This document shows positions 1 through 64,000 of a stretch of 64,000 nt of DNA, in pieces. The position numbers were made by a program, and so were the translations under genes. Within the stretch, counting starts at the first letter, position 1. Each line of letters opens with the position of its first letter. Under the pieces are notes generated by a model. The model was not told the origin of the DNA. It made no database searches and saw only the letters and a program-made list of their open reading frames with translations. The DNA comes from Acidobacteriota bacterium. GTDB lineage: Bacteria > Acidobacteriota > UBA4820 > DSQY01. The stretch covers positions 11,879-75,878 of the forward strand of contig JBBILR010000001.1 of the NCBI GenBank assembly GCA_037444825.1, in the 5' to 3' direction.

Positions 1-891
1 GCCGATGACCACCACCCGGGGCAGGCCGTGGCGCTTTCCGGCCTCGAAGTCGTTGGGGTCGTGGGCCGGGGTGATCTTCACCGCGCCGGTCCCGAACTCC
101 CGGTCCACCATGGCGTCGGCCACCACGGGGATCTCCCGGTTCATGAGGGGGAGGACCACCGTCCGTCCCACCAAGGACCGGTACCGCTCGTCCTCCGGGT
201 GGACGGCCACCGCCGTGTCGCCCAGCATGGTCTCCGGCCGGGTGGTGGCCACCGTGACCCCTTCGCCGCCGTCCGGGGAGGGGTAGCGGATGGTCCAGAG
301 CGTCCCGCGGCTCTCGGCGTGTTCCACCTCCAGGTCCGACAGGGCCGTCCCGCAGCGGGGGCACCAGTTGACCATGTACTCGCCGCGGTAGATCAGCCCC
401 TCCCGGTAGAGGTCCACGAAGGCCTTCCGCACCGCCCGGCTGAGGTCGGGGTCCAGCGTGAAGCGGGTGCGGCTCCAGTCGCAGGAGGCCCCCAGCCGCC
501 GGAGCTGGCGCAGGATGGTGTCCCCCTTCTCGCGCCGCCACTCCCAGACCTTCTCCACGAAGGCTTCCCGGCCCAGATCCTCCCTTCGGATTCCTTGCTT
601 TTCCAGCTCCTTGCCCACCACCATCTGGGTGGCGATACCGGCGTGGTCGGTGCCGGGGAGCCACAGGGCGTCGTAGCCCTGCATCCGCCGCCAGCGGATG
701 AGGATGTCCTGCAACGTCACGAACATGGCGTGGCCGGTGTGGAGGGCCCCCGTGACGTTGGGCGGGGGGATGACGATGACGTAGGGCGGCTTGCCCGAAG
801 CGGGGTCGGCCCGGAAGTGGCCCTCCCCCTCCCAAAGGGCGTAGATCCTCTCCTCCACCTCGCCGGGAACGAACTGCTTGGGGATCTCCAT
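1..891 (-). CDS. valS: valyl-tRNA synthetase, N-terminal part (gene continues beyond window start)
   Basis: The minus-strand reading from ATG at 891 gives [21 protein letters not shown]... followed by HIGH-region-like [13 protein letters not shown], typical of class I ValRS. The ORF runs off the window edge, so it is absent from the ORF track. Confidence 0.85.
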
Positions 892-970
892 GGTGTCCTC
901 TCGACCCTTTCACGCGAACGAGGCCTTTCGGCCCCGATCGCACCCTCCGGTTGTGGTCGGGCCGGAAACC

Positions 971-2977
971 TCAGCCGGCTTCCGCTTCCAGCTCCTGGAT
1001 GCGGCGGCGGATGAGCGATTCGGCCAGCTCGGGGATCACCTCCCAGGCGACCTCCCGGACGATCTTGTCCACCTGGGCCTTGACCTCCTCCGCGGCCAGC
1101 GGCGGCAGGCTTCGGCCCACCTCCTCCCGGACGAGGGCGGGGAGGCTCTCCTCCAGGGCTTCCCGGACCAGCGCCGGGGCCTGGGCTTCCAATGTCTGCC
1201 GGAGGACCTGCGGCACCAAGGCCGAAACGGCCGTGGAGACGGCCTCGGGGGTCCGGGCCTCCGCCTCCCGGGCCACGGCGGGGGCCACCAGCCGCTCCGC
1301 CGCCTCCTGGACGGCGGGGCCAACCGACTCCTCGGCGGCCCGCCGGGCGGCGAAGGGAATCTCCTCGGAGAGCCGGCGGCGCACCTCCACCTCGGCGGCC
1401 TCGGCGGCGGCCGATGCGGCCCGCGAGGGCAGAACCTCGGCCAGGGAACGCTCCAGAAGCGCGGGAAGGGCCTCCTCCACGGCCTGCCGGGCGGCGGAGG
1501 GCAGGATCTCCCGGAGGGCCCCGCCCACCGCCGCGGGCACGGCCTCGGCCAACGCGCCGCGGAGGGTTTCCGGAAGCATCTCGTTCAGCCCGCGGGCCAC
1601 CAGACCCGGAACGAGGGTCTCCACCGCCGAACGGATGGAGCCCTCCAGAGCGGGGGCCGGGGCCGCCTCCTCCCGAATGACGGGGAAGGTGCCCGCCGCC
1701 GCCAGGGACTCCTTTTCCTCCTCAGGTTCCGGCGGCGGGACCACGGCCTCCTCCGCGGCTTCAAAGAGAGGGGCTTCCGGGGTGAGGGTTTCCCCGGCGG
1801 GGGCTTCGGAAAGCTCCGGGTAGGCTCCGGTCACCGGCTCCGGCGGAGGGGCGAAGGCCTCCTCGGGGGAGGGCGCGGGCGCCGCCTCGCCAGCGGGGGC
1901 TTCCAGAAAATCGGTCTTGTGGTCCAGGAGGTCGTGGGCCTCCGAGACCATCTCCTGCTGTTCGGTGAGGGCGTGGACGATCTCCACCGTCTCCTGTTCG
2001 GCCGCTGCGGAAACGTCGGGGGCGGCCGGGGCCTGCTCGGCGATGGGGGCCACGGTTTCCAGCTCGGCCTCGAAGGGCTCCTCCACGAAGGGCGGCAGAG
2101 AGGCGGCGACCTCTTCCTTGGGTTCCGGAGTTGCTTCACCCGCTTCGGCGGCGGGCAAGGGGGGCCCCAGGTCCACCGAGGGCTCGGGGGGCGGCACCAC
2201 CTGCTCCAAGGCGGCCTCCGAGACCGGTTCTTCGGTGATGGGGCCGAGGTCCAGGCCCTCGAAGGGTTCCGAAGGAGCGGAGGGCATCTCGGGGGCCGGG
2301 GGAGGAGGGGAGGCGGTGGCGACCTCGGAGGGCCCCGCCGCCGGGGGCTCCAGCGGCTGGAAGACCGTCGTGGCCGGGGGAGGGGCGCCGGTGCCGGAGG
2401 AGGTGGCCGTGTCCTCCAAGATGGGGAGTTCCGGCTCCGGGGGCATGGCGAACTCCGGCTCCCCCGAGGTGAAGGGAGCCTCGGCGGCCTGGGGGGCGGC
2501 GGGGGAGACGGCGGCCGGTTCTTCGGCGGGCGGCTCCTCCATGGTGAACTCCTGGCGGCTGTGGAAGACCTGGACCGGTCCTGCGCCCGCCTCCGGGGCG
2601 AAGAGCATCCGCTTGCGGATCAGCTCCTCCACCTTCTCGACGAGCATCTTGGAGTCGAAGGGCTTGGTGATGGTGAGGTCGGCCCCCGAGGCCCGGGCCT
2701 TCTCCTCGTCGAAGGGCTCGAAGGTCCCGGTGAGGAGGATCACCGGAATGGCGGCGTAGGCGGGGTTCCGCTTGACGAAGGCCGCCACGTCGTAGCCGTT
2801 CATCTCCGGCATGATGACGTCGCAGAGGAGGATGTCGGGGCGGTCCTCCTGGAGCTTCTGGACGGCGAGCTTCCCGTTGGAGACGGAGGTGACCTCGTAG
2901 TCCCCGTCCACGAAGGTGAGTTCCACCACCTTCTGGATGGTGACACTGTCGTCCGCGAGAAGGATCTTCTTCGGCAT
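971..2977 (-). CDS. response regulator: CheY-like receiver plus about 330-aa Pro/Ala/Glu-rich disordered linker plus conserved helical C-terminal repeat domain (RomR-like architecture)
   Basis: N-terminus MPKKILLADDSVTIQKVVELTFVDGDYEVTSVSNGKLAVQKLQEDRPDILLCDVIMPEMNGYDVAAF...TKPFD is a receiver domain. The middle is low-complexity P/A/E. The C-terminus has degenerate repeats (ALPALLERSLAEVLP, SLPALVREEV, IVREVAWEVIPELAESLIRRRIQELE). Confidence 0.8.
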   Translation of the reverse strand: MPKKILLADDSVTIQKVVELTFVDGDYEVTSVSNGKLAVQKLQEDRPDILLCDVIMPEMNGYDVAAFVKRNPAYAAIPVILLTGTFEPFDEEKARASGADLTITKPFDSKMLVEKVEELIRKRMLFAPEAGAGPVQVFHSRQEFTMEEPPAEEPAAVSPAAPQAAEAPFTSGEPEFAMPPEPELPILEDTATSSGTGAPPPATTVFQPLEPPAAGPSEVATASPPPPAPEMPSAPSEPFEGLDLGPITEEPVSEAALEQVVPPPEPSVDLGPPLPAAEAGEATPEPKEEVAASLPPFVEEPFEAELETVAPIAEQAPAAPDVSAAAEQETVEIVHALTEQQEMVSEAHDLLDHKTDFLEAPAGEAAPAPSPEEAFAPPPEPVTGAYPELSEAPAGETLTPEAPLFEAAEEAVVPPPEPEEEKESLAAAGTFPVIREEAAPAPALEGSIRSAVETLVPGLVARGLNEMLPETLRGALAEAVPAAVGGALREILPSAARQAVEEALPALLERSLAEVLPSRAASAAAEAAEVEVRRRLSEEIPFAARRAAEESVGPAVQEAAERLVAPAVAREAEARTPEAVSTAVSALVPQVLRQTLEAQAPALVREALEESLPALVREEVGRSLPPLAAEEVKAQVDKIVREVAWEVIPELAESLIRRRIQELEAEAG

Positions 2978-3005
2978 GGCGGCCCCCTATTCCATCCCAA
3001 GCATT

Positions 3006-3374
3006 TTAACGAAGCCCGCAGGCCCTGTAAAGCCTTTCCACGTCCACGAGGCCCATCCCCTCGTCCACCCCCTCTCCCTGTCCCTCGGGTGGGACGGCGG
3101 AGGTGGCTTGGAGGGCCGCCCCGAGCCCGGGCAGGGCCAAGGGAAGCCCCTCCCGCTCCAGCACCACCAGGAGACGGGGAGGGGCGGTCCTTCCGAAGAA
3201 AAAGGAGGGGTCGGCCACCGGCACCGCCTCCCCCCCCACCACCAGGATCCCCAGGAGCCAGGAGGCCCCGCGGGGAAGGGGCAGGGGGGGCTCGAAGTCC
3301 CGAATCTCCCGCACCGCCTCGGCGGGGATGGCCCAGCGCCCCTCGCCGGTGTCCAGAATCACGACGCCGGGCAT
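3006..3374 (-). CDS. single-domain CheW-like protein (copy 1)
   Basis: MPGVVILDTGEGRWAIPAEAVREI...LPLPRGASWLLGILVVGGEAVPVADP...LLVVLEREGLPLALPGLGA aligns to the two CheW subdomain motifs. The start is fixed by residue count (M197 of the 3006..3962 ORF). It overlaps the upstream gene by 16 nt. Confidence 0.6.
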   Translation of the reverse strand: MPGVVILDTGEGRWAIPAEAVREIRDFEPPLPLPRGASWLLGILVVGGEAVPVADPSFFFGRTAPPRLLVVLEREGLPLALPGLGAALQATSAVPPEGQGEGVDEGMGLVDVERLYRACGLR

Positions 3375-3766
3375 GCCAGGGCCTCCAGGGCCTCGGGGTC
3401 GGCCACGAAGGCGCCCCGCCGCCCGTCCCAGAGAAGGGCCCGGGCCCAGGGGGGGCGCTCGGCGAAGCAGGCGGGAGGCAGGGGGAGGTAGCGCCAGGGG
3501 CGCTGGGTGGGATCGGCCGCGTCCTCGAAGAGCCAGGCCCGGCCCGTGTCCAGGAGCACCAAAATCCCCGGTTCCGGGGGTCCCGCGGGAAATCCCAGAA
3601 AACGCCCCACGTCCAGCGCCGCCGGAAGGTGGTGAGGGAAGTCGGGGGCTCCCCGGTGCAGCACCCGCACGACGCGGGGAAGGGGGAGCGCCACGAGGAG
3701 ACCCCCGGCGGCCTTCGCGAAGAGCCACGGCTCGGCCACTTCCACCTCCCAGGTCCAAGGATACAC
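3359..3766 (-). CDS. single-domain CheW-like protein (copy 2)
   Basis: MYPWTWEVEVAEPWLFAKAAGGLLVALPLPRVVRVL...ILVLLDTGRAWLFEDAA has the same CheW-like pattern as copy 1. It is a different frame with the same orientation. Confidence 0.5.
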   Translation of the reverse strand: MYPWTWEVEVAEPWLFAKAAGGLLVALPLPRVVRVLHRGAPDFPHHLPAALDVGRFLGFPAGPPEPGILVLLDTGRAWLFEDAADPTQRPWRYLPLPPACFAERPPWARALLWDGRRGAFVADPEALEALACPAS

Positions 3767-3853
3767 CGTCTCTCGCGGGTGCGGGACCTTTCCGGGCGCT
3801 CGTTTCCTGGGGCAATTCCCCCAAAACGCGGACTCCCCGGCCGCCGGAAAGGG

Positions 3854-3881
3854 TGGACATGCGGGCCATGAGGCCTATAAT
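3854..3881 (+). promoter_or_regulatory. sigma70-like promoter TGGACA-16nt-TATAAT upstream of nifJ
   Basis: A perfect TATAAT at 3876-3881 is striking in 70% GC DNA. The -35-like TGGACA lies at 3854-3859. It sits about 130 nt upstream of the nifJ ATG at 4014. Confidence 0.45.
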
Positions 3882-4013
3882 ATCGCCTTCGAGGTTCCGT
3901 CGGTACGCTTCCTCGAACGGTGGCCGAATGCGGAGGGCGTCCGCCAAGGGACGAAGCGGCAAGGCACGGATTCAACCCTGGGACGCCCTCCTTCCTCACA
4001 ACGGAGTCCCGAC

Positions 4014-7000
4014 ATGCCCAAACGAATGGTGACCATCGACGGAAACGAGGCCGCGGCCTACGTGGCCCACAAGGTCAACGAGGTCTGCGCCATCTATCCC
4101 ATCACGCCCTCCTCCCCCATGGGGGAGTGGGCCGACCAGTGGTCCTCCGAAGGGAAGAAGAACGTCTGGGGAACGGTGCCGGCCGTGGTGGAGCTCCAGA
4201 GCGAGGGGGGGGCCTCCGGGGCCGTCCACGGAGCCCTCCAGACGGGCGCCCTGACGACCACCTTCACCGCCTCCCAGGGGCTGCTCCTCATGATCCCCAA
4301 CATGTTCAAGATCGCCGGGGAGCTCACCTCCACCGTTTTCCACGTCTCCGCCCGCACGGTGGCCACCCACGCCCTCTCCATCTTCGGCGACCACAGCGAC
4401 GTCATGGCGGTGCGGTCCACCGGCTGGGGCCTGCTCTGCTCCAACTCCGTCCAGGAGATCATGGACTTCGCCCTCATCGCCCAGGCGGCCACCCTCGAGG
4501 GGCGGGTCCCCGTCCTCCACTTCTTCGACGGCTTCCGCTCCTCCCACGAAGTCCAGAAGATCGAGGTCCTCTCCGACGAGACCCTCAAAGCCATGATCGA
4601 CGACGACCTCGTGAGGGCCCACCGGGGGCGCGCCCTCTCCCCCGACCGCCCGGTCCTCCGCGGGACGGCCCAGAACCCCGACGTCTTCTTCCAGGCCCGG
4701 GAGCGGTGCAACCCCTTCTACCAGGCCTTCCCCGCCGTGGTGCAGCGGGCCATGGACAAGTTCGCCTCGCTCACCGGCCGCGCCTACCACCTCTTCGACT
4801 ACGTGGGGGCCCCCGACGCCGAGCGGGTGATCGTCATGATGGGCTCCGGGGCCGAGGCGGCCCACGAGACGGTGGAGTACCTCTGCGCCCGGGGGGAGAA
4901 GGTGGGCCTCCTCAAGGTTCGCCTCTACCGGCCCTTCGACGGCGACGCCTTCCTCAAAGCCCTCCCCTGGACGGTGAGGTCCTTGGCGGTGCTGGACCGC
5001 ACCAAAGAACCCGGGTCCGCCGGCGAGCCCCTCTACGAGGACGTCCTCACCGTCCTCGGCGAGGCGCAGGCGGCGGGAACCCTCCCCTTCCGCTTCCCCA
5101 AAGTGATCGGCGGCCGGTACGGCCTCTCCTCCAAGGAGTTCACCCCGGCCATGGTGAAGGCGGTGCTGGACGAGGCCGGCCGGGAGAAGCCCAAGAACCA
5201 CTTCACGGTGGGGATCGAGGACGACGTCACCCACCTGAGCCTTCCCTACGACCCGAACTTCACCGTCGAGCCCGACGAGGTGATCCGGTGCCTCTTCTAC
5301 GGCCTCGGTTCCGACGGGACCGTGGGCGCCAACAAGAACTCCATCAAGATCATCGGGGAGGAGACGGAGAACTACGCCCAGGGGTACTTCGTCTACGACT
5401 CCAAGAAGTCGGGCTCCATCACCGTGAGCCACCTCCGCTTCGGCCCCCGGCCCATCCGCTCCACCTACCTCGTGAGCCGGGCCAACTTCCTGGCCTGCCA
5501 CGCCTTCGTCTTCCTCGAGAAGTACGACATGCTGCGGGACCTCGTGGAGGGGGGCGTCTTCCTCCTCAACAGCCCCTACGGCCCCGAGGAGGTCTGGGAC
5601 AAGCTCCCGCGGTCGGTCCAGGAGGACCTCATCGCCAAGAAGGCCCGCTTCTTCGTCATCGACGGCTACAAGGTGGCGAGGGAGTCGGGCATGGGCGGCC
5701 GGGTGAACACCATCATGCAGACCTGCTTCTTCGCCATCTCCGGCGTCCTCCCCCGGGAGGAGGCGGTGGCCGCCATCAAGAAGTCCATCGAGAAGACCTA
5801 CGGCAAGAAAGGCGAGGACGTGGTGCGCAAGAACTTCGAGGCGGTGGACCGAACCCTGGCCAACCTCTTCGAGGTGAAGCTCCCCGAACGGGCCACCAGC
5901 GCCTTCGACCGGCCCCCGGTGGTCTCCCCCGAGGCGCCGGAGTACGTCCGGACCACCCTCGCCAAGATCCTCGCCAACCGGGGCGACGAGGTGAAGGTCT
6001 CCGAAATGCCCCCCGACGGGACCTTCCCCACCGCCACCGCCCGCTGGGAGAAGCGCAACATCGCCCTGGAGATCCCCGTCTGGGACGAGAAGATCTGCAT
6101 CCAGTGCGGCAAGTGCGCCCTGGTCTGCCCCCACGCGGCCATTCGCATCAAGGCCTACGACCCGCTCCACCTGAAGGGGGCGCCGAGGACCTTCAAGTCC
6201 ATGGACTACAAGGGCCAGGAGTTCAAGGGGTGGAAGTACACCGTCCAGGTGGCCCCCGAGGACTGCACCGGGTGCGGGATTTGCGCCGCCGTCTGCCCCG
6301 CCAAGGACAAGAGCAACGTCCGCCACAAGGCGCTGGACATGGCCGACCAGATCCCCCTGCGGGAACCGGAGCGGGAGAACTTCGCCTTCTTCCTCTCCCT
6401 GCCCGAGGTGGACCGGGCCTCCGTGAAGGTGGACACCGTCAAGGGCTCCCAGTTCCTGGAGCCCCTCTTCGAGTTCTCCGGCGCCTGCGCCGGGTGCGGC
6501 GAGACCCCGTACGTGAAGCTCCTCTCCCAGCTCTTCGGCGACCGGGCCATCATCGCCAACGCCACGGGCTGTTCGTCCATCTACGGCGGGAACCTCCCCA
6601 CCACCCCCTGGGCGGTGAACCGGGAGGGCCGGGGCCCTGCCTGGTCCAACTCCCTCTTCGAGGACAACGCGGAGTTCGGCTACGGCTTCCGCCTGACCCT
6701 CGACAAGCACAACGAGTACGCGCGGGAGCTCCTCCGGAAACTGGCCGGGCGGCTGGGGGACGACCTGGTCACGGGGCTTCTGGAAGCCCACCAGAAGGAC
6801 GAGGCGGGGATCGCCGCCCAGCGCGCCCGGGTGGCCGAACTCAAGAAGCGCCTCGAGGGCATGGACGACCCCGACGCGAAGAACCTCCTCTCCGTGGCCG
6901 ACGCCCTGGTGAAGAAGAGCGTCTGGATCGTCGGCGGCGACGGTTGGGCCTACGACATCGGGTACGGCGGCCTCGACCACGTCCTGGCCTCCGGCCGGAA

Positions 7001-7601
7001 CGTCAACGTCCTCGTCTTGGACACGGAGGTCTACTCCAACACCGGCGGCCAGTGCTCCAAGGCCACCCCCATGGGGGCGGTGGCGAAGTTCGCCGCTTCG
7101 GGAAAGCCCCTGGGCAAGAAGGACCTGGGCATGCTGGCCCTCACCTACGGCAACATCTACGTCGCGCGGGTGGCCATGGGGGCCAGCGACGCCCAGACGG
7201 TGAAGGCCTTCCTGGAGGCCGAAGCCTACGACGGCCCCTCCCTCATCATCGCTTACAGCCACTGCATCGCCCACGGCTTCGACCTCGTGGAGGGAATGGC
7301 CCACCAGAAGGACGCGGTGGAGAGCGGCGCCTGGCCCCTCTTCCGCTACAACCCCGAGCTGCTGGCCCAGGGGAAGAACCCGCTCAAGCTGGACTCCAAA
7401 CCGCCCAGGATCCGCTACGCCGACTACGCCCTCAAGGAGACCCGATTCCGGATGCTCACCAAGAGCCACCCCGAGAACGCCCAGCGCCTCCTGAAGGCCG
7501 CCGACGCGGAGATCCTCTGGCGCTGGAAGATGTACGAGCAGCTGGCCGCCATGGCCGTCGGCGGGGCCGAGACGCAGCCCGAGGGCGCTACGAAGGAGTG
7601 A
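4014..7601 (+). CDS. nifJ: pyruvate:ferredoxin (flavodoxin) oxidoreductase, single-polypeptide PFOR
   Basis: 1195 aa. It starts [41 protein letters not shown] and contains ferredoxin-type [12 protein letters not shown] and [12 protein letters not shown] motifs plus the TPP domain [12 protein letters not shown]. Confidence 0.95.
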
Positions 7602-7608
7602 ACCGAAC

Positions 7609-7640
7609 GGAGGGGCGGCCCCCCGCCCCTCCCCCTTTTC
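7609..7640 (+). terminator. perfect 10-bp GC hairpin (GGAGGGGCGG-CCCC-CCGCCCCTCC) followed by CCCTTTTC; intrinsic terminator or attenuator between nifJ and the downstream gene
   Basis: Read directly from the sequence. It lies 8 nt after the nifJ stop and 8 nt before the next ATG at 7648. Confidence 0.5.
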
Positions 7641-7647
7641 CCGGGGG

Positions 7648-8643
7648 ATGACCATGGACCTCTCGACCAGTTACATGGGCCTGAACCTTCGCAACCCGCT
7701 GGTGGCCTCCGCCAGCCCTCTCACCTCCGACCTGGACACCCTCAAGAACCTGGAGGACAAGGGGATCGCCGCCGTGGTCCTGGAGTCGGTCTTCGAGGAG
7801 CAGATCCGCAAGGAAGGGGAGGGACTGGACCACTTCCTCTCCTACGGGGCCGAGAGTTACGCCGAGGCCCTCTCCTACTTCCCGCCCCGGGACGACTTCT
7901 CCTACGGCCCCGACGAGGTGCTGGAGCACATCCGGCGGGCCAAGGCGGCCCTCTCCATCCCCGTCATCGCCAGCCTCAACGGCGTCTCGGTGGGCGGGTG
8001 GATGGACTACGCCCGCAAGATGCAGGAAGCCGGGGCCGACGCCATCGAGCTCAACGTCTACTACATCCCCACGGACCCCTCCATCTCCGGGGCGGAGGTG
8101 GAGCGGATGTACGAGGAGGACGTGAAGACGGTGAAGGCCGCCGTCACCATCCCCCTGGCGGTGAAGCTGAGCCCCTTCTTCAGCAACCTGGCCCACACGG
8201 CCAAGCGCCTGGACGAGGCGGGCGCCGACGCCCTGGTTCTCTTCAACCGCTTTTACCAGCCCGACATCGACCTGGAGACGCTGGAGGTGGTCCCCAACCT
8301 GGTCCTCTCCTCTCCCCACGAGATGCGCCTTCCCCTCCGGTGGGTGGCCATCCTCCACGGGCGGATCCGGGCGGACCTGGCGGCCACCAGCGGCATCCAT
8401 CGGGCCGAGGACGTCCTCAAGATGCTCATGGCTGGCGCCAACGTGACCATGATGGCCTCGGCGCTGCTCCTCCACGGCGTGGAGCGGGTGGCGGAAATCC
8501 TCCAGGGGATGCGGGCTTGGATGGAGGAGCGGGAGTACGTTTCCGTCCGCCAGATGATCGGCAGCCTGAGCCAGAAGTGCTGCCCCGAACCGGCGGCCTT
8601 CGAACGCGCCAACTACATGAAGACGCTCCAAAGTTACCGCTAG
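7648..8643 (+). CDS. dihydroorotate dehydrogenase-family (class 1 DHOD-like) TIM-barrel flavoprotein
   Basis: [53 protein letters not shown]... shows DHOD/DHPD-like TIM-barrel motifs. It is 331 aa. Confidence 0.75.
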
Positions 8644-8648
8644 CGGCA

Positions 8649-8671
8649 GGGAGGGGGGAGAGCCCCCTCCC
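8649..8671 (+). other. perfect 9-bp GC hairpin GGGAGGGGG-GAGAG-CCCCCTCCC immediately after the DHOD-like stop (no U-tract)
   Basis: Read directly from the sequence. Confidence 0.35.
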
Positions 8672-8743
8672 TCCGCCGGTGCCCCGGGAGATCCCCCTCC
8701 TTCCGGGTTCCTCCGAAGGGGAGGGGGATGGAGGGGTGGGTCC

Positions 8744-10018
8744 ATGCCGAACGAGACGGTCTTCGCCCTGAACGGGAAGGAGCAGCGGGAACTCCTGGAG
8801 CGCTTTCTCCGCTACATCGCCGTGGACACCCGCTCCAGCGAGACCTCCGAGACCTTCCCCTCCACGGAAGGGCAGTGGGACCTCCTGCGGATGCTGAGGG
8901 GCGAACTGGAAGCCCTCGGCCTGAGTGACGTGGATCTGGACGGCCACGGCTACCTCACGGCCACCCTACCTTCCAACCTGCCCCCAGGGCAAGCGGCCCC
9001 CACCGTGGGCTTCCTGGCCCACGTGGACACCTATCCCTCCACCCCGGGAAAGTGCGAGAACCCCCAGGTGATCGAACGCTACGACGGCGGGGACATCCCC
9101 CTGCGGGGAGCCCCGGGGAGGTTTCTCCGGGCCTCCGAGAACCCGTTGCTCCTGAAATGCGTGGGAGATACGGTGATCACCACCGACGGCACCACCCTGT
9201 TGGGGGCCGACGACAAGGCCGGCGTGGCCGAGATCATGACGGGCCTCGCCTGGCTCCTGAGCCACCCCGAGGTCCCCCACGGGAGGATCCGGGTGGCCTT
9301 CACCCCCGACGAGGAGACGGGGAAGGGCATGCGCTTCTTCGACGTGGGGACGTTCGGGGCGGACGTGGCCTACACCTTCGACGGGTCGGTCCTCGGCGAA
9401 ATCGAGGTGGAGACCTTCCACGCCGATTCGGCCGCCATCACGGTGACAGGCGAGGACACCCACCCCGGCACCGCCAAAGGGCGCATGGTGAACGCCCTGA
9501 GGGCCGCCGCTGGGCTGATCCACCGCCTCCCCGAAGGGCACCTTCCCGAGACCACCGAAGGGCGGGAGTCCTTCCTGCACCCCTACGCCATCCAGGGGGA
9601 GGTGGGGAAGGTCACCGTCCAGGCGCTGGTGCGGGCCTTCACCCGGGAGGAGCTCCGGCAGCGGGAGGAAGACCTCTTGAGGATCGCCAAGGAGACGGAG
9701 TCGGCCTTTCCGGGCTGTTCGGTGGAGGTGCGCTTCGAGGAGTCCTACCGGAACATGAAGGAGATCCTGGACCGCCACCCTGTGGTGGTGGAGAAGGCGG
9801 TGGAGGCGGTCCGGCTCTCGGGGCTCGAACCGGTCCTCGGCGCCATCCGGGGCGGCACCGACGGGGCCCACCTCTGCTTCCGGGGCCTGCCCACCCCCAA
9901 CGTCTTCGCCGGGGGGGTGAACTTCCACGGCGTCACCGAGTGGGTGAGCCTGCGGTGGATGGCCAAGGCCGTGGAGACCTTCCTCCACCTCGCCCGCCTC
10001 TGGGGCCGGGGCGCCTGA
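8744..10018 (+). CDS. pepT: peptidase T (tripeptide aminopeptidase, M20B)
   Basis: MPNETVFALNGKEQRELLERFLRYIAVDTRSSE...GFLAHVDTYPS...LLGADDKAGVAEIM...VAFTPDEETG matches the PepT family. Confidence 0.9.
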   Translation: MPNETVFALNGKEQRELLERFLRYIAVDTRSSETSETFPSTEGQWDLLRMLRGELEALGLSDVDLDGHGYLTATLPSNLPPGQAAPTVGFLAHVDTYPSTPGKCENPQVIERYDGGDIPLRGAPGRFLRASENPLLLKCVGDTVITTDGTTLLGADDKAGVAEIMTGLAWLLSHPEVPHGRIRVAFTPDEETGKGMRFFDVGTFGADVAYTFDGSVLGEIEVETFHADSAAITVTGEDTHPGTAKGRMVNALRAAAGLIHRLPEGHLPETTEGRESFLHPYAIQGEVGKVTVQALVRAFTREELRQREEDLLRIAKETESAFPGCSVEVRFEESYRNMKEILDRHPVVVEKAVEAVRLSGLEPVLGAIRGGTDGAHLCFRGLPTPNVFAGGVNFHGVTEWVSLRWMAKAVETFLHLARLWGRGA

Positions 10019-10039
10019 GAACCCCCCGCCCGCCGGCGG

Positions 10040-11440
10040 TCAGGCGTGGAGGTAGAGCTCGAACTCCCTCGGGTGGGGTCTCTCCGCCAGGTCCCGCGCC
10101 TCCTGCCGCTTGAGGGCGATCCAGGCCTCGATGAGGTCCTCGGTGAAGACTCCCCCCACAAGAAGAAAGTCGTGGTCCCGCTCCAGGGCGTCCAGGGCCC
10201 AGTTGAGGGAGGAGGGCAGGGCCGGAATGGCGCGCAGCTCCTCCTCCGGCATGGAGTAGAGGTCCTTGGCCAGCGGGACGCCGGGGTCCAGCTTCCGCCG
10301 GATCCCGTCCAGTCCGGCCATCAACATGGCCGCCACCGCCAGGTGGCTGTTGCAGGTGGCGTCGGGGGGCCGGTACTCGATCCGGACGCTCTGCGGGTCC
10401 TTGGCGTAGCCGGGGATGCGGATGGCGGCGGTCCGGTTTCCCACGGAGTAGGCCAGACGCACCGGCGCCTCGAAGCCGGGCACCAGCCGCTTGTAGGAGT
10501 TGGTGCTGGGGTTGGTGAAGGCGGCCAGCGCCGCCCCGTGCGCCAGGAGCCCGCCCACGTAGTGGAGGCCCACCGGCGAGAGGGGCGCCTTGCCCTTGGG
10601 GTCGAAGAAGGCCGACCGGCGCCCGTCGGTGAGGTACTGGTGGAAGTGGAGGCCGCTCCCCGCCTCCCCGTAGAGGGGCTTGGGCATGAAGGTGGCCACC
10701 ACCCCCTGGGAGAGGGCCACGTTCCGCACGATCCACTTGGCCAGTGCCACGGCGTCGGCCGCCTTGAGCAGGGGAAGGAAGTTCAGCTCGATCTCCACCT
10801 GGCCGGCGGGCCCCACCTCGTGGTGGTGGTACTTCACGGGGATCCCCACCTCGGCGAGCCGGCGGCACATGGCGGCCCTGAGGTCCTCGAATCGGTCCGC
10901 CGGGGCCGCGGCGTGGTACCCCTTCCGCCGCCCTTCGTGCTCCGGAATCCGGGGATTCCCGCCCGGGTCGCCGGCCTCCCGGGAGAAGATCTTGTAGCCG
11001 CTGTGGCCGGGGCGGCCGTAGACCCGGACCTCGTCGAAGAGGTAGAACTCCAGCTCGGGAAGCCAGAGGCTGTGCTCGCCCCGCCGCGTCCGGGCGAGGT
11101 GCCGCTCGGCCTTGCGGGCCACGTGGCGGGGGTCCCGGGAGAACCCCTCCCGGGCGTCCACGTCCACGAGGTCTCCCAGGAAGCAGAGGGTGGGCTCCTC
11201 GGCGAAGGGGTGCCGGAAGGAGGCGGAGAGGTCCGGTTTGAGGACCATGTCGCCGGACTTGACCTTCCGAAAGCCCGTCACCGACGAGCCGTCCACGCCC
11301 ACGCCACCCTCGGCCAGCGCGGGGGTGAAGCGCTCCGCGGGAAGGGAGAGGTGGTGCCAGGCGCCGAGGAGGTCGGTGTACATGAGGTCCACGAAGGCGA
11401 TGCCGCCGGCCTGGATGTCGTCGAAGAGGTCTCGTTTCAT
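10040..11440 (-). CDS. glnA: glutamine synthetase type I
   Basis: From M104 of the track ORF: MKRDLFDDIQAGGIAFVDLMYTDLLGAWHHLS... runs 466 aa with GS catalytic motifs (KPLYGEAGSGLHFHQ). GGGGAGGA lies 8 nt upstream of the ATG at 11440. Confidence 0.9.
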   Translation of the reverse strand: MKRDLFDDIQAGGIAFVDLMYTDLLGAWHHLSLPAERFTPALAEGGVGVDGSSVTGFRKVKSGDMVLKPDLSASFRHPFAEEPTLCFLGDLVDVDAREGFSRDPRHVARKAERHLARTRRGEHSLWLPELEFYLFDEVRVYGRPGHSGYKIFSREAGDPGGNPRIPEHEGRRKGYHAAAPADRFEDLRAAMCRRLAEVGIPVKYHHHEVGPAGQVEIELNFLPLLKAADAVALAKWIVRNVALSQGVVATFMPKPLYGEAGSGLHFHQYLTDGRRSAFFDPKGKAPLSPVGLHYVGGLLAHGAALAAFTNPSTNSYKRLVPGFEAPVRLAYSVGNRTAAIRIPGYAKDPQSVRIEYRPPDATCNSHLAVAAMLMAGLDGIRRKLDPGVPLAKDLYSMPEEELRAIPALPSSLNWALDALERDHDFLLVGGVFTEDLIEAWIALKRQEARDLAERPHPREFELYLHA

Positions 11441-11534
11441 GGGCGCGGTCCTCCCCTGGCAGGGTAGGCGCGACGGGGTCCACTCTTCAAGGCCGGAGGG
11501 GAGGCCCGCGACCCGCCCGGGTGAGGTGCCCCGT

Positions 11535-12782
11535 TCAGCCTTCGTCGTCCAGACGGTGGACGCCGGAGGAGGAAGGGGAGGGGGAGCGGATGGGCTGGGA
11601 ATCGGAGGGCAGGAGATTCCGCACGCCCGATTCGGCGGGGGAAACGGGGTGGGCCCCCGAATCGGAGAGCCCCGGAGGGGCGGGCTCTTTTTTCCGAGCC
11701 GCCCGCCGGGCTCGGGCCAGCACCGTGAAGAGGTAGACGGCCAGGGCACTCCCCGCCGCGAAGAGGACCAGGAAAAGGGAAAGGGCCCCCCACTGGGGGC
11801 GGAAGGCCGGCGGGGGCTCCGCCGCCGCCCGGAGAAGGGCGTCCCGGACCACGTCCCTCAGGATCACCATGGAGAGCAGGGTGAGCAGGAGGCAGGCGGC
11901 GGAGGCGCGCAGGAAGGCGGAGGCTTTCACGGAGTTGATGCCCATGAGGGAGAGGACCAGCGCCGCGAGGCCGAAGAGGAGGCCCGCGGCCAACGCGGAG
12001 GTCCCCAGAAGGTTCCCCCCCATGGCGGCCCGGATTCCCTCGTCGGGCAGCGCCAGGAGCCACCAAGTCCCGGCGGCGAAGTTCACCAGCGTCGCCCCCG
12101 CGAACCAGGTGATGCCGCTACGGTACTGCCAGCGGCCCCGTTCGGGTTCCAGGGGGAGCCGCCGGGCTCCACGGATGGCCACCACCAGCCCCGTCAGGGC
12201 CACCGAGGCGAGGAAGAAGTGGAGGAAGCGGGGCAGGACGGTGAAGTCGGCGAGGTTGAACTGGAAGCCGCCGGGGTGGCTCAGGTACTTGGCGGGGAAG
12301 CGCTCCGGGTCGGAGAGGAGGGCGAAGAGGTTGGCCTGGGTGAAGCCGACGTAGCCCAGCCCCAGAAAGGCCCCCAGGGCGACCCCGGCGGCCCCCTTCC
12401 CCCCCTCTCGAAGGCGCCTCTCCAGAAAGTAGAGGAGGCCGTAGGCGGCCAGGAGCACGGGGATCACGAGCAAAACGGGCGTTCCCAGGAGGATGGAGGC
12501 CGTGTAGAAAAGGCGTCCGTAGAGGACCTGGACGAAGAGCAGGGGGGCCACACCGAAGAGAATGGCGAAGGCCGTGAGCGACGGAAGGTAGGAGGCGAGA
12601 AGGGCCGCCATTTCGCGGTGCTTTTCTTGCCCTTTGAAGAGGTAGACCGCGGTGAGGAAGGCCCCCCCCCAGACGGCGTTCATGAAGAGCAGGTGGAGGG
12701 TGAAGGTGGCGTACAGCAGCACCTTGACCAGCCAGAGGGGGCCGGGGACGGGAAGGTCGGGCGGGGCGGCGGGACCGATCAT
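11535..12782 (-). CDS. polytopic membrane protein, partner of the CydA-like subunit (CydB-position subunit, no clear CydB signature)
   Basis: MIGPAAPPDLPVPGPLWLVKVLLYATFTLHLLFMNAVWGGAFL... is 416 aa and very hydrophobic. Its ATG overlaps the upstream stop as ATGA (12779-12782). Confidence 0.6.
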   Translation of the reverse strand: MIGPAAPPDLPVPGPLWLVKVLLYATFTLHLLFMNAVWGGAFLTAVYLFKGQEKHREMAALLASYLPSLTAFAILFGVAPLLFVQVLYGRLFYTASILLGTPVLLVIPVLLAAYGLLYFLERRLREGGKGAAGVALGAFLGLGYVGFTQANLFALLSDPERFPAKYLSHPGGFQFNLADFTVLPRFLHFFLASVALTGLVVAIRGARRLPLEPERGRWQYRSGITWFAGATLVNFAAGTWWLLALPDEGIRAAMGGNLLGTSALAAGLLFGLAALVLSLMGINSVKASAFLRASAACLLLTLLSMVILRDVVRDALLRAAAEPPPAFRPQWGALSLFLVLFAAGSALAVYLFTVLARARRAARKKEPAPPGLSDSGAHPVSPAESGVRNLLPSDSQPIRSPSPSSSGVHRLDDEG

Positions 12783-14296
12783 GGCTTGCCCCTCCGGGAA
12801 ACCGTCGTGAGGTACTCCGCCAGCATTCTCCGTTCCTCGTCGGTGCCCGTCCAGGGGGGCATGGCCTCGCTCATGGCGTCCAGGGCGGTGAGGAGGTCGG
12901 AGGCCTCCTCCGCCGAGGAGGAGGCGAAGGCCGCCGAAAGGGGCCGGAAGGGGCCGTGGAGGGTGTGGCAGGCGGCGCACCGCCGGCGAAAGGCCTCTTC
13001 GCCGGTGGCGGAGGGCGTGGGGGCCGACCCTTGGAGAAGGAAGCGCGCCAGCGCGCGGGCCTCCCCGGCGTTGCCCGGAAACGGGGGCATGGGCCCCCGA
13101 AGGGCGTCGGCGTGGAGAACCAGGGCGGCCACGTACGGTTCTTCCAGACCCCGGAGGCGGGGCCTCAAGGCCCGGGGCCCGCCGTCGAGGCCGTGGCAGG
13201 GGCCGCAGGCTCTCAGAAAGAGCGCCCTGCCCGCCCGGGGGTCCTCGGGGGTCCAGGCTTTGCCTCCGTCGGCGGTGTAGGGGGAGGCGGCCAGCATCCC
13301 CTTGTCCCTCAAGACGCCGAGTTCCGGCAGGGAAACGTGGTTGCCGTACAGGTAGCCGGGGATGAGCCAGGGCTTGCGGAGGCCTTCCCGGCCCCACTCG
13401 AAGGAGGCCACCGCCAGAAAGGCGAAGAGGAAGAGGCCGATGGCGGACCCCCGGCCGAAGGTCCGGGGCCGCCGAAGCACCAGGAGGGGGGTGAGGACCG
13501 CGAGGTGGAGAAGGGCGGCCGCCAGCAGAAGGGCCGCGTGGAGGCTGGAGGGGGCGGCCGTGAGGATCGCCCGCCGGTCGGGCGGCAGGAACCGGTAGAA
13601 GGCGAAAATCGCCGGGGGTAGCAGGAGGGAGGCGGTCAGGACGAAGCCGGCGGCGGACCTCCCCACCTCCGCCTTGAGGACTCGGTCGGAGTCCCGGGAC
13701 ACGGCCAGCAGGGCGTAGGCTCCCCCCAACAGGAGGCAGAGAAGGGTTCTCACCGCCAGGGACGGGAGAAAGTTGGCGTTGAAGACCGCCGGCAGGAGCG
13801 CCCCCGTCTCCAGCCAGCGGCCGGGGGTCAGCTGAAAGGCCAGGATGGCGTCGATGGCCACCAGGGAGAGAAAGGCCGAGGCGAAGTAGATCCAGCCCAC
13901 GGCGAGGTGGCTCCGGCGGGGAAGGACCTCCCACCCCTTCACGTAGACCAGGATGGAGGCGATCTCCACCAGGAAGAAGACCCACTCCACCGCCCAGACC
14001 CAGACGAAGGTCCGGATGAGGGCGAATGTCCCCTCCGGGCTGATGAGGCCGATGACGAACCAGATCCCCACCCCCGTGACCGCCCCCACGGTCAGGGTGA
14101 GAAGGGCGAAGAACCGGGAGAAGCGGACCAGGAACTCCCGGAGGGCGGGGTCGCCCAGGCGGTGGGCGCGGTGTTCCCCCAGGACGAGGAAGAGGCCGCC
14201 CCCGATGGCGAACTGGGAGACGAAGACGTGCAGGACCGCCACGGCGGCGATGATCCACCGAACGCCGACGGCCGGGTCCCAGACGGGAAAGGTCAC
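12779..14296 (-). CDS. cytochrome bd-type quinol oxidase subunit I-like membrane domain (truncated CydA) fused to a C-terminal di-haem c-type cytochrome domain
   Basis: MTFPVWDPAVGVRWIIAAVAVLHVFVSQFAIGGGLFLVL resembles the CydA N-terminus. The C-terminal soluble region carries two CxxCH motifs (CGPCHGLDG, CAACHTLHG). It starts at GTG with GGGAGGG 4 nt upstream. Confidence 0.65.
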   Translation of the reverse strand: MTFPVWDPAVGVRWIIAAVAVLHVFVSQFAIGGGLFLVLGEHRAHRLGDPALREFLVRFSRFFALLTLTVGAVTGVGIWFVIGLISPEGTFALIRTFVWVWAVEWVFFLVEIASILVYVKGWEVLPRRSHLAVGWIYFASAFLSLVAIDAILAFQLTPGRWLETGALLPAVFNANFLPSLAVRTLLCLLLGGAYALLAVSRDSDRVLKAEVGRSAAGFVLTASLLLPPAIFAFYRFLPPDRRAILTAAPSSLHAALLLAAALLHLAVLTPLLVLRRPRTFGRGSAIGLFLFAFLAVASFEWGREGLRKPWLIPGYLYGNHVSLPELGVLRDKGMLAASPYTADGGKAWTPEDPRAGRALFLRACGPCHGLDGGPRALRPRLRGLEEPYVAALVLHADALRGPMPPFPGNAGEARALARFLLQGSAPTPSATGEEAFRRRCAACHTLHGPFRPLSAAFASSSAEEASDLLTALDAMSEAMPPWTGTDEERRMLAEYLTTVSRRGKP

Positions 14297-14324
14297 CTTC
14301 GGCCCTCCCAGGTCCCCAGGGGAC

Positions 14325-15464
14325 TCACTTGAGGACGTTCTTGGAAATCACCAGGCGCTGGACCTGGTTGGTTCCCTCGTAAATCTGCGACAGCTTGGCG
14401 TCCCGCATGATCTTCTCGACGATGTAGTCCTTGGAGTAGCCGTCCCCGCCCATGATCTGAACGCAGTCGGTGGCCACCTTCATGGCCACGTCGGTGGCGT
14501 AGTACTTGGCCATGGCGCTGTAGGTCCCCACCTCCCTGTCCTGGTCGGTCAGAAGGGCGGCGTTCCAGACCAGGAAGCGGGCGGCGGTGATCTCCGTCAG
14601 CATTTCGGCGAACAGGAAGCCCACGGCCTGGAAGGAGGCGATGGGCTGGCCGAACTGCTTGCGGTTGAGGGCCCATTTCTTGGCCACCTCCCAGGCCTCC
14701 CGGGCCATGCCCACCGCCGCCGCGGCCACCCCGGCCCGCGTGCGGTTGAAGGTCTTCATGGCCACCAGGAAGCCCTGGTTCTCCTTCCCGACGAGGTTCT
14801 CCACGGGGACGGCCACGTCGTGGTACTCGATCTCCACCTGGCAGGAGGCCCGCTGGCCCATCTTGGGAAGCTCCCGCCCGATGACCACCCCCGGGGTGTC
14901 GGTGGGGACCACGATGGCCGACATCCCCCGGGCGCCCCGGCCGGGGTCGGTGTTGCAGAAGACGGTGTGGTACATGGCCTGCTTGCCGTTGGTGATGAAG
15001 CGCTTCTGCCCGTTGATCACGTACTTGTCGCCCTGGCGCACGGCGGTGGTCTTCACGGCGCCGGCGTCGGAGCCCGCCTCCGGCTCGGTGAGGCAGAAGG
15101 CGGCCAGGCCCCGGGATTCCACCAGGTGGCCGAAGATCCGCTTCTTGAGGTCGTCGCTTCCGGCGATGAGGAGGGGCGTCAGCGCCAGGTTGTTGGCGTC
15201 GATGCAGATGCCGATGCCGGAGCAGGCGGCCCCCAGCTCTTCGCTGGCCAGGCAGCCTTCGAAGGACGAGTGGCCCGCCCCGCCGTACTCCTTGGGGATG
15301 GCGCCGTTGATGATCCCCTCGTCGTAGGCCTTCTGCACCACCGCCCACGGGAACTCGCAGGTTTCGTCGTGGTGTCTCGCCACGGGGCGGATGACCCGGT
15401 CGGCGAAGTCCTTTGTCTTCTCGATGAGTTCCCGGTGCTCCTTCGACAGCTCGAAATTGACCAT
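14325..15464 (-). CDS. acyl-CoA dehydrogenase
   Basis: MVNFELSKEHRELIEKTKDFADRVIRPVARHHDETCEFPW...ACAD fold motifs. The ATG at 15464 is preceded by CAGGAGGG. The track start at 15482 is a TTG that would translate the RBS. Confidence 0.85.
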   Translation of the reverse strand: MVNFELSKEHRELIEKTKDFADRVIRPVARHHDETCEFPWAVVQKAYDEGIINGAIPKEYGGAGHSSFEGCLASEELGAACSGIGICIDANNLALTPLLIAGSDDLKKRIFGHLVESRGLAAFCLTEPEAGSDAGAVKTTAVRQGDKYVINGQKRFITNGKQAMYHTVFCNTDPGRGARGMSAIVVPTDTPGVVIGRELPKMGQRASCQVEIEYHDVAVPVENLVGKENQGFLVAMKTFNRTRAGVAAAAVGMAREAWEVAKKWALNRKQFGQPIASFQAVGFLFAEMLTEITAARFLVWNAALLTDQDREVGTYSAMAKYYATDVAMKVATDCVQIMGGDGYSKDYIVEKIMRDAKLSQIYEGTNQVQRLVISKNVLK

Positions 15465-15492
15465 GAGGCCCTCCTGATTCAAAGGGGACTCC

Positions 15493-15582
15493 GGGACTGG
15501 GTGACTAGGGGACTAGGAAAAGGCCGAAAAAAGGAGTGCTGAATCCTCCACCAAGTCCCCTAGTCCCTTAGTCCCCTGGTCC
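15493..15582. repeat. tandem, inverted copies of a GGGGACTAGG-like 9-10-mer forming a long imperfect stem-loop between thiG and the acyl-CoA dehydrogenase gene
   Basis: The left arm is GGGACTGGGTGACTAGGGGACTAGG. The right arm is CCAAGTCCCCTAGTCCCTTAGTCCCCTGGTCC. A 34-nt loop contains an A6/T6 run. Confidence 0.5.
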
Positions 15583-15590
15583 TGTCCCGT

Positions 15591-16361
15591 TCATTTCACG
15601 AGCCCCTCCACGGGGGAAGAGGCGGTGGCGTACCGTCTCATGGGGATGCGCCCGGCCAGGAAGGCCTCCCGTCCCGCCTCCACGGCCTTCCGCATGGCCC
15701 GGGCCATGAGGACCGGGTCCTTCGCCCCGGCGACGCCGGTGTTCATGAGGACGCCGTCCACCCCCAGCTCCATGGCCTTGGCCGCGTCGCTGGCCGTCCC
15801 CACGCCGGCGTCCACGATGACGGGGACGTGGATGAACTCCCGGATCAGGGCGATGTTGTGGGGGTTCTGGACGCCCATCCCCGAGCCGATGGGGGCGCCC
15901 AGGGGCATGACGGCGGCGGCCCCCGCGTCCACCAGCTTCTTCGCGTTGACGAGGTCGTCGTTGGTGTACGGCAGGACGACGAAGCCCTCCTTCACCAGGA
16001 TCTTGGTGGCTTCCAGCAGGGCCTCGTTGTCGGGGAAGAGGGTCTTCTCGTCGCCGATGACCTCCAGCTTGACCCATTCGGACATGCCGGCCTCCCGCGC
16101 CAGCCGGGCCGTGCGGACGGCCTCCTCGGCGGTGTAGCAACCGGCGGTGTTGGGGAGGAGGAAGTACCTGCGCGGGTCCACGTAATCGAGCAGGGAGGGC
16201 TTGGAACGGTCCAGCTCCACCCGCCGGACGGCCACCGTCACCACCTCCGCCCCGCTCTCCTCGAGGGCCCTTTGCATGGTGGGGAAGTCGGGGTACTTGC
16301 CGGTGCCCAGGAAAAGCCGGCTTTGAAAAGCGCGCCCGGCGATGGTCAGCGTGTCGGTCAT
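15591..16361 (-). CDS. thiG: thiazole synthase
   Basis: [48 protein letters not shown]... is a full-length ThiG match (256 aa). Confidence 0.95.
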
Positions 16362-16468
16362 GGGGAAGCCTCCCGCAGAGGCCCCATGCTACCACAAAAG
16401 GCTCCCCGCCTACCTCCTCTGGACCTCCAGGGCGCGGGCGGGTATGCTGGAAGAGGAGGCGGTGCCCC

Positions 16469-16648
16469 ATGCCCATGGATCCGGAGTTTCTCGAAATCCT
16501 CGCCTGCCCCCTCTGCAAGGCGCCCTTCGAGTACCGCGAAAAGGCGGGGAAGGAACAGCTGGTCTGCACGCAGTGCCGGCGGGCCTACCCCATCGAGGAC
16601 GGAATCCCCATCCTCCTGCCCGACGCGGGGGTCCCGGAGGGCGGGTGA
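16469..16648 (+). CDS. Trm112-family (DUF343, YcaR-like) small zinc-ribbon protein, 59 aa; absent from the ORF track (below its length cutoff)
   Basis: Translated by hand as MPMDPEFLEILACPLCKAPFEYREKAGKEQLVCTQCRRAYPIEDGIPILLPDAGVPEGG. AGAGGAGG lies about 9 nt upstream. It is divergent from thiG. Confidence 0.7.
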   Translation: MPMDPEFLEILACPLCKAPFEYREKAGKEQLVCTQCRRAYPIEDGIPILLPDAGVPEGG

Positions 16649-16663
16649 GGGGATGCGGCCCCG

Positions 16664-17305
16664 TCAGGGGGCCGTGCGGTCCTTGAAGAGTTTCTTCAGC
16701 TTGGCCAGCTTGGGGGAGATGACCAGGGCGCAGTAGGGGGCGTCCGGGTGCTTCCGGAAGTAATCGCGGTGGTAGTCCTCCGCGGGGTAGAAGGCTCGGA
16801 GGGGGACCACCTCCGTCACCACCGGCCGGGGGTAGGTCCCGGAAGCCTCCACGCTCCGGATGACCTTTTCCGCGGTCAGGCGCTGGCCCTCGTTCCGAAA
16901 CAGGACGATGGAGCGGTACTGGGTCCCCACGTCGGCCCCCTGGCGGTCCTTGGTGGTGGGGTCGTGGAGGGCGAAGAAGACCTCCAGAAGAGCCTCCAGG
17001 GGTAGCACCTGGGGGTCGAAGACCACCTTCACCACCTCCGCGTGCCCCGTCCTGCCGGTGCAGACCTGCTCGTAGGCGGGGTTGGGGACCGTCCCCCCGG
17101 CGTAGCCGGGCGTCACCGACACCACGCCCCTCAACTCCTGGAAGATGGCCTCCAGGCACCAGAAGCAGCCGCCGCCCAGCACGATCGTTTCCGTCGCCAC
17201 CGTCCGCCCCCCGTGGGAAGGCCCTTGCGCCCGCGGTTGGAATTCCCTTCCGGCCGCGGCGGCGAGGGCGAGAAGCGCGAAAAGAGCCAGGACATGCCTG
17301 CCCAA
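16664..17305 (-). CDS. msrA: peptide methionine sulfoxide reductase A (probably exported; start approximate)
   Basis: The core is ETIVLGGGCFWCLEAIFQELRGVVSVTPGYAGG...HDPTTKDRQGADVGTQYRS. It is preceded by the signal-like GRHVLALFALLALAAAAG. There is no in-frame ATG, so I place the start at a TTG at 17305. The upstream part of the track ORF is low-complexity junk. Confidence 0.75.
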   Translation of the reverse strand: MGRHVLALFALLALAAAAGREFQPRAQGPSHGGRTVATETIVLGGGCFWCLEAIFQELRGVVSVTPGYAGGTVPNPAYEQVCTGRTGHAEVVKVVFDPQVLPLEALLEVFFALHDPTTKDRQGADVGTQYRSIVLFRNEGQRLTAEKVIRSVEASGTYPRPVVTEVVPLRAFYPAEDYHRDYFRKHPDAPYCALVISPKLAKLKKLFKDRTAP

Positions 17306-17780
17306 AACGATTCCAGAAATCTCCTGGAAAACCCTGCGGGACGGGGGCTCCGCCGCTGCCGCGGCGGGGGAGGCCTGGACCGGACGCGTCCGCGAGGGCG
17401 CGTCCTCGCCTCGGTCCTTGGCCTCCCGGCGCCCTTCGGGCGCCCCGTCCCGCTTGCGCATTCTTTTCCTGCCCGCCCCCCACTCTCTTGGGTTGAGGCC
17501 GCAAGTCCCGGACCTTGGGCTTTGTCGGACTTCGGCGTCCGAATCCTCAACGTACCTCAAGTACGCCTCCGGTTCGGCCGCCTCGTCCTTCGCGCCCAAG
17601 GCCCAATCCTGCGGCCTGCCTTTCCCCCTCCGCTCCGCTCCGGGGGAAAGGCGGAACCTGGCAAGAATTCTGGACGGTCGTGGAGCCAGGACTTTCCTCA
17701 TGAGCCCTGGAACGCCGGGGCGTCGGCCCTTCTTCCCGCCGCGGGGGAGGGGGAGGGCTCGGGGCCCTCCCCCGCGGGGG

Positions 17781-20700
17781 TCAGGAGCAGCCGAGGCTGT
17801 TGCCGCAGTTGAGGCACTTGTAGCAGGAGCCGTTCCGCACGGTGATGTGGCCGCAGATGTTGCAGAAGGGGGCGTCGCCCATGAGGCCCGCCAGGTGGGA
17901 GGAGAGGGAGCCGGAGGCGGCCTTGTACACCGGCACGGCGGTGGCGGGGCCCTTCAGCGTCTTTTCGGCGGCCTCCACCTCGCGGGTGCTGGCGGTGGGG
18001 GAGGTGAGGGTCTTCTCCGCCTCCGCCTTTTCCACTTCCTCGGGTTTCACCTGGACGAAGTCGGTCCGGCCCAGGTACTCCATCCCCAGGACCCGGAAGA
18101 TGTAGTCGATGACCGACGTCGCATACTTGATGTTGGGGTGGTCGGTCACCGGGCCCTGGGGCTCGAAGCGGGTGAAGGTGAAGCAGTCCACGTACTCGTC
18201 CAGGGGGACGCCGTACTGGAGGCCCAGGGAGACGGCGATGGCGAAGCAGTTCATGAGGGAGCGGAAGGCGGCCCCCTCCTTGTGCATGTCGATGAAGATC
18301 TCCCCCAGGCGGCCGTCCTCGTACTCGCCGGTCCTCAGGTAGACCTTCTGGCCGCCGACGCGGGCCTCCTGGGTGAAGCCCGACCGCTTCTTGGGGAGGC
18401 GCCTCCTCCTCAGGGGGGTGGGCTGGGCGTCGGGGAGCGCGGCGGGGGCCTTTTCGGGGGCGGCGCTCTTTTGGGTGGAGGCGTCGGAGAGGGGCTGGGT
18501 GACCTTGGAGCCGTCGCGGTACACCGCCAGGGCCTTCAGCCCCCGCTTCCACGCCTCCACGTAGATCCGCTCGATCTCCTCCGGCGTGATGGAGGAGGGA
18601 AGGTTCACCGTCTTGCTGATGGCGCCGGAAAGGAAGGGCTGGGCGGCAGCCATCATCTTCACGTGGCCCAGGGGGGCGATGAACCTCCGGCCGCGCTTTC
18701 CGCACCGGTTGGCGCAGTCGAAGACCGGCAGGTGCTCCTCTTTCAGATAGGGGGCCCCCTCGATGGTCATGTGGCCGCAGGCCACCAGGGAGGCCTCCTC
18801 GATCTGGGCGGGGGTGAAGCCCAAGGCGGAGAGGAGGTTGAAGCCGGGCTTCGCCGCCTCTTCCAGGGAGAGGCCCAGGCGCGTGAAGAGCTCCTCGCCC
18901 AGGACGTGGAGGCTGAAGGCCTGGGGCAGGTCCATGACCCGGGGGATCTGGCTCTCCGCCCGGGCCACCTCCTCCTCGGTGAGGCCCTTGGCGAGGAGGG
19001 CGGCGGGGTTCACGTGGGGGGTTCCCTCCAGCTTGCCGGTGCCGAGGATGTACGTGAGGATCTCCTGGATCTGGGCCGGGGGGTACCCGAGGTTCTCCAG
19101 CGCCCGCTCCACCGACTGGTTGACGATCTTGAAGTAGCCGCCCCCTGCCAGCTTCTTGAACTTCACCAGGGAGAAGTCCGGCTCGATGCCGGTGGTGTCG
19201 CAGTCCATGAGAAGGCCGATGGTCCCCGTGGGCGCGAGGACGGTGGTCTGGGCGTTCCGGAAGCCGTACTGGCGTCCGAAGACTAGGGCGTCGTCCCAGG
19301 CCTGGCGGCTGGCCAGGGCCAGGTACTCGGGCAGGAGGGAGGCCTCCAGGCGGAGGCTGGCGTCCCTGTGGAGGTTGATGACCTCCAGCATGGACTCCCG
19401 GTTGGGGAAGTACCCCGGGAAGGGCCCCTTCCGGCGGGCCAGCAGGGCGGAGACGGTGTAGGCGTGGCCCGTCATGAGGCTCGTCAGCGCCCCGCACCAG
19501 GCGAAGGCCCTGGGGCTGTCGTAGGGGATCCCCTGGACCATGAGGAGGGTGCCGAGGTTGGCGTAGCCCAGCCCCAGGGGCCGGAAGTTGTGGCTGTTGC
19601 GGGCGATGGGCTCGGTGGGGTAGGAGGAGAGGTCCACCAGGATCTCCTGGGCCACGATGAAGATGCCCACGGCGTGGCGGAAGCCCTCCACGTCGAAGGT
19701 GCCGTCCTCCCGGAGGAACTTCATGAGGTTGAGGCTGGCGAGGTTGCAGGCGGAGTCGTCGAGGAACATGTACTCCGAGCAGGGGTTGCTGGCGTTGATG
19801 CGGTCGGTGGCCTTGCAGGTGTGCCACTTGTTGATGGTGGAATCGAACTGGAGGCCGGGGTCCCCGCACTCCCAGGCCGCCTCGGCGATCTGGCGCATGA
19901 TGGCCCGGGCCTTCAGGGTGTGGGCCTTCTGCCCGGTGGTGCGGTAGACGGTGGTCCACTCCCCGTCACGCTCGTAGGCCTCCATGAAGGCGTCGGTGAC
20001 GCGCACGGAGTTGTTGGCGTTCTGCCCCGCCACCGTGTGGACGGCCTCGTCCACGTCCACCCCCATCTGGGCCAGCTTCCGGGCCTTGGCCTCCTCCCTC
20101 CGCTTCCAGTTGATGAAGTCCAGGATCTCCGGATGGTCGACGTCCAGGATCACCATCTTGGCGGCCCGCCGGGTGGTCCCCCCGGACTTGGTGGCGCCGG
20201 CCGCCCGGTCCAGCACTTCCAGGAAGGACATGAGGCCCGAGGAGGTTCCCCCGCCGGAGAGCTTCTCCTCCCGCGAGCGGAGGCGGGAGAAGTTGGAGCC
20301 GGTGCCCGAACCGTACTTGAAGAGGCGGGCCTCGTTCTTGGCCAGCTGGAAGATGCTCATGAGGTCGTCGTCCACGCTCTGGATGAAGCAGGCCGAGCAC
20401 TGGGGGTGCTGGTAGGCGTTGGCCGTCTCCTCGATCCGGTCGGTCTGGGGGTTCCAGAAGTAGGCCCCGCCGGAGCCCTCGATGCCGTACTCGTGCCAGA
20501 GGCCCAGGTTGAACCAGACGGGGGAGTTGAAGGCCCCCTTCTGCGTCACGAGAAGGTGGGAGAGCTCGGCCTCGAAGGCCTCGGCCTCCTCCGGGGTCTC
20601 GAAGTAGCCGCCCAGGCGCTCCCCCTCCACCCGGAGGGTGTGGGCGATGCGCCGCACCACCTGCCGGATGGAGGTTTCGTGGCCGGTCCCCGGCACGCCG

Positions 20701-21020
20701 GCCTTCCGGAAGTACTTGCTGATGAGGATGTCGGAGGCGAGCTGGGACCACTCCTCCGGCACCTCGGCGTTCTCCAGGGCGAAGACCACCGAGCCGTCCA
20801 CGTTCAGGATGCGGCAGGACCGCCGGGCGTACCGGATCTCGTCCAAGGGGTCCACCCCGGCCCTGGTGAAGTGCCGTTCCAGACGGAAGGGGTGGAGGGC
20901 TTCGGGGGTGAGTTCCGGCGCGGCCGTTCCCGGGGGCGGGCCCGCGGGGAGGGATTCGGGGGCGGGGTTCTTGCCTTTGGCGGTTCCGGCGGGCGGGGCG
21001 GCGTTCTTGGTGGGTTCCAT
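17781..21020 (-). CDS. nrdJ: class II (adenosylcobalamin-dependent) ribonucleoside-diphosphate reductase
   Basis: 1079 aa with class II RNR motifs, and a C-terminal [26 protein letters not shown] zinc ribbon. Confidence 0.9.
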
Positions 21021-21118
21021 CGCTCAGGTCTCCTACGGAAGAGGGGGGTCGGCCCTAACGTCCCGGTTTGCAAGGGGTTGCGTCGCCGCTGTACCCCAAT
21101 ATCTTCTAGCGCGGCCTA

Positions 21119-21147
21119 AATATAACACCACATCTTGTGGGTGTCAA
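21119..21147 (-). promoter_or_regulatory. near-consensus sigma70 promoter (TTGACA-17-TATATT on minus strand) for nrdJ with an imperfect NrdR-box-like palindrome ACACCCACAAGATGTGGTGT occupying the spacer
   Basis: On the plus strand, AATATA is at 21119-21124 and TGTCAA at 21142-21147. The palindromic spacer is at 21125-21141, about 90 nt upstream of the nrdJ ATG. Confidence 0.5.
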
Positions 21148-21261
21148 GGGGATGAGGGGGCCGAAAAGACCTTGCCCCGGGGCCTTCGGAGGGGCGGCGG
21201 GCGGAAGGGCTTGATAAACCGAGAGAAAGCCCTTTCCCATCTGTGGAAAAGCCTTCCCGCC

Positions 21262-24135
21262 CTAGGACCCGGCTTCGGTGAGGTAGCCGACGGCGGCGTC
21301 CTGCTCCCCGTCCATGACCACCTCCAGCCGAAGGCCCGGCGCCGCCTGGTCCAGGTCCACGACCTTGAGGACCTCCTCCAGGTAGGCGTACTCCGGCAGC
21401 AGGGCGCTCAGGGCGTTGGGGCTCTTCGAGAAGAACTCCTCCCGGAAAACCACCCCCTCGTCGTCCGGGTAGAGGGCGAGGTACCGGATCCGCGATTCCA
21501 CCAGGTCTTGGAAGAAGTGGGTGCCGAAGGAAAGGTCGGGGACGTAGTCCCCCTTGCGGCGGGCCACCTCCACCAGCATGGCGGTGTGGCTGATGTCCGA
21601 GTAGGTGACGCGAACCCCCAGGAGGATGTCCCCCCGGCTGCCCCAGCGGCCCGGCCCGATGAGCACGAAAGAGCGTGGAGGCAGGAGGGCGTTGAGCCGC
21701 CCCACCGCCTCCCCCACGGCCAGCATGTCCGTCTCGGAGGAGAGCCGGGCGTAGGCCGGCCCGTCCACGTACACGACGTAGCGAAGGTCCCGGATCTGCG
21801 CGGTGGTGACGTACTTCTTCGCCGTGAAGAGGACCCGTTCCGGCGGCAGGGACTCGGGGAGGGGGACCCGGACCTCGCTCCCGGCGCTGCTCTGCGGGCG
21901 GCACTGCAGCATGTACAGGTCCTTCCCGTCGTGGGCGAACTCCACGTCCACCGGCGTCCCCATGGCCTTCTGCAGGACCTCCAGGACCCGGCGCATCTGC
22001 TGGAGAAAGGGGGTCCCCTCGAAGAGCCCGGCGAAGGTGATCACGTACTCCGAGGGGGTGAGGGCGAGAAACCGCCCCGCGGGCCTCCGCAGCATTCCGT
22101 CGGAATGGACCGAGACCACCAGCTCCAGCAGGGGGAACTCCTCCCCGGCCTCCTGGAGGAGGGCCTCGAAGGGGACCGACTCGAAGCGGCCCGTCTCCAT
22201 GTTGATGGCGTCCACGAAGCGCTGGGCGTACCGGATGGCCTGCTTCACGTCGGCGTTGACCCTCAGGCCCGGCTGGCCCGGGCTCACCAGCGTCGGGTAG
22301 TCGTCGCCCACCCGGTCCACCGCCCGGGTGCCCAGCCCCGCCACGATGCGGATCACCCCGTCCTCCCGCCGGAGCCGCGGCGACCACCGGAACTCGTTGT
22401 GGCTGAAGGCCACCCCGGCGAAGGCCGGGAGGAAGTAGCGCCCCACCCGTGTCCCCACCACCCGCTGGATGAGGACCCCCATCTCCTCCATGAAATCCAA
22501 AAGGCCCCTCTCCCGCCGGTATTGGATGGGGTCCGGGCCCAGGATGGAGGCGTAGACCTCGGCGATGGCGTCTTCCAGGGCGCCGAGGCGCTCCTCCTCG
22601 GAGCCCTGGTTGGCCAGGAAGAGGCTCCGGTACTTTCCCGAGAAGGCCGTGCCCTCGCTGTCCTCCAGGAGGCTGGACGAGCGGACGATGAGCGGCCCCT
22701 CCCCCAGGTCCTGGAGGGCCACCCGGAGCTGCCGTGAAAGGTCCGGCGGGAAGAAGGAGTGTTTGAAGACCTGCTCCAGGTAGGGGTAGCTCCGGCGCAC
22801 CTCCTGGGGGGGGCTGTACTTGAAGGACTGGGTGTCCTCCAGGGAGTTGTACTTCACGAAGTCGAAGAGGCCGTCGGAGGCGAGGAACCAGGCCTTGGGG
22901 ACGCGGATCCCCTCCAGCAGGGGGTCCCCCTTCCCCTCGGCTCTCAGGATCTGCTCGGCCAGGAGCAACCCCGAGGCCTTCCCGCCCAGCTTGCCCGCGC
23001 ACTTGGGGGGACCCACCACCCGCCTCAGGAGGGCGGCGAAGACGGGGATGTCCATGTACTTTTTGGCGACGGCGATGAAGGGCAGGCGGTCGGTGAGGAA
23101 GCGGCGGGTGAGGGCCACCCGGAGGTTCAGGGCGTCGGAGGGGGAGAGGGCCTCGTCCCCCTGGCGGGAGGCGCGGTCGATCCTCTCCACGATGTCGGCG
23201 ATGTCGGAGAGGGTGAGGTCCCGCTGCTCGGTGGCCAGCGCCAGGAACCCCACCCGGTCCTGCCGGATCCACTTCTTCACCAGGGCGGTGATCTCGTCGT
23301 GGGGCAGGATGACCGGGGCCACGGCCAACAGGTCCTCGAAGACCCCCTCGAAGGCCGAGACGTCCCGCTTGCGCAGGGGCTGGTTGGAGCCCCGGGACTC
23401 CCGCTCCCGCTCGGCGGCGCTGCCTGGGTCGAAGCGCTCGATGAGGCGGTGGATTCCCGGCGCCCCCAGGTTGGACAGGTGGTTCATGAACTTCCTTAGG
23501 AGCCGCTTCCAGAGGTTGACGTCGGTCTCCCTCAAAAGGTCCAGGATGACCTGCCACTCCGGGCGGGCGGCCTGCCCCGCACCGGGGCCGCCGGGCGGCG
23601 CCTCGGCCATGCGGGCCACCTTCAGGGCCGCCACCCGAAGGAGCTGTTTTTCCTCCAGGAGGAAGGGCCGGTCCTTCCGGAGGGTCTCCGGCAGGGAGAG
23701 GTAGGCCGCCTCCAGGGAGCCGTACCCCCCGGAGGAGAGGGGGATGGGCTCCCGCAGGTTCCACGGCGTCTCCTGGAAGTCCGGCGGGGCGAAGACCTCC
23801 CGCCCCAGGGTCAGCCGGACGCGGAGCCGCTCCGGAAACCGAAAGCCCGAGGGGAGCAGGTCCACCACCGCCCTGGCGGCGGCCCGAGGATCCTGCGGGG
23901 GCTCGTCGGTCACCGCCGAGAGCCGGCTGAGGCACAGAAGCTCCTTGCTTCCCGCCACCGCCTCGGGAAGCGCCTTCCGATCGTCCCTGTCCGCTCTGGC
24001 CAACGTATTCCTCCTCCATCCATCATGCCACGGCCCGGTGGCGGAAGGAAAAGCCCCCCTTGCCCCGGCCGCGGCGGGGGTTCCGCCGGCGGGAGGGGTG
24101 AGGTAGGATGCCTTCAGAAGCGAAAGCGGCGTCAT
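21262..24135 (-). CDS. large multidomain protein with central PEP/pyruvate-binding (PPDK_N-type ATP-grasp) domain; function unknown; start uncertain
   Basis: KCAGKLGGKASGLLLAEQ plus a downstream ATP-grasp-like region matches the PEP synthase / PPDK N-terminal domain family. About 450 aa N-terminal and about 250 aa C-terminal have no recognisable signature. The first in-frame ATG (24135) faces the divergent gene's start at 24154, so the true start may be a GTG/TTG further downstream. Confidence 0.6.
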   Translation of the reverse strand: MTPLSLLKASYLTPPAGGTPAAAGARGAFPSATGPWHDGWRRNTLARADRDDRKALPEAVAGSKELLCLSRLSAVTDEPPQDPRAAARAVVDLLPSGFRFPERLRVRLTLGREVFAPPDFQETPWNLREPIPLSSGGYGSLEAAYLSLPETLRKDRPFLLEEKQLLRVAALKVARMAEAPPGGPGAGQAARPEWQVILDLLRETDVNLWKRLLRKFMNHLSNLGAPGIHRLIERFDPGSAAERERESRGSNQPLRKRDVSAFEGVFEDLLAVAPVILPHDEITALVKKWIRQDRVGFLALATEQRDLTLSDIADIVERIDRASRQGDEALSPSDALNLRVALTRRFLTDRLPFIAVAKKYMDIPVFAALLRRVVGPPKCAGKLGGKASGLLLAEQILRAEGKGDPLLEGIRVPKAWFLASDGLFDFVKYNSLEDTQSFKYSPPQEVRRSYPYLEQVFKHSFFPPDLSRQLRVALQDLGEGPLIVRSSSLLEDSEGTAFSGKYRSLFLANQGSEEERLGALEDAIAEVYASILGPDPIQYRRERGLLDFMEEMGVLIQRVVGTRVGRYFLPAFAGVAFSHNEFRWSPRLRREDGVIRIVAGLGTRAVDRVGDDYPTLVSPGQPGLRVNADVKQAIRYAQRFVDAINMETGRFESVPFEALLQEAGEEFPLLELVVSVHSDGMLRRPAGRFLALTPSEYVITFAGLFEGTPFLQQMRRVLEVLQKAMGTPVDVEFAHDGKDLYMLQCRPQSSAGSEVRVPLPESLPPERVLFTAKKYVTTAQIRDLRYVVYVDGPAYARLSSETDMLAVGEAVGRLNALLPPRSFVLIGPGRWGSRGDILLGVRVTYSDISHTAMLVEVARRKGDYVPDLSFGTHFFQDLVESRIRYLALYPDDEGVVFREEFFSKSPNALSALLPEYAYLEEVLKVVDLDQAAPGLRLEVVMDGEQDAAVGYLTEAGS

Positions 24136-24153
24136 CCTGCCGGGGAGGTTCCC

Positions 24154-24777
24154 ATGGGGGCGGTGGAGCCGGAAGGGGAAAGCCGGGGGTTCTGGGGAAA
24201 GGTCTGGGAAAGGTTTTGGTGGGTCTTCGCCCTCGCTCTCGTCGGCGGCGTGGCGGGGGTGTACAAGCTTTTCGGCGGCGTGGCGCTCCTGAAGCTCTGG
24301 GCCTCCCTCTTCGCCGGCCTGGGCGCGGCGGTCATGGTCTACGGCGGGCGGGCTTGGAGGCTCGCCTCCCGAAGCCCGGAGTGGTTCCCGGCGCAGGCGC
24401 GGGTGCTCCGTTCCGAGGTGAGGACCGAAAGGAACTCCTCCTTCAGCCGCGACGGGATCAACCCCAGCTACCAGACCGTCTCCCACTACCCGGAGGTGGA
24501 GTACGAGTACGAGGTGGAGGGAGAGAAGAGAAGGTCCGATAGGGTCCTCCTCGTGCGGGTGAACTACTCCGCCGAGGAGGCGGCCGCCACGGTGGCGAAG
24601 TATCCCACAGGAGCCGCCGTTACCGCCTGGTACGACCCCCGGGATCCCGACCGGGTGGTCTTGGAGCCGGGTCTTCGGGGGGCGAGGTCCAAGTACGCCA
24701 TCCCGCTGCTCGTCGGCCTCGTTTTCATGCTCTTTGGCATTTCCACGTGGGTGGTGCTGGCGTTGCTGGGGCGTTGA
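24154..24777 (+). CDS. DUF3592-family membrane protein
   Basis: MGAVEPEGESRGFWGKVWERFWWVFALALVGG...RVNYSAEEAAATVAKYPTGAAVTAWYDPRDPDRVVLEP...LLVGLVFMLFGISTWVV has two TM segments flanking a DUF3592-like soluble domain. GGGAGG lies 6 nt upstream. Confidence 0.6.
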   Translation: MGAVEPEGESRGFWGKVWERFWWVFALALVGGVAGVYKLFGGVALLKLWASLFAGLGAAVMVYGGRAWRLASRSPEWFPAQARVLRSEVRTERNSSFSRDGINPSYQTVSHYPEVEYEYEVEGEKRRSDRVLLVRVNYSAEEAAATVAKYPTGAAVTAWYDPRDPDRVVLEPGLRGARSKYAIPLLVGLVFMLFGISTWVVLALLGR

Positions 24778-24793
24778 GGCCCCGGGCGGCCCG

Positions 24794-26314
24794 TCACCGA
24801 GCCCCCGTTTTTTCCTCGGCGAAAACCTCCGCCTGGAAGGTGGAGAGCCGCGCCCCCCGCTTCCAGCACTCCGCCTCCAATCCGGCCTTTTCGCAGAGGC
24901 GGCCGAGCAGCTCCTCCCGGTTCCACCCCTGCTCGGGGGCCACCTGGGGGAGAAAGACCGCGCTTCGCGCCCCCTTTTCGAGGAGCACGCCGTCGCGGCC
25001 CACCACCACCGCCCCCGGTCCCGAAACGGGCGCGAAGGGGGTGAGGGCGGAAATCTCGATCTCCAAGGACGAAAGTTCCCAGCTCTTCACCGGGGGAAAG
25101 CGGGGGTCGTGGAGGGCCGCCTGAACGGCCATGCGGGCCACGGTGAGGGCGAGGGGGGTGTCGGGGACCATCCGGCCGATGCATCCGCGAAGTTCCCCCT
25201 TTTCCTTGAGGGTGACGAAGGCGCCCCGGGGGGCGCGCAGGGCGGGGGAGTCCGGCCGCGGCAGGGGGACCGTGTCCGTGAGAAAAAGCCGCTCCAGCAC
25301 CCGGCGGGCCAGGGCGAGGAGGGCCCTACGCTCGGCGGCGGAGAGGGGGGGCGCCTGCTCCGGGGGGGCGGGGCGGGAGAGGGCCGAAAGGTCGGGCGGC
25401 CCCTCCTCGGCGGTGAAGACGACGGCGCCGTACCCCACCACCCGGTCCTCCTCTCCGAAGACCGTGTCCCCGGAGTTGGCGTAGGACACCACCACTCCCC
25501 TCCGGGCCCCCAGGGCCCTCAGGGCGCTGAGCAGGACCAGGAGGGGGCCCCGCCCGCAGGCGCAGGTGGCGAGTGACGGCCTTCCCCGCCGCTCCTCCCG
25601 CTCGGTGACCGTCCGGAAGAGGACGGGGTCCAGGGCCGCCGCGGCCTCCAGCGTCTTCCGGTCGGTCTCCACCGCCTCGCCGTACGGCGGGTAGTGGGAG
25701 AGGTCCGACGAGGCCACGAGCAGCGCCTTCCGGCCGCGCAGCTTCTCCGCCAAAACCTCGCCGAGGCGGCGGCAGAGGGCGCCGTCGTCGGTCCCCACGA
25801 CGGCGGTGAGAACCCTTGCCCCCGGGAAAAGGACCTGGACGAAGGGGAGGGGGACCTCCTCCGAATGCTCCCGGCGGTGGGCCTCGGGGCGGTAGGCGAA
25901 GGCGGGGTCGGCCGACCGAAGGGCCCGGGCCAGCCCTTCGTCGGCCGGGATCGTCCCCAGCGGGGTGCGGTAGGCCCGTCCCCCGAAGACCGAGGCTCCC
26001 GGAAAGGGGTCCACGGTGTGGTTCGTGGCCAGGATCACCACCGTGTCGTACTCCTGGCCCTGGGCCTGGCGAAAGGCGTCGGCCAGGATCTGGCCGGAAA
26101 AGACGTACCCGGCGTGGGGAACCAGGAGGCCCAGGGGCCTCGGGCCGCGCGGGGGACGGGCCTCCTCCAGAAAGGCCCGGACGGCCTTTTCGAGGCGGAC
26201 GCCGTCTTCAGGGTAGAACGAGCCGGCCGCGGCGGCCTCGCGCACGGCTTCCTCCCCCGCCGGGACCAGGAGGCAGGGCACGAGAAGGGCCGCCCACCAG
26301 GCCGCGCCCCTCAT
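24794..26314 (-). CDS. AmmeMemoRadiSam system fusion protein: Memo-like (protein B) N-terminal domain plus AMMECR1 (protein A) C-terminal domain, with N-terminal Sec-type signal peptide
   Basis: MRGAAWWAALLVPCLLVPAGEEA looks like a signal peptide. Then GSFYPEDGVRLEKAVRAFLEE...LLVPHAGYVFSGQILADAF is Memo. The C-terminal half ERRALLALARRVLER...GAFVTLKEKGELRGCIGRM is AMMECR1. The ATG overlaps the amrS stop (ATGA at 26311-26314). Confidence 0.8.
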   Translation of the reverse strand: MRGAAWWAALLVPCLLVPAGEEAVREAAAAGSFYPEDGVRLEKAVRAFLEEARPPRGPRPLGLLVPHAGYVFSGQILADAFRQAQGQEYDTVVILATNHTVDPFPGASVFGGRAYRTPLGTIPADEGLARALRSADPAFAYRPEAHRREHSEEVPLPFVQVLFPGARVLTAVVGTDDGALCRRLGEVLAEKLRGRKALLVASSDLSHYPPYGEAVETDRKTLEAAAALDPVLFRTVTEREERRGRPSLATCACGRGPLLVLLSALRALGARRGVVVSYANSGDTVFGEEDRVVGYGAVVFTAEEGPPDLSALSRPAPPEQAPPLSAAERRALLALARRVLERLFLTDTVPLPRPDSPALRAPRGAFVTLKEKGELRGCIGRMVPDTPLALTVARMAVQAALHDPRFPPVKSWELSSLEIEISALTPFAPVSGPGAVVVGRDGVLLEKGARSAVFLPQVAPEQGWNREELLGRLCEKAGLEAECWKRGARLSTFQAEVFAEEKTGAR

Positions 26315-27519
26315 TGCCAGACCCCCCGCACCGGTTTCCCGCAAAAGGCGCAGGCGCCGTCCTGGAGGTGGTTGGCGGTGACGAAGAAGCCCTGGCGTTC
26401 GATCACCGCCTTGCCGCAGGAGGGGCAGTAGGTGTGGTTCCCCGGGTGGCCCGGGACGTTGCCCACGTACGGGTACCTCAGGCCGTGCCTCAAGGCGGTC
26501 TCCCGGGCCCTTTCCAGCGTGGCCACCGGCGTGGGGGGAAGGTGGAGGAGCTGGAAGTCCGGGTGGAAGCGGGTGAAGTGGAGGGGGACGTCGGGTCCCA
26601 CCTCCCCCGCCACCCACCGGCAGAGCTCGTCCAGGAGGGCGGGATCGTCGTTCAGCGTGGGGACCACGAGGTTCACGATCTCCAGGTGCCGCCCGCCCCG
26701 GGCCACCGCGCGGATGGTCCTCAAGACCGGCTCCAGCTCCGCCCGGGAGACCTTTCGGTAGAACTCCGGCGAGAAGCCCTTGAGGTCCACCTTGATGGCG
26801 CCGAGGACCTCGATCATCTCCCGCAGGGGGGCCTCCTGCATGAAACCGCAGGAAACGAGGACAGCCCGGAGGCCCCTTTTCCGGGCCTCCCGCGCCGCGT
26901 CCAGAAGGTACTCGGCGAAGACCGTGGGCTCGTTGTAGGTGAAGGCGATGACGGGGGTCCCCACCTGCCGGGCCCTCTCCGCCAGGGCGGCGGGGGGGAG
27001 GTAGTCGGCCGGGAGGTCCTCCGGGGAGGCCTGGGAGATCTCCCAGTTCTGGCAGAAGCGGCAGGCGAGGGGACAGCCGGCCGTGCCGAGGGAGAAGGCC
27101 TGGGAGCCCGGAAGGAAATGGTAGAAGGGCTTCTTCTCGATGGGGTCCACGTGCAGGGCCACGGGGCGGCCGTAGACGAGGCTCCGAAGCTCGCCGCGCA
27201 CGTTGGCGCGGGCGCGGCACCGGCCCCGGCTCCCCTCCTCGATGACGCAGGCGTGGGCGCAGAGAAGGCACTTCACCGGCCGCTTCCGGTGGCCCTTTTC
27301 GGGCTTTCCGGCGGGGGCCTTCTCGTGGCAGGCGGAGCAGGAAAGGGAGGGGGAGCCCTCGGGGAGCCAGAAACGGGCGGGGGGGGCGGTCTTCAGCAGT
27401 TCCGCCAGGTAGGCCCCCTCCGCCGCCGCCCGGAGCGGTTTCGGAAGAAGGACGGCGCCCGTCCCCCAGAGCCCCAGCCGCGCGAGGAAATCCCGCCGGG
27501 GAAGGTGCTCACCGCCCAT
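26311..27519 (-). CDS. AmmeMemoRadiSam system radical SAM enzyme with about 47-aa N-terminal twin-arginine (Tat) signal-like extension
   Basis: MGGEHLPRRDFLARLGLWGTGAVLLPKPLRAAAEG is RRxFLx plus an h-region plus AxA. The AmrS core follows: VKCLLCAHACVIEEGSRGRCRARANVRGEL, radical SAM CPLACRFCQNWE, and C-terminal CPSCGKAV...CAFCGKP. CTGGAGGG RBS lies 6 nt upstream of the ATG at 27519. Confidence 0.8.
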   Translation of the reverse strand: MGGEHLPRRDFLARLGLWGTGAVLLPKPLRAAAEGAYLAELLKTAPPARFWLPEGSPSLSCSACHEKAPAGKPEKGHRKRPVKCLLCAHACVIEEGSRGRCRARANVRGELRSLVYGRPVALHVDPIEKKPFYHFLPGSQAFSLGTAGCPLACRFCQNWEISQASPEDLPADYLPPAALAERARQVGTPVIAFTYNEPTVFAEYLLDAAREARKRGLRAVLVSCGFMQEAPLREMIEVLGAIKVDLKGFSPEFYRKVSRAELEPVLRTIRAVARGGRHLEIVNLVVPTLNDDPALLDELCRWVAGEVGPDVPLHFTRFHPDFQLLHLPPTPVATLERARETALRHGLRYPYVGNVPGHPGNHTYCPSCGKAVIERQGFFVTANHLQDGACAFCGKPVRGVWQ

Positions 27520-27610
27520 GGATGCCCTCCAGGGAAACGGTAGGTTCGGGAAGGCACGAAGTCAAAGGCCCTCCCGCCCCCGCGGCGCGGCCTCGGAAAG
27601 CCCGCGCCGC

Positions 27611-28078
27611 TCACCGCGGGCGGACGCGCATGGTGCCGTCCTGGGCGGTGAGGACCTCCACCTCCTGGCCCGGCGTGAAGGTCTCCCCCGGGGCCTGTGC
27701 CTGGACGATGGCGTAGGTGATCCCCGACTCCAAACGGACGACGATCTCCAGGGCGGGGTACCGGGCGCCGTCCCGCTCCATGGCGTTTCCCGCCAGGGAC
27801 CCGAGGATCGCTCCGGCCACGGTGGCCAGGGCCTTTCCGCTGCCCTGGCCCACCGCCGATCCGGCGGTGGCGCCGGCCACCATGCCGGCGAAGCCCCCGA
27901 AGCCCGAGGGGGTGCCCTCGATGGAGACGGCGCGGACCCCCTCCACCACGCCCCGCTGGACGGTCATGGGGAGGCGGGCCTCCCGCGGGGAGTAGACCCG
28001 CCCCGAGGGCCCCGCGGCGCAGGCCAGGGACAGGAGGGTCACGAGAACGAGAACGGCGAAGGGTCCGTTGGGCTTCAT
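27611..28078 (-). CDS. outer-membrane lipoprotein with glycine-zipper (Slp / 17-kDa antigen-like) domain
   Basis: MKPNGPFAVLVLVTLLSLACAAG has a lipobox. GFGGFAGMVAGATAGSAVGQGSGKALATVAGAILGSLAGNA is a glycine zipper. Confidence 0.75.
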   Translation of the reverse strand: MKPNGPFAVLVLVTLLSLACAAGPSGRVYSPREARLPMTVQRGVVEGVRAVSIEGTPSGFGGFAGMVAGATAGSAVGQGSGKALATVAGAILGSLAGNAMERDGARYPALEIVVRLESGITYAIVQAQAPGETFTPGQEVEVLTAQDGTMRVRPR

Positions 28079-28251
28079 GGCGGCCTCCAGGGAGCCGAGA
28101 CCTTTCCGGCTCTCTTCCCATTATAGGGCTCCTCGGGGCTCGATTCCCGTGACGGGGAACACAACCGGCCGGAGAAAGTGGGCCGGCAGAAGATCCCGAC
28201 AAGGAAGCGGTGCCCCTCGGCGGGGGGAGTCTCGCCGCCGTGTGGTACCAT

Positions 28252-28267
28252 CCTCCTCTCAAGGAGG
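28252..28267 (+). promoter_or_regulatory. anti-SD/SD hairpin CCTCCT-CTCA-AGGAGG sequestering the RBS of the downstream gene (ATG 28273)
   Basis: A perfect 6-bp inverted repeat whose 3' arm is the Shine-Dalgarno. Read directly from the sequence. Confidence 0.4.
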
Positions 28268-28272
28268 ACCTC

Positions 28273-28860
28273 ATGAGGGCTTCTCGGAAGACGTGGGCGG
28301 CGGGCTTGCTGTTGCTCGGTCTGGTCTTGGTGGTCCCCGCGGCCACGAGGCTCGTCTCGGGAACCTCCGAGGAGGAGTGGCCCGCCCTCAAGGAACGGCT
28401 CGCCCGGGTGGATCTCGACGGCGCCCCCTACACCTACGCCAAGCGCACCCGCAACTACGACTTCGAGGTGGCCTTCCGCACCCCCTTCGCCCAGGCGGCG
28501 GCCTTCGTCCAGCGCAACGCCAAGAACCCCGAGGCGGTAACCCTCGAGCGCTGCCTGTCCTTCCTCAACTCGGGCGTCGTGGCGGTGGATGTCTCGGCCA
28601 TGGCCCGGGGGAAGGAGCAGGCGGAGGGGGTGAAGGCCGTCCTGCGCGTGGACGGCAAGGACCTTTCCCCCCTCTCCGTCCAGGAACACGCCACGAGGCT
28701 CCGCCAGATCGGCTTCTACGCGGAGCCCTACGACCAGGCCTCCCACACTTTCTTCTTCGACGCCGAGGCCCTTTCCGGCGCCTCCTCGGTTTTCGTGGTC
28801 CTCACCGACGCCGAGGGCCGCGAGGTGGAAATCCGCGTCAAGACCGAACGGCTGGAGTGA
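28273..28860 (+). CDS. hypothetical exported protein (signal peptide), no recognisable domain
   Basis: MRASRKTWAAGLLLLGLVLVVPAATRLVSG... The start is at M22 of the track ORF, with AAGGAGG 6 nt upstream. Confidence 0.55.
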   Translation: MRASRKTWAAGLLLLGLVLVVPAATRLVSGTSEEEWPALKERLARVDLDGAPYTYAKRTRNYDFEVAFRTPFAQAAAFVQRNAKNPEAVTLERCLSFLNSGVVAVDVSAMARGKEQAEGVKAVLRVDGKDLSPLSVQEHATRLRQIGFYAEPYDQASHTFFFDAEALSGASSVFVVLTDAEGREVEIRVKTERLE

Positions 28861-28957
28861 CGGGCCGCCGAGCCGGCACCCGCCCCGTCCGGCCCCCGTC
28901 CCGCTTTCCCCTCCCTCCCCTCCTGTGGTACCCTCCCCCCGACCGCGGGAGGCCGGG

Positions 28958-30091
28958 ATGACGGGGTACCTGCTCCTCGAGGACGGAAGCCGGTTCGAGG
29001 GCAGGGGATTCGGTTTCAAGGGGACGGTCCTCGGCGAGGCGGTCTTCCAGACGGCCATGGTGGGGTACCAGGAGATCCTTACCGACCCCTCCTACGCGGG
29101 CCAGCTCGTCGTCATGACCTACCCCCACATGGGGAACTACGGCGTCAACCCCCAGGACGTGGAGTCCCGCCGCCCGCACCTCAAAGGCTTCCTGGTGCGG
29201 GAACTCTCCACCCTCCCCTCCAACTGGAGGGCCCGGGGGACCCTCGACTCCTACCTGCGGGAGCACGGGGTGGTGGGGCTCCAGGACGTGGACACGCGGG
29301 CCCTGACCCGCCACCTGCGCAGCCGCGGCGCCTTGAAGGCCCTGCTGACCAACGAGGACCTGCCGCCGGAGAAGGCCCGGGAAACCCTGGCCGCCTTCGA
29401 AGGCATCGACGGGAAGGACCTCACCGGGGCCGTCTCCTGCCGCAAGGCCTACGCCTTCCGCTACGAGGGCGGCAACGAGCCCCCCCACTTCCGGGAGACC
29501 CTCGCCCCGGGCCGGGTGGCCTCCGGCCGGCTCCACGTGGTGGCGGTGGACTTCGGCCTCAAGGAGAACATCCTGCGGAACCTGCTCCTGAGGGGCTGCG
29601 AGGTGACGGTGATCCCCGCCTACGCCCCGGTGCGGGACCTGGTGGCCCTGGGGCCCGACGGGGTCTTCCTGAGCAACGGGCCGGGGAACCCCGAGATGGC
29701 GGCGGCGGCCCTCCCTCTCGTTCGATACGCGGCCGAGCACTTCCCCACCTTCGGCATCTGCTTCGGCCACCAGCTCCTGGCCCTGGCCTTCGGGGGGAGG
29801 ACCTACAAGCTCCCCTTCGGCCACCGGGGGGCCAACCACCCGGTGGTGCACCTGGAGACGGGAAGGGTGGAGATCACCAGCCAGAACCACGGCTTCGCCG
29901 TGGAGGAGGCCTCCCTTCCCGAGGCCTTCGAGCCCACCCACCGAAGCCTCAACGACGGGACCCTGGAGGGGATGCGCCACCGGGAGCTGAACGTCTTCTC
30001 CGTGCAGTACCACCCCGAGGCGAGCCCCGGCCCCCACGACTCCCTCTACCTCTTCGACGAGTTCGTGAAGCGCATGGAAGAGAAGACATGA
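28958..30091 (+). CDS. carA: carbamoyl-phosphate synthase small (glutamine amidotransferase) subunit
   Basis: [49 protein letters not shown]...[32 protein letters not shown]. Confidence 0.95.
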
Positions 30092-30167
30092 CGGCCGGAA
30101 GCCTTGCGGAACGGAAGCCCATGTCGGTCTCCGGGGCACGAGACGCCGCCGGCGGGGAGGGCGGCCC

Positions 30168-33365
<3,198 letters not shown>

Positions 33366-33462
33366 GGCGCCCCCACCGGCGGCGGAATGAAAGGCCGGGC
33401 GGAGGCCGTTCCAGTGGGAGCGGGGCCTCGGCGGGGCGGGTTTCGGGGAAACGGAGAAGACC

Positions 33463-34686
33463 ATGAAGCCGGACGAGAAGAGCGAGGCGGGTTTGGAGCG
33501 GCTCCAGATCCCCGAGGAGCGGCGGGGCGGCCGCCGCCGAGGCGGGCGTCTCTGGGCGGTCCTCCTGGGGGCGGCCGGGCTCCTGTTCCTGGCGGTTCTC
33601 CTTCGGTGGGCGCTCCGACCCGTGGAGGTCCCGGTGGCCAAGGTCCTGGAGCCTTCGGGTCCCGAGGGGCAGGCCATCCTCCAGGCCTCGGGGTACGTCA
33701 CCCCCCGGCGGCGGGCCACGGTGGCCGCCAAGATCACCGGCCGTGTGGCCGAAATGCTCGTGGAGGAGGGGATGCGGGTGGAGGCCGGCCAAGTGCTGGC
33801 CCGCCTGGACGACGCCGAGGCAAAAAGGCGCCTCGCCGCCGCGGAGGCGGAGGTTCGGCTGGCGAGGGCGCGCCTTCCGGAGGCCCGAGCGAGCCTGGCC
33901 CTGGCCGACGCCCAGTTCCAGAGGGTGAGCGCCCTTCACCGGCGAGGCTTTGCCAGCGACGACGACCGCGACCGCGCCCGGACCGCCTACGACGCGGCCC
34001 GCTCTCAGGTGGCGGCGGCGGAGGAGAGCCTGAAGGCCGCCGAGGCCGCCCGGGAGGTGGCCCGGCAGGATCTGGAAAACTGCACCATCCGGGCGCCTTT
34101 CACAGGCATCGCCGTCTCCAAGGACGCCCAGGTGGGGGAGATGGTCTCCCCCGTCTCGGCGGGGGGCGGTTTCACCCGCACCGGCATCGCCACGGTGGTG
34201 GACATGGACTCCCTGGAGGTGGAGGTGGACGTCAACGAGGCCTTCATCGCGCGGATCCACCCCGGCCAGCGGGTGGAGGCGGCGCTGGACGCCTACCCCG
34301 ACTGGAAGATCCCCGCCGCCGTTCGGACGGTCATCCCCACGGCCGACCGTCAGAAGGCCACGGTGAAGGTCCGGATCGCCTTCGACCGCCTCGACCCCAG
34401 GATCCTGCCGGACATGGGCGTCAAGGTGGCCTTCCTGGGAGAGGCGCCGCCCCCGGGGGCGCCGAGGCCCGCGGCCCTCCTGCCCCGGGAGGCGGTCTTC
34501 ACGCGGGAGGGCAAGCCCTCGGTCTTCGTCCTGGAGGGGGGAAGGCTCCGCCTGAAGGAGGTGCGGCCCGGGGAGGCCCGGGGGGTGGACCTGGAGGTCC
34601 TATCCGGGTGTTCCCCCGGCGACATGGTGGTCACGGGGGGCCAGGAGCGCCTGAAGGACGGCGCCCGGGCCCGGCCTCGGAAATAG
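33463..34686 (+). CDS. efflux transporter periplasmic adaptor subunit (HlyD/MacA family)
   Basis: It has an N-terminal TM segment, a coiled-coil hairpin (AEAKRRLAAAEAEVRLARARL...), and lipoyl and beta-barrel motifs. Confidence 0.85.
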   Translation: MKPDEKSEAGLERLQIPEERRGGRRRGGRLWAVLLGAAGLLFLAVLLRWALRPVEVPVAKVLEPSGPEGQAILQASGYVTPRRRATVAAKITGRVAEMLVEEGMRVEAGQVLARLDDAEAKRRLAAAEAEVRLARARLPEARASLALADAQFQRVSALHRRGFASDDDRDRARTAYDAARSQVAAAEESLKAAEAAREVARQDLENCTIRAPFTGIAVSKDAQVGEMVSPVSAGGGFTRTGIATVVDMDSLEVEVDVNEAFIARIHPGQRVEAALDAYPDWKIPAAVRTVIPTADRQKATVKVRIAFDRLDPRILPDMGVKVAFLGEAPPPGAPRPAALLPREAVFTREGKPSVFVLEGGRLRLKEVRPGEARGVDLEVLSGCSPGDMVVTGGQERLKDGARARPRK

Positions 34687-34701
34687 CGGGGGAAGGAACC
34701 C

Positions 34702-35418
34702 ATGGTGCGCGTGGACGGCGGGGGAACGGGAGCCCTCATCGAGGTCCGGAACCTCGACAAGGTGTACACGCGGGGGGGGCAGACCCTCCACATCCTCGAC
34801 GGCCTCAACCTCGACGTGGAGCGGGGGGAGTTCGTGGCCTTCATGGGACCGTCGGGCTCCGGAAAGACCACCCTCCTCAACCTCCTGGGCGGGCTGGACC
34901 TCCCCACGCGGGGCTCCATCACCGTTGCGGGGGACGAGATCACCGCCCTCTCGGGGGCCCGCCTCGCCGCCTGGCGGGCCCGGCACGTGGGCTTCGTCTT
35001 CCAGATGTTCAACCTCCTGCCGGTGCTGACGGCCTTCCAGAACGTCGAGCTGCCCCTGCTCCTCACCGGGCTCACCCGCGCGGAGCGCAGGGACCACGTG
35101 GAGGCGGCCCTCTCCCTCGTGGGGCTCGCCGACCGCATGGACCACTACCCCCGCCAGCTCTCCGGGGGCCAGGAACAGCGGGTGGCCATCGCCCGGGCCC
35201 TGGTGGCCGACCCCACCTTCCTGCTTTGCGACGAGCCGACGGGGGATCTGGACCGCGCCAGCGCCGAGGAGGTTCTGCGCCTCCTGGAGAGCCTCTCGGC
35301 GGACTTCGGGAAGACCATCCTCCTCGTCACCCACGATCCCAAGGCCGCCGAACGGGCCTCCACCCTCCTGCACCTGGAGAAAGGGGTCCTCGTCGAAGCG
35401 AGGGGGAAGCCGGAGTGA
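34702..35418 (+). CDS. ABC transporter ATP-binding protein (MacB/LolD-type)
   Basis: Walker A GPSGSGKTTLLN, signature LSGGQEQRVAIARAL, and Walker B LLCDEPTGDLD. Confidence 0.9.
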   Translation: MVRVDGGGTGALIEVRNLDKVYTRGGQTLHILDGLNLDVERGEFVAFMGPSGSGKTTLLNLLGGLDLPTRGSITVAGDEITALSGARLAAWRARHVGFVFQMFNLLPVLTAFQNVELPLLLTGLTRAERRDHVEAALSLVGLADRMDHYPRQLSGGQEQRVAIARALVADPTFLLCDEPTGDLDRASAEEVLRLLESLSADFGKTILLVTHDPKAAERASTLLHLEKGVLVEARGKPE

Positions 35419-35523
35419 CGCCGTGGTGAAGAAACGATCGGAGGGTGGGCGCCAGGCGGCTCGCCTCAAGGCCCGGGGGTCCCGCGCCGCCACCGGAATC
35501 CCCCCTTCTCCGGCCTTCCCCCC

Positions 35524-36666
35524 ATGACCCGCTTCCTGCCGCTGCTCTGGGCCAACGTGACGCGGAAGAAGGGGCGGCTTCTCCTCACCGTGGGCTCCTA
35601 CGCGGTGGCCCTCTTCCTCTTCGGCCTCCTCTCCGCCGTGGACGGCGCCTTCAGCCAGGGGGTGGAGGTGGCGGGGGCCGACCGGCTCATCGTGAGAAAC
35701 CGGGTCTCGCTCATCATGCCCCTTCCCTTCGCCTACCGGGACCGGATGCTGGCCCTGCCGGGGGTCAAGACGGTGACCTTCGCCACCTGGTTCGGGGGCA
35801 TCTACCAGGAGGAGCGCAACTTCTTCCCGAACTTCGCCGTGGACCCGGACCACTACCTGGAGACCTACCCCGAGTTCCGGGTGGACCCCGCCCAGTGGGC
35901 CGACTTTCTGAAGGACCGACAGGCCTGCGCCGCCGGGGAAAAGCTCGTGGCGCGCTTCGGCTGGAAGGTGGGGGACCGGATCCCCCTCAAGGGGACCATC
36001 TGGCCGGGGACCTGGGAGTTCAACCTCCGGGCCGTCTACCGGGGGAGCCGGCCCGAGGACGACGAGACCCAGTTCTGGTTCCGTTACGACTACCTGGAGG
36101 AGCGGCGGCCCTGGGGCAAGGGGACGGTGGGCTGGTACGTGGTCCGGGTGACGGACCCCGACCGGGCGGCGTCGGTGGCGCGGGCCATCGACGACCGCTT
36201 CGCCAACTCCTCCTACGAGACGGCCGCCGAGACCGAAAAGGCCTTCGCCGCCGGCTTCGTGCGCCAGATGGGCAACATCCAGGCCCTCATCCTGGCCATC
36301 GGCTCGGTGGTCTTCTTCACCCTCCTTCTGGTGACGGGGAACGTCATGGCCATCGCCGTGCGGGAGCGGCTTTCGGAGATCGGCGTCCTGAAAACCTTGG
36401 GTTTCTCCGACGGGGCGGTCCTGGGCCTCCTCCTCGCCGAATCCTGCCTCTACGCCGCCAGCGGGGCCATCCTGGGCCTCCTCGGCGCCAAGCTCTTCAC
36501 CCTGGCCGGAGACCCCACCGGGGGCCTCCTGGCGGCCTTCTACGTCTCCTGGGGGCGCCTGGGGGCGGGGCTCCTTCTGGCGCTGGCGGTGGGGCTCGCC
36601 GCGGGACTCCTGCCGGGCCTCTTCGCCATGCAGCTGAAGATCGTGGACTCCCTGCGGAGGGCTTAG
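35524..36666 (+). CDS. ABC transporter permease, FtsX-like (MacB/LolC/E family), copy 1
   Basis: MTRFLPLLWANVTRKKGRLLLTVGSYAVALFLF... It is 380 aa with a periplasmic domain and a C-terminal FtsX 3-TM bundle. Confidence 0.85.
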   Translation: MTRFLPLLWANVTRKKGRLLLTVGSYAVALFLFGLLSAVDGAFSQGVEVAGADRLIVRNRVSLIMPLPFAYRDRMLALPGVKTVTFATWFGGIYQEERNFFPNFAVDPDHYLETYPEFRVDPAQWADFLKDRQACAAGEKLVARFGWKVGDRIPLKGTIWPGTWEFNLRAVYRGSRPEDDETQFWFRYDYLEERRPWGKGTVGWYVVRVTDPDRAASVARAIDDRFANSSYETAAETEKAFAAGFVRQMGNIQALILAIGSVVFFTLLLVTGNVMAIAVRERLSEIGVLKTLGFSDGAVLGLLLAESCLYAASGAILGLLGAKLFTLAGDPTGGLLAAFYVSWGRLGAGLLLALAVGLAAGLLPGLFAMQLKIVDSLRRA

Positions 36667-36670
36667 GAAA

Positions 36671-37843
36671 ATGGCCGTGCCGCTCATGTACAACTTGCGC
36701 TCCATCCAGGTCCGCTGGGCCTCCACGGCGGTGGCGGTCCTGGGGATCGCCGGGGCGGTGGCGGTCTTCGTGGCCGTCCTCTCCCTGGCCCGGGGCTTCG
36801 AGCTGACCTTGGTGGAATCGGGCTCGCCCCGTAACGCGTTGGTGCGGAGGGCGGGCTCCAGCGCCGAGATGGAAAGCGTGGTGACGCTGGAGCAGTCCCG
36901 CATCATCGCCGACGCGCCGGGGGTGGCCCGGGACCCCTCGGGAAGGCCCCTGGTCAGCGCCGAGGTGGTGGCCATCGGCGCCTTCCGCCACCGCGCCTCG
37001 GCCTCGGAAGCCCTGGCCCAGGTCCGGGGCGTTTCCGAAGAGGCCCTGAAGGTACGGGACAACCTTCGCGTTTCCGAGGGGCGTTTCCTGAAGCCCGGTC
37101 TCGCCGAGCTGGTAGTGGGGAAGAACGCCGCGAGCATGTACGAGGGCTTTTCGCTGGGGGACAGTCCCCGCTTCGGAGGGCGGACCTGGAAGGTGGTGGG
37201 GATCCTGGACGCCTCGGGCAGCGCCTTCGACTCGGAGGTCTGGGCGGACGCGCGGGTCCTCAACCAGACCTTCAAGCGGCCGGAAAACGTCTTCCAGTCG
37301 GTGACCGTCCGTCTGGAGGATCCCGGGGCCCTCCCCGCCTTCGAGAAGACCCTTCGGGACGACCCCCGCCTCACCGTCCAGGTGGACCGGGAGGACCGGT
37401 ACTACGCCAAGCAGTCCCGGGTGGTCTCCACGCTGATCCGGGTCCTGGGTTACCTGGTGGCCTCGGTGATGGCCGTGGGGGCTCTCTTCGCCGCCCTCAA
37501 CACCCTCTATTCGGCCCTGGCGGCGAGGACCCGCGAAGTGGCCGTCCTGAGGGCCCTGGGCTTCTCCCCCCGGGAGGTGGTTCTCTCCTGGCTCTTCGAG
37601 GCCCTGGTCATCGCCCTCCTCGGGGGGGTGCTTGGGGACCTCCTGGTGGTCCCTTTGAACGGCCTCACCACCTCCACCATCAACTGGCAGACCTTCAGCC
37701 AGATCGCCTTCGCCTTCCGCGTGACGCCGGACCTCCTTCTCCGGGGGCTCCTCTTCGCCCTCGCCATGGGCCTGTTGGGGGGCCTGCCGCCGGCCTTCCG
37801 CGCCGCCCGCATCCCCGTGGCCGCCGCCCTCCGGGAGCTGTAG
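36671..37843 (+). CDS. ABC transporter permease, FtsX-like, copy 2
   Basis: MAVPLMYNLRSIQVRWASTAVAVLGIAGAVAVFVAVLSLARG... It is 390 aa. Confidence 0.85.
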   Translation: MAVPLMYNLRSIQVRWASTAVAVLGIAGAVAVFVAVLSLARGFELTLVESGSPRNALVRRAGSSAEMESVVTLEQSRIIADAPGVARDPSGRPLVSAEVVAIGAFRHRASASEALAQVRGVSEEALKVRDNLRVSEGRFLKPGLAELVVGKNAASMYEGFSLGDSPRFGGRTWKVVGILDASGSAFDSEVWADARVLNQTFKRPENVFQSVTVRLEDPGALPAFEKTLRDDPRLTVQVDREDRYYAKQSRVVSTLIRVLGYLVASVMAVGALFAALNTLYSALAARTREVAVLRALGFSPREVVLSWLFEALVIALLGGVLGDLLVVPLNGLTTSTINWQTFSQIAFAFRVTPDLLLRGLLFALAMGLLGGLPPAFRAARIPVAAALREL

Positions 37844-37947
37844 ATCCGCCGGTCGGCATTCCCTCCGCGAAAGCGGTATCCTGTGCCAAGGAACCGGTTC
37901 CAGGGGGTGCCGACATCGCCCCCCGACGGTGGAGAGGGAGCGGGACC

Positions 37948-39096
37948 ATGGAGCGGGACCTTTCCTGGGTCGAACTCTGGGACGCCTTCGGAGGCGGGGT
38001 CTACCTCTTTTTCTGCCTCATCCACCTCGACCTCTACCTGCGGCGGAGGGACCGCACGGCCCACCTCTTCCTGGCCCTCGCCAGCGCGGGGGCCCTTGTG
38101 GTGGACGGGACGGGATTGGTCCTGCGCCGCCTCGGCCCCCCAGCCCCCTCCTTCCTCGTCTCTCTCAACTTCCTGGGTGTCTCCGTGGCCACGGCGACCC
38201 TCTTCGAGCTGGTGGCGGTCCTGGGCCGCCGGTCGAACGGAAGAGCCTCCCGGGCGGTGGAGGGCCTGCTCCTTCTCCTCCCGGCGGCCCTGCCCTTTTT
38301 CCCCTCCCTGGAGCCTCCCTATTTCCTTCTGGTCTTCGGCGTCCTGTTGGCCTCCACCGTCACGGCCTTCCAGGCGGCCTTCCGGGGGGACCGCGAATCG
38401 GGGATGGTGGCCAAGGGCTTCGTGGTCCTCATGGCCTGCCTCGCGGCGGACGTTCTCAAGGAGCTGAGGCTCCTTCCGGTGCCGGGGGGGCTCCCCATCC
38501 TGGGCTTCATCGTCCTCTTTCTCGCCTCGGCCCGCTCCCTCAACGACCGCTTCGGAAGGGAGGAAGAGGCCTCCCGCACCGATTCCCTCACGGGGCTCAA
38601 GAACCGCCGCGGCTTTCTGGAAGCCTGCGACGGGGCCCTGCAGCGGAGCCGCCGGTCGGGCAAGCCGTTGTCGGTGGTCCTGGCCGACCTGGACCACTTC
38701 AAGGAGGTCAACGACGTCCTGGGCCACGGGGCGGGGGACGAGGTTCTCCAGAAGGTGGCCCGTGAGTTTCGCTCTTCCGTGCGGGAGCAGGACACGGTGG
38801 GCCGCTGGGGAGGCGAGGAGTTCGTCTTCCTCCTCCCCGACACCGAGCTCGCCGGCGCCCTTCGGGTGGCGGAGAACCTCCGCCGGAGGGTGGCGGACCT
38901 GGCCATCGAGGCGGGACGCGGGCGGCTGACCGTCTCGCTGGGGGCGGCGCAGTACCGGCCGGGAACGGACGTCGAGGAGTCCATCTCCCGGGCCGACCGG
39001 GCCCTCTACCGGGCCAAGGAGGGGGGCCGGAACCGTTCGGAGGCGGACGAGTCTTTCCCGGCGGCGCCGAAGGGCCTTTCCGGCCGCGGGTCCTGA
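37948..39096 (+). CDS. membrane-anchored diguanylate cyclase (GGDEF domain)
   Basis: The N-terminus has about 6 TM segments. The C-terminus is RTDSLTGLKNRRGF...VVLADLDHFKEVND..GHGAGDEVL...GRWGGEEFVFLLP with GGEEF and an RxxD I-site (RRSRRSGKP). Confidence 0.85.
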   Translation: MERDLSWVELWDAFGGGVYLFFCLIHLDLYLRRRDRTAHLFLALASAGALVVDGTGLVLRRLGPPAPSFLVSLNFLGVSVATATLFELVAVLGRRSNGRASRAVEGLLLLLPAALPFFPSLEPPYFLLVFGVLLASTVTAFQAAFRGDRESGMVAKGFVVLMACLAADVLKELRLLPVPGGLPILGFIVLFLASARSLNDRFGREEEASRTDSLTGLKNRRGFLEACDGALQRSRRSGKPLSVVLADLDHFKEVNDVLGHGAGDEVLQKVAREFRSSVREQDTVGRWGGEEFVFLLPDTELAGALRVAENLRRRVADLAIEAGRGRLTVSLGAAQYRPGTDVEESISRADRALYRAKEGGRNRSEADESFPAAPKGLSGRGS

Positions 39097-39127
39097 AAAA
39101 GAGGGGGCGGCCAGGCGCCGCCCCCCC
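39096..39127 (-). terminator. intrinsic terminator for pta-ackA: 9-bp GC stem (GGGGGCGGC-CAGGC-GCCGCCCCC) followed on the minus strand by TCTTTTTC; may act bidirectionally for the GGDEF gene
   Basis: Read directly from the sequence. It lies between the GGDEF stop (39096) and the ackA stop (39148). Confidence 0.6.
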
Positions 39128-39147
39128 GTTCCGCGGGCTTTCCCTCT

Positions 39148-40377
39148 TCAGTTCTTCTTGGTCTTCCTCGCCGGCGCTTCGCCTCCCCGGACGATCCGGA
39201 CCGTCTCCCTCGCGATCATCAGCTCCTCGTTGGTGGGGACCACCATCACCGTCACCTTGCTCCTCGCGGAGGAGACGATCTTCTCCCGCTCGGGGCTCTC
39301 GTTGCGCTTCTTGTCGATCTCCACCCCCAGGTAGTCGAGGTTGGAGCAGGCGGTCTCCCGGACCAGCGGGTCGTTTTCGCCGATGCCGGCGGTGAAGACG
39401 ATTACGTCCACGCCGTTCATGGAGGCGGCGTAGGTGCCGATGTACTTGCGGATCCGGTAGCAGAACATCTTGAAGGCGATCTCGGCCCGCTCGTTGCCCT
39501 CGGCCATGGCCCGGTGGATGTCCCGCATGTCGTGGCTCACGCCGGAGACCCCCAAAAGGCCGCTCTTCTTGTTGAGAATCGTTACCACGCCCTCCGCGTC
39601 GGTCTTCTCCACCTCGGCCATGTAGGGGATCAGGGCCGGGTCGATGTCCCCGGAGCGCTGGCCCATCATGAGGCCGTTGAGGGGCGTGAGGCCCATGGAG
39701 GTCTCCAGGGACTTGCCGTTCTGGATGGCGGTGATGGAGCAGCCGTTCCCCAGGTGGGCGGTGATCATTCGAAGGGATTCCAGGGGCTTGCCCAGGATTT
39801 CGGCCGCCCGGTGGGCGACGAACTGGTGGGAGGTGCCGTGGAAGCCGTACCGCCGCACGCCGTGTTTTTCGTAGTACTCGTAAGGGATGGCGTAGAGGTA
39901 GACGTGCTTGGGCATGGTCTGGTGAAAGGCGGTATCGAAGACCGCCACCTGCGGGATGGTGGGGCAGAGCTTCTTGCACGCCTCGATGCCCATGAGGTTC
40001 AGCGGGTTGTGGAGGGGGGCGAAGCGGATGCACTCCCGGATGGCGTCCACCACCGGCTCCTCCAGGAGGGCCGAGGCGTGGAACTTCTCTCCGCCGTGGA
40101 CCACGCGGTGGCCGATGGCGGCGATCTCCCCGGTGTCCTTGAGGACCCCGTACTCGGGGTCGGTGAGGGCGCTGAACATGTCGCTCACCGCCACGGCGTG
40201 GTTGGGGATCCCCGAACGGATGGTGATCTTCCCCACGCCCACCGACTCGTGCTTCAGGCTGGCCCCCTCGGAGCCGATGCGCTCCACGAGCCCCTTGGCC
40301 GCGATCTTCTCGTGCTCCATGTCGAAGAGCTGGTATTTCAGGGACGAACTGCCGCAGTTCACCACCAGGGTCTTCAT
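39148..40377 (-). CDS. ackA: acetate kinase
   Basis: MKTLVVNCGSSSLKYQLFDMEHEKIAAKGLVERIG... It is 409 aa. Confidence 0.95.
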   Translation of the reverse strand: MKTLVVNCGSSSLKYQLFDMEHEKIAAKGLVERIGSEGASLKHESVGVGKITIRSGIPNHAVAVSDMFSALTDPEYGVLKDTGEIAAIGHRVVHGGEKFHASALLEEPVVDAIRECIRFAPLHNPLNLMGIEACKKLCPTIPQVAVFDTAFHQTMPKHVYLYAIPYEYYEKHGVRRYGFHGTSHQFVAHRAAEILGKPLESLRMITAHLGNGCSITAIQNGKSLETSMGLTPLNGLMMGQRSGDIDPALIPYMAEVEKTDAEGVVTILNKKSGLLGVSGVSHDMRDIHRAMAEGNERAEIAFKMFCYRIRKYIGTYAASMNGVDVIVFTAGIGENDPLVRETACSNLDYLGVEIDKKRNESPEREKIVSSARSKVTVMVVPTNEELMIARETVRIVRGGEAPARKTKKN

Positions 40378-40417
40378 CGTGTCCTCCGATTGGGAAAGGG
40401 TTCCCCTCCGCCGGGGC

Positions 40418-41416
40418 TCACCCCTTCAGGGCCTGCGCCGCCGTCAGGGCGGCGACGTTGACGATGTCCGAGACCTTGCAGCCCCGGGAGAGGTCGTTGG
40501 CCGGCTTGGCGAGCCCCTGGAGGACCGGCCCGATGGCTTCGGCCTTCCCCAGGCGCTCCACCGCCTTGTAACAGATGTTCCCGGCGTTGAGGTCGGGGAA
40601 GACCAGCACGTTGGCCTTGCCCGCCACGGGGCTCCCCGGCGCCTTCCGGGCCCCCACCGACGTCAGGAGGGCGGCGTCCATCTGGAGTTCGCCGTCCACC
40701 AGGAGCTCCGGGCGCCGCTCCTTCACGAGGGCCAGGGCCTTCCGCACCTTGTCCACCGTTTCGTGCTCGGCGCTCCCCTTCGTGGAGAAGGAAAGGAGGG
40801 CCACCCGGGGCTCCATGTCGCAGAAGGCCCGGGCGCTGTCGGCGGAGGCCAGCGCGATGTCGGCCAGCTGTTCGGCGGTGGGGGAGGGGATGACGGCGCA
40901 GTCGGCGAAGATCATGAGCCCCTGCTCGCCGAAGGCGGGGTCGGGGTGGACCATGATGAAGCAGGAGCTCACCGTCCGGATGCCCGGCGCGCAGCCGATG
41001 ACCTGGATGGCCGCCCGCATGACGTGGGCCGTGGTGTTGGCGGCGCCGCTCACGCAGCCGTCGCACAGGCCCCGGCGCACCAGGAAGTCTCCGAAGAAGA
41101 CGTTGTCGGAGACGGCCTGCCGGGCCTGCTCCAGGGTCATCCCCTTGGCCTTTCGGAGCTCGTACAGCTCCGCGGCGAACTCCTCCAGGAGGGGCGAGGT
41201 CCGGTGGTCCAGCACGCGGACCTTGCCGAGCCCTTGGGCCTCCTTGCCCAGAGCCGCCTCCACCTGCTGGGGGGTGGCCAGCAGGGTGACGTCGGCGAAG
41301 TCCTCCTTGGCGATCTCCACCGCCGCCTGCACCATTCGGGCGTCCATGCCCTCCGACAGGACGACGTGCTTTCTCTGCGCCCTCACCTTGGCCTTGATCC
41401 GGTCCATGACGTGCAT
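40418..41416 (-). CDS. pta: phosphate acetyltransferase (short form)
   Basis: [36 protein letters not shown]... The start is at M28 of the track ORF, with GGAGGA 5 nt upstream. Confidence 0.9.
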
Positions 41417-41879
41417 CGAAGTCCTCCTGGCGCCGCCCCGGACGAACTCCCCCCGGAGCGGGTGGCCGCCGTCCGGAATGGGGAGGGAAGATACCACCGA
41501 GGGCCGGGCGCGTGGTTCGTTCTCTCTCCGTTGTAACGCCTTCGCACCAGTCGAAGGCGTCGGCAGTGGGGCATTCTACACGGTTTTCCCGTGAGCGGAA
41601 GGGTCGGCTTCGCGCCGTTTTTCCTACTGTGTCACTTGCCCCACCATGGATCTAAAAGCGTGTGAGTATTTATATACCAAAAGTTGCCGCGCTATGGGCA
41701 CCAGACCGGAGTGACGGCTCCAGGCCCCACCGAGAGGGAAAAGAAACCTGGGCCGACGCCCGGGGTCCTCCGCAGGCACGTCGTGGAAGGCATGGCGCGA
41801 GTTTTCATGCCTTTTCGAAGGGGCTTGCGGGCGGGGGGGAAGGCCGATAGACTGAAAGGGCCCCGGAGGGGCCACCGGA

Positions 41880-42596
41880 ATGTTCAAAGGTCGGGTTTCG
41901 CTCAAGGGTCAAGTCGTCCCGTACACGGTGCGAAGGAACTCCCGCGCCCGCCGGGTTCTCCTGAAGGTGGAGGAGGCTTCGGGCCTGGTGGTGGTTCTCC
42001 CCCGGTGGGGGGCGGTGGAACGGGTGCCTCCCCTGCTTCACCGGAACGCCGAATGGATTCTGAAGCACCTGAAGCGCCGGGAGGAGCTTTTGAAGGAAGC
42101 GCCGCCGCCCCTGGGTGAGGGGCGCAAGGTGTGGTACCGAGGCCGGGTCCTCCCCCTCAAGGTGCAGAACGTGGCCTGCACCGACCCCTCGGTGGAGTGG
42201 CACCGGGACCGGGTGGTGGTGAAGGTGCCGAGGGAGGGCAAGACGCCCGTGGGGAGGGTCCTGGAGACCGCCTTCCGGGAAAAGGCGCGGGAGGTCCTGA
42301 GCCGCCGGGTGGAGGCCTACGCGGAGCTGGTGGGGGTTCGGCCCCGGCGGCTTTCCATCCGGGACCAGAAGACCCGCTGGGGCTCCTGCACCGCCCGAAG
42401 GACCCTCACCTTCAACTGGCGGCTTCTGCTGGCCCCTCCGGGGGTCTTGGACTACGTCGTGGTCCACGAGCTCTGCCACCTCCGCCGCCCCCACCACGGC
42501 CCCTCCTTCTGGGAGCTCGTGGGCGCCATCCTTCCGGGGTACGAGGGCGCCAAGGGCTGGTTGGACCGGTACGGGCCCCTGCTCCTTCTGAGCTAG
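41880..42596 (+). CDS. M48-family / DUF45 (YgjP-like) zinc metallopeptidase
   Basis: HELCHLRRPHHGPSFWELV is an HExxH motif in a YgjP-like context. Confidence 0.75.
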   Translation: MFKGRVSLKGQVVPYTVRRNSRARRVLLKVEEASGLVVVLPRWGAVERVPPLLHRNAEWILKHLKRREELLKEAPPPLGEGRKVWYRGRVLPLKVQNVACTDPSVEWHRDRVVVKVPREGKTPVGRVLETAFREKAREVLSRRVEAYAELVGVRPRRLSIRDQKTRWGSCTARRTLTFNWRLLLAPPGVLDYVVVHELCHLRRPHHGPSFWELVGAILPGYEGAKGWLDRYGPLLLLS

Positions 42597-42629
42597 GGAC
42601 GCGCGAACCTGAACGAGGAGAGAAAGGCC

Positions 42630-42866
42630 ATGGCCGACCCGGAGATCGCCAAGAAGGGACCGTACATCGAGGAAACCGCCGAGGGCGAGTACTGGTGGTG
42701 CTCCTGCGGGCGGTCGAAGAAACAGCCCTACTGCGACGGGGCCCACAAGGGAACGGACTTCAAGCCCGTCCGGGTGACGGTGGAGGCGCGGGAGCGGCTC
42801 TTCTGGTGCGGGTGCAAACGCACGGGAAAGAAACCCTTCTGCGACGGAAGCCACCGGGACCTCTAG
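42630..42866 (+). CDS. CDGSH iron-sulfur domain protein (two CDGSH-type motifs)
   Basis: CSCGRSKKQPYCDGAHKG and CGCKRTGKKPFCDGSH. Confidence 0.85.
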   Translation: MADPEIAKKGPYIEETAEGEYWWCSCGRSKKQPYCDGAHKGTDFKPVRVTVEARERLFWCGCKRTGKKPFCDGSHRDL

Positions 42867-42890
42867 ACCGGATCTCCCCCTCCTACGCCC

Positions 42891-43703
42891 GTGTTTCTCC
42901 TCAGCCGGACCGGATTCCGGCTCCACTATGAGGTTTCGGGGCAGGGTCCCCCCCTCGTGCTCTTGCCGGGCTGGACCCTCAACCTGCACCTGTGGGACCC
43001 GGTGGTCTCCCTTCTGGAGAAAGAAAGGACGGTGGCCCGCTTCGACCCCCGTGGGACGGGGCTCAGCGCGGCGAGTCCCGGGCTGGAGTTTTCGCGGGTG
43101 GCCGACGCCGAGGACCTCTTCGCCCTCCTGGACCACCTGGGGTGGAGGGCCGCCCACGTGGCCGGCCATTCGCAGGGGGCCCGGACGGCCATGGTGGCGG
43201 CCCTCTGGAGACCCGGCAGGGTCCTCTCGGTCGTCCTGCTGGGGGCCGGTGAGCCCCCTCCGCCGGGGGCCGCCTCCTTTCGGACCCGGGTCTCGGCGTG
43301 GGTGGCGGACCTGAGGGAGCGGGCGCGCCGGGAAGGGGTGGAAGCGGTGCGGGAGGAGATCCAGGGTGCGCGGCTCTTCGGAAAGTTGCGGACCTCCCCC
43401 GGCGGACTGAGGCTTCTGCGGAAGGCCACGGGGGGGTACCAGGGGGCCGACCTGCTCTCGGAGACCCCGCGAAGAACCTTCCCCACCGAGAGCGCCCGGA
43501 TGGGCCTTCCCCTGCCGGTTCTCTTCGCCGCCGGCGAAGAGGACCCCTTTCTGGAAGAGTGCCGGTACGCCCACACGGCCGTTCCGGGGTCCCGTCTCGA
43601 GGTCATCGGGCGGTGCGGCCACATGGCCCCGCTGGAGAGGCCTCAGGAGGTGGCCCGAATCCTTCTGGAACATACCGCGGGAAGCGGGAAGGGACCGGCC
43701 TAG
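42891..43703 (+). CDS. alpha/beta-fold hydrolase
   Basis: RLHYEVSGQGPPLVLLPGW...GHSQGA is a nucleophile elbow. It starts at GTG. Confidence 0.75.
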   Translation: MFLLSRTGFRLHYEVSGQGPPLVLLPGWTLNLHLWDPVVSLLEKERTVARFDPRGTGLSAASPGLEFSRVADAEDLFALLDHLGWRAAHVAGHSQGARTAMVAALWRPGRVLSVVLLGAGEPPPPGAASFRTRVSAWVADLRERARREGVEAVREEIQGARLFGKLRTSPGGLRLLRKATGGYQGADLLSETPRRTFPTESARMGLPLPVLFAAGEEDPFLEECRYAHTAVPGSRLEVIGRCGHMAPLERPQEVARILLEHTAGSGKGPA

Positions 43704-44497
43704 TCCGCCGGGAAGACCTCTCGGAGAAAGGAGACCAGGGCCCTGTGGACCGCTTCGGGGGCCTCCAGGGGGGCGAGGTGGCCCGCTCCCCGGATCTCGT
43801 GGAAAGCCCCCCGGGGCGCGTCGGCGGCCAGGGCGCGGCCCTCCTCCGGCGGGGTGAGGGTGTCTTCGCGGCCGCCCAGCCCCAGGTACGGAACCGGGAG
43901 GGCGCGGATCACCTCCACCCGGGAAGGGCGGGCGGCCATGGCCCGCAGGGCCGCCGCCACCGCGGCGGGCGGCTGGTCCTGGGCGATCTTCCGCACGGCA
44001 CCCAGGAGCCCCGGCCGGTTCCGGCGGGTGCCCGGCGAGAAGAGCCTGGGGAGAAAAGCCTCCAGGAAGGCCCCGTTTCCCTCCGCCTCCACCCGGCGGG
44101 CGTCTTCGAGGCGCCGCCGGGCGGCCTCGGGGGTGTCGGCGACGGCTCGGGAGTCCACGAGGGAAAAGGCCGCCAGGTCCCCGGGGTGGGTCTCGGCGAG
44201 GGCGAGGGCCACGTACCCCCCCATGGAGAAACCGGCCAGCGCGAAGGGCCGGGCCTCCCGCCGCCGGACCCAGCGGCGGACCGCCTCCGCCTGGTCCCCG
44301 AGGCTCCAGCCGGCGGGCAGGGCGGGGGAACCGCCGAAACCGGCCAGGTGGGGGACCAGGACGAAGAAGGAGGCCGCCAGCCGTTCGGCCACGGGCTTCC
44401 ACATCCGGCCGTCCAGGGGAAAGCCGTGGAGGAGCACCACCGGAGGGCGACCGGGGTCGCCCAGGGAAAGGCCCGCGAGGTCCGGGACCGAGGTCAT
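43700..44497 (-). CDS. alpha/beta-fold hydrolase
   Basis: MTSVPDLAGLSLGDPGRPPVVLLHGFPLDGRMW...GFSMGGYVA. GGGAGGG lies 6 nt upstream of the ATG at 44497. The ATGA overlap with the rsmB stop is at 44494-44497. Confidence 0.75.
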   Translation of the reverse strand: MTSVPDLAGLSLGDPGRPPVVLLHGFPLDGRMWKPVAERLAASFFVLVPHLAGFGGSPALPAGWSLGDQAEAVRRWVRRREARPFALAGFSMGGYVALALAETHPGDLAAFSLVDSRAVADTPEAARRRLEDARRVEAEGNGAFLEAFLPRLFSPGTRRNRPGLLGAVRKIAQDQPPAAVAAALRAMAARPSRVEVIRALPVPYLGLGGREDTLTPPEEGRALAADAPRGAFHEIRGAGHLAPLEAPEAVHRALVSFLREVFPAD

Positions 44498-45927
44498 TTC
44501 CGGACCCTCCCGGCCTCCCGGCGGTCCAGAAGGGCCACGAAGAAGCCGTCCCAGGAAGTCCGGTGGGGAAGGAGGTAACCTCGGCCCTCCCCGGCGGGGG
44601 TGAGGAGGGTGGCGAGCTCCGGTGGGGCCTCCAAAGGGCGGGGCCGGAAGTCCGGGTGGCCGGAGAGAAAGGCCTCCACCACCTCCACCGTCTCCTCCGG
44701 TTCCAGGGAGCAGACGGAGTAGAGAAGAGAGCCCCCGGGCCGCACCGCCTCCGCGGCCCGCTCCAGGAGGTTCACCTGGCGGAGGTGGTGGCGCCCCAGG
44801 TGCTCCTCCGCCACCTGCCAGCGGATTTCGGGGTTCTTTCGCAGGGTGCCCAGGGAGGAGCAGGGGGCGTCCAAGAGCACGGCGTCGAAGGGGGCGGCGA
44901 AGGGGAGGGGGGCGGCGGCGTCCACGGCGGCCACGCGGAGGGTCTTTAAGGAGAGACGCCGAAAGTTCTCGGCCATCTGGCGCAGGCGCCGCCGGTTTCG
45001 GTCGGCGGCCACGAGGAACAACTCCCGGCCTGCCCGAAGGGCCAGCCGGACGCTCTTGCCGCCGGGGGCGGCGCAGAGGTCCAGCACCCGGTCCCCCTTC
45101 TTCACGGGAAGCAGGAGGGCGGGAACCTGGGAGGCCCCGTCCATGACGTAGAAGAGGCCCTGTCGGAAGGCCTCGGAGCGGGAGGGGTCCCCCGAAAGGA
45201 CCCGGTGGGTGAAGGGCAGGACGGGGTCCCGCTCCAGCCGGAAGCCCTCCCGAGCGAGGAGGGCCAGTCCGGCGGCCTCCGCCGGCGCCCCGAGGAAGAG
45301 CAGGGAGAGAACGGCCGGCTCCGAAAGAGCCCGGAGGAGGGGCTCCGCCTCCTCGCCGAAGCGCTCCTCGTACCGCTCCACGAGCCAGAGGGGCATGCCG
45401 AGCCGGAGGGCCGCCCCTTCGCTCCCGGCGAAGGTCAGGGGCGCCTCCAGCGCCTCCTCGCGGTGCTCCGAAAGGCTCCTCAGGACGCCGTTGACGAAGC
45501 CTCCGGCCCCAGGGTTCAGCGATTTGGCGGCCTTGACGCACTCGTGGACGGCGGCGTAGGCGGGGACGCGGTCCAGGAAGAGGATCTGGTAGGCGCCCAC
45601 CCGCAGGATCTGGAGCAGTTCGGGCTGGACCCGGCCCATCTCCCGGTCGGTGTGGGCCTCCAGGGCCCGGTCCAGGTGGGGAAGGCGGCGGACCACCCCC
45701 GAAACCAGCTCCCGGAGCAGGGCCCGGTCGTCCTCTCGGGCCAGGCGTTTCTGCTCCCGTTGGACCACCCCCTTGAGGGACTGGTTGCCGGAAAGGACCT
45801 CCTCCAGGAGTCTGGCCGCCAGGGCTCGGAGGTTGGGTTTCTCCTCGGGGGCGCGCCGGGCCCGCGTGGCGGGGAGAGCCCCCGTCCTTGCCTTTCCTCG
45901 TGGCGGGGCGGGCCGGGAGGGCTTCAG
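44494..45927 (-). CDS. rsmB: 16S rRNA (cytosine-C5)-methyltransferase RsmB/Sun; 5' end unresolved
   Basis: The NusB-like N-terminal part is KPNLRALAARLLEEVLSGNQSLK. The MTase core is DLCAAPGGKS...DAPCSSLGTLRKNPE. There is no ATG/GTG/TTG near the conserved start. The only in-frame ATG is at 46032 (a 65-aa P/R-rich extension overlapping fmt), so the given end is approximate. Confidence 0.7.
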   Translation of the reverse strand: MKPSRPAPPRGKARTGALPATRARRAPEEKPNLRALAARLLEEVLSGNQSLKGVVQREQKRLAREDDRALLRELVSGVVRRLPHLDRALEAHTDREMGRVQPELLQILRVGAYQILFLDRVPAYAAVHECVKAAKSLNPGAGGFVNGVLRSLSEHREEALEAPLTFAGSEGAALRLGMPLWLVERYEERFGEEAEPLLRALSEPAVLSLLFLGAPAEAAGLALLAREGFRLERDPVLPFTHRVLSGDPSRSEAFRQGLFYVMDGASQVPALLLPVKKGDRVLDLCAAPGGKSVRLALRAGRELFLVAADRNRRRLRQMAENFRRLSLKTLRVAAVDAAAPLPFAAPFDAVLLDAPCSSLGTLRKNPEIRWQVAEEHLGRHHLRQVNLLERAAEAVRPGGSLLYSVCSLEPEETVEVVEAFLSGHPDFRPRPLEAPPELATLLTPAGEGRGYLLPHRTSWDGFFVALLDRREAGRVRK

Positions 45928-46874
45928 AGGCCCAGCCGTGTCCCCGCGGGGAGGGGAAACCCCCGGACGAGGTCGGCGGAGGAGAGGGCGCGGCGGCCCT
46001 CCCTTTGGAGGCTCGTGAGCAGGAGGCATCGGCCGTCTCCACAGGCCACCGTCACCGGCGGCCCCAGTACCACTTCTCCGGGTGCCGCGCCCGGGGGCGC
46101 GGCACCCGCCACCTTCGCGGCGAGAACCTTGATCCGTTCGCCCCTTACGGAGGAGTGGGCGCCAGGCCAGGGGTCCATGGCCCGAACCTGGCGCTCCAGC
46201 CTCTCCGCCGGCTCCTCGAAGGGGAGGCGGCCGTCCTCGGGGCGGATCCGGGGGGCCAGCGTGGCCCGGGCGGGGTCTTGGGGAACGGGGCGGAGGGTGC
46301 CGGCGGCCAAAGCGGGGAGGCTCTCCGCGAGAAGCCGGCCCCCCAGCTCCGCCAGGAGCGGGGTGAGGGTGCCGGTGGTGGCCCCCTCCGGAAGGGGGAT
46401 GGCCCGCTGGGCGTACACGGGGCCCGTGTCCAGCCCCTCCTCCATCCGCATGAGGGAAACCCCCGTCTCCGCGTCGCCTTCCCAGATGGCGTAGGCCACG
46501 GGGGCGGCTCCCCGGTGGCGGGGGAGGAGCGAGGCGTGGACGTTGACGCACCCCAAGGGGGGAATCTCCAGCACCGCCGGGGGGAGGATCTTTCCGTACG
46601 CGGCCACCACCACGAGATCCGGCTTCAGCTCGCGGAGGAGGTCCACCACGGCGGGATCCTTGAGGGTGGCGGGCTGGTGGACCTCCAGGCCCGCCCGGAG
46701 GGCCTCCTCCTTCACCGGCGGGGGCAGGACGGCGCGGCCCCTCCCCTGGGGCTTGTCGGGCTGGGTGAAGACCGCCACGGGGCGCACCCCCGCCTCCAGG
46801 AGGGCCCGGAGGCTCGCCCGGCCGAAGGCCGGGGTCCCCATGAAAACTACCCTTCGGGGTAGGGGTTGTCCCAT
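45924..46874 (-). CDS. fmt: methionyl-tRNA formyltransferase
   Basis: MGQPLPRRVVFMGTPAFGRASLRALLEAG...HASLLPRHRGAAP. The start at M78 of the track ORF aligns with the E. coli Fmt N-terminus. GGGAGA is upstream. Confidence 0.9.
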   Translation of the reverse strand: MGQPLPRRVVFMGTPAFGRASLRALLEAGVRPVAVFTQPDKPQGRGRAVLPPPVKEEALRAGLEVHQPATLKDPAVVDLLRELKPDLVVVAAYGKILPPAVLEIPPLGCVNVHASLLPRHRGAAPVAYAIWEGDAETGVSLMRMEEGLDTGPVYAQRAIPLPEGATTGTLTPLLAELGGRLLAESLPALAAGTLRPVPQDPARATLAPRIRPEDGRLPFEEPAERLERQVRAMDPWPGAHSSVRGERIKVLAAKVAGAAPPGAAPGEVVLGPPVTVACGDGRCLLLTSLQREGRRALSSADLVRGFPLPAGTRLGL

Positions 46875-47380
46875 TCTCCCTCCCGGATCATCTTCCGGAT
46901 CTTGCGCTTGAGGAGGTCCCTCCGAATGGGGCTGACCCGGTCCAGGATGAGCACGCCGTCGAGGTGGTCGATCTCGTGGCAGAGGGCGTGGGAGAGGTAG
47001 GCGTTGCCTTCCAGTTCGAAGGGCCTTCCCTCCCGGTCCAGGGCCCGGACCTTCACCCGGGCCGGCCTCTTGATCTTCTCGAAGATCTTGGGGAAGGAGA
47101 GGCACCCCTCCTCGCGCTCCGAGACGCCCTCCTGCTCGACGATCTCGGGGTTCACGAAGAAGGTCAGGTTCGTCTCGCCCCCCTCGAGGCCCAAATCCAC
47201 CACCATCACCCGGAGGGGAACCCCCACCTGGTTGGCGGCCAGCCCCGCCCCTCCGGCGTGTTTCATGGTCTCCACCATGTCGTCCATGAGGGTCCGGACC
47301 TCGTCGGTGATTTCCGTGACGGGCCGGGCCTTTTCGCGGAGGACGGGGGAGCCGAAGAGTTCAACTTTGCGTATCGCCAT
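46847..47380 (-). CDS. def: peptide deformylase
   Basis: MAIRKVELFGSPVLREKARPV...EGCLSFP...HEIDHLDG. Confidence 0.95.
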   Translation of the reverse strand: MAIRKVELFGSPVLREKARPVTEITDEVRTLMDDMVETMKHAGGAGLAANQVGVPLRVMVVDLGLEGGETNLTFFVNPEIVEQEGVSEREEGCLSFPKIFEKIKRPARVKVRALDREGRPFELEGNAYLSHALCHEIDHLDGVLILDRVSPIRRDLLKRKIRKMIREGEWDNPYPEG

Positions 47381-48407
47381 CGTTACCGGGTTCCTTTCCG
47401 AGGAGCACTTCCAGGGTCTTGCGGACCCGGGCTTCCAGCACCGCCTCCAGCCGTTCCCGGAGCGCCGGGGCCTCCTCCATCAGCCGGGAGGCGGAGGCGC
47501 CGTCCAACTCGAGGACCAGCCCCGGTTGAACCGCCGTCACGGTGGCGGTGCGGGGGACCTTCTGGAGGAACCCCACCTCGCCGATGACGTCGCCCCGCTG
47601 GAGCCTCCCCAGGAGGACCTCCCCCTCCTCGAAGGAGCCCCGGGCCTCGAAGAGGCCCTGGGCCACCAGAAACAGCGAGTCCCCCGTCTCCCCTTCCCGG
47701 AGGAGGACCTCCCCCGCGGAAATGGAACGCTCGCGGAGCAAGGCGGCCAAGCGGCCCAGCTCGTCGGCGCGCAGATCGGGCAGGAGGCCGTGGAGGGTGG
47801 CGAAGACGCCCTCCCCGGCGGAGGGGTAGTCCCCCGTCTCCCCCCAGGGTTCGGCGGGCGGCGGAGGCGCCGGTGCCGGTGGCACGCTCTCCACGGTTTC
47901 GGGCGCCTCCAAAGAGGAATCCAGCAGGGGTTCGTCCTCCACGGGAGGCGGGGGCGCCGGTGCCGGGCCCCTTTCCAGGGCCGGCTCCTCGGCGTCGAGG
48001 CTTTCGGCGGGAGGCGGGGCCGGCGCCTCTTCCATTGGCCCCTCCTCCGAGAGGTCGAAGGAAAAGCTCTGGCCGGGGTCCCTCGTCTCGGCGCCCGATT
48101 CCAGCTCCTGGAGCCGGGCGGCCACCTCCGGGTCCCCGGGAAGGAGGCGCAGGGCCTTCTTGAGGAGGGCGGAGGCCTGGGGCCGCTGGCCGCTCCTCAA
48201 GGCCGAGTCGGCCTCCTCCCGGTAAACGCGGGCGGCCTCCTCCTTCCGGCCCATTCCCTCCCACGCTTCGGCCAACCGGAGCCGGAGCCCCAGGTCGTCG
48301 GGGTTCTGCTTGAGCCTCCGCGCAAGGATCTTGGCCGCCTCCTCGAAGCGTCCCTCCCGCAGGAGCTGGACGGGGTCGGACTTGTCGGATCTGGAAAAGA
48401 GGGCCAT
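47361..48407 (-). CDS. TPR-like N-terminal region plus acidic linker plus C-terminal cyclic-nucleotide-binding (cNMP) domain protein
   Basis: MALFSRSDKSDPVQLLREGRFEEAAKILARRL are TPR-like helices. The C-terminus GEVLLREGETGDSLFLVAQGLFEA...GDVIGEVGFL is a cNMP-binding beta-roll. Confidence 0.7.
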   Translation of the reverse strand: MALFSRSDKSDPVQLLREGRFEEAAKILARRLKQNPDDLGLRLRLAEAWEGMGRKEEAARVYREEADSALRSGQRPQASALLKKALRLLPGDPEVAARLQELESGAETRDPGQSFSFDLSEEGPMEEAPAPPPAESLDAEEPALERGPAPAPPPPVEDEPLLDSSLEAPETVESVPPAPAPPPPAEPWGETGDYPSAGEGVFATLHGLLPDLRADELGRLAALLRERSISAGEVLLREGETGDSLFLVAQGLFEARGSFEEGEVLLGRLQRGDVIGEVGFLQKVPRTATVTAVQPGLVLELDGASASRLMEEAPALRERLEAVLEARVRKTLEVLLGKEPGNDGDTQS

Positions 48408-48531
48408 GGGCAGCCTCCGTGGAGCAAGCATAGTCCAAGGCCCTCGCCGGCGGCAAGGAGAGGGGCATGCCTTGCGGAAGGTTCGCTTCGGCTCTATGCT
48501 GGGCCCGGCGGGGGGCGTGAGGAAGGTGTCC

Positions 48532-49425
48532 ATGCCGGAGTTCTATCCCAACAACTTCGGGGGGCTCCCCCCCGAGCGGTCGGCCCTGGAGAAGAGCCGT
48601 TACGTGGTGCTTCCGCTCCCGTACGAGGCCACCACCTCCTACGGCAAGGGGACCAAGCTGGGCCCCCGGGCCATCGTGGAGGCCTCCCGGAACATGGAGC
48701 TCTACGACGAGGAGGTGGGCTTCGAACCTTGCGAGGCGGGGATCCACACCACCGAAGACCTCCACTTCCCCGACGCCTCCCCCGCGGCCATGGTGGAGAC
48801 GGTGCGGGAGGCGGTATCCCACTACCTGGCCCTGGGCAAGTTCGTCCTCTGCCTCGGGGGGGAGCACAGCCTCACCTACCCCGCCTTCGACGCCCACCTC
48901 AGGCGCCACGGGGACATCGGGATCGTTCAGATCGACGCCCACGCGGACCTCCGGGACGCCTACGAGGGGACCCCCTACAACCACGCCTGCGTGATGCGGC
49001 GGATCGTGCCGTTGAGCGCCGGCACGGTTCAGGTGGGGATCCGCTCCCTGAGCGCCGAGGAGGCGGAGTACCTGAGGGCCGAGGGGACCTGGCCCGTCCT
49101 CTGGGCGAGGGAATGCGCCGAAAACGACCGATGGATGGACCGCGCCCTCGAGGCCCTGCCCCCCAAGGTGTACCTCACCGTGGACCTGGACGGCTTCGAC
49201 CCTTCCCTGGTGCCCTGCACCGGCACGCCGGAGCCGGGGGGGCTCCAGTGGTACCCCGTGATCCGCTTCCTCCGCCGTCTGGTCAAGGAGCGGGAGGTGG
49301 TGGGGGCCGACCTCATGGAGCTGGCCCCCGACCGGGTGCACTTCGCCGCCGATTTCCTCGCCTCCCGGCTCGCCTACAAGATCGTCGCCTACCTGGAGGA
49401 GAAGAGACGCCATGCGCAGGGATGA
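48532..49425 (+). CDS. speB: ureohydrolase family protein, agmatinase-like
   Basis: MPEFYPNNFGGLPPE...LCLGGEHSLTYPAF...IVQIDAHADLRD...TVDLDGFDPSLVPCTGTPEPGGL has the Mn-binding His/Asp motifs of the arginase/agmatinase fold. Confidence 0.8.
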   Translation: MPEFYPNNFGGLPPERSALEKSRYVVLPLPYEATTSYGKGTKLGPRAIVEASRNMELYDEEVGFEPCEAGIHTTEDLHFPDASPAAMVETVREAVSHYLALGKFVLCLGGEHSLTYPAFDAHLRRHGDIGIVQIDAHADLRDAYEGTPYNHACVMRRIVPLSAGTVQVGIRSLSAEEAEYLRAEGTWPVLWARECAENDRWMDRALEALPPKVYLTVDLDGFDPSLVPCTGTPEPGGLQWYPVIRFLRRLVKEREVVGADLMELAPDRVHFAADFLASRLAYKIVAYLEEKRRHAQG

Positions 49426-50149
49426 ACGGGGCGGGGGCCCTCGGATCTCGGTGGTGGTTCCTGTCTACAACGAGGAGGAGAACCTGCCGGTCCTCCTTCG
49501 GGAGATCCGGGAGACGCTGGACCCCCTCGGCGAGTCCTACGAGGTGGTCTTCGTGGACGACGGGAGCCGCGACCGGTCCCTGGAGGTTCTCAAGGGGCTC
49601 CTGCCGGATAACCCCATGGTGCGGGTGGTGGTCTTCGAGAAGAACGCCGGGCAGACGGCGGCCATGGACGCCGGCCTGAGGGCCGCCCGGGGGGAGATTC
49701 TCGTCACCCTCGACGCCGACCTTCAGAACGACCCCCACGACATCCCCCTCCTCCTGGCTCAGATCGAACGCTTCGACGTGGTGGTGGGGTACCGGGCCCT
49801 CCGGCAGGACAGCCTGGTGAAGCGGGTCACCTCCAAGGTGGGGAACGGCGTCCGGAACTGGCTGACGCGGGAGCAGATCCGGGACACGGGGTGCTCCCTC
49901 AAGGCCTTCCGGCGGGAGGCGGTCCTGCGCCTCAAACTCTTCAAGGGGATGCACCGCTTTCTGCCCACCCTCTGCAAGATGGAGGGCTTCACCGTCACCG
50001 AGGTGAAGGTCAACCACCGCCCCCGGGTCCACGGAAAGACCAAGTACGGCGTCTTCGACCGCCTGAGGGCCACCGTGCCGGACGTGCTGGCGGTGCGGTG
50101 GATGCAGAGCCGTGTCCTGGGCTACCGGGTGAAAGAGGAGCTTCCGTGA
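49412..50149 (+). CDS. family 2 glycosyltransferase, polyprenyl-phosphate sugar transferase (ArnC/DPM1-like)
   Basis: ISVVVPVYNEEENLP...VVFVDDGSRD...LDADLQNDP has the DxD motif. Confidence 0.85.
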   Translation: MRRDERGGGPRISVVVPVYNEEENLPVLLREIRETLDPLGESYEVVFVDDGSRDRSLEVLKGLLPDNPMVRVVVFEKNAGQTAAMDAGLRAARGEILVTLDADLQNDPHDIPLLLAQIERFDVVVGYRALRQDSLVKRVTSKVGNGVRNWLTREQIRDTGCSLKAFRREAVLRLKLFKGMHRFLPTLCKMEGFTVTEVKVNHRPRVHGKTKYGVFDRLRATVPDVLAVRWMQSRVLGYRVKEELP

Positions 50150-50445
50150 CCGGATTCACGTGGCCCCGTTTCTGGCTCGTCCTGGGCTTCGTGGCCCAAG
50201 GGGCCTTCTTCATGCGCTTCGTGGTCCAGTGGATCGCCAGCGAGCGGAAGAAGCGGAGCGTCGTCCCCATCGCCTTCTGGTACTTCAGCGTCGTGGGCGG
50301 CGTCCTCCTTCTGGCCTACTCCATCTACCGAAAGGACCCGGTCTTCATCGTGGGGCAGGCCACGGGGCTCTTCATCTATGCGAGGAACCTCATGCTGATT
50401 TTCCGGCGGAAGGGCCGGGGAATCCCCCCCTCCGCCGGGGAGTGA
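50146..50445 (+). CDS. small membrane protein with lipid-A-disaccharide synthase N-terminal-like (LAB_N, PF07578) domain
   Basis: VTGFTWPRFWLVLGFVAQGAFFMRFVVQWIASERKKRSVVPIAFWYFSVVGGVLLLAYSIYRKDPVFIVGQATGLFIYARNL. It starts at GTG overlapping the previous stop (GTGA), with AGAGGAG upstream. Confidence 0.65.
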   Translation: MTGFTWPRFWLVLGFVAQGAFFMRFVVQWIASERKKRSVVPIAFWYFSVVGGVLLLAYSIYRKDPVFIVGQATGLFIYARNLMLIFRRKGRGIPPSAGE

Positions 50446-50448
50446 GCG

Positions 50449-52035
50449 GTGGAGCGGCGGCGCCCCCTCCTGGTCCTGCTCCTCTGCGCCGCGGTGTGGG
50501 CTTCCCTGATCCCCGCCCGTGGGGTCTGGGCCCCCGACGAGGCCCGCTACGCGGTGGTGGCGAGAGAGATGAAGGAAGCGGGCCGCCTTCTGGTGCCCCT
50601 TCTCAACGGCGAAACCTACACGCAGAAGCCTCCCCTCTTTTTCGACCTCGTTCAGCTGGCCTCCGCCCTGTCGGAGGGGGTGCCCGAGTGGGCCGTGAAG
50701 GCGCCGAGCCTGCTGGGCGGACTTCTGACCCTCCTCTTCACGGCCCTCATCGCCGTCCGCCTGCTGGGCCCGCGGGGCGCCTGGCTGGCCCCCCTCCTTC
50801 TGGGGAGTTTCTTCAAGTTCGGCTGGCAGGCCCAGTTCGGCCAGATCGACATGGTCCTGACCGCCCTCGTCACGGGGCAGATCGCCTTGGGCCTCCGGTT
50901 GGGGGCGGGGCAGGGGAACCGCCGGCTGGGGATCGCGGTCCTCTCCCTTCTGGCCTTCCTGGGGGTCCTGGCCAAAGGGGCCGTGGGGTGCCTTCTGCCG
51001 TGGCTGGTTCTTCTGGCCTGGTTTCTCGCCCGAAGGGACCTCGCCGGCCTGAGACGAACGGGGCTGGGCTGGGCGGCGGGCTGGACGGTGCTCCTCACCG
51101 CCCTCTGGCTCGCCGCCGCGGGCCTTCAGGCCGGGTGGGACTACCCCCGGGCCCTGGTCTTCAAGCAATCGGTCCAGCGGTACCTGGAGCCTTGGCACCA
51201 CAAAGCCCCGCCTTACTACTACCTCGGGGTCCTGCTGGCGGACGGCCTTCCTTTCTCCCTCCTCCTGGTCCCCCTGGCGGCCCCCCTGCTCCGCCGGAAG
51301 ACGTGGCGGGAACCGGGCTCCCTCCTCCCCCTCCTATGGATGGCCGTCTACCTGGTCTTCTTTTCCCTCTCTTCGGGCAAGCGGTCGGTGTACATCCTCC
51401 CCCTCTTCCCCGGCCTGGCCCTCCTCCTGGCCCACGGCCTCCTGAACCTGGACCTGGGGCGCTGGCCCCGGAGAGGCTTCGTCCTGGCCTACGCCGTCCT
51501 TGCGGGGCTCTTCGCCGTCCTCTCCGCCGCGGCCTTCTGGAAGGTTCCGGAGGCGTACCGGACCCTCCTGCCCTACCTGTCGGGGGGGGGGATCTTGCTG
51601 GCGGCGGGGGCCGCGGCGGCGTCCTGGTGGACCTTCCGGGGCCGGGCCGTGGCGGGTGCCGCCGTCCTGGCCGGCGCGTCCCTCCTCTTCGTGCCGGCGA
51701 CGGTGGTCCCCGCGGCCGCCCGCCTGGACCGGGCCAAGGCCCCCCGGGCCCTGGCCCGGGCGGCCCGGCCCGTCCTCGAGGCGGGAGGAACGCTGGCGGT
51801 CTTTCCCTCCCTGGTCCCCTCGGTGAACTACTACGCGGGGGCGAGGACGCCGGTCTTCGGAAAGGGGGAGCGGGCGTCGGCCGAAGGCTACCTCCGGGGA
51901 GGGGAGGGGAGGATTCTCCTCGTCCGCGAGGCGGACTGGGGGGAAGCCGGTTCGTTTCCGGTGCGTTGGGAGGGAACCATCGGGGACGACCGCTACCTGC
52001 TGCTGGCCTCTCCCGGCGCCCCGCCGGCCCCCTGA
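50449..52035 (+). CDS. family 39 glycosyltransferase (ArnT / PMT_2-like polyprenyl-phosphate-sugar:acceptor transferase)
   Basis: GVWAPDEARYAVVAREMKEAGRLLVPLLNGETYTQKPPLFF is the ArnT/PMT signature loop. It has about 12 TM segments. Confidence 0.85.
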   Translation: MERRRPLLVLLLCAAVWASLIPARGVWAPDEARYAVVAREMKEAGRLLVPLLNGETYTQKPPLFFDLVQLASALSEGVPEWAVKAPSLLGGLLTLLFTALIAVRLLGPRGAWLAPLLLGSFFKFGWQAQFGQIDMVLTALVTGQIALGLRLGAGQGNRRLGIAVLSLLAFLGVLAKGAVGCLLPWLVLLAWFLARRDLAGLRRTGLGWAAGWTVLLTALWLAAAGLQAGWDYPRALVFKQSVQRYLEPWHHKAPPYYYLGVLLADGLPFSLLLVPLAAPLLRRKTWREPGSLLPLLWMAVYLVFFSLSSGKRSVYILPLFPGLALLLAHGLLNLDLGRWPRRGFVLAYAVLAGLFAVLSAAAFWKVPEAYRTLLPYLSGGGILLAAGAAAASWWTFRGRAVAGAAVLAGASLLFVPATVVPAAARLDRAKAPRALARAARPVLEAGGTLAVFPSLVPSVNYYAGARTPVFGKGERASAEGYLRGGEGRILLVREADWGEAGSFPVRWEGTIGDDRYLLLASPGAPPAP

Positions 52036-52400
52036 GGCGGGCCGCCCCCGGTCACCCGGCCGATGACGGCCAGGAGGTCTCCCATGGAAAAGGGCTTGAG
52101 GAGGTACGCGGAGGCTCCCGCCTCCACGGCCGCCCGCCGGTCCTCGTCCAGGGTCTTGGCGGAGACGGCCACCACGGGGGGCAGCGGACGGCCCAGGAGG
52201 CGGAGGGCCTTCAGGACCTCCAGTCCGTCGAAGTCCGGCATGCGGATGTCCAGAAGGATGAGGTCGGGAGCGAAGCGCCCCACCTCCGCGAGGACCTCCC
52301 GGCCGTCGCCGGTGCAGAGGACTTCGTGGCCTTCCCCCTCCAGCACCGAGGTGAGGAGTTCCCGGATATCGGCGTTGTCGTCGCAGACGAGGATGCGCAT
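51993..52400 (-). CDS. stand-alone CheY-like response regulator receiver
   Basis: MRILVCDDNADIRELLTSVLEGEGHEVLCTGDGREVLAEVGRFAPDLILLDIRMPDFDGLEVLKAL. GGGGGGAGG is upstream. It overlaps the 3' end of the convergent GT39 gene by about 43 nt. Confidence 0.8.
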   Translation of the reverse strand: MRILVCDDNADIRELLTSVLEGEGHEVLCTGDGREVLAEVGRFAPDLILLDIRMPDFDGLEVLKALRLLGRPLPPVVAVSAKTLDEDRRAAVEAGASAYLLKPFSMGDLLAVIGRVTGGGPPQGAGGAPGEASSR

Positions 52401-52541
52401 CCGGTACCTCCCCCCGAATCCCCGACGCCAAGATAGGCCTCCGGCGGTTCTTCCGTCAAGGCCGGCGGAAGCACGGCCTCCGAAGACCTGGAGAAACCCG
52501 GGGAGCATATGGATTCGGCGGAGAAAGGCCCCACCCGGCGC

Positions 52542-53339
52542 CTAGAGCCCCGCGAGATCCGCCAGGGTCCGGACCTCCCGGCTCTCCCGGGCCCTTTCGA
52601 TCAACCGAAAGAGGATCCTTCCCGTGACGCGGGCGTCGTCCAGGGCCCGGTGGCGGGCCTTAAAGGAGAGGCCGAAGCGAAAGGCCAGGGCGTCCAGGCT
52701 CTTGGGCTCCGAACGGGGGAGCAGTCTTTTGGCCAGCCAAAGCGTGCAGAGGCGCCCCCGGAGGGGCGGGAGGGGGGCGGGAAGCCGCTCCGCCTCGGCC
52801 TGAAGGATTCTCCCGTCGAAGGGCAGGTTGTGGGCCGCCAGAACCCGCCCGCTCAGCACCGCCTCCAGCCGGGGCCAGAGGGCGGCGAAAGAGGGCGCCC
52901 CCTGGAGGTGTCTCTCCGTGATCCCCGTCAGCCGAACCACGAAGGGGGAAAGGGGGGTTCCGGGGTCCACCAGGCTGGAGAAAGAGGTCACCTCTTTCCC
53001 CGCCCGGAAGACGGCCACCCCCACCTCGATGGCCCGCTCGGGGGAGCTCAGGCCATTGGTCTCGAAGTCCAGGACGGCGAATTCCGCCTCCTCGAGGGAG
53101 GTCGGGGGAGGAGGGGCCTTGGGGCGGAGGAGGACCTTCCCCGCCTCCACCAAGAAGCGGCCGTCCCTTTCCAGCAGAGCCTCGAGGACCTTCGGGCCCA
53201 ACGGCCCCCTTCCGCAGCGGAGGCAAAGGTCCGCCGCTTCCGGCAGGGGCAGGGAACTCCCCGGCCGGGCCCCCAGAAAGGCTTCCAGGCGGTCGAGGGG
53301 GTCCCTGGGGGTGCCTTCCATGAAATTGACTCCCGGCAA
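52542..53339 (-). CDS. DnaQ-like 3'-5' exonuclease (DEDD family, Pol III epsilon-like), stand-alone
   Basis: AVLDFETNGL is Exo I. LAAHNLPFDGRIL is Exo II. RHRALDDARVTG is Exo III (YxxxD variant H..D). Confidence 0.8.
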   Translation of the reverse strand: MPGVNFMEGTPRDPLDRLEAFLGARPGSSLPLPEAADLCLRCGRGPLGPKVLEALLERDGRFLVEAGKVLLRPKAPPPPTSLEEAEFAVLDFETNGLSSPERAIEVGVAVFRAGKEVTSFSSLVDPGTPLSPFVVRLTGITERHLQGAPSFAALWPRLEAVLSGRVLAAHNLPFDGRILQAEAERLPAPLPPLRGRLCTLWLAKRLLPRSEPKSLDALAFRFGLSFKARHRALDDARVTGRILFRLIERARESREVRTLADLAGL

Positions 53340-53375
53340 GGGGGCATAGTAGCATGGGACCGCTGGAGGACGGCC

Positions 53376-53885
53376 ATGGGCGATTTTTCCGAATTGCTCG
53401 TCAAAATCCCGCTGTTGCAGGGCCTGGAACCCGAGGAGTTCGAGCGGGTCGCCCGGCGCTTCCAGGTGGAGAACTTCCCTTCCGGGACGGCGATCCTCGA
53501 GCAGGGCTACGGCGGCATGAAGCTCTTCGTCCTGGCGGAGGGCAAGACCCGGATCTACCGCACTCTCAACGGCTCCCGCGTGGTCATCACCACCCTGGAA
53601 CCGCCGGAAACCTTCGGCGAGGTGAGCATCCTCGACGGCGACCCCGCCAGCGCCACGGTGGAGGCGGAGACGGACGTGGTGGTCCTCACGCTGACCCGGG
53701 ATGACTTCTATGCCCTCATGGAATCGAGCCCGACTCTGGCGGCCAGGGTCTACCGGAACCTGCTGAGGACCCTCTGCCAGCGGCTCCGCACCACCACCAA
53801 CCAGGTGCAGGACTACTTCGCCATCAACAAGGCCCTGTGCGAAAACGAAAGCTTCCGGAACTTCTACAAGCTGTTCTGCTCGTGA
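53376..53885 (+). CDS. stand-alone cyclic-nucleotide-binding domain protein (169 aa, no DNA-binding domain)
   Basis: MGDFSELLVKIPLLQGLEPEEFERVARRFQVENFPSGTAILEQGYGGMKLFVLAEGKTRIY...FGEVSILDGDPASATVEAETDVVVL. Confidence 0.8.
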   Translation: MGDFSELLVKIPLLQGLEPEEFERVARRFQVENFPSGTAILEQGYGGMKLFVLAEGKTRIYRTLNGSRVVITTLEPPETFGEVSILDGDPASATVEAETDVVVLTLTRDDFYALMESSPTLAARVYRNLLRTLCQRLRTTTNQVQDYFAINKALCENESFRNFYKLFCS

Positions 53886-56410
53886 AACGACTCCCCCGGG
53901 GTCTTCGCACCTCCTTGCTCCTCCTCCTGGCCGGAACGGCGGCCGGCATGGCCGTGGGCCTCTACCTCACCCGCGACATCCCCGAGGTGGAGAGCCTCCA
54001 GTTCGCCACGCCGCGGCAGATGACCCGCATCTACACCCGGGACGGCCGGGTCCTCCAGGAGTACGGTCCCGAAAAGCGGGTGGTGGTCCGCTTCGAGGAG
54101 GTCTCCCCCAACTTCTTCAAGGCCCTCCTGGCCGTGGAGGACGCCGATTTCTACCGGCACCACGGCTTTTCGGTGAAGGCGATCTTTCGGGCGGTCCTCA
54201 CCGACCTCCTCCACCGCAAAGCCCGGCAAGGGGGGAGCACCCTCACCCAGCAGCTGGCCCGGAAGTACTTTCTCACCGACGAGAAGACGCTGGTGCGGAA
54301 GATCCGGGAACTGATCCTGGCGGTGAACATCGAATCCCGCTTCACCAAACAGCAGATCCTGGAGATGTACGCCAACAAGGTCTGCTTCGGGGGCGCCTAC
54401 TACGGCGTGGAGGCCAGCGCCCGGCACTTCTTCAACAAACGGGCCAAGGACCTGACCATCCCCGAGGCGGCCCTGCTGGCGGGGCTCGTGCAAAGGCCCT
54501 CCTACTACTCTCCGCGGAGCCACCCCGAGCGGGCCCTCCAGCGCCGGAACGTGGTCCTGGCCCGCATGCGGGACACGGGGGCCATCACCCCCGCCCAGTA
54601 CGAGGCCTTTTCCAAGGCGCCCCTGGGCCTCTCCGAGTCGGTGGTGGAGGTCCAGCGGCTGGGGGATTACGTGGCGGAGCAGGTCCGCCAGTACCTCGAG
54701 GAAAAGTACGGAGGGGAGCAGCTCTACGAGAGGGGCCTTCAGGTCCACACCACCATCGACCCCGCCCTCCAAGCCTTGGCGGAAAAGGCCGTCAGGGAAG
54801 GCCTCCACGAGTACGCCCGCCGGCGCGGCTACAAGGGGCCCCAGCGGGGCGAGAAGGCCCCTCCCGAGTACGACGGGCCGGACCTCCAGGCGGGGATGCG
54901 GGTCTGGGCCACCGTCACCGCCTCCGCGCCGGCCCTCCTCACCCTGCGGCTGGGAAGCCGCCGGGTGGAGGTGGGTCCCGAGGGCTGGAAATGGACCGGG
55001 ATCCAGCACCCCGAGCGGGTCTTTCAGCCGGGAGACCGGGTCCTCCTCGACATTCTGGACACGGGCCCCCCGGTGAAGGCGGAGGTGGAGCAGGCCCCCA
55101 TCGCCCAGGGGGCCCTGGTGGCCGTGAACCCCCACACCGGCGAGGTCCTGGCCATGGTGGGGGGGTACAACTTCGCCTCCTCCATGTTCGACCGGGCGCT
55201 CCAGGCCCGGCGGCAGACCGGCTCCGCCGTGAAGCCCCTCGTCTACGCCACAGCCCTCACGGAGGGAAAGACCCTGGCGGACACGGTGGTGGACACCCCC
55301 TTCCTTTTCCTCACCGGGCGGGAGCGGGCGGAACGTCTCTGCGAGGAAGGCTACATCCCCCGGGACTTCGACAAGGATTTTCTGGGCAAGATCACCTACC
55401 GGCGGGCCCTGGAGCACTCCGTGAACATCGCCGCCGTCCAGGTCCTGGACGAGACCGGCTACCGGCCGGTCATGGAAAACATGCGGCTCCTGGGCATCAC
55501 CACCGACCTGAAGCCCTACCCTTCCATGGCCCTGGGGGCCTTCGAGATCAGCCTCTTCGAACTGGCCGGGGCCTTCACGGCCTTCGACAACGGCGGGATC
55601 TACGTCCAGCCGCGCTTCATCCAGCGCATCTCCGACGCCGACGGCAACGTGCTGGAGGAGGTCCGGTCGGTGAGCCGCATGGTCTGGGACCCCCGGGTGG
55701 CCTTCCTCATGGTCCAGGCCATGCGGGGGGTCGTCCAGAGGGGCACCGCCGCCTCCCTGGCGGACATGGCGGGGAACTTCGCGGGAAAGACCGGAACCAC
55801 CAACAACTACACCGACTCCTGGTTCATGGGCTTCAACCCCGCCCTCCTCTGCGGCGTCTGGGCGGGGCGGGACGACCACAAGCCCCTGGGAAACCTGGAG
55901 ACGGGCTCCCGGGTGGCCCTTCCCATCTGGCGACGCTTCATGGAGGAGGCCACCCGGGGGCAGGAGAGCCTGGACTGGACCGTCCCCGAGGGGGTGACGG
56001 CGGTGGAGGTGGACGCCGCCACCGGAAAGCGCGCCTCCCCGGGGGTTCCCTGCTCCGAGGTGCGAACCGAGTACTTTCTGGAGGGCACCGAGCCGCCCCC
56101 GTGCACCGAGGCCGACCACTTCCTCCTGCGCCTGCCCCACTTCCTCCAGTCCTACCCGGTGACGCCGGACCTGGCCCTGGAGATGCCGGCCGCCGACGCG
56201 GCCGCCTGGGCCTCCCGCTACCCTGGTACCGCCGCCTACAACGGGGGGACCCGGTTGATGGTCACCTGGGGGGGGACTACATTCCCCGTGAGGCTGGTGC
56301 TGGCCCCGCCCCGGGAGGGCCCCGTCCCCCAGGCGGTGATGCCGGGCCTGCCCCACGAGGGAGACGTGGCCTGTGGCGCCCGAACGAAGTACATCCACGA
56401 AGACCGCTGA
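53837..56410 (+). CDS. mrcA: penicillin-binding protein 1A (bifunctional glycosyltransferase/transpeptidase)
   Basis: GT51 motifs EDADFYRHHG, GGSTLTQQLAR and RKIRELILA. The TP domain has SAVKP and KTGTT. An alternative GTG start at 53882 would make a GTGA overlap with the upstream stop. Confidence 0.9.
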   Translation: MRKRKLPELLQAVLLVKRLPRGLRTSLLLLLAGTAAGMAVGLYLTRDIPEVESLQFATPRQMTRIYTRDGRVLQEYGPEKRVVVRFEEVSPNFFKALLAVEDADFYRHHGFSVKAIFRAVLTDLLHRKARQGGSTLTQQLARKYFLTDEKTLVRKIRELILAVNIESRFTKQQILEMYANKVCFGGAYYGVEASARHFFNKRAKDLTIPEAALLAGLVQRPSYYSPRSHPERALQRRNVVLARMRDTGAITPAQYEAFSKAPLGLSESVVEVQRLGDYVAEQVRQYLEEKYGGEQLYERGLQVHTTIDPALQALAEKAVREGLHEYARRRGYKGPQRGEKAPPEYDGPDLQAGMRVWATVTASAPALLTLRLGSRRVEVGPEGWKWTGIQHPERVFQPGDRVLLDILDTGPPVKAEVEQAPIAQGALVAVNPHTGEVLAMVGGYNFASSMFDRALQARRQTGSAVKPLVYATALTEGKTLADTVVDTPFLFLTGRERAERLCEEGYIPRDFDKDFLGKITYRRALEHSVNIAAVQVLDETGYRPVMENMRLLGITTDLKPYPSMALGAFEISLFELAGAFTAFDNGGIYVQPRFIQRISDADGNVLEEVRSVSRMVWDPRVAFLMVQAMRGVVQRGTAASLADMAGNFAGKTGTTNNYTDSWFMGFNPALLCGVWAGRDDHKPLGNLETGSRVALPIWRRFMEEATRGQESLDWTVPEGVTAVEVDAATGKRASPGVPCSEVRTEYFLEGTEPPPCTEADHFLLRLPHFLQSYPVTPDLALEMPAADAAAWASRYPGTAAYNGGTRLMVTWGGTTFPVRLVLAPPREGPVPQAVMPGLPHEGDVACGARTKYIHEDR

Positions 56411-57419
56411 GCCCGCCTCCAACGCCGTCCTCTGGCGCCCCCTGGAAGGGGGGCGGGTGGTCTGCGACCTCTGCGCCCACCGGTGCCGGATCCTCCCCGG
56501 GAAGGCCGGCGTCTGCCGGGTTCGGGTGAACCGGGAGGGGAGGCTCTGGAGCCTGGTGCGGAACCGGCTCCTGGCCGGCCACGTGGATCCGGTGGAGAAG
56601 AAACCCTTCTTTCACTTTCTGCCGGGGAGCCTCTCCTACTCCATCGCCACGGCGGGGTGCAACTTCCGGTGCCGCTTCTGCCAGAACTTCACCCTGAGCC
56701 AGGCGGTGCGGGACGGGGGGGTGGTTCCGGGGCGCGAGGCGGACCCGGCGTCGGTGGTGGTGGCGGCCCTCTCCACGGGGTGCCGGAGCCTCGCCTACAC
56801 GTACACCGAGCCGACCATCTTCTTCGAAACCGCCGAGGAGGTGGGCCTTCTGGCGAGGGAACGGGGCCTGAAAAACCTCTTCGTGACCAACGGCTACCTC
56901 ACCCGGGAGGCGGCGGACCGCGCCCGGTCCTTCCTGGACGGGGCCAACGTGGACCTCAAGGGCTTCGACGACGGGCGGTACCGGAAGGTCTGCGGGGCCT
57001 CCCTGAAGGGGGTTCTGGAGGGGCTGGAGGCCCTCCTGTCGGCCTCGGTCTGGGTGGAGGTGACCACCCTCGTGGTCCCGGGCCTCAACGACTCGGAGGC
57101 GGAGCTCAGGGCCATCGCCCGCCACCTCCGCTCCCTCGGGGCCCACATCCCCTGGCACGTGAGCCGCTTCCACCCCGACTACCTCATGGAGGACCGGCGC
57201 CCCACCCCCCTGTCCACCCTGGAGCGGGCCTACGAGATCGGGAAGGAGGAGGGGCTCGCCTTCGTGTACCTCGGCAACGTGCCGGGCCACCGCGGGGAAA
57301 ACACCCCCTGCCCGAAGTGTGGGACAATGGTACTGGAGCGGGTGGGCTTCACGCTCCGGAAGGCCCCGCCCGGCGGACGGTGCGGCCGCTGCGGGAGCCC
57401 CATTCCGGGGGTTTTCTAA
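56373..57419 (+). CDS. AmmeMemoRadiSam system radical SAM enzyme, second paralog (no signal peptide)
   Basis: VLWRPLEGGRVVCDLCAHRCRILPGKAGVCRVRVNREGRLW...CNFRCRFCQNF...CPKCGTMV...CGRCGSP aligns along its whole length with the core of the 26311-27519 protein. GTG start, approximate. Confidence 0.8.
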   Translation: MAPERSTSTKTAEPASNAVLWRPLEGGRVVCDLCAHRCRILPGKAGVCRVRVNREGRLWSLVRNRLLAGHVDPVEKKPFFHFLPGSLSYSIATAGCNFRCRFCQNFTLSQAVRDGGVVPGREADPASVVVAALSTGCRSLAYTYTEPTIFFETAEEVGLLARERGLKNLFVTNGYLTREAADRARSFLDGANVDLKGFDDGRYRKVCGASLKGVLEGLEALLSASVWVEVTTLVVPGLNDSEAELRAIARHLRSLGAHIPWHVSRFHPDYLMEDRRPTPLSTLERAYEIGKEEGLAFVYLGNVPGHRGENTPCPKCGTMVLERVGFTLRKAPPGGRCGRCGSPIPGVF

Positions 57420-57442
57420 GACCCCCACAGGGAGAACGCTTC

Positions 57443-57859
57443 ATGGCCTTCGGAACCCAGCGGACGGACGGCGACCCCGTTTCGGACATCAACGTGACCC
57501 CCCTGGTGGACGTCATGCTGGTCCTGTTGGTGATCTTCATGATCACGACCCCCCTCTTCGAGCGGGGGATCGACGTCAACCTCCCCCAGACCCAGACCAG
57601 CAACATCAGCGGCTCCGAGCGGGTGATCCTCACCATCCCGAAGGACCGGAACTACATCTATTTCAACAGCCAGCCGGTGAACCGGGCCCTCATGAAGAGC
57701 TACCTCCAGCAGATCTTCCGGACGCGGAGCGACAAGACCGTCTATCTCTTCGCCGACAAGGCGGTTCCCTACGGGGACGTGCTTTCGGTGATGGACGAGG
57801 TGAAGCAGGCGGGCATCGAGACGGTGGGTCTGGCCACGGAGCCGCCGTCGTCCCGCTGA
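57443..57859 (+). CDS. exbD: biopolymer transport protein ExbD/TolR
   Basis: INVTPLVDVMLVLLVIFMITTP is the TM segment. The periplasmic domain is ILTIPKDRNYIYFNSQPV...VYLFADKAVPYGDVLSVMDEVKQAGIETVGL. GGGAGA is upstream. Confidence 0.85.
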   Translation: MAFGTQRTDGDPVSDINVTPLVDVMLVLLVIFMITTPLFERGIDVNLPQTQTSNISGSERVILTIPKDRNYIYFNSQPVNRALMKSYLQQIFRTRSDKTVYLFADKAVPYGDVLSVMDEVKQAGIETVGLATEPPSSR

Positions 57860-57874
57860 CGGGGGAGGGAGACC

Positions 57875-58681
57875 ATGGCCCAGGGGGCAGCGGGCCCGCC
57901 GGCCGGACGGCCCGTTCCGCCGCACGGCGCCCGCACCGTGCCGGCCCTGCGCACCCCCGTCCTCCGCGAGTCGGGACGGGGGAGGCTGAGACCCCCCTCC
58001 GTGCGCCCCAACGACGGCCTTCCCGTGGCCTTGGTGGTCTCCGTGGGCCTCCATGCGGCCCTCTTCGCCGCGGTGGCGCTTCACCCCGTCATGAGCCAGA
58101 AGCCCCGCTTTCCCGACGCCATGAGGGTCCGTCTGGTGGACCTTCCCGCGGGGCGGGGCGGGGCCTTGGAGGGAACGCCGGGGCGTTCCGCGGAGCCGGC
58201 GCCGCGCCTGCCGGAGCCTCCGAAGCCCAAGAACCCCAAGACCACCCTTCCCGGGAAGGCGGAGCCTCCCAAGAGCGGGGGGGAGTCGCCGGTTCGGTCC
58301 GGACGGGCGGGAAAGGCCGTGGGACTGGGGGGAGAGGGGGCTCCGGGGCTCGGCGGAAAGGCCGCCGGCCTCCTGCTCGACGAGCCCACCTTCGAGTACG
58401 AGTGGTACAAGGCCCGACTGGAAGACCTCCTGAAATCCAACTGGAAGAAGCCGGTGGTGGACAGCCGGAAGGCCGTCACCGCTTCGGTGCACTTCGTGAT
58501 CACCGCCCAAGGGGACGCCCAGAACGTGGAGATCGTCTCCTCGTCGGGCCTTCCTCTCTTCGACCAGAGCGTGTTGCAGGCGGTGTACGGCTCCGCCCCC
58601 TTCCCACGCTTCCCGCCGGCCTACAAGAACCCCACGCTGGGCGTTTTGTACACCTTCGAGCTGCTGCCGGAAAAGAAGTGA
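57875..58681 (+). CDS. tonB: TonB family energy transducer
   Basis: It has a TM anchor, a Pro-rich PEPPKPKNPK spacer, and the C-terminal TonB domain WYKARLEDLLKSNWKKP...VHFVITAQGDAQNVEIVSSSG. Confidence 0.8.
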   Translation: MAQGAAGPPAGRPVPPHGARTVPALRTPVLRESGRGRLRPPSVRPNDGLPVALVVSVGLHAALFAAVALHPVMSQKPRFPDAMRVRLVDLPAGRGGALEGTPGRSAEPAPRLPEPPKPKNPKTTLPGKAEPPKSGGESPVRSGRAGKAVGLGGEGAPGLGGKAAGLLLDEPTFEYEWYKARLEDLLKSNWKKPVVDSRKAVTASVHFVITAQGDAQNVEIVSSSGLPLFDQSVLQAVYGSAPFPRFPPAYKNPTLGVLYTFELLPEKK

Positions 58682-58703
58682 GGGCCGGGGTCTCCCCCGG
58701 CCC
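58682..58703. terminator. bidirectional terminator hairpin GGGCCGGGG-TCTC-CCCCGGCCC between convergent tonB and blaR1-like genes (minus side followed by TCACTTCTTTTCC)
   Basis: Read directly from the sequence. Confidence 0.55.
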
Positions 58704-58713
58704 TCTGCGTGGC

Positions 58714-60000
58714 TCAGTCCAAATGAAAGTTGACGGCGATGACCTGCTTCCGGCGGACGGGGTGTCCCTCCACGAGCGTGGGCTCGTACTTCCACCGAGA
58801 GACCGCCTCCCAGGCCGCGGCCGAAAGAAGCGGGTCGGGCGATTGCAGGATCCGGTGTTCGGGGGCCACGTCCCCCGACTCGAGGATCACGGTTTCCAGG
58901 ATGACGCGGCCATGGACTCCGCGGGCCTTGGCCTCCGGCGGGTACACCGGGGAGGGGCCGTCGAGGAGCCTGGGCATGGGCAGGGTGCCCATCTCGTACA
59001 CGCCGCCGGGCCCGGGGGCCTGCACCGCGCCCACGGGGGGAGCCGCCGGGCGGAGGGGCAGGTGCGCGGCGGCCAGGGCCCCGGCGAGGAGGACCGCCGC
59101 GGCGGCGAGAAGCCCCGCCGCCCACTGTTTCTTCTTCGTCATCGTCACCTCCTGGGTGAGGGAGGCCATTCTCCGGAGAAGATGGCCCCGGTGAAAGAAG
59201 GGTTGGAGGAGAACCGGCGGGGCGCCGCGCCGCCGCCGGGCCATGGCCGCGAGGGTTTTCAGGTAGAGGCGCCGCTCTCCCGTCATGCCCACCACGGTGC
59301 GGTCCACCGACTGCTCCCGCGCGAGGCGGATCTCCCGGAGGAACGGCCGCAGGGCGGCGTGGAACCAGAGCGACGCCGCCACTCCCTCTTCCAGAAGGCC
59401 TTTCAGGAAATGGCGGCGCCGGACGTGGACCAGTTCGTGCAGAACGACCGCGCGCAGGGCCTCCTCCTCGAGCTTCAGGGCGGAAGGGGGCAGGAGGACC
59501 ACCGGCCGGAGCCAGCCGAAGGTGACGGCGGAGGGGATCCCGCTGGAGACGGCGAAGCGGGCCTCGGATCCCATTTCCCCCCGGGCCTTCATCACCGCTT
59601 CCGGGAGAGGAGAGAGGGGGACGGCCTGCCGGGCGAGGCGCCGCAGGTGGAGGAGTCCCAGCGCCAGCCGCGTCAGGAGCAGGAGCGACGGCAGCCAGAG
59701 CAGAAGAAAGAGTCGGTCGTCCCCCCGCGAGACCGCCTCCGGAAGGCGGGCGGTGACGGCGGCGAAGGTGGTGGCGAGGTAATCCCCGGAGGGGCCGAGA
59801 GTGGCGGGCCGCAGGCGTCCCAGCCACGGAAGGACCAGGGGGAGGAGCAGGGAACCCCAGAAGAGGCCCTCCAGGCAGGCCAGGCGGAAGAAGGGGTCCC
59901 GGGGTCGAAGAAGGCCCAGGAACAGAGCCCCGGCGGCCAGGACCGCCGTCCCCTGGAGGACGTAGGCGAGGAGCGCCGTCAGAAAATCCGCGGCGCTCAC
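58714..60000 (-). CDS. BlaR1/MecR1-family M56 peptidase signal transducer fused to a C-terminal TonB-C domain
   Basis: It has 4 TM segments plus HELVHVRRRH (HExxH) typical of M56. After a further TM (WAAGLLAAAAVLLAGAL) comes a TonB_C-like domain (YPPEAKARGVHGRVILETVILESGDV...VSRWKYEP). Confidence 0.8.
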   Translation of the reverse strand: MSAADFLTALLAYVLQGTAVLAAGALFLGLLRPRDPFFRLACLEGLFWGSLLLPLVLPWLGRLRPATLGPSGDYLATTFAAVTARLPEAVSRGDDRLFLLLWLPSLLLLTRLALGLLHLRRLARQAVPLSPLPEAVMKARGEMGSEARFAVSSGIPSAVTFGWLRPVVLLPPSALKLEEEALRAVVLHELVHVRRRHFLKGLLEEGVAASLWFHAALRPFLREIRLAREQSVDRTVVGMTGERRLYLKTLAAMARRRRGAPPVLLQPFFHRGHLLRRMASLTQEVTMTKKKQWAAGLLAAAAVLLAGALAAAHLPLRPAAPPVGAVQAPGPGGVYEMGTLPMPRLLDGPSPVYPPEAKARGVHGRVILETVILESGDVAPEHRILQSPDPLLSAAAWEAVSRWKYEPTLVEGHPVRRKQVIAVNFHLD

Positions 60001-60359
60001 GGCTCTTGCTCCAACATGCGGGCGATCTCCTCCAGGTCCTTCCGGGAGAGCTTCCGGTCCTCCACGAGGCCGTAGACGAGCCGGAGGGCCGACCCCCCGA
60101 AGGCCTTTCGGAGGAACTCGTCCAGCATGGCGGAGAGGGTCTTCTGGCGGCTCTGGCGAGGGAGGAAGCGGAAGGCCCGCCCCTCCTTGCGGCGCCTCAG
60201 GTGGCCCTTTTCCACCAGGATGTTGAGCACGGTGAGGACGGTGGTGTAGGCCAGGGGCCGGGTGGGGTGGAGGGCCTCGTGGACCTCCCGCGCCGTGGCC
60301 CCCCCGGCGTCCCAGAGGACCTGCATGACGGCGAGCTCCAGGTCGGTGAGCGGTTTCAT
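59997..60359 (-). CDS. BlaI/MecI/CopY-family winged-helix transcriptional repressor
   Basis: MKPLTDLELAVMQVLWDAGGATAREVHEAL...YTTVLTVLNILVEKGHL. The ATGA overlap with the blaR1-like start is at 59997-60000. Confidence 0.85.
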   Translation of the reverse strand: MKPLTDLELAVMQVLWDAGGATAREVHEALHPTRPLAYTTVLTVLNILVEKGHLRRRKEGRAFRFLPRQSRQKTLSAMLDEFLRKAFGGSALRLVYGLVEDRKLSRKDLEEIARMLEQEP

Positions 60360-60373
60360 GGCCGCCTCCTAAC

Positions 60374-60389
60374 TACTAAGAATATAGTA
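60374..60389. promoter_or_regulatory. candidate BlaI-type operator: TACTA-AGAATA-TAGTA inverted repeat overlapping a -10-like TATATT of the blaI promoter
   Basis: It sits in the AT-rich 60360-60400 region 15-30 nt upstream of the blaI ATG. Confidence 0.4.
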
Positions 60390-60445
60390 CTAACCTTTTA
60401 GAAAGTCAAGGGGAGAGCAAAGCCCTGGCCCCGAGAGGCCGGACC

Positions 60446-61744
60446 TCACGGGTAGAGCTTGTAGAGCATCCTCGGGTAGGGGATGGTCTCCCTCACGTGC
60501 TGGAGGCCGCAGAGCCAGGCCACCGTGCGTTCCAGCCCGATGCCGAAGCCCCCGTGACGCACCGTCCCGTACTTGCGGATGTCGAGGTACCACTGGAAGG
60601 CGGAGACGGGGAGGTTGTGCTCCTGGATGCGCCTGAGGAGCAGGTCGTGGTCGTGGATCCTCTCCGAGCCGCCGATGATCTCCCCGTACCCCTCGGGGGC
60701 CAGGACGTCCACGCAGAGGGCCAGGGAGGGGTCCTGAGGGTCCGGCTCCATGTAGAAAGCCTTCACCGCCGAGGGGTACCGGTGGACCATGACCGGCCGG
60801 TCGAACTGCCGGGTGAGGACCGTCTCGTCGTCGCCCCCGAAGTCGTCCCCGTCCGCGATGTCCGAGCCCAGGGCGTGGAGGCGGTCCACCGCCTCCCGGT
60901 AGGTGATGCGGGGGAAGGGCTTCTGGACCCGCTCCAGAGCCGACGTGTCCCGCTCCAGGACCTTCAGCTCCTCGGCGCACCGGTCCAGCACGCGGGCGGT
61001 GACCTCCGTGAGGAAGTCCTCCGCCAGGTCCATGACGTCGTCCAGGGTGGCGAAGGCCACCTCCGGCTCCAGCATCCAGAACTCCATGAGGTGGCGGCGG
61101 GTCTTGCTCTTCTCGGCCCGGAAGGTGGGGCCGAAGCAGTAGACCTTGCCCAGGGCCATGCAGGCCGGCTCGAGGTAGAGCTGGCCCGACTGGCTCAAGT
61201 AGGCCTTTTCCCCGAAGTAGTCGGTCTCGAAGAGGGTGGTGGTCCCCTCGCACGCGGCCGGCGTCAGGATGGGGCTGTCGACGAGGACGAAGCCCCGCGT
61301 GTAGAAGTAGTCGCGGAAGGCCTGGACGATCTCCGAGCGGGTCCTCAGGATGGCCACCTGGCGGGAGGAGCGGAGCCAGAGGTGGCGGTTCTCCATGAGG
61401 AAGGCCGTACCGTGCTCCTTCTTGCCGATGGGGTACTCCTCGGCCAGGTGGTGGAGACGGAGGTCGGAAAGGGCGAGTTCCACGCCGCCCGGGGCCCGGG
61501 AATCCAGCCGCACGGTCCCCGTGACCGACACGGAGGACTCCAGGGTGACCCGGTCCATCAGGTCGAAAACCTCGGGGGGGACGTCCTTGACGAAGGCCAC
61601 GCACTGGAGGTAGCCGGTGCCGTCCCTCAGGATGAGAAAGCGCACCTTCCCAGAGGAGCGCTTGTTGTACACCCAGCCGTGGAGCGTGACCGGCTGGCCC
61701 TCGAGGTTCTTCAGGTCGCGGATGGTGGTCTGCCCCTTCGTCAT
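60446..61744 (-). CDS. asnS: asparaginyl-tRNA synthetase
   Basis: [47 protein letters not shown]... with class II motifs ([14 protein letters not shown]). It is 432 aa. The upstream part of the track ORF is spurious. Confidence 0.9.
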
Positions 61745-61782
61745 CGTCTCGTCCTGCCTTTCCTCCGCCTCGAAGATCTCCG

Positions 61783-63057
61783 TCAATTGAGCTTCCTCTG
61801 CTCCAGCTTGAAGGTGAAGTCGCACTGGCCGGCGTGGATGACGGCGTCGGGCCTCAGCTCCTTGAGGGTGATCCGCTCGCCGTTGAGGAAGGTGCCGTTG
61901 GTGGACTGGAGGTCCACGAGGTACCAGGCCCCTTCCTTGGGGACGATGCGGAAATGCTGGCCGGACAGGGTCCGGTCGGCGATGGAGATGGTGTTCACCT
62001 TGTCCCGGCCCACCGAGACCACCTGGTCGTGGGGGAGCTGGAAGGCCCGGGGGGGGTTGGATCCCCGCCGGAGCACCAGCACGGGGACCTCGTCCAGGAC
62101 CAGCGTGTGGTCCAGGGCTTCGGAAGGCGGGGCCTTCTTGAGGAGTTCCGGGTCCAGCTCGGGGACGGCCTCGGCGGCGGGGCTCTGGCTCTCGGCGCCG
62201 GGGTGGGTGATGGCGAGGCGCTTGGCGAGGCAGTCGGGGCACTCCGTCTCCCAGAGCTTGAGCTCCCTGCCGCACTTCTCGCAGACGCGGGATTCCTCCC
62301 GGCGGCCCCTTCGGATCAGCAGGAAGGCCGCCAGGGCCAGGCCCGCCAGGGCCAGCACGCCCAGGAGCGCCGCGAGGCCGAAAAACCACAGGGGCCGGGT
62401 CCCCGCGGAGACGGGGGCCGGGAGCGGGGCGGGCGCCGGCGGGGAAGGCGGAGCCGGAGCCGCCTCCGGGGGCCGGGGGGGCGGGGGGATGGAGGCGGCC
62501 GCCTCCTGGAGGGCGGTCTGGAGGGCGGAGGCTTCCAGGGGGACGTGCCCGGCGTAGCGGCCCGAGGTGAGGGCCGCCACGCGGCGCAGGACCTTCTCCT
62601 CCGCCGCCCCCACGCCCACGGCCACCACCACCACCCGGGCCGTCACCGCCCGGGAGGCGGCGTCCTCCAGGGTCACGGCGGAGTTCTCGTCCTTCCCGTC
62701 GGTGACCAGGAGCACCACTCCCCCCTCGCCCCGCGCCTCCAGGTCCCGCACGGCGGCGAAGAGACAGTCGTGGAGCAGGGTGAAGCGCCCCGCCGGCTGA
62801 AGGCGCCTCAGCCCCTGGGCCAGGGAGCCGAGGTCCATGGTGAAGTCCACCTCCTTGACCGCTTCGTCGTTGAAGCCGTAAAGGGCCACGGGGCCCCCGG
62901 CCGCCAGGGCCGGAAGGAGTTCGGCCACCCGGCCCTTGGCCTCTTCGAACTGCGCCTTGGGGATGGACCGGCTCGTGTCCACGAGGATGGCCGTGGGAGC
63001 GGCCAGGATTCCCAGAGAAAAGAGCCCGACGACGGCGACCAGAAGGCTTCGGCGCAT
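61783..63057 (-). CDS. exported VWA domain plus TM helix plus zinc ribbon plus cytoplasmic FHA domain protein
   Basis: After a signal peptide comes VWA with a MIDAS-like DTSRS...TDG. It has a Pro-rich region, a TM ([26 protein letters not shown]), [18 protein letters not shown], and an FHA ([25 protein letters not shown]...[18 protein letters not shown]). GGGGGAGGGAGG RBS. Confidence 0.8.
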
Positions 63058-63191
63058 GGCGGCACCTCCCTCCCCCGACGGCGGTCATTGTACCCGCAGG
63101 GGGCGGGGGCCGTCCACGGCGGGGAGAAAAGAGTCGCAGGGGCTCCCCGGAAGGGCTGGGAGGCGGAGGGCGCGGAAGGCGCCTCCGACGG

Positions 63192-63380
63192 TCAGAAGGC
63201 CGTGTCCTCCAAGACCTTCACCTCTTCCGCCCGCTCCTCGGTGAAGGACTCGGGGTACTGGAGGAAGAGGGTGCGGCACTCCTCCGAGCAGAAGAGGAAG
63301 GCGCGCCCCGCATGGTCCGCCTTCAGGGCCAACGGTCCTTCCTCCACCTCCGTCCCGCAGATGGGGCACCGGCTGGCCAT
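63192..63380 (-). CDS. small YHS/TRASH-like zinc-ribbon metal-binding protein
   Basis: [39 protein letters not shown]. Confidence 0.6.
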
Positions 63381-63613
63381 GGCTCTCCTCCCGCTCAGAG
63401 AGAAAGCCAGAAGGATGCCAACGGGCTTTCCTGCCAGGAACCCTTGTCCCGGCGGGGAATAGGGAACCCGCGCTCCGATGCCCCGGGTCGAAGCCCCTAA
63501 AAAGCGTTGCTAAAGGTAACACCCGGCCCGGAGCGGCCAATCCCCCGGAGGGACCGGCTTCCCAACCGGCCGGCCTCCGAACGGTGCGAAAGCCGGCCCC
63601 CCGGGGGAAAGGC

Positions 63614-63991
63614 TCAGGAACTCCGCTTGAAGACGAGCTGCGTCTTGCAGTGGGGGCACACCCCGGGCTCCTTCGCCGCGTAGCCGCACTGGCCGCAGGT
63701 GAAGGAGATCTGGGAGAGCTTGGCCTCCTGGAGCGCCATCCCGCACTTGGAGCACTTCCCCGGTTCTGGCGAGACCTCGCAACCCATCTCGCAGACGTAG
63801 ACGGTGCGGTCGGGGTCGGCGGCGGGCGTGGCTTCCGCCGTGGGGGCCGTTTCGGCGGCGGGGGCGGCCTGGGCCGTCCCCTGGGGCGCCGCCGGAGCGG
63901 CCTCGGCCTTCTCGGCGGCGGGTTTTCCGCAGGCGAGGAGGAGCAGGGCGGTGGAAATCGCGGCGGGAACGAACAGCGTTTTCGGCTTCAT
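63614..63991 (-). CDS. lipoprotein with two tandem heavy-metal-binding (HMBD / CopA-N-like C-x-C...C-x-x-C) domains
   Basis: LLLACG is a lipobox. VYVCEMGCEVSPEPGKCSKCGMAL and FTCGQCGYAAKEPGVCPHCKTQL resemble the N-terminal metal-binding domain of Cu/Zn P-type ATPases. Confidence 0.65.
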   Translation of the reverse strand: MKPKTLFVPAAISTALLLLACGKPAAEKAEAAPAAPQGTAQAAPAAETAPTAEATPAADPDRTVYVCEMGCEVSPEPGKCSKCGMALQEAKLSQISFTCGQCGYAAKEPGVCPHCKTQLVFKRSS

Positions 63992-64000
63992 GGGACCTCC

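Follow-up and report, generated by a model that had tools for sequence, protein, structure and literature searches.

A probable romR locus of a Thermoanaerobaculia-class acidobacterium, with a candidate split double-CheW partner and valS as conserved neighbor

What kind of system is encoded where a receiver protein with a very long linker follows two small CheW-like genes and precedes the gene for valyl-tRNA synthetase (valS)? We addressed this question in a window of 64 kb, by which we mean the whole stretch of DNA that was analyzed, and collected the coordinates of the relevant features in Table 1. The region is quite probably a romR locus from an acidobacterium of the class Thermoanaerobaculia, composed of a RomR orthologue, an upstream split double-CheW partner that is the counterpart of MXAN4462 of Myxococcus xanthus, and valS as a conserved neighbor. 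The initial annotation had described the large protein as RomR-like and this reading was right: the domains are those of RomR, the RomR-C signature is present, including the Trp and the Pro that never vary, and all of the locus shows synteny with that of romR in M. xanthus.

Table 1. Features of the locus and their coordinates in the window.
Feature	Position (nt)	Strand	Description
valS 5' part (valyl-tRNA synthetase)	1..891	(-)	translation; runs beyond window edge
romR-type REC gene	971..2977	(-)	668 aa
RomR receiver (REC)	2603..2977	(-)	aa 1-125; PF00072, invariant columns, AF2
Disordered Pro/Ala/Glu-rich linker	1613..2602	(-)	aa 126-455; composition, pLDDT, A1 motifs
Linker helix HALTEQQEMVSEAHDLLD	1907-1972	(-)	aa 336-357
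12-residue repeat array, 17 units	1001..1612	(-)	aa 456-659; consensus [VL]P-A-L-V-R-x-A-L-E-E-x
RomR-C core VDKIVREVAWEVIPELAESLIRRRIQELEAEAG	974..1072	(-)	aa 636-668; W645, P649, E653 invariant
Sigma-70-like promoter match TTTACA-17-TAAAAT	3003..3031	(-)	spans ORF-B end, just upstream of romR
ORF-B	3006..3374	(-)	122 aa; single-domain CheW-like
ORF-A	3359..3739	(-)	126 aa; divergent, CheW/CheA-P5-like predicted fold

The three co-directional minus-strand genes described initially all exist and are conserved, with small corrections to start and spacing. The start of ORF-A was moved from GTG 3766 (135 aa) to GTG 3739 (126 aa) because all 18 of 18 homologues begin with MAE at that point, a Shine-Dalgarno sequence (GGAGGTG) lies ahead of it, and in close relatives the gene is called at a length of 126 aa. 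The 16-nt overlap between ORF-A and ORF-B was correctly given, whereas the gap between ORF-B and the REC gene measures 28 nt and not 29. That these are merely GC-driven frames, a possibility named at the outset for the small ORFs, is ruled out by a GC3 of 0.85-0.90, by conservation at protein level in 12 genomes and by dN/dS values below 0.45 for all three genes (0.18 for ORF-A, 0.42 for ORF-B and 0.31 for the REC protein, against a close relative). All three genes are under purifying selection. An exact look-up of the 668-aa sequence returned no identical protein on record.

The proposed architecture of the large protein, a receiver followed by a spacer of about 330 residues rich in Pro, Ala and Glu and by a conserved helical C-terminus, was borne out by the PF00072 match, composition, the AlphaFold2 (AF2) model and invariant alignment columns. 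PF00072 covers residues 5-116 with 77 bits, and the pLDDT of the domain is about 85-92. The receiver pocket is complete, with the acid pocket D9/D10, the phospho-acceptor D53, T83 and K105; the family alignment (A1) has no variation at D9, D10, D53 or K105, and T83 is nearly invariant (at least 90 %). The phospho-acceptor of M. xanthus RomR is likewise numbered D53. Searched by sequence for a RomR receiver, the PDB yielded only generic response regulators. The motifs TIQKVVEL and TGTFEP[FY]D are common to all proteins that bear RomR-C. The linker is composed of 19 % Pro, 19 % Ala and 18 % Glu, and its pLDDT stays below 50 except in the helix at residues 336-357. This helix and the short motifs QVFHSRQEFT and VDLGP are conserved in the consensus of A1; outside these short motifs the linker is unalignable across the family. 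According to Keilberg 2012, RomR consists of REC, a non-conserved unstructured linker and RomR-C, a Glu-rich alpha-helical part in which a Trp and a Pro are invariant. The present protein displays the phosphorylatable-Asp REC, the Pro-rich unstructured linker, RomR-C and an M. xanthus-type locus context. Note that RomR in Acidobacteria was already listed in that study.

The C-terminus carries a family-specific signature. A full HMMER search revealed that many REC proteins, 319-705 aa in length, end in a counterpart of the last ~40 residues, and the region proved to be conserved, with W645, E646, P649 and E653 invariant in A1 and a dN/dS of 0.12 in the RomR-C core. The signature reads VAW645EVIP649ELAE653. 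The corresponding segment of M. xanthus RomR, decoded from published primers, is E390-K391-I-A-W394-E-V-V..E402, in which W394 is the experimentally critical Trp needed for MglC binding and E402 is a contact. When VAWEVIPELAE is set against IAW394EVV(P)QLAE402, the critical Trp and the E402 contact fall at equal spacing, in a comparison that covers ~13 primer-decoded residues and in which P398-E402 can be read only by assuming that one base is missing in the printed primer. The exact string IAWEVVPQLAE is present in family member P0018.

Upstream of this signature, and including it in its final two units, runs the array of 12-residue repeats. Prolines lie 12 residues apart, occupying position 2 in 13 of the 17 units, and the autocorrelation shows peaks at lags of 12, 24 and 36. 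The C-terminal 226 residues are predicted to be helical (pLDDT of the helices about 85 in AF2), and the Glu content of the region is 21 %. The register table reveals enrichment of the 12-residue phase in all long homologues and not in short ones, and no tandem repeats were found at DNA level under the array. The array extends the RomR-C helix in a manner specific to this lineage and probably serves as a rod or an oligomerization module.

The initial annotation had also considered the pairing of a RomR-type protein with orphan CheW adaptors an undescribed arrangement. This claim is refuted by Leonardy et al. 2007 (PMC2034494), who in their Figure 1A drew MXAN4462, with two CheW domains, followed by romR and by MXAN4460, a Val-tRNA synthetase. 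Consequently, the locus is real but not new. The order of CheW pair, romR and valS was recovered in 12 of 80 Acidobacteriota loci (L001-L012) and also in L088/L089. Two metagenomic contigs maintain the order of CheW, romR and valS, one with split CheW genes (L082: CheW of 129 aa, CheW of 170 aa, REC of 416 aa, ValS) and the other with a fused one (L083: CheW of 299 aa, REC of 335 aa, ValS). At 66 of the 80 Acidobacteriota loci, as well as at L085-L087, the RomR homologue has no such pair beside it; the pair is therefore not obligatory for RomR. The L088 valS gene encodes 884 aa with tRNA-synt_1 and Val_tRNA-synt_C domains. Of the suggestion that the module feeds into valS, what stands is conserved adjacency; given the gap of 79 nt between the romR stop and the valS start at 891, and given the promoter-like site ahead of romR, a common operon is no more than possible. 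This site matches 10 of 12 consensus positions and is a consensus match only; the region contains three sigma-70-like sites against 0.0 expected in shuffled sequence.

The two small genes differ in how they are recognized. ORF-B matches PF01584 with 38.4 bits (cut-off 23.5), and its family profile (A3) aligns positions 3-122 with residues 5-133 of chains 3ja6_A, 1k0s_A and 4jpb_W at E values of about 4e-13, the match with CheW of T. maritima running full length (E 3.8e-13). Its HMM also finds counterparts at two other loci: in L082 the second CheW (1e-22), and in L083 the C-terminal half of the 299-aa CheW fusion (9e-17). Judged by sequence, ORF-B thus corresponds to the CheW domain or gene that comes second at other romR loci. 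Canonical CheW has an Arg in its 'LRG' motif, which ORF-B does not conserve (VVGGE).

ORF-A is CheW-like by predicted fold only, and the claim of two CheW-like proteins stands with this qualification; sequence comparison does not establish that the two are paralogous (BLASTP E 0.16; hhalign probability 4.8 %). We weighed the possibility that ORF-A is a spurious frame caused by high GC, or else a small beta-protein without relation to CheW that lies ahead of the real CheW gene, a possibility that we judge highly improbable. In its favor, ORF-A has no Pfam or NCBIfam hit and no PDB sequence match, even with a 12-sequence profile, and its HMM finds nothing significant in the first CheW of L082 or L083. 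Its profile search reached only 18 acidobacterial hypothetical proteins and no fused double-CheW proteins. However, homologues are conserved in 12 genomes (L001-L012) and in those 18 database proteins, down to 18-27 % identity, and the low dN/dS of 0.18 also speaks for a genuine gene. The AF2 model is confident (pLDDT 86.7, pTM 0.80), and its 12 best Foldseek matches in the PDB are all CheA-P5 or CheW, with probabilities of 0.99-1.00 and TMq of 0.55-0.65; ORF-A is thereby predicted to adopt the CheW/P5 fold of two intertwined five-stranded beta-barrels. Furthermore, it sits where MXAN4462-type proteins have their first CheW domain and where L082 has its first, Pfam-positive CheW gene.

Two other explanations concern the locus as a whole. 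It might encode a generic chemotaxis-type output, in which a CheY-like regulator with a long tail and two CheW adaptors serve a remote Che pathway, with a likeness to RomR that is architectural only and no MglA-type polarity. The receiver indeed scores alike against many response-regulator families, CheW proteins are normally array adaptors, and the 64-kb window holds no mgl genes. This explanation is nevertheless improbable: the C-terminal motif is specific to the family and agrees, critical Trp included, with the helix of RomR that experiments mapped as binding MglC, the receiver motifs TIQKVVEL and TGTFEPFD are shared with all RomR-C bearers, and the synteny with M. xanthus extends to the entire locus. 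A functional tie to valS, in which the module might for instance regulate how ValRS is expressed or how active it is, draws on the fact that no feature of the locus is more conserved than the adjacency of romR and valS; romR is followed by a ValS of 63-83 % identity at 19 of the 80 Acidobacteriota loci, whether or not CheW genes are present, and the adjacency also holds in L082, L083 and M. xanthus. We consider such a tie extremely unlikely, given that most RomR homologues of Thermoanaerobaculia (60 of 80 loci) are not beside valS, that known RomR function is unrelated to translation, and that adjacency to a housekeeping gene can persist through descent alone. In addition, neither Rfam families nor tRNAs were detected when the locus and the whole window were scanned, which leaves no T-box or leader RNA in the short gap ahead of valS.

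No genes for CheA, MCP, MglA, MglB, MglC or RomX were found anywhere in the window, and the initial remark that no CheA or MCP partners were in view holds for the entire 64 kb. Inspection of the gaps in the GC3-based gene map revealed no hidden mglA or mglB. Encoded in these gaps are a GGDEF protein, a BlaI/BlaR-TonB pair and a putative class II aminoacyl-tRNA synthetase.

With the romR reading as framework, the locus can be compared with known systems. RomR of M. xanthus (MXAN_4461), the response-regulator scaffold of MglA/MglB, shares with the present protein a REC domain with D53, a disordered linker that is long, Pro-rich and non-conserved, and a Glu-rich alpha-helix at the C-terminus with AWEV[VI]P..AE; in both loci CheW domains are encoded upstream and valS lies downstream. 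It differs in length (420 aa versus 668 aa here), in the residues at W-4/W-3 (E-K versus R-E here) and in its C-terminal helical part, which spans about 50 aa versus about 226 aa here as a result of the 17-unit, 12-residue repeat array. The uncharacterized MXAN4462, likened here by its published description, also carries two CheW-fold domains just upstream of romR and co-directional with it, whereas here there are two separate overlapping ORFs, the first of which has diverged past Pfam recognition. CheV and the CheA-P5/CheW ring pairs may offer an analogy, since they too combine CheW-fold adaptors with a phosphorylatable receiver, and the ORF-A model resembles P5 as ORF-B resembles CheW, as in the pseudo-dimer of P5 and CheW. 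Unlike these systems, however, the components here are separate polypeptides with no CheA or MCP nearby, and ORF-B does not conserve the 'LRG' Arg. FrzB of the M. xanthus Frz system, again likened by description, is CheW-like, belongs to the reversal and polarity circuitry and departs in sequence from canonical CheW; it is encoded in the frz operon with MCP and CheA, whereas ORF-A and ORF-B are encoded with romR. A Geobacter Esn paper, considered for its combination of CheW, response regulator and proline-rich terms, was irrelevant.

By homology with M. xanthus, RomR would be placed at the cell poles by its disordered linker together with the helix at its C-terminus. The receiver, with D53, would be both the phosphorylatable input and the RomX-binding module that holds MglA-GTP, and the Trp-containing C-terminal helix would recruit the Roadblock-type MglC/MglB GAP complex. 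Receiver and helix of the polar RomR would together set the polarity between front and rear for motility by type IV pili or by gliding. More tentatively, the two CheW-fold proteins may form a P5/CheW-like heteropair linking the RomR receiver to a chemosensory array or kinase, and pair and receiver would then in effect be a CheV (CheW plus REC) made from separate polypeptides. Possible, but in our view rather doubtful, is a more ambitious proposal by analogy: the CheW-fold pair would be an ancient dedicated partner of RomR, maintained from Myxococcota to Acidobacteriota, whose P5-like/CheW-like heterodimer docks the RomR receiver on an array or kinase and constitutes the missing physical link from Frz-type signaling to the MglA switch, and the amplification of RomR-C to a 17-unit repeat rod could give multivalent or length-tuned polar scaffolding.

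The route by which Frz signals reach RomR, and the phosphorylation of RomR itself, are still debated in the field of Myxococcus polarity. A pair of predicted CheW-fold proteins resides beside romR in at least two phyla, in fused and split forms and under purifying selection, which makes MXAN4462 and its homologues an obvious candidate for the missing link. No experiment is known to connect MXAN4462 with RomR, and the gene was mentioned once, as 'unpublished', in 2007 (Leonardy et al., PMC2034494). Two aspects go beyond what has been published: the synteny kept across phyla around an uncharacterized CheW partner, and the 17-unit, 12-residue, Pro-phased array, predicted to be helical, that the long RomR forms of this lineage carry and that ends in RomR-C. 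In other respects the locus is unremarkable, being orthologous to a known system. Overall, our findings extend the range of RomR to Thermoanaerobaculia, and its repeat-expanded RomR-C could inform both the oligomerization of the C-terminal helix and the binding of MglC.

The 668-aa receiver protein is filed as an orthologue of RomR, the polarity regulator of Myxococcus xanthus (MXAN4461), on the evidence of its architecture, C-terminal motif, phospho-acceptor and predicted structure. RomR is defined by a receiver (REC) domain, a Pro-rich linker that is unstructured and not conserved, and a conserved, alpha-helical, Glu-rich C-terminal region (RomR-C) with invariant Trp and Pro, and homologues have been reported from Acidobacteria (Keilberg 2012, PMC3441718). 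A full HMMER scan with the C-terminal region over 1.84 billion representatives retrieved 57 proteins. The whole-protein architecture was common to a set of 620-705-aa proteins, and many shorter REC proteins (319-445 aa) had only the last ~40 residues in common, always at the C terminus; the C-terminal region called conserved in the initial annotation recurs in the long homologues, and its end in the short ones. Residues A644, W645, E646, P649, A652 and E653 were invariant in a 17-sequence alignment. In M. xanthus, RomR helix 371-420 binds MglC, with W394 essential and E390, K391 and E402 at the interface (2025 study, PMC12719032). The mutagenic primers of that study decode to ..REVIE390K391IAW394EVV.., and extending the reading to P398-Q-L-A-E402 assumes one base absent from the printed primer, an extension with which the residue numbering agrees. 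The exact string IAWEVVPQLAE is held by family member P0018, and the window protein carries KIVREVAW645EVIP649ELAE653, with the same spacing as M. xanthus RomR-C (Trp to Pro +4, Trp to Glu +8). Its phospho-acceptor, D53, likewise occupies the M. xanthus RomR position. In the AlphaFold model the REC domain was confident, residues 125-440 were disordered except for one conserved helix at 336-357, and residues 442-667 were helical (pLDDT ~85). The RomR-like reading is borne out and sharpened.

The linker of the long-form family also contains short conserved motifs that could be docking motifs: QVFHSRQEFT, directly after the REC domain and predicted to form two short strands, then VDLGP and the helix HALTEQQEMVSEAHDLLD (pLDDT up to 77). 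A GAEDWG linker motif was found in many homologues. RomR-C also turns up without a REC domain in some database proteins (P0018 with 227 aa, P0023, P0024, P0048 and others); in P0018 the motif occurs twice in tandem (IAWEVVPQLAE...IAWEVVPEL). Several, at 70-160 aa, could be either stand-alone RomR-C proteins or fragments left by short contigs.

Residues 456-659 of the protein make up an array of 17 units, all exactly 12 residues long, that follow the consensus [VL]P-A-L-V-R-x-A-L-E-E-x; in 13 of the 17 the second position is Pro. Identity autocorrelation had peaks of 0.29, 0.30 and 0.24 at lags 12, 24 and 36, against a background of ~0.10. The RomR-C core is formed by the last two units, VDKIVREVAWEV and IPELAESLIRRR, which puts the invariant Pro of RomR-C in register with the repeat. 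Every long homologue (P0001-P0012; 620-705 aa) had the same phase enrichment; the short RomR forms were mostly without it, with weak enrichment in P0030 and P0039. No DNA-level repeat lies beneath the array, which is therefore old. In isolation, M. xanthus RomR-C forms oligomers (PMC12719032), and on that basis a reasonable guess is that the array would be a rod or oligomerisation module.

Features of the romR locus and of other genes in the window
Feature	Position	Strand	Remarks
valS	start 891	-	runs out of the window
REC protein gene (romR)	971..2977	-	668 aa; PF00072 at residues 5-116, 77 bits
Repeat array	1001-1612	-	
Conserved linker motifs	1907-1972; 2530-2590	-	
Sigma-70-like match	3003-3031	-	TTTACA-17-TAAAAT
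ORF-B	3006..3374	-	122 aa; Pfam CheW 38.4 bits, cut-off 23.5
ORF-A	3359..3739	-	126 aa; GTG start at 3739
Pyruvate:ferredoxin oxidoreductase (PFOR) gene	from 4014		divergent from module
1274-aa protein	21262-25086	-	sole Pfam match PPDK_N, residues 699-1072
Membrane GGDEF protein	37948-39096	+	
~520-aa ORF	44950-46494	+	strong coding signal, no Pfam match
TPR + cNMP-binding protein	47361-48542	-	
~520-aa ORF	50446-52035	+	strong coding signal, no Pfam match
Stand-alone receiver-domain protein	51993-52541	-	
BlaI-like repressor, then BlaR1/M56-like membrane protein	58714-60359	-	read from translations alone
VWA-FHA protein	61783-63057	-	

The window has ~70 % GC, and GC3 is 0.85-0.90 across the three minus-strand frames of the module. 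Comparison with homologous loci establishes that ORF-A, ORF-B and the REC protein gene, taken as a module in the initial annotation, are all real genes under purifying selection. Two near-identical metagenomic contigs (L088, L089) keep the order PFOR (divergent), ORF-A, ORF-B, REC protein and valS, with independent gene calls of 126, 122 (CheW), 668/671 and 884 aa. Values of dN/dS against L088 were 0.18 for ORF-A, 0.42 for ORF-B, 0.31 for the REC protein (0.12 in its last 38 residues) and 0.10 for valS. All 18 database homologues of ORF-A begin with MAE where the window has GTG, which is preceded by a GGAGGTG Shine-Dalgarno sequence; the ORF is accordingly of 126 aa, and its start moves from 3766 (135 aa) to 3739. 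The 16-nt overlap between the small ORFs was correct, and the gap to the REC gene measures 28 nt instead of 29. The sigma-70-like match, a good one to the consensus, spans the ORF-B 3' end and lies 26 nt ahead of romR; this candidate site suggests that romR may have its own promoter, with transcription that does not depend on the CheW genes.

That the small ORFs encode two CheW-like proteins holds for ORF-B by sequence and for ORF-A by predicted fold only. An ORF-B profile (14 sequences) matched the full length of solved CheW structures (3ja6_A, E 3.8e-13). ORF-A had no Pfam or NCBIfam match, and its profile had none in the PDB. Its AlphaFold2 model (19-sequence alignment; pLDDT 86.7, pTM 0.80) was matched by Foldseek against the PDB, the best 12 all being CheA-P5 or CheW chains (probability 0.99-1.00; query-normalised TM 0.55-0.65). 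The two had been called paralogous, a relationship not demonstrable by sequence: BLASTP revealed no significant similarity (E 0.16), and profile-profile comparison gave a probability of only 4.8 %.

The pairing of CheW proteins with a RomR-like protein had been considered undescribed. This is refuted by the M. xanthus locus map of 2007, in which romR is flanked by MXAN4462, which "contains two CheW domains", and MXAN4460, "similar to Val-tRNA synthetases" (Leonardy et al. 2007, Fig. 1A legend, PMC2034494). The window thus has the layout of the M. xanthus romR locus, except that the double-CheW gene is here split into two ORFs. That paper was the single one in the literature searched to mention MXAN4462, and nothing further joining RomR and CheW was found there. 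Both forms recur at other RomR-C loci: L082 is split (CheW 129 aa, CheW 170 aa, RomR 416 aa) and L083 fused (299-aa CheW protein, RomR 335 aa), each followed by ValS, nadC, birA and coaX. With the ORF-B HMM, L082 was matched at its second CheW (1e-22) and the L083 fusion in its C-terminal half (9e-17); the ORF-A HMM had no significant match to the first CheW domains of either, and at romR loci this first domain evidently evolves fast.

In the metagenomic loci L082 and L083, a second lineage, the genes belong to an extended conserved block of acyl-CoA dehydrogenase, methylmalonyl-CoA mutase, B12-binding subunit, CheW genes, romR, valS, nadC, birA and coaX, with rpoN and hpf ahead of it in L083 and L086. 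The CheW genes are missing from this block in L085-L087, where the methylmalonyl-CoA mutase and B12-binding genes precede RomR and the downstream gene is unannotated and broken by the contig end. L084 (36 % GC) is without CheW and valS.

Scanning one genome for each GTDB species turned up more than 556 proteins related to the REC protein. The best 80 of them, all from Acidobacteriota and mostly Thermoanaerobaculia, were searched for ORF-A, ORF-B and valS by tblastn and iterated HMM. Both small ORFs lie directly upstream of the REC gene in 12 of these 80 loci (L001-L012), with valS downstream in all 11 having usable downstream sequence (L001 stops inside the REC gene). ORF-B and valS occur in two loci (L069, L076), valS alone in six, and neither valS nor the small ORFs in 60. 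In most Thermoanaerobaculia loci (L013-L068; e.g., L022, L031, L067) the RomR homologue is near iPGM, a GDPD-family gene and cobalamin adenosyltransferase, with neither CheW nor valS within 6 kb.

No mgl or che genes were found within the 64-kb window, nor any RNA genes. The rest is mostly housekeeping (glnA, cytochrome, acyl-CoA dehydrogenase, thiG, class II ribonucleotide reductase, carAB, a MacAB-like ABC system, ackA-pta, def and PBP1, among others). Four other signalling genes (REC, GGDEF, cNMP-TPR, FHA-VWA) had no link to the romR locus that we could find. The C-terminal domain of the BlaR1/M56-like protein is apparently TonB-C-like, from its translation alone.

From the work on M. xanthus, polar targeting of the protein would fall to the linker and RomR-C, the REC domain would be the input and RomX/MglA-GTP-binding end, and RomR-C would recruit MglC/MglB. 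Speculatively, the CheW-fold pair might act as a P5/CheW pseudo-dimer that links RomR's receiver with a chemosensory array or a kinase, and the pair and the REC domain could, as a further speculation, represent a CheV built of separate polypeptides. Most acidobacterial romR loci, among the best 80 of more than 556, are without the CheW pair, which argues against an obligatory role. Of interest are an uncharacterised CheW partner of romR whose conservation spans phyla, the split form of this partner, in which the first domain is highly divergent, and a repeat-expanded RomR-C, whose array of 12-residue units was absent from the initial annotation.

Follow-up and report, generated by a model that had tools for sequence, protein, structure and literature searches.

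To our knowledge, the biochemistry and structures of bd oxidases all come from quinol-oxidising enzymes. In 2021, Murali, Gennis and Hemp defined and named the OR-C1a/OR-C1b family of bd-type oxygen reductases (bioRxiv 10.1101/2021.01.16.426971; later ISME J), for which they proposed cytochrome c as the electron donor and which they found to be common in Desulfobacterota and present in Acidobacteriota. For Thermoanaerobaculum aquaticum, a cytochrome c gene and its neighbour, annotated as a hypothetical protein and free of haem, are listed there as OR-C1a and OR-C1b (10.1101/2021.01.16.426971); cultured hosts in the same survey also include Chloracidobacterium thermophilum and Hydrogenobacter thermophilus. 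Our literature search, which covered the biochemistry of OR-C and the locus tags of listed members, returned nothing beyond this classification and no member that had been purified or assayed. Here we describe an Acidobacteriota gene pair that, judged from sequence comparison and structural models, would form an OR-C1a plus OR-C1b heterodimer, a typical further member of the family rather than a system of a new type.

The window, by which we mean the whole 64,000-nucleotide stretch analysed, carries the two genes (Table 1) with an acyl-CoA dehydrogenase gene upstream and a glutamine synthetase gene (glnA) downstream, all on the same strand and as placed by the first-pass annotation. The gap between gene 2 and glnA, at only 76 nt, is too short to hold a small CydX-like ORF. 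Gene 1 starts with GTG and its homologues share the start residue (MNYPVW... here versus MTFPVW...), and gene 2 starts with ATG. At the junction, CC-ATGA-TC, the ATG of gene 2 (12782-12780) overlaps the TGA of gene 1 (12781-12779), which is the arrangement for translational coupling that had been recognised at first reading; the length of 416 aa given then for gene 2 counts the stop codon, and the protein has 415. A promoter scan of the locus found none, and a terminator scan returned weak terminator-like sites only, each inside coding sequence. We rejected an antisense ORF of 722 aa (11112..13280, plus strand) as a high-GC shadow of both genes. The window also encodes pyruvate:ferredoxin oxidoreductase (PFOR) and a B12-dependent class II ribonucleotide reductase, and MsrA is encoded nearby.

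Table 1. Positions of the gene pair and its parts, numbered from the first letter of the window.
Feature	Position (nt)	Strand	Extent	Basis or detail
Gene 1, predicted OR-C1a-type subunit I	12779..14296	minus	505 aa	ORF, Pfam, AF2 and Foldseek
Gene 2, predicted OR-C1b-type subunit II	11535..12782	minus	415 aa	ORF, hhalign, AF2, Foldseek and conservation
Gene 1 membrane domain, TM1-TM8	13367..14296	minus	~aa 1-310	AF2 helices, CydA mapping, 121-sequence conservation
Gene 1 first cytochrome c domain	13022..13264	minus	~aa 345-425	CGPCH 364-368 (nt 13193-13207), axial Met403 in MPPF motif
Gene 1 second cytochrome c domain	12782..13021	minus	~aa 426-505	CAACH 440-444 (nt 12965-12979), axial Met479
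ATGA overlap, gene 2 start and gene 1 stop	12779..12782	minus		junction sequence
GGGAGG ribosome-binding site (Shine-Dalgarno)	14304..14309	minus		7 nt upstream of the gene 1 GTG start

The CydA-like N-terminus ascribed to gene 1 was borne out by both sequence and structure searches. The Pfam family PF01654 (Cyt_bd_oxida_I) matches residues 13-179 with an E-value of 8.8e-10 and 38.1 bits against a gathering cut-off of 26.2 bits, and a Foldseek search of the PDB with the gene 1 model gave bd oxidase subunits for all of the best 20 matches, headed by CydA (E 3.6e-7, TM up to 0.65). A full 40-sequence profile of gene 1 matches 5doq_A at E 2.7e-7 in a PDB profile search; a 16-sequence profile restricted to the N-terminal domain is less sensitive and gives a marginal match to 9r2g_A (E 0.031). 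The AF2 model (pLDDT 90.4, pTM 0.85) contains eight transmembrane helices (12-47, 50-85, 87-124, 127-156, 176-199, 205-235, 239-274 and 282-307) and two c domains. Alignment to E. coli CydA pairs H23 with H19, E104 with E99, E111 with E107, H130 with H126 and S144 with S140, and in TM8 a short motif alignment, with a weak score when taken alone, pairs E304 with E445, R307 with R448 and P309 with P450. These CydA-equivalent residues are invariant or nearly so across the family (120-121 of 121 sequences), with E104 replaced by Asp in one sequence and H23 found in 120, the remaining one having a gap. The same holds for Y118, the Tyr at +7 from E111 (120-121/121). E104 and E111 are 7 apart, a shortened spacing, and the domain also carries R183 and an E300/R303/E304/R307/P309 motif. 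As judged by alignment, the oxygen-reducing site and the proton-channel residues of bd enzymes are kept in gene 1. Its membrane domain, described at first as a truncated CydA of about 340 aa, is indeed shortened, but it is not a simple cut: TM1-TM8 are retained up to the ExxR(K/Q)PW motif and only the Q-loop and TM9 are missing.

What gene 1 lacks is the quinol side of the enzyme. In the family alignment, residues 156-299 contain no His or Met with a conservation of 50% or more, and the loop between TM6 and TM7 spans only 14 aa. Both a haem b558 site and a Q-loop are therefore missing; V182 occupies the position of H186, a b558 ligand in canonical CydA, and equivalents of H186 and M393 are both missing. 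The question raised by the first-pass annotation, whether the CydA haem ligands and Q-loop are conserved, thus has a divided answer, as the equivalents of H19 and E445 (H23 and E304) are present and the b558 ligands and Q-loop are not. Because the latter are missing, the label of quinol oxidase is a misnomer for gene 1, and we do not retain it. The same evidence bears on a reading of the pair with reversed electron flow, a possibility already raised at first reading: a quinol or other membrane donor would bind at another site, in gene 2 for instance, and electrons would leave through the c haems towards periplasmic or extracellular acceptors, making the pair a quinol:cytochrome c or metal-reduction conduit. 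Relatives with up to 8-11 c haems do resemble electron conduits, and gene 2 has polar residues inside predicted membrane helices that are invariant in its family (T26, H30, Q85, Y88, Y114, Y118, R185, R309 and R313). We nevertheless regard reversed flow as improbable, given that gene 1 has no quinol-site signature, that neither Pfam nor a PDB sequence search links gene 2 to a quinol-binding family, and that a pure electron exporter would not need conserved O2-site ligands and a cytoplasmic proton channel.

The C-terminal domain of gene 1 contains the two CxxCH motifs first reported for it (CGPCH at 364 and CAACH at 440), and PF13442 (cytochrome c, cbb3-type) matches gene 1 twice (E 3.2e-17). 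In a PDB profile search the last 160 aa align with QcrC and CcoP over both haem domains at E-values of 1e-7 to 3e-5. With eight transmembrane helices, an N-terminus outside as in CydA, and a positive-inside distribution of Lys and Arg (15 on predicted cytoplasmic loops versus 5 on the periplasmic side), the di-haem domain is predicted to sit in the periplasm, which agrees with the location expected at first reading.

The whole gene 1 architecture is common to at least 673 database proteins, and both CxxCH motifs and the Met ligands Met403 and Met479 are invariant in 120/120 homologues, confirming that the gene pair is not a product of chance. Among named relatives, an Acidobacteriota MAG comes closest at 74% identity, followed by a Thermoanaerobaculia MAG at 63%. 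At least 568 species genomes contain relatives; of the 80 loci that we inspected, 77 have a gene 2 homologue directly downstream. Clustering of ORFs across these 80 loci identified no conserved neighbours besides the pair, only high-GC antisense shadow ORFs; no candidate donor cytochrome adjoins the pair here, and no donor cytochrome or accessory gene is conserved across the 80 loci. Relatives of the membrane domain carry 1, 2 or 8 CxxCH motifs, and the gene 1 membrane domain aligns from end to end with 8-haem relatives such as P0256 (37% identity, E 2e-63); the relatives of P0256 include named Desulfobacterota proteins, matching the account of OR-C by Murali et al. We found nothing to support the idea that the pair is decaying or has lost its function, and with both reading frames intact, a GC3 of 0.92 in gene 1, dozens of invariant columns across phyla and the 77/80 pairing, we give that idea next to no weight.

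Gene 2 occupies the position of cydB, and its model also matches CydB chains, so the pair might be read as canonical CydAB with an added cytochrome c, gene 2 being an ordinary haem-free CydB or an unrelated membrane protein. Gene 2 has no Pfam match at E<=1, including PF02322 (CydB), which upholds the original remark that CydB signatures are absent; its profile returned noise only against PDB sequences and a negative score against E. coli CydB. Profile-profile comparison by hhalign instead aligned the gene 2 family with the gene 1 family at 96.3% probability (E 1.8e-9, 286 columns), placing H30 of gene 2 on H23 of gene 1, where E. coli CydB lacks a histidine. The AF2 model of gene 2 (pLDDT 89.6) has nine helices, the ninth at 331-365, and Foldseek places CydA chains (best E 5.9e-6) ahead of every CydB chain (E 1.2e-3 to 5e-2). 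Gene 1, with no b558 ligands, Q-loop or TM9, itself fails the tests of a canonical CydA. A CydB or an unrelated protein is therefore a very unlikely identity for gene 2. The uncharacterised partner of the first-pass annotation is a membrane protein as stated, but not an orphan: profiles and structural model identify it as a divergent CydA paralogue of OR-C1b type with a predicted bd fold.

Conservation in gene 2 is selective. H30, the H19 equivalent, is present in 105/105 homologues, and R309, D310 and R313 align with R303, E304 and R307 of gene 1, the D310 position being acidic in 80 of 106 sequences. Opposite E104 and E111 of gene 1, the TM3 region of gene 2 has a gap and hydrophobic residues; no Glu is conserved among the family invariants, so that the glutamate pair is missing, and gene 2 contains no CxxCH. 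The tail (366-415) is disordered, basic beside TM9 and Pro/Ser-rich further on. Because the H19-equivalent His, R309, R313 and the mostly acidic D310 are kept, gene 2 could conceivably bind one or more haems of its own, which would put redox cofactors in both subunits (two haem c and up to four haem b/d); we hold this only tentatively and think it doubtful. Such haems could serve, for example, as a second catalytic or electron-storage site or as a transmembrane electron path. We know of no characterised bd oxidase that has redox cofactors in both subunits.

We propose, with a probability of roughly 60%, that the pair is a cytochrome c-dependent, not quinol-dependent, oxygen reductase of the OR-C branch. 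According to this model, which draws on residue conservation and predicted structures, a periplasmic c-type cytochrome, soluble or membrane-tethered, would be the donor that reduces the di-haem domain of gene 1. From the c haems, which would replace the missing haem b558, electrons would pass directly to a high-spin haem pair (b595/d-type, or b/b) predicted to be held by TM1-4 and TM8 with H23 and E304 as ligands. At this haem pair the putative substrate, O2, would be reduced to water with cytoplasmic protons delivered through the E104/E111/H130/S144 channel, and gene 2 would play a CydB-like scaffold role. Because electrons would arrive from the outer side of the membrane and protons from the inner side, turnover is expected to be electrogenic, building membrane potential without pumping.

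The same scaffold could instead act on an oxidant other than O2, with the haem pair reducing H2O2, NO or another small molecule; in an anaerobe, the complex would then be a peroxidase or detoxifying reductase that is fed from the periplasm. Canonical bd oxidases have peroxidase-like and NO-related side activities, the window has the anaerobe-type PFOR and class II ribonucleotide reductase with MsrA nearby, and OR-C is common in Desulfobacterota and in Thermoanaerobaculia-like lineages; as many OR-C hosts are anaerobes, there is room for a substrate other than O2. Against this, E104, E111, H130 and S144 are all invariant or nearly so, matching the four-electron O2 reduction of characterised bd enzymes, we found no peroxide- or NO-specific signature in the gene pair, and strict anaerobes also keep canonical bd oxidases for O2 removal. 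We judge a non-O2 oxidant to be unlikely and favour oxygen reduction. In view of the PFOR and class II ribonucleotide reductase genes in the window, the physiological role of such an oxygen reductase may be to scavenge low O2 in an anaerobic or microaerophilic host, and not to sustain aerobic respiration at high flux.

If the proposal is correct, the OR-C branch would join the aa3- and cbb3-type haem-copper oxidases as a third route for electrons from cytochrome c to O2, and a copper-free one. OR-C occurs in hundreds of species across many phyla, many of them anaerobes, and the proposal would bear on how anaerobes and microaerophiles handle O2 and on the scoring of oxygen metabolism in environmental genomes. 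The locus described here is a compact, clean representative: it consists of two genes, has two c haems and retains every key residue.

Among known systems, the closest is OR-C itself, and the early comparison with uncharacterised bd-like cytochrome c fusion clades proved apt, as the pair matches OR-C1a/OR-C1b, in gene 1 down to single residues. Gene 1 is identical to the OR-C1a reference at 8 of the 11 diagnostic positions tabulated by Murali et al., with a constant offset of -1, and a ninth is the required non-His at H186. Like OR-C1a it has eight transmembrane helices and C-terminal periplasmic haem c; keeps H19, E99, E107, H126 and S140 with the short E-E spacing and the Tyr at +7; and is without H186, M393 and the Q-loop, the absence of which defines OR-C. 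Gene 2, like OR-C1b, is a CydA paralogue without the Glu pair, encoded adjacent to subunit I. The gene 1 subclade has exactly two c haems, whereas the published lists mostly give 1 for Acidobacteria and reach 8 in Desulfovibrionia; the second Tyr position (Y121) is Lys in gene 1; and gene 2 has nine predicted helices by AF2 against eight published, a count that may stem from another predictor. E304 is invariant in gene 1 within ExxRKP(Y/W/F), aligning with E445-x-x-R448-Q-P-W, whereas the OR-C1a reference row has no equivalent, Table S6 of Murali et al. giving none of E445 for the Desulfovibrio reference (10.1101/2021.01.16.426971). Since the family was already named in 2021, the novelty is lowered, and the locus adds to that survey only the detail on the partner subunit and the conserved TM8 Glu.

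With canonical CydAB (qOR1-3; structures from E. coli, Geobacillus and Mycobacterium), the pair shares the fold of both subunits and, in gene 1, the active-site ligands and proton-channel residues, and by analogy it probably shares the O2 chemistry. Unlike gene 1, canonical CydA has haem b558, the Q-loop/quinol site and TM9 and has no c-type haems, and the canonical subunit II is CydB whereas gene 2 is a CydA-like paralogue with an H19-equivalent His. In this last respect the pair resembles CydAA' (qOR4a/qOR4b) of Caldivirga maquilingensis, the sole 'a/b-type' bd enzyme with demonstrated O2 reduction, in which subunit II is also a CydA paralogue that has kept H19 and lost the Glu pair; CydAA', however, is archaeal, quinol-dependent and without haem c. 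The c domain of gene 1 has its counterparts in CcoP of the cbb3 oxidase and QcrC of the actinobacterial bc1-aa3 supercomplex, which are likewise tandem di-haem cytochromes c of class I with two CxxCH...M domains and relay donor electrons into a terminal oxidase, the role that we propose for gene 1. CcoP and QcrC serve a haem-copper oxidase, whereas in gene 1 the c domain forms one polypeptide with a catalytic subunit of bd type.

Pfam searches placed the cytochrome bd subunit I domain (PF01654) on residues 13-179 of gene 1 (E 8.8e-10, 38.1 bits vs 26.2 cut-off) and found PF13442 twice (E 3.2e-17), with CxxCH motifs CGPCH at residue 364 and CAACH at 440. An AlphaFold2 model built from 40 homologues (pLDDT 90.4, pTM 0.85) shows eight long membrane-spanning helices (12-47, 50-85, 87-124, 127-156, 176-199, 205-235, 239-274 and 282-307), after which come two small, helical cytochrome c domains. 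The best 20 Foldseek matches in the PDB were cytochrome bd subunits without exception, CydA chains ranking first (E 3.6e-7 to 1.5e-4, TM at most 0.65, alignments of up to ~460 columns) and CydB chains next. Because the N-terminus of CydA is periplasmic and gene 1 has eight helices, its C-terminus is predicted to be periplasmic, in agreement with the positive-inside rule (15 Lys+Arg on loops 1, 3, 5 and 7 vs 5 on the N-terminus and loops 2, 4 and 6). The first-pass annotation of a CydA-like N-terminal domain with a soluble di-haem C-terminal domain was borne out, and in our model that domain faces the periplasm, not the cytoplasm.

The junction with gene 2 reads CC-ATGA-TC, the gene 2 start codon overlapping the gene 1 stop as had been annotated, and a GGGAGG ribosome-binding site precedes the gene 1 GTG by 7 nt. 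Both starts are sound because homologues of each protein start at the same residues; the 416 aa first given for gene 2 included the stop codon. A 722-aa antisense ORF at 11112-13280 (+) and other long antisense ORFs were rejected as shadow ORFs of ~70% GC DNA, not genes; those opposite the pair also cluster as "conserved" across other genomes.

The gene pair, and gene 1 residues placed on E. coli CydA
Feature	Window position	Strand	E. coli CydA	Description
gene 1	12779..14296	-		ORF, GTG start, 505 aa
gene 2	11535..12782	-		ORF, ATG start, 415 aa
gene 1 H23			H19	haem ligand
gene 1 E104			E99	proton channel
gene 1 E111			E107	proton channel
gene 1 H130			H126	proton channel
gene 1 S144			S140	proton channel
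gene 1 E304			E445 (likely)	haem ligand
gene 1 R307			R448	conserved TM8 motif (ExxRQPW)
gene 1 P309			P450	conserved TM8 motif (ExxRQPW)

We aligned the gene 1 family profile to E. coli CydA from NC_000913.3, with numbering verified at 16 landmark residues. H23, E104, E111, H130, S144, E304, R307 and P309 are all invariant or nearly so (121 sequences), the last three forming part of ExxRKP(Y/W/F), a motif that closes TM8; taken by itself, this short motif aligns with a weak score, and E304 is likely the counterpart of E445. Judged by these residues, the O2-reducing haem pocket and the cytoplasmic proton channel are intact. A small oxidant other than O2, such as H2O2 or NO, is an unlikely substrate for this pocket. 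The haem b558 ligands are lost, V182 taking the H186 position and neither His nor Met reaching 50% conservation anywhere in residues 156-299. So is the Q-loop, the TM6-TM7 loop having 14 residues vs roughly 150 in E. coli, and TM9 is missing. The quinol-oxidising module (b558 and Q-loop) is gone, and a di-haem cytochrome c has taken its place. Both CxxCH motifs and the axial methionines M403 and M479 are invariant in 120/120 homologues, and in both of its halves the c domain aligns with QcrC and CcoP, the di-haem subunits through which electrons reach terminal oxidases. A reversed flow, in which a cryptic quinol site would feed periplasmic acceptors, is improbable beside the missing quinol module, and the invariant residues leave almost no room for a decaying remnant. 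Each protein also has an invariant arginine inside predicted TM5 or at its start: R183 of gene 1 (13748-13750; 121/121), adjoining the lost His186 position, and R185 of gene 2 (12228-12230; 106/106); the two fall at different alignment positions.

Judged by sequence searches only, gene 2 would pass for an orphan: it has no Pfam match, and a PDB sequence search was likewise empty. Its family profile (40 sequences) matched that of gene 1 from TM1 to TM8 (probability 96.3%, E 1.8e-9, 286 columns), with H30 on H23 and R309-D310-x-x-R313 on R303-E304-x-x-R307. The AlphaFold2 model (pLDDT 89.6, pTM 0.85) spans the membrane with nine helices; its best structural matches are bd subunits only, every CydA chain but 7nkz_A ranking above the best CydB chain (best CydA E 5.9e-6 vs best CydB 1.2e-3). 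H30, R185, R309 and R313 are invariant and D310 occurs in 80/106 sequences; neither alignment nor conservation gives the family a counterpart of the gene 1 glutamate pair, and CxxCH occurs in 0/105 homologues. Given the profile match, the structural ranking and the conserved H30/Arg set, gene 2 is a divergent CydA paralogue in the subunit II position; an ordinary CydB is quite unlikely against that ranking. Its tail (366-415; nt 11535-11684) is predicted to be disordered, basic beside TM9 and then Pro/Ser-rich, and is confined to the nearest relatives, of about 400-427 aa; homologues at greater distance stop at ~365 aa, just past TM9.

The original observation is confirmed and its interpretation supported with three corrections. 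Lacking b558 ligands and Q-loop, the protein is not a quinol oxidase; its membrane domain is truncated, as proposed, yet not cut arbitrarily, TM1-8 being kept and TM9 and the Q-loop lost; and the partner, described as lacking obvious CydB signatures, is a CydA paralogue rather than an unknown protein.

At least 673 protein clusters share the full gene 1 architecture, and relatives occur in at least 568 species-representative genomes from groups including Acidobacteriota, Verrucomicrobiota, Zixibacteria, Eisenbacteria, Latescibacterota, Ignavibacteriales, Calditrichia, Kiritimatiellales and Nitrospirota. With the membrane domain as sole query, a full HMMER scan (E≤1e-3) returned 712 clusters at 50% identity, matched full-length (residues 1 to about 338) and carrying 0 to 11 CxxCH motifs (modes 1, 2 and 8); relatives of one 8-haem representative include the Desulfobacterota Desulfonema, Desulfobacterales, Desulfobulbaceae and Ca. 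Magnetomorum. A gene 2 homologue lies directly downstream on the same strand in 77/80 fetched loci. Two of the three unpaired loci are cut by a contig edge; the sole full-context exception, the Candidatus Fervidibacter sacchari PD1 chromosome (L080:7980-10349), encodes a 444-aa one-haem homologue of OR-C1a, subunit I of the OR-C branch of the bd superfamily, followed by a gene resembling an unrelated soluble protein. Its partner may be encoded elsewhere, or the one-haem form may work alone.

As annotated, acyl-CoA dehydrogenase (upstream) and glutamine synthetase (downstream) flank the pair on its strand. Since no further neighbour is conserved across the 80 loci, the pair is a self-contained module and this position incidental. 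Farther from the pair, the window encodes ThiG, MsrA, a class II (B12) ribonucleotide reductase (17781-21020), an M20 peptidase, a DHODH-like protein and a 1195-aa single-chain pyruvate:ferredoxin/flavodoxin oxidoreductase (4014-7601, +); this oxidoreductase and the class II reductase point to an anaerobic or microaerophilic host. The 345-aa MsrA ORF (16664-17701, -) carries its PMSR domain on residues 172-324 only, and its N-terminal ~170 residues, rich in Arg/Pro/Ala, may result from a start called too far upstream, or else represent a membrane/secretion leader. A 1074-aa protein (21262-24486, -) has PPDK_N (pyruvate phosphate dikinase ATP-binding; residues 499-872) in its C-terminal half as sole domain, with no Pfam match at E≤1e-5 in the N-terminal ~500 residues, and a 668-aa protein (971-2977, -) has an N-terminal response-regulator receiver domain, its other 550 residues matching nothing at E≤1e-5.

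The analysis establishes fold, conservation, topology and pairing. As to function, we favour a cytochrome c-fed O2 reductase, with a probability of about 0.6, and infer haem types, donor, substrate and electrogenicity as follows. A periplasmic c-type cytochrome would reduce the di-haem domain of gene 1, and electrons would pass to a high-spin haem pair liganded by H23 and E304, where O2 would be reduced with cytoplasmic protons delivered via E104/E111/H130/S144, generating membrane potential without pumping; gene 2 would act as a CydB-like scaffold. The anaerobe-type neighbours suggest a role in scavenging low O2.

Murali, Gennis and Hemp split the bd superfamily into qOR, OR-C and OR-N; OR-C lacks the quinol site, conserves H19, E99 and E107, has an adjoining OR-C1b (subunit II) paralogue and probably takes electrons from cytochrome c; it is common across Acidobacteria and Desulfobacterota and carries as many as 8 haems in Desulfovibrionia (bioRxiv 10.1101/2021.01.16.426971). 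At the positions of their Table S6 OR-C1a reference (H24, E105, E112, S145, H131, L153, Y119, Y121, V77, W80, F183; bioRxiv 10.1101/2021.01.16.426971), gene 1 has H23, E104, E111, S144, H130, L152, Y118, K120, V76, W79 and V182, 8/11 identical at a constant offset of -1 and a ninth the required non-His. In their Table S7, a "Cytochrome c" of Thermoanaerobaculum aquaticum appears under OR-C1a, and the haem-free "hypothetical protein" with the adjacent IMG gene number under OR-C1b (bioRxiv 10.1101/2021.01.16.426971), the same arrangement as here. Apart from the gene 2 helix count, every defining feature that we tested is present in sequence and models, and the pair very probably belongs to this family, among the bd-like cytochrome c fusion clades suspected at first. 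Papers up to 2026 cite OR-C as a phylogenetic class only, and our literature search turned up neither biochemical nor structural work on any member. As a typical new member of this named, biochemically unexplored family, the locus is a moderately interesting experimental target, not a new kind of system. It adds a little to the published description. In all sequences examined of the gene 1 subclade the c haems number exactly two and the partner is free of haem c; the invariant Glu of ExxRKP(Y/W/F) aligns with E445, for which the OR-C reference row of Murali et al. shows no equivalent; and gene 2 keeps a His and an Arg/Asp/Arg set at the CydA haem-ligand positions, with nine predicted helices vs eight for published OR-C1b.

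Follow-up and report, generated by a model that had tools for sequence, protein, structure and literature searches.

Radical SAM enzymes are regarded as strictly cytoplasmic, because SAM, Fe-S cluster assembly and low-potential reductants are all found in the cytoplasm. AmmeMemoRadiSam systems combine one such enzyme (AmrS) with an AMMECR1 protein (protein A) and a Memo protein (protein B). The human homologues of AMMECR1 and Memo are disease-linked, and their function has long been open. A role in RNA base modification has been proposed (PMC2034487). In the stretch of acidobacterial DNA analyzed here (64 kb, hereafter the window), the three components are encoded by contiguous genes, and both products start with predicted export signals. 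No description of an exported AmmeMemoRadiSam system, or of a radical SAM enzyme with a Tat signal, was found in the searchable literature.

The cassette and its predicted signals

All cassette features lie on the minus strand. The AmrS encoded in the cassette (26311..27519) is a long form of 402 aa. No other start codon lies between the upstream stop and its ATG at 27519, which is preceded at a distance of 5 nt by a Shine-Dalgarno-like GGAGGG (27525..27530), the good ribosome binding site of the earlier note. The protein scores 362.5 bits against TIGR04337 (cutoff 220; aa 81-401 only, so that the first 80 residues are outside the coverage of the model) and 66.9 bits against PF04055. The AF2 model has a mean pLDDT of 88.4, exceeding 90 in the core, and its best fold match in the PDB is PFL-AE (3cb8; E 3e-14, TM 0.79 normalised to target). 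The radical SAM cluster motif C149-x3-C153-x2-C156 (27052..27075) lies inside the PF04055 match and is invariant in an alignment of 115 homologues, as are the C-terminal CxxC...CxxC columns (C365, C368, C390 and C393; 26341..26427). The canonical N-terminal Cys motif of AmrS, C84-x2-C87-x3-C91...C101 (27217..27270), is invariant in long and short forms.

The TGA of the enzyme gene overlaps the ATG of the next gene in the 4-bp ATGA (26311..26314) already described in the earlier note. This second gene (24794..26314) encodes a Memo-AMMECR1 fusion of 506 aa, one residue shorter than the 507 originally counted. Residues 25-300 match TIGR04336, the protein B model, with 223.6 bits (cutoff 26), and residues 331-498 match TIGR04335, the protein A model, with 171.7 bits (cutoff 99); the scores against PF01875 and PF01871 are 170.5 and 178.7 bits, respectively. 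Among PDB structures, MEMO1 aligns with aa 24-278, PH0010 with aa 332-501. All three family models being matched far above their cutoffs, the AmmeMemoRadiSam identity of the cassette is confirmed.

The fusion starts with a predicted Sec (SPase I) signal peptide, aa 1-19 (26258..26314), which reads MRGAAWWAALLVPCLLVPA|GEEA. An M-R-G n-region is followed by the h-region AAWWAALLVPCLLV and by the putative V-P-A|G site, the Memo domain and MEMO1 structures aligning from aa 24-25; hydrophobicity peaks at 2.81 (10-aa Kyte-Doolittle window). Nearly all of the 120 best homologues of the fusion open with a signal or a lipoprotein signal. A signal-peptide-like segment, often ending with a Cys, precedes the Memo domain in 58 of the 60 loci having an adjacent, N-terminally complete Memo match, in agreement with the Sec-type signal originally proposed.

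The N-terminus of the enzyme, MGGEHLPRRDFLARLGLWGTGAVLLPKPLRAAA|EG (putative cleavage marked), is organized as a Tat signal. The predicted signal peptide spans aa 1-33 (27421..27519), and features P-R-R-D-F-L in the n-region (aa 7-12; twin-arginine codons R8 and R9 at 27493..27498), a Gly-rich h-region of 12 uncharged residues (LGLWGTGAVLLP), and a c-region with K27 and R30 ahead of the A31-A32-A33 site. The mean Kyte-Doolittle value computed from the sequence is about 1.4 for this h-region vs. 2.3 for the Memo-AMMECR1 signal; h-regions less hydrophobic than those of Sec signals are usual in Tat signals. The TIGR01409 (TAT_signal) match at aa 8-31 is below cutoff (13.7 bits, E 0.062; cutoff 16.7), and TIGR01409 does not figure in the 25 families that a scan of whole proteins of the 115-homologue alignment listed. 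In the AF2 model pLDDT is 53-63 over aa 1-30, while helix 36-44 and strand 51-53 are packed onto the core with high confidence. Genes for tat, ccm or ccs functions were not recognised in the window (translations were inspected for tat; part of the genes were scanned with Pfam).

A short, cytoplasmic-type AmrS paralogue of 348 aa (56373..57419, plus strand; 42% identity by tblastn), which is not part of the cassette, served as internal comparison. It has neither signal nor insert, and neither Memo nor AMMECR1 genes are found nearby. The CSACH insert of the long form is real, and faces a gap in the short paralogue. The single extension of about 47 aa formerly envisaged is in fact made up by a leader of about 44 aa and, separately, by an internal insert of about 28 aa. 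A glycine-zipper lipoprotein (27611..28078, minus strand; lipobox LSLAC; PF05433, 30.2 bits) is encoded on the same strand, as noted before; it sits 91 bp upstream (5') of the enzyme gene, not downstream. A homologue is adjacent to the cassette solely in the closest relative among the 80 loci surveyed (see below), and the lipoprotein is probably not a functional part of the cassette.

Conservation and distribution of the long form

A loose RR-hydrophobic pattern is found in 4 of the 37 window proteins, and a lone sequence is therefore little proof of a Tat signal; what counts is invariance among homologues. In the 115 aligned proteins (57-91% identity) R8, R9, P46, C61, C64 and H65 never vary, and conservation is 90% or more at A45, A48, R49, W51 and H77. 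The arginine pair is found at median position 8, mostly in the context S/T-R-R-x-F-L, and is followed by at least 13 uncharged residues in 100 of the 115 homologues. Each of the 120 best homologues is of the long form, and S/T-R-R-x-F-L opens nearly every one. Conservation of the extension at the protein level spans phyla, and involves S/T-R-R-x-F-L, AP.ARYW and CxxCH. The Tat-type signal proposed in the earlier note (RRDFLAR, h-region, AxA site) is thus backed by family-wide sequence data. By eye, a clear AxA site past the h-region is not apparent in many relatives, distant ones included. At three loci (L061, L072 and L080) the enzyme carries a Sec-like signal, hard to reconcile with the insertion of Fe-S clusters in the cytoplasm.

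Relatives are encoded in at least 579 stretches of a species-representative genome collection. The top 80 loci, taken from named genomes, were surveyed. About 68 encode the RR motif, so that the search for other genomes with Tat-type AmrS, suggested at the outset, was rewarded; 51 of the 80 encode CxxCH. The recurrent unit is the radical SAM gene followed on the same strand by the Memo-AMMECR1 fusion, an order kept in most of the 80 loci, and many related loci feature short gaps or overlaps between the two. The unit resides in Acidobacteriota, Syntrophales, Desulfobacteraceae, Fibrobacteraceae, Ignavibacteria, Melioribacteraceae, Calditrichaeota, KSB1, Latescibacterota, Eisenbacteria, Anaeromyxobacter and Chloroflexi. 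Judged by sequence, the cassette is a member of a large clade distributed in many anaerobic phyla, and is not peculiar to one genome. A spermidine-synthase-like membrane protein is encoded beside the cassette in 48 of the 80 loci, and is missing in the 64-kb window. Two Nitrospirota loci (L073 and L077) pair a signal-less enzyme with a lipoprotein-type Memo-AMMECR1 fusion, which indicates that the two proteins need not always share a compartment. Relatives are also found in lineages that have cultured members, for instance Anaeromyxobacter, Syntrophus and Thermoanaerobaculum.

The CxxCH insert

The insert (aa 52-80; 27280..27366) runs from the canonical N-terminal strand (ARFW) to the canonical Cys motif. 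The additional Cys pair that the earlier note had found to lack a counterpart in the paralogue does face an alignment gap, and is part of a CxxCH motif, C61-S-A-C64-H65 (27325..27339), a candidate site for covalent haem c invariant in the 115 homologues. H77 (27289-27291) is a candidate distal ligand. In 81 of the 115 homologues the canonical Cys follows CH at a spacing of 19 aa. AF2 pLDDT is just 59-67 in the insert, and such low values beside a core exceeding 90 are as expected of a cofactor-dependent loop. The residues within the motif are mostly AA, GA, SA or AS in the 115 homologues, combinations which are, as sequences go, typical of cytochromes c. In the window proteins, about 17,000 aa in all, CxxCH is found just three times; the other two occurrences are in one dihaem cytochrome c, confirmed by Pfam. 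The organism accordingly would mature c-type cytochromes, with a maturation system presumably encoded elsewhere in the genome.

Gene linkage points the same way. Directly upstream of the enzyme gene, seven Chloroflexi loci have genes for ResB (PF05140) and CcsA (PF01578) on the same strand, with a gap of 14 nt or less, or an overlap, in four of the seven; the enzyme is the sole CxxCH ORF of the operon in the linked loci. A CcmF-like gene is located near the enzyme at one further locus (by eye, and by a weak tblastn match to CcsA). Haem c normally goes onto apoproteins exported unfolded by Sec, and a Tat passenger with CxxCH is for this reason unusual. Given motif, downstream His and linkage, the insert most likely receives covalent haem c, an assignment about which belief and doubt are evenly matched. 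A cytochrome c maturation system would load the haem, through which electrons would enter the enzyme in a compartment where ferredoxin and flavodoxin are absent. Some Tat-form relatives (L025, L038, L040, L042, L047-49 and others) lack the insert, so that haem cannot be a requirement of the exported form.

The main competing assignment, a serious one albeit held with rather more doubt than belief, is that CxxCH...H(xH) ligates Zn or an Fe-S cluster (through Cys2His2 or, in Chloroflexi, Cys3His), with the site built ahead of Tat export in the cytoplasm, where Tat passengers normally get their cofactors. The insert adjoins the Cys-rich N-terminal motif, and contains two to four His (H65 counted) at fixed spacing: one is 7 residues ahead of the canonical Cys in 106 of the 115 homologues, one 9 residues ahead in 69; Chloroflexi variants add a third Cys (C-x2-C-H-x10-Y-C-H-x2-H). 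However, haem c sites are defined by a His right after the second Cys, which is invariant in the homologues, adjacent Cys and His seldom ligate one metal ion, and the XX residues resemble those of cytochromes c. A metal site would also leave the conserved ResB-CcsA operon linkage without rationale.

Compartment of the enzyme and comparison with known systems

The family-wide signals on both proteins favor the periplasmic variant suggested in the earlier note, and an extracytoplasmic AmmeMemoRadiSam system, in which Tat exports the folded enzyme and Sec its partner, is on present sequence evidence the probable arrangement. The radical SAM enzyme would fold and receive its Fe-S clusters in the cytoplasm, perhaps binding SAM there too, and would then be exported through Tat by means of its S/T-R-R-x-F-L signal. 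In the source genome AAA|E is the probable cleavage site; the many relatives where no such site is clear by eye could keep the signal as a tether. The translationally coupled fusion would be exported unfolded by Sec, to fold outside the cytoplasm, presumably as a SPase I substrate here, while many relatives have a lipoprotein-like Cys ending the hydrophobic segment. The three domains would then jointly act on an envelope or periplasmic substrate. Export itself, haem attachment, the supply of SAM and the substrate are the parts of this reading that we infer. Neither SAM nor low-potential reductants are known to be at hand in the periplasm, and this counts against export.

The same difficulty is avoided if the enzyme works on the cytoplasmic side, where SAM and reductants are, modifying a protein that has yet to be exported, either the precursor of the Memo-AMMECR1 fusion or a different client, with the Tat-like N-terminus bringing it to the membrane or translocon, or anchoring it there. 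The signal-less enzymes of L073 and L077, each paired with a lipoprotein-type partner, fit this scheme, as do the many relatives without an AxA site clear by eye, and PFL-AE, the closest fold, which acts on a protein substrate. Likewise, the radical SAM enzymes of HXS systems are cytoplasmic, and mature a periplasmic effector (PMC13128918). We nonetheless consider this scheme unlikely. The arginine pair is invariant in the canonical S/T-R-R-x-F-L context; the short Gly/Ala-rich h-regions are too weak for a stable transmembrane helix, and a Tat or signal-anchor sequence with a positive n-region would place the catalytic domain outside. We know of no role of the RR pair in this context besides Tat targeting. 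CxxCH and its linkage to ResB-CcsA, moreover, make sense only outside the cytoplasm.

Tat-like remnants exist in cytoplasm-facing Fe-S and molybdo-enzymes, and the N-terminus might be a vestige of this NarG-like type, a docking site for a cofactor-insertion chaperone on a protein that stays in the cytoplasm, in line with the TIGR01409 score below cutoff. This is very improbable, since both arginines are kept without exception, 100 of the 115 homologues have a proper h-region, the Memo-AMMECR1 partner itself carries a predicted export signal, and no conserved REMP-type chaperone gene was found in the loci. Hardly credible is a mis-called start, with an untranslated extension and a normal cytoplasmic enzyme starting near V82: a GTG does lie there, two codons ahead of the canonical Cys motif, and the Nitrospirota L077 protein begins about there (MPKTVQC), but the extension is kept as protein, invariant residues included, across phyla (57-91% overall identity), which disposes of the conserved downstream start considered in the earlier note, the ATG at 27519 is the first of the ORF and has GGAGGG 5 nt upstream, and AF2 confidently packs residues 36-44 (helix) and 51-53 (strand) against the core. 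An extra internal start may yield a second, cytoplasmic isoform.

Pursued to its end, the export reading would make these the first radical SAM enzymes working outside the cytoplasm. Having left through Tat with Fe-S clusters in place, they would receive covalent haem c in the periplasm (from a dedicated ResB-CcsA system in Chloroflexi), the haem taking electrons from periplasmic carriers, and act with exported Memo-AMMECR1 on an envelope substrate, SAM being carried out enzyme-bound or handled by the spermidine-synthase-like membrane protein. Taken as a whole, this chain is tentative, and we lean against its holding in every link. A large clade of wide phylogenetic range, whose enzymes conserve a Tat signal and bear a haem c motif and whose partner is of exported type, challenges the cytoplasm-only view of radical SAM enzymes, and raises questions of SAM and electron supply outside the cytoplasm. 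It also constrains the function of AMMECR1 and Memo: the RNA-base-modification role would not apply to a version outside the cytoplasm, for which a lipid, small-molecule or protein substrate is more likely.

Hydrogenase small subunits and periplasmic molybdoenzymes, Tat-exported Fe-S enzymes, share with the long-form AmrS the S/T-R-R-x-F-L motif and the acquisition of Fe-S clusters in the cytoplasm. The RRDFL core found here is identical in the Tat motif of E. coli CueO, and to our knowledge no radical SAM enzyme is among the described Tat substrates. The split-Soret cytochromes c, which also contain an Fe-S centre, are alike in cofactor and export logic alone, their fold and function being unrelated. 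They set a precedent for a single protein with both a predicted Tat signal and haem c sites of the CxxCH type (PMC4429474). In anaerobic sulfatase-maturing enzymes, and in HxsB and HxsC of HXS defence (PMC13128918), a radical SAM enzyme is genetically coupled to an exported partner as here; yet those enzymes are signal-less and act before export, whereas the enzyme described here carries a signal, and among the relatives only L073 and L077 resemble that arrangement. PFL-AE and the glycyl-radical activases provide the closest solved fold, and the NCBIfam models for PFLA, NrdG and their relatives give weak matches. Identity is however about 17%, the scores are far under the cutoffs of those families, AmrS adds Cys motifs at both termini and, in the protein described here, a predicted export signal, and a glycyl-radical enzyme partner is missing. 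Canonical AmmeMemoRadiSam systems have the same three domains, adjacent genes, and intact radical SAM and flanking Cys motifs. The cassette departs from them in its enzyme, which features a Tat signal as well as the CxxCH insert, and in the fusion of protein B to protein A, which follows a signal of Sec or lipoprotein type; many loci of the clade further add a spermidine-synthase-like membrane protein.

Gene anatomy and predicted export signals of the cassette

The AmrS ORF (26311..27519, minus strand; 402 aa, from the first start codon past the upstream stop) and the Memo-AMMECR1 fusion ORF (24794..26314, minus strand; 506 aa, one less than previously noted) are arranged head to tail. GGAGGG is read in the sequence 5 nt before the AmrS ATG, and the AmrS TGA shares bases with the ATG of the fusion, so that the good ribosome-binding site and the 4-bp ATGA coupling described in the earlier note are both present. 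Only 17 bp separate the fusion stop from the end of a convergent DUF3592 gene, and the cassette thus closes its transcription unit. A promoter and terminator scan of the window, which has a G+C content of about 70%, was uninformative. The DUF3592 ORF (24025-24777, plus strand; 51.6 bits) runs into the 1074-aa PPDK_N ORF (21262-24486, minus strand) and covers about 150 codons at its 5' end, so that the GTG start of the latter (24486) is probably set too far upstream.

When compared with NCBIfam models, AmrS matches TIGR04337 (362.5 bits, cutoff 220) over aa 81-401 only, and the fusion features TIGR04336 (protein B, aa 25-300) and TIGR04335 (protein A, aa 331-498) in a single chain. No AmrS structure is found among solved structures, the closest solved fold being PFL-AE (E 3e-14; TM 0.79, normalised to the target).

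The AmrS N-terminus reads MGGEHLPRRDFLARLGLWGTGAVLLPKPLRAAA|EG. TIGR01409 (TAT_signal) matches aa 8-31 with 13.7 bits, under the 16.7 cutoff, and is absent among the 25 families listed in an NCBIfam scan of 115 whole homologues. A loose RR-hydrophobic pattern is present in 4 of the 37 window proteins, hence Tat specificity rests on invariance across the family, not on the single sequence. Almost all of the best 120 database homologues (57-91% identity, 400-430 aa, whole query covered) start with S/T-R-R-x-F-L and then a Gly/Ala-rich hydrophobic stretch. R8, R9, P46, C61, C64 and H65 are invariant in the alignment of 115 of these, and A45, A48, R49, W51 and H77 at least 90% conserved; the RR pair has a median position of 8 (n=115), and is followed by 13 or more uncharged residues in 100 homologues. 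A single weak match (E 7.7e-5), of no help in gauging the size of the clade, was obtained when the N-terminal 83 aa were searched by phmmer against a 1.84-billion representative library.

The 'AP.ARYW' segment of long-form AmrS aligns to the usual N-terminal strand of short-form enzymes ('EA.FYEKL'), and the extra sequence accordingly consists of two separate pieces, a leader of ~44 aa (signal plus linker) and an insert of ~28 aa between this strand and the canonical C-x2-C-x3-C motif. The extension of ~47 aa reported earlier is real, but has to be divided in this way. Its reading as an untranslated leader is ruled out by protein-level conservation across homologues. The canonical Cys motif is preceded, at a distance of two codons, by a GTG codon (V82; 27274-27276, minus strand), approximately where the signal-less homologue of a Nitrospirota locus (L077) starts; initiation at V82 might in principle yield an additional, cytoplasmic AmrS isoform.

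The fusion starts with MRGAAWWAALLVPCLLVPA|GEEA, and solved MEMO1 structures align to it only from aa 24. Nearly all of its best 120 homologues (52-89% identity) have a hydrophobic signal at the N-terminus, in many ending in Cys, as in lipoproteins. Among the best 80 genome loci, an adjacent Memo match reaches the N-terminus of the domain in 60, and in 58 of these the Memo domain is preceded by a signal-peptide-like segment. Both components carry predicted export signals, as the earlier note had it, each conserved family-wide, and it is fairly likely that both AmrS and the fusion are exported. The comparative evidence also favours the view that this is an exported variant not described before, export itself being predicted. 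In the papers covered by full-text searches, neither an exported AmmeMemoRadiSam system nor a Tat-signal or periplasmic radical SAM enzyme is described. Should AmrS and the fusion reside outside the cytoplasm, the role in RNA base modification proposed for AMMECR1 and Memo (PMC2034487) cannot hold for the exported version.

Distribution and gene neighbourhood

Relatives were sought in one genome per species. At least 579 stretches encode them, and the best 80 loci (L001-L080) were studied. The nearest relative (L001, 88% identity) resides in an Acidobacteriota MAG. Other carriers among the best 80 loci are Thermoanaerobaculia (including a Thermoanaerobaculum aquaticum MAG), Aminicenantes, Syntrophales, Desulfobacteraceae, Fibrobacteraceae, Ignavibacteriaceae, Melioribacteraceae, Calditrichaeota, KSB1, Latescibacterota, Eisenbacteria, Anaeromyxobacter and Chloroflexi. 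The AmrS gene followed by the fusion gene on the same strand is the recurrent unit; by our own count the RR motif is found in about 68, and CxxCH in 51, of these 80 loci. The cassette with predicted export signals is not peculiar to the window genome, and represents a large clade.

The PPDK_N protein, DUF3592, the glycine-zipper lipoprotein and carAB were rejected as parts of the system, because they are not conserved beside the cassette elsewhere. The lipoprotein gene (PF05433; 27611..28078, minus strand) is on the same strand as the cassette, as noted before, but lies upstream of the AmrS gene and not downstream. A short-form AmrS paralogue (56373..57419, plus strand; 42% identical) lacks the leader and the Cys/His insert; the alignment confirms the gap, in agreement with the remark that the second paralogue is devoid of the additional Cys pair. 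Its gene overlaps by 38 nt the end of the PBP1A gene (53837-56410), is followed at the 3' side by apparent ExbD (by eye) and TonB genes, and is an orphan copy within these 64 kb, no Memo or AMMECR1 gene being near. PFOR, class II ribonucleotide reductase and apparent Pta and AckA (the last two by eye) are also encoded in the window, and fit an anaerobic lifestyle.

The cassette has a further recurrent neighbour in 48/80 loci (L004:10893-13064, L009:7943-10156, L063:9086-11275, L073:4288-6405 and 44 others), a gene for a polytopic membrane protein (~720 aa) the central domain of which is spermidine-synthase-like (PF01564); none is present in the 64-kb window. The gene is mostly located just 3' of the fusion, in some loci upstream or on the opposite strand, and in Aminicenantes loci without a Memo gene directly 3' of Tat-form AmrS, the form with the twin-arginine leader. 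The usual GGGDG motif is replaced by GGG(F/I)EG, and a crude positive-inside count places the domain in the periplasm in 29 of 40 proteins. This placement is no more than a hint, but is relevant to how chemistry derived from SAM might take place beyond the cytoplasm.

The CxxCH insert

Haem c is attached covalently at C-x-x-C-H motifs, and several observations favour haem at the AmrS insert. The motif occurs three times in the window proteins (~17,000 aa), once in AmrS and twice in a Pfam-confirmed dihaem cytochrome c domain protein (12779-14296, minus strand), which indicates that the organism makes c-type cytochromes. The architecture of this protein is unusual, as it joins a cytochrome-bd-subunit-I-like N-terminal part (PF01654, partial) to a pair of c-type cytochrome domains (PF13442), with haem motifs CGPCH at aa 364 and CAACH at aa 440. 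Most of the 115 AmrS homologues have AA, GA, SA or AS at the XX positions; CxxCH and the canonical Cys are spaced 19 aa apart in 81 sequences, and a His is found 7 residues ahead of this Cys in 106.

The System II cytochrome c synthase consists of two subunits, ResB (PF05140) and CcsA (PF01578). Their genes are immediately 5' of AmrS, on the same strand, in seven Chloroflexi loci. They overlap AmrS by 11 nt in L050 (204-2340), and are separated from it by 3 nt in L055 (5827-7766), by 14 nt in L051 (1016-3058) and L059 (4946-6915), by one ORF in L052 (3769-5792), and by a larger gap in L053 (3240-5679) and L057, where only the CcsA gene is visible (3567-4340). AmrS is the sole CxxCH-containing ORF in these operons. 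In L055, a Thermoflexales locus, ResB-CcsA and the spermidine-synthase-like membrane gene (minus strand) lie between two Tat/CxxCH AmrS copies (1937-3229 and 7770-9062). A CcmF-like ORF, judged by eye and by a weak tblastn match to CcsA, lies near AmrS in L067 (1188-3152, minus strand). Neither ResB nor CcsA is found within the 64-kb window, and multihaem cytochromes are neighbours in 2/80 loci, hence not recurrent.

The usual haem c substrates are Sec-exported apoproteins, which counts against haem at the AmrS motif, as does the lack of the whole insert in some Tat-form relatives. Chloroflexi variants have a third Cys in the insert, compatible also with a Cys/His metal site. The AF2 model has pLDDT >90 in the core and ~60 in the insert, and hence does not discriminate between haem and a Zn or Fe-S site. 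A predicted Tat signal and haem c are combined in one protein in split-Soret cytochrome c (PMC4429474), a precedent that AmrS resembles in the co-occurrence of a predicted Tat signal and CxxCH. Overall, the chances that the insert would bind haem c appear about even.

Variants and the site of AmrS action

A DUF362 gene (PF04015) precedes Tat-form AmrS without the CxxCH insert in L063, L064, L066, L069, L071, L075 and L079, and no Memo-AMMECR1 match is found at these loci, with the exception of L075. This combination looks like a different exported sub-system.

Other variants fit less well with export of both proteins, and keep alive the alternative that AmrS acts on the cytoplasmic side, ahead of the export of its client. 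A signal-less AmrS (MPKTVQCELC...) is paired with a lipoprotein-type fusion in the Nitrospirota loci L073 (8001-10584) and L077 (3669-6368), where the two proteins would therefore occupy different compartments. In place of a Tat signal, AmrS carries a classical Sec-type signal, exemplified by MKKSLLLLILLLSVLFPAIGA|DQ, in L061, L072 and L080 (Omnitrophota, Elusimicrobia and one unclassified genome), at odds with cytoplasmic Fe-S insertion. Action of this type, in the cytoplasm and before the client is exported, has precedents in anaerobic sulfatase-maturing enzymes and in the HXS system (PMC13128918).
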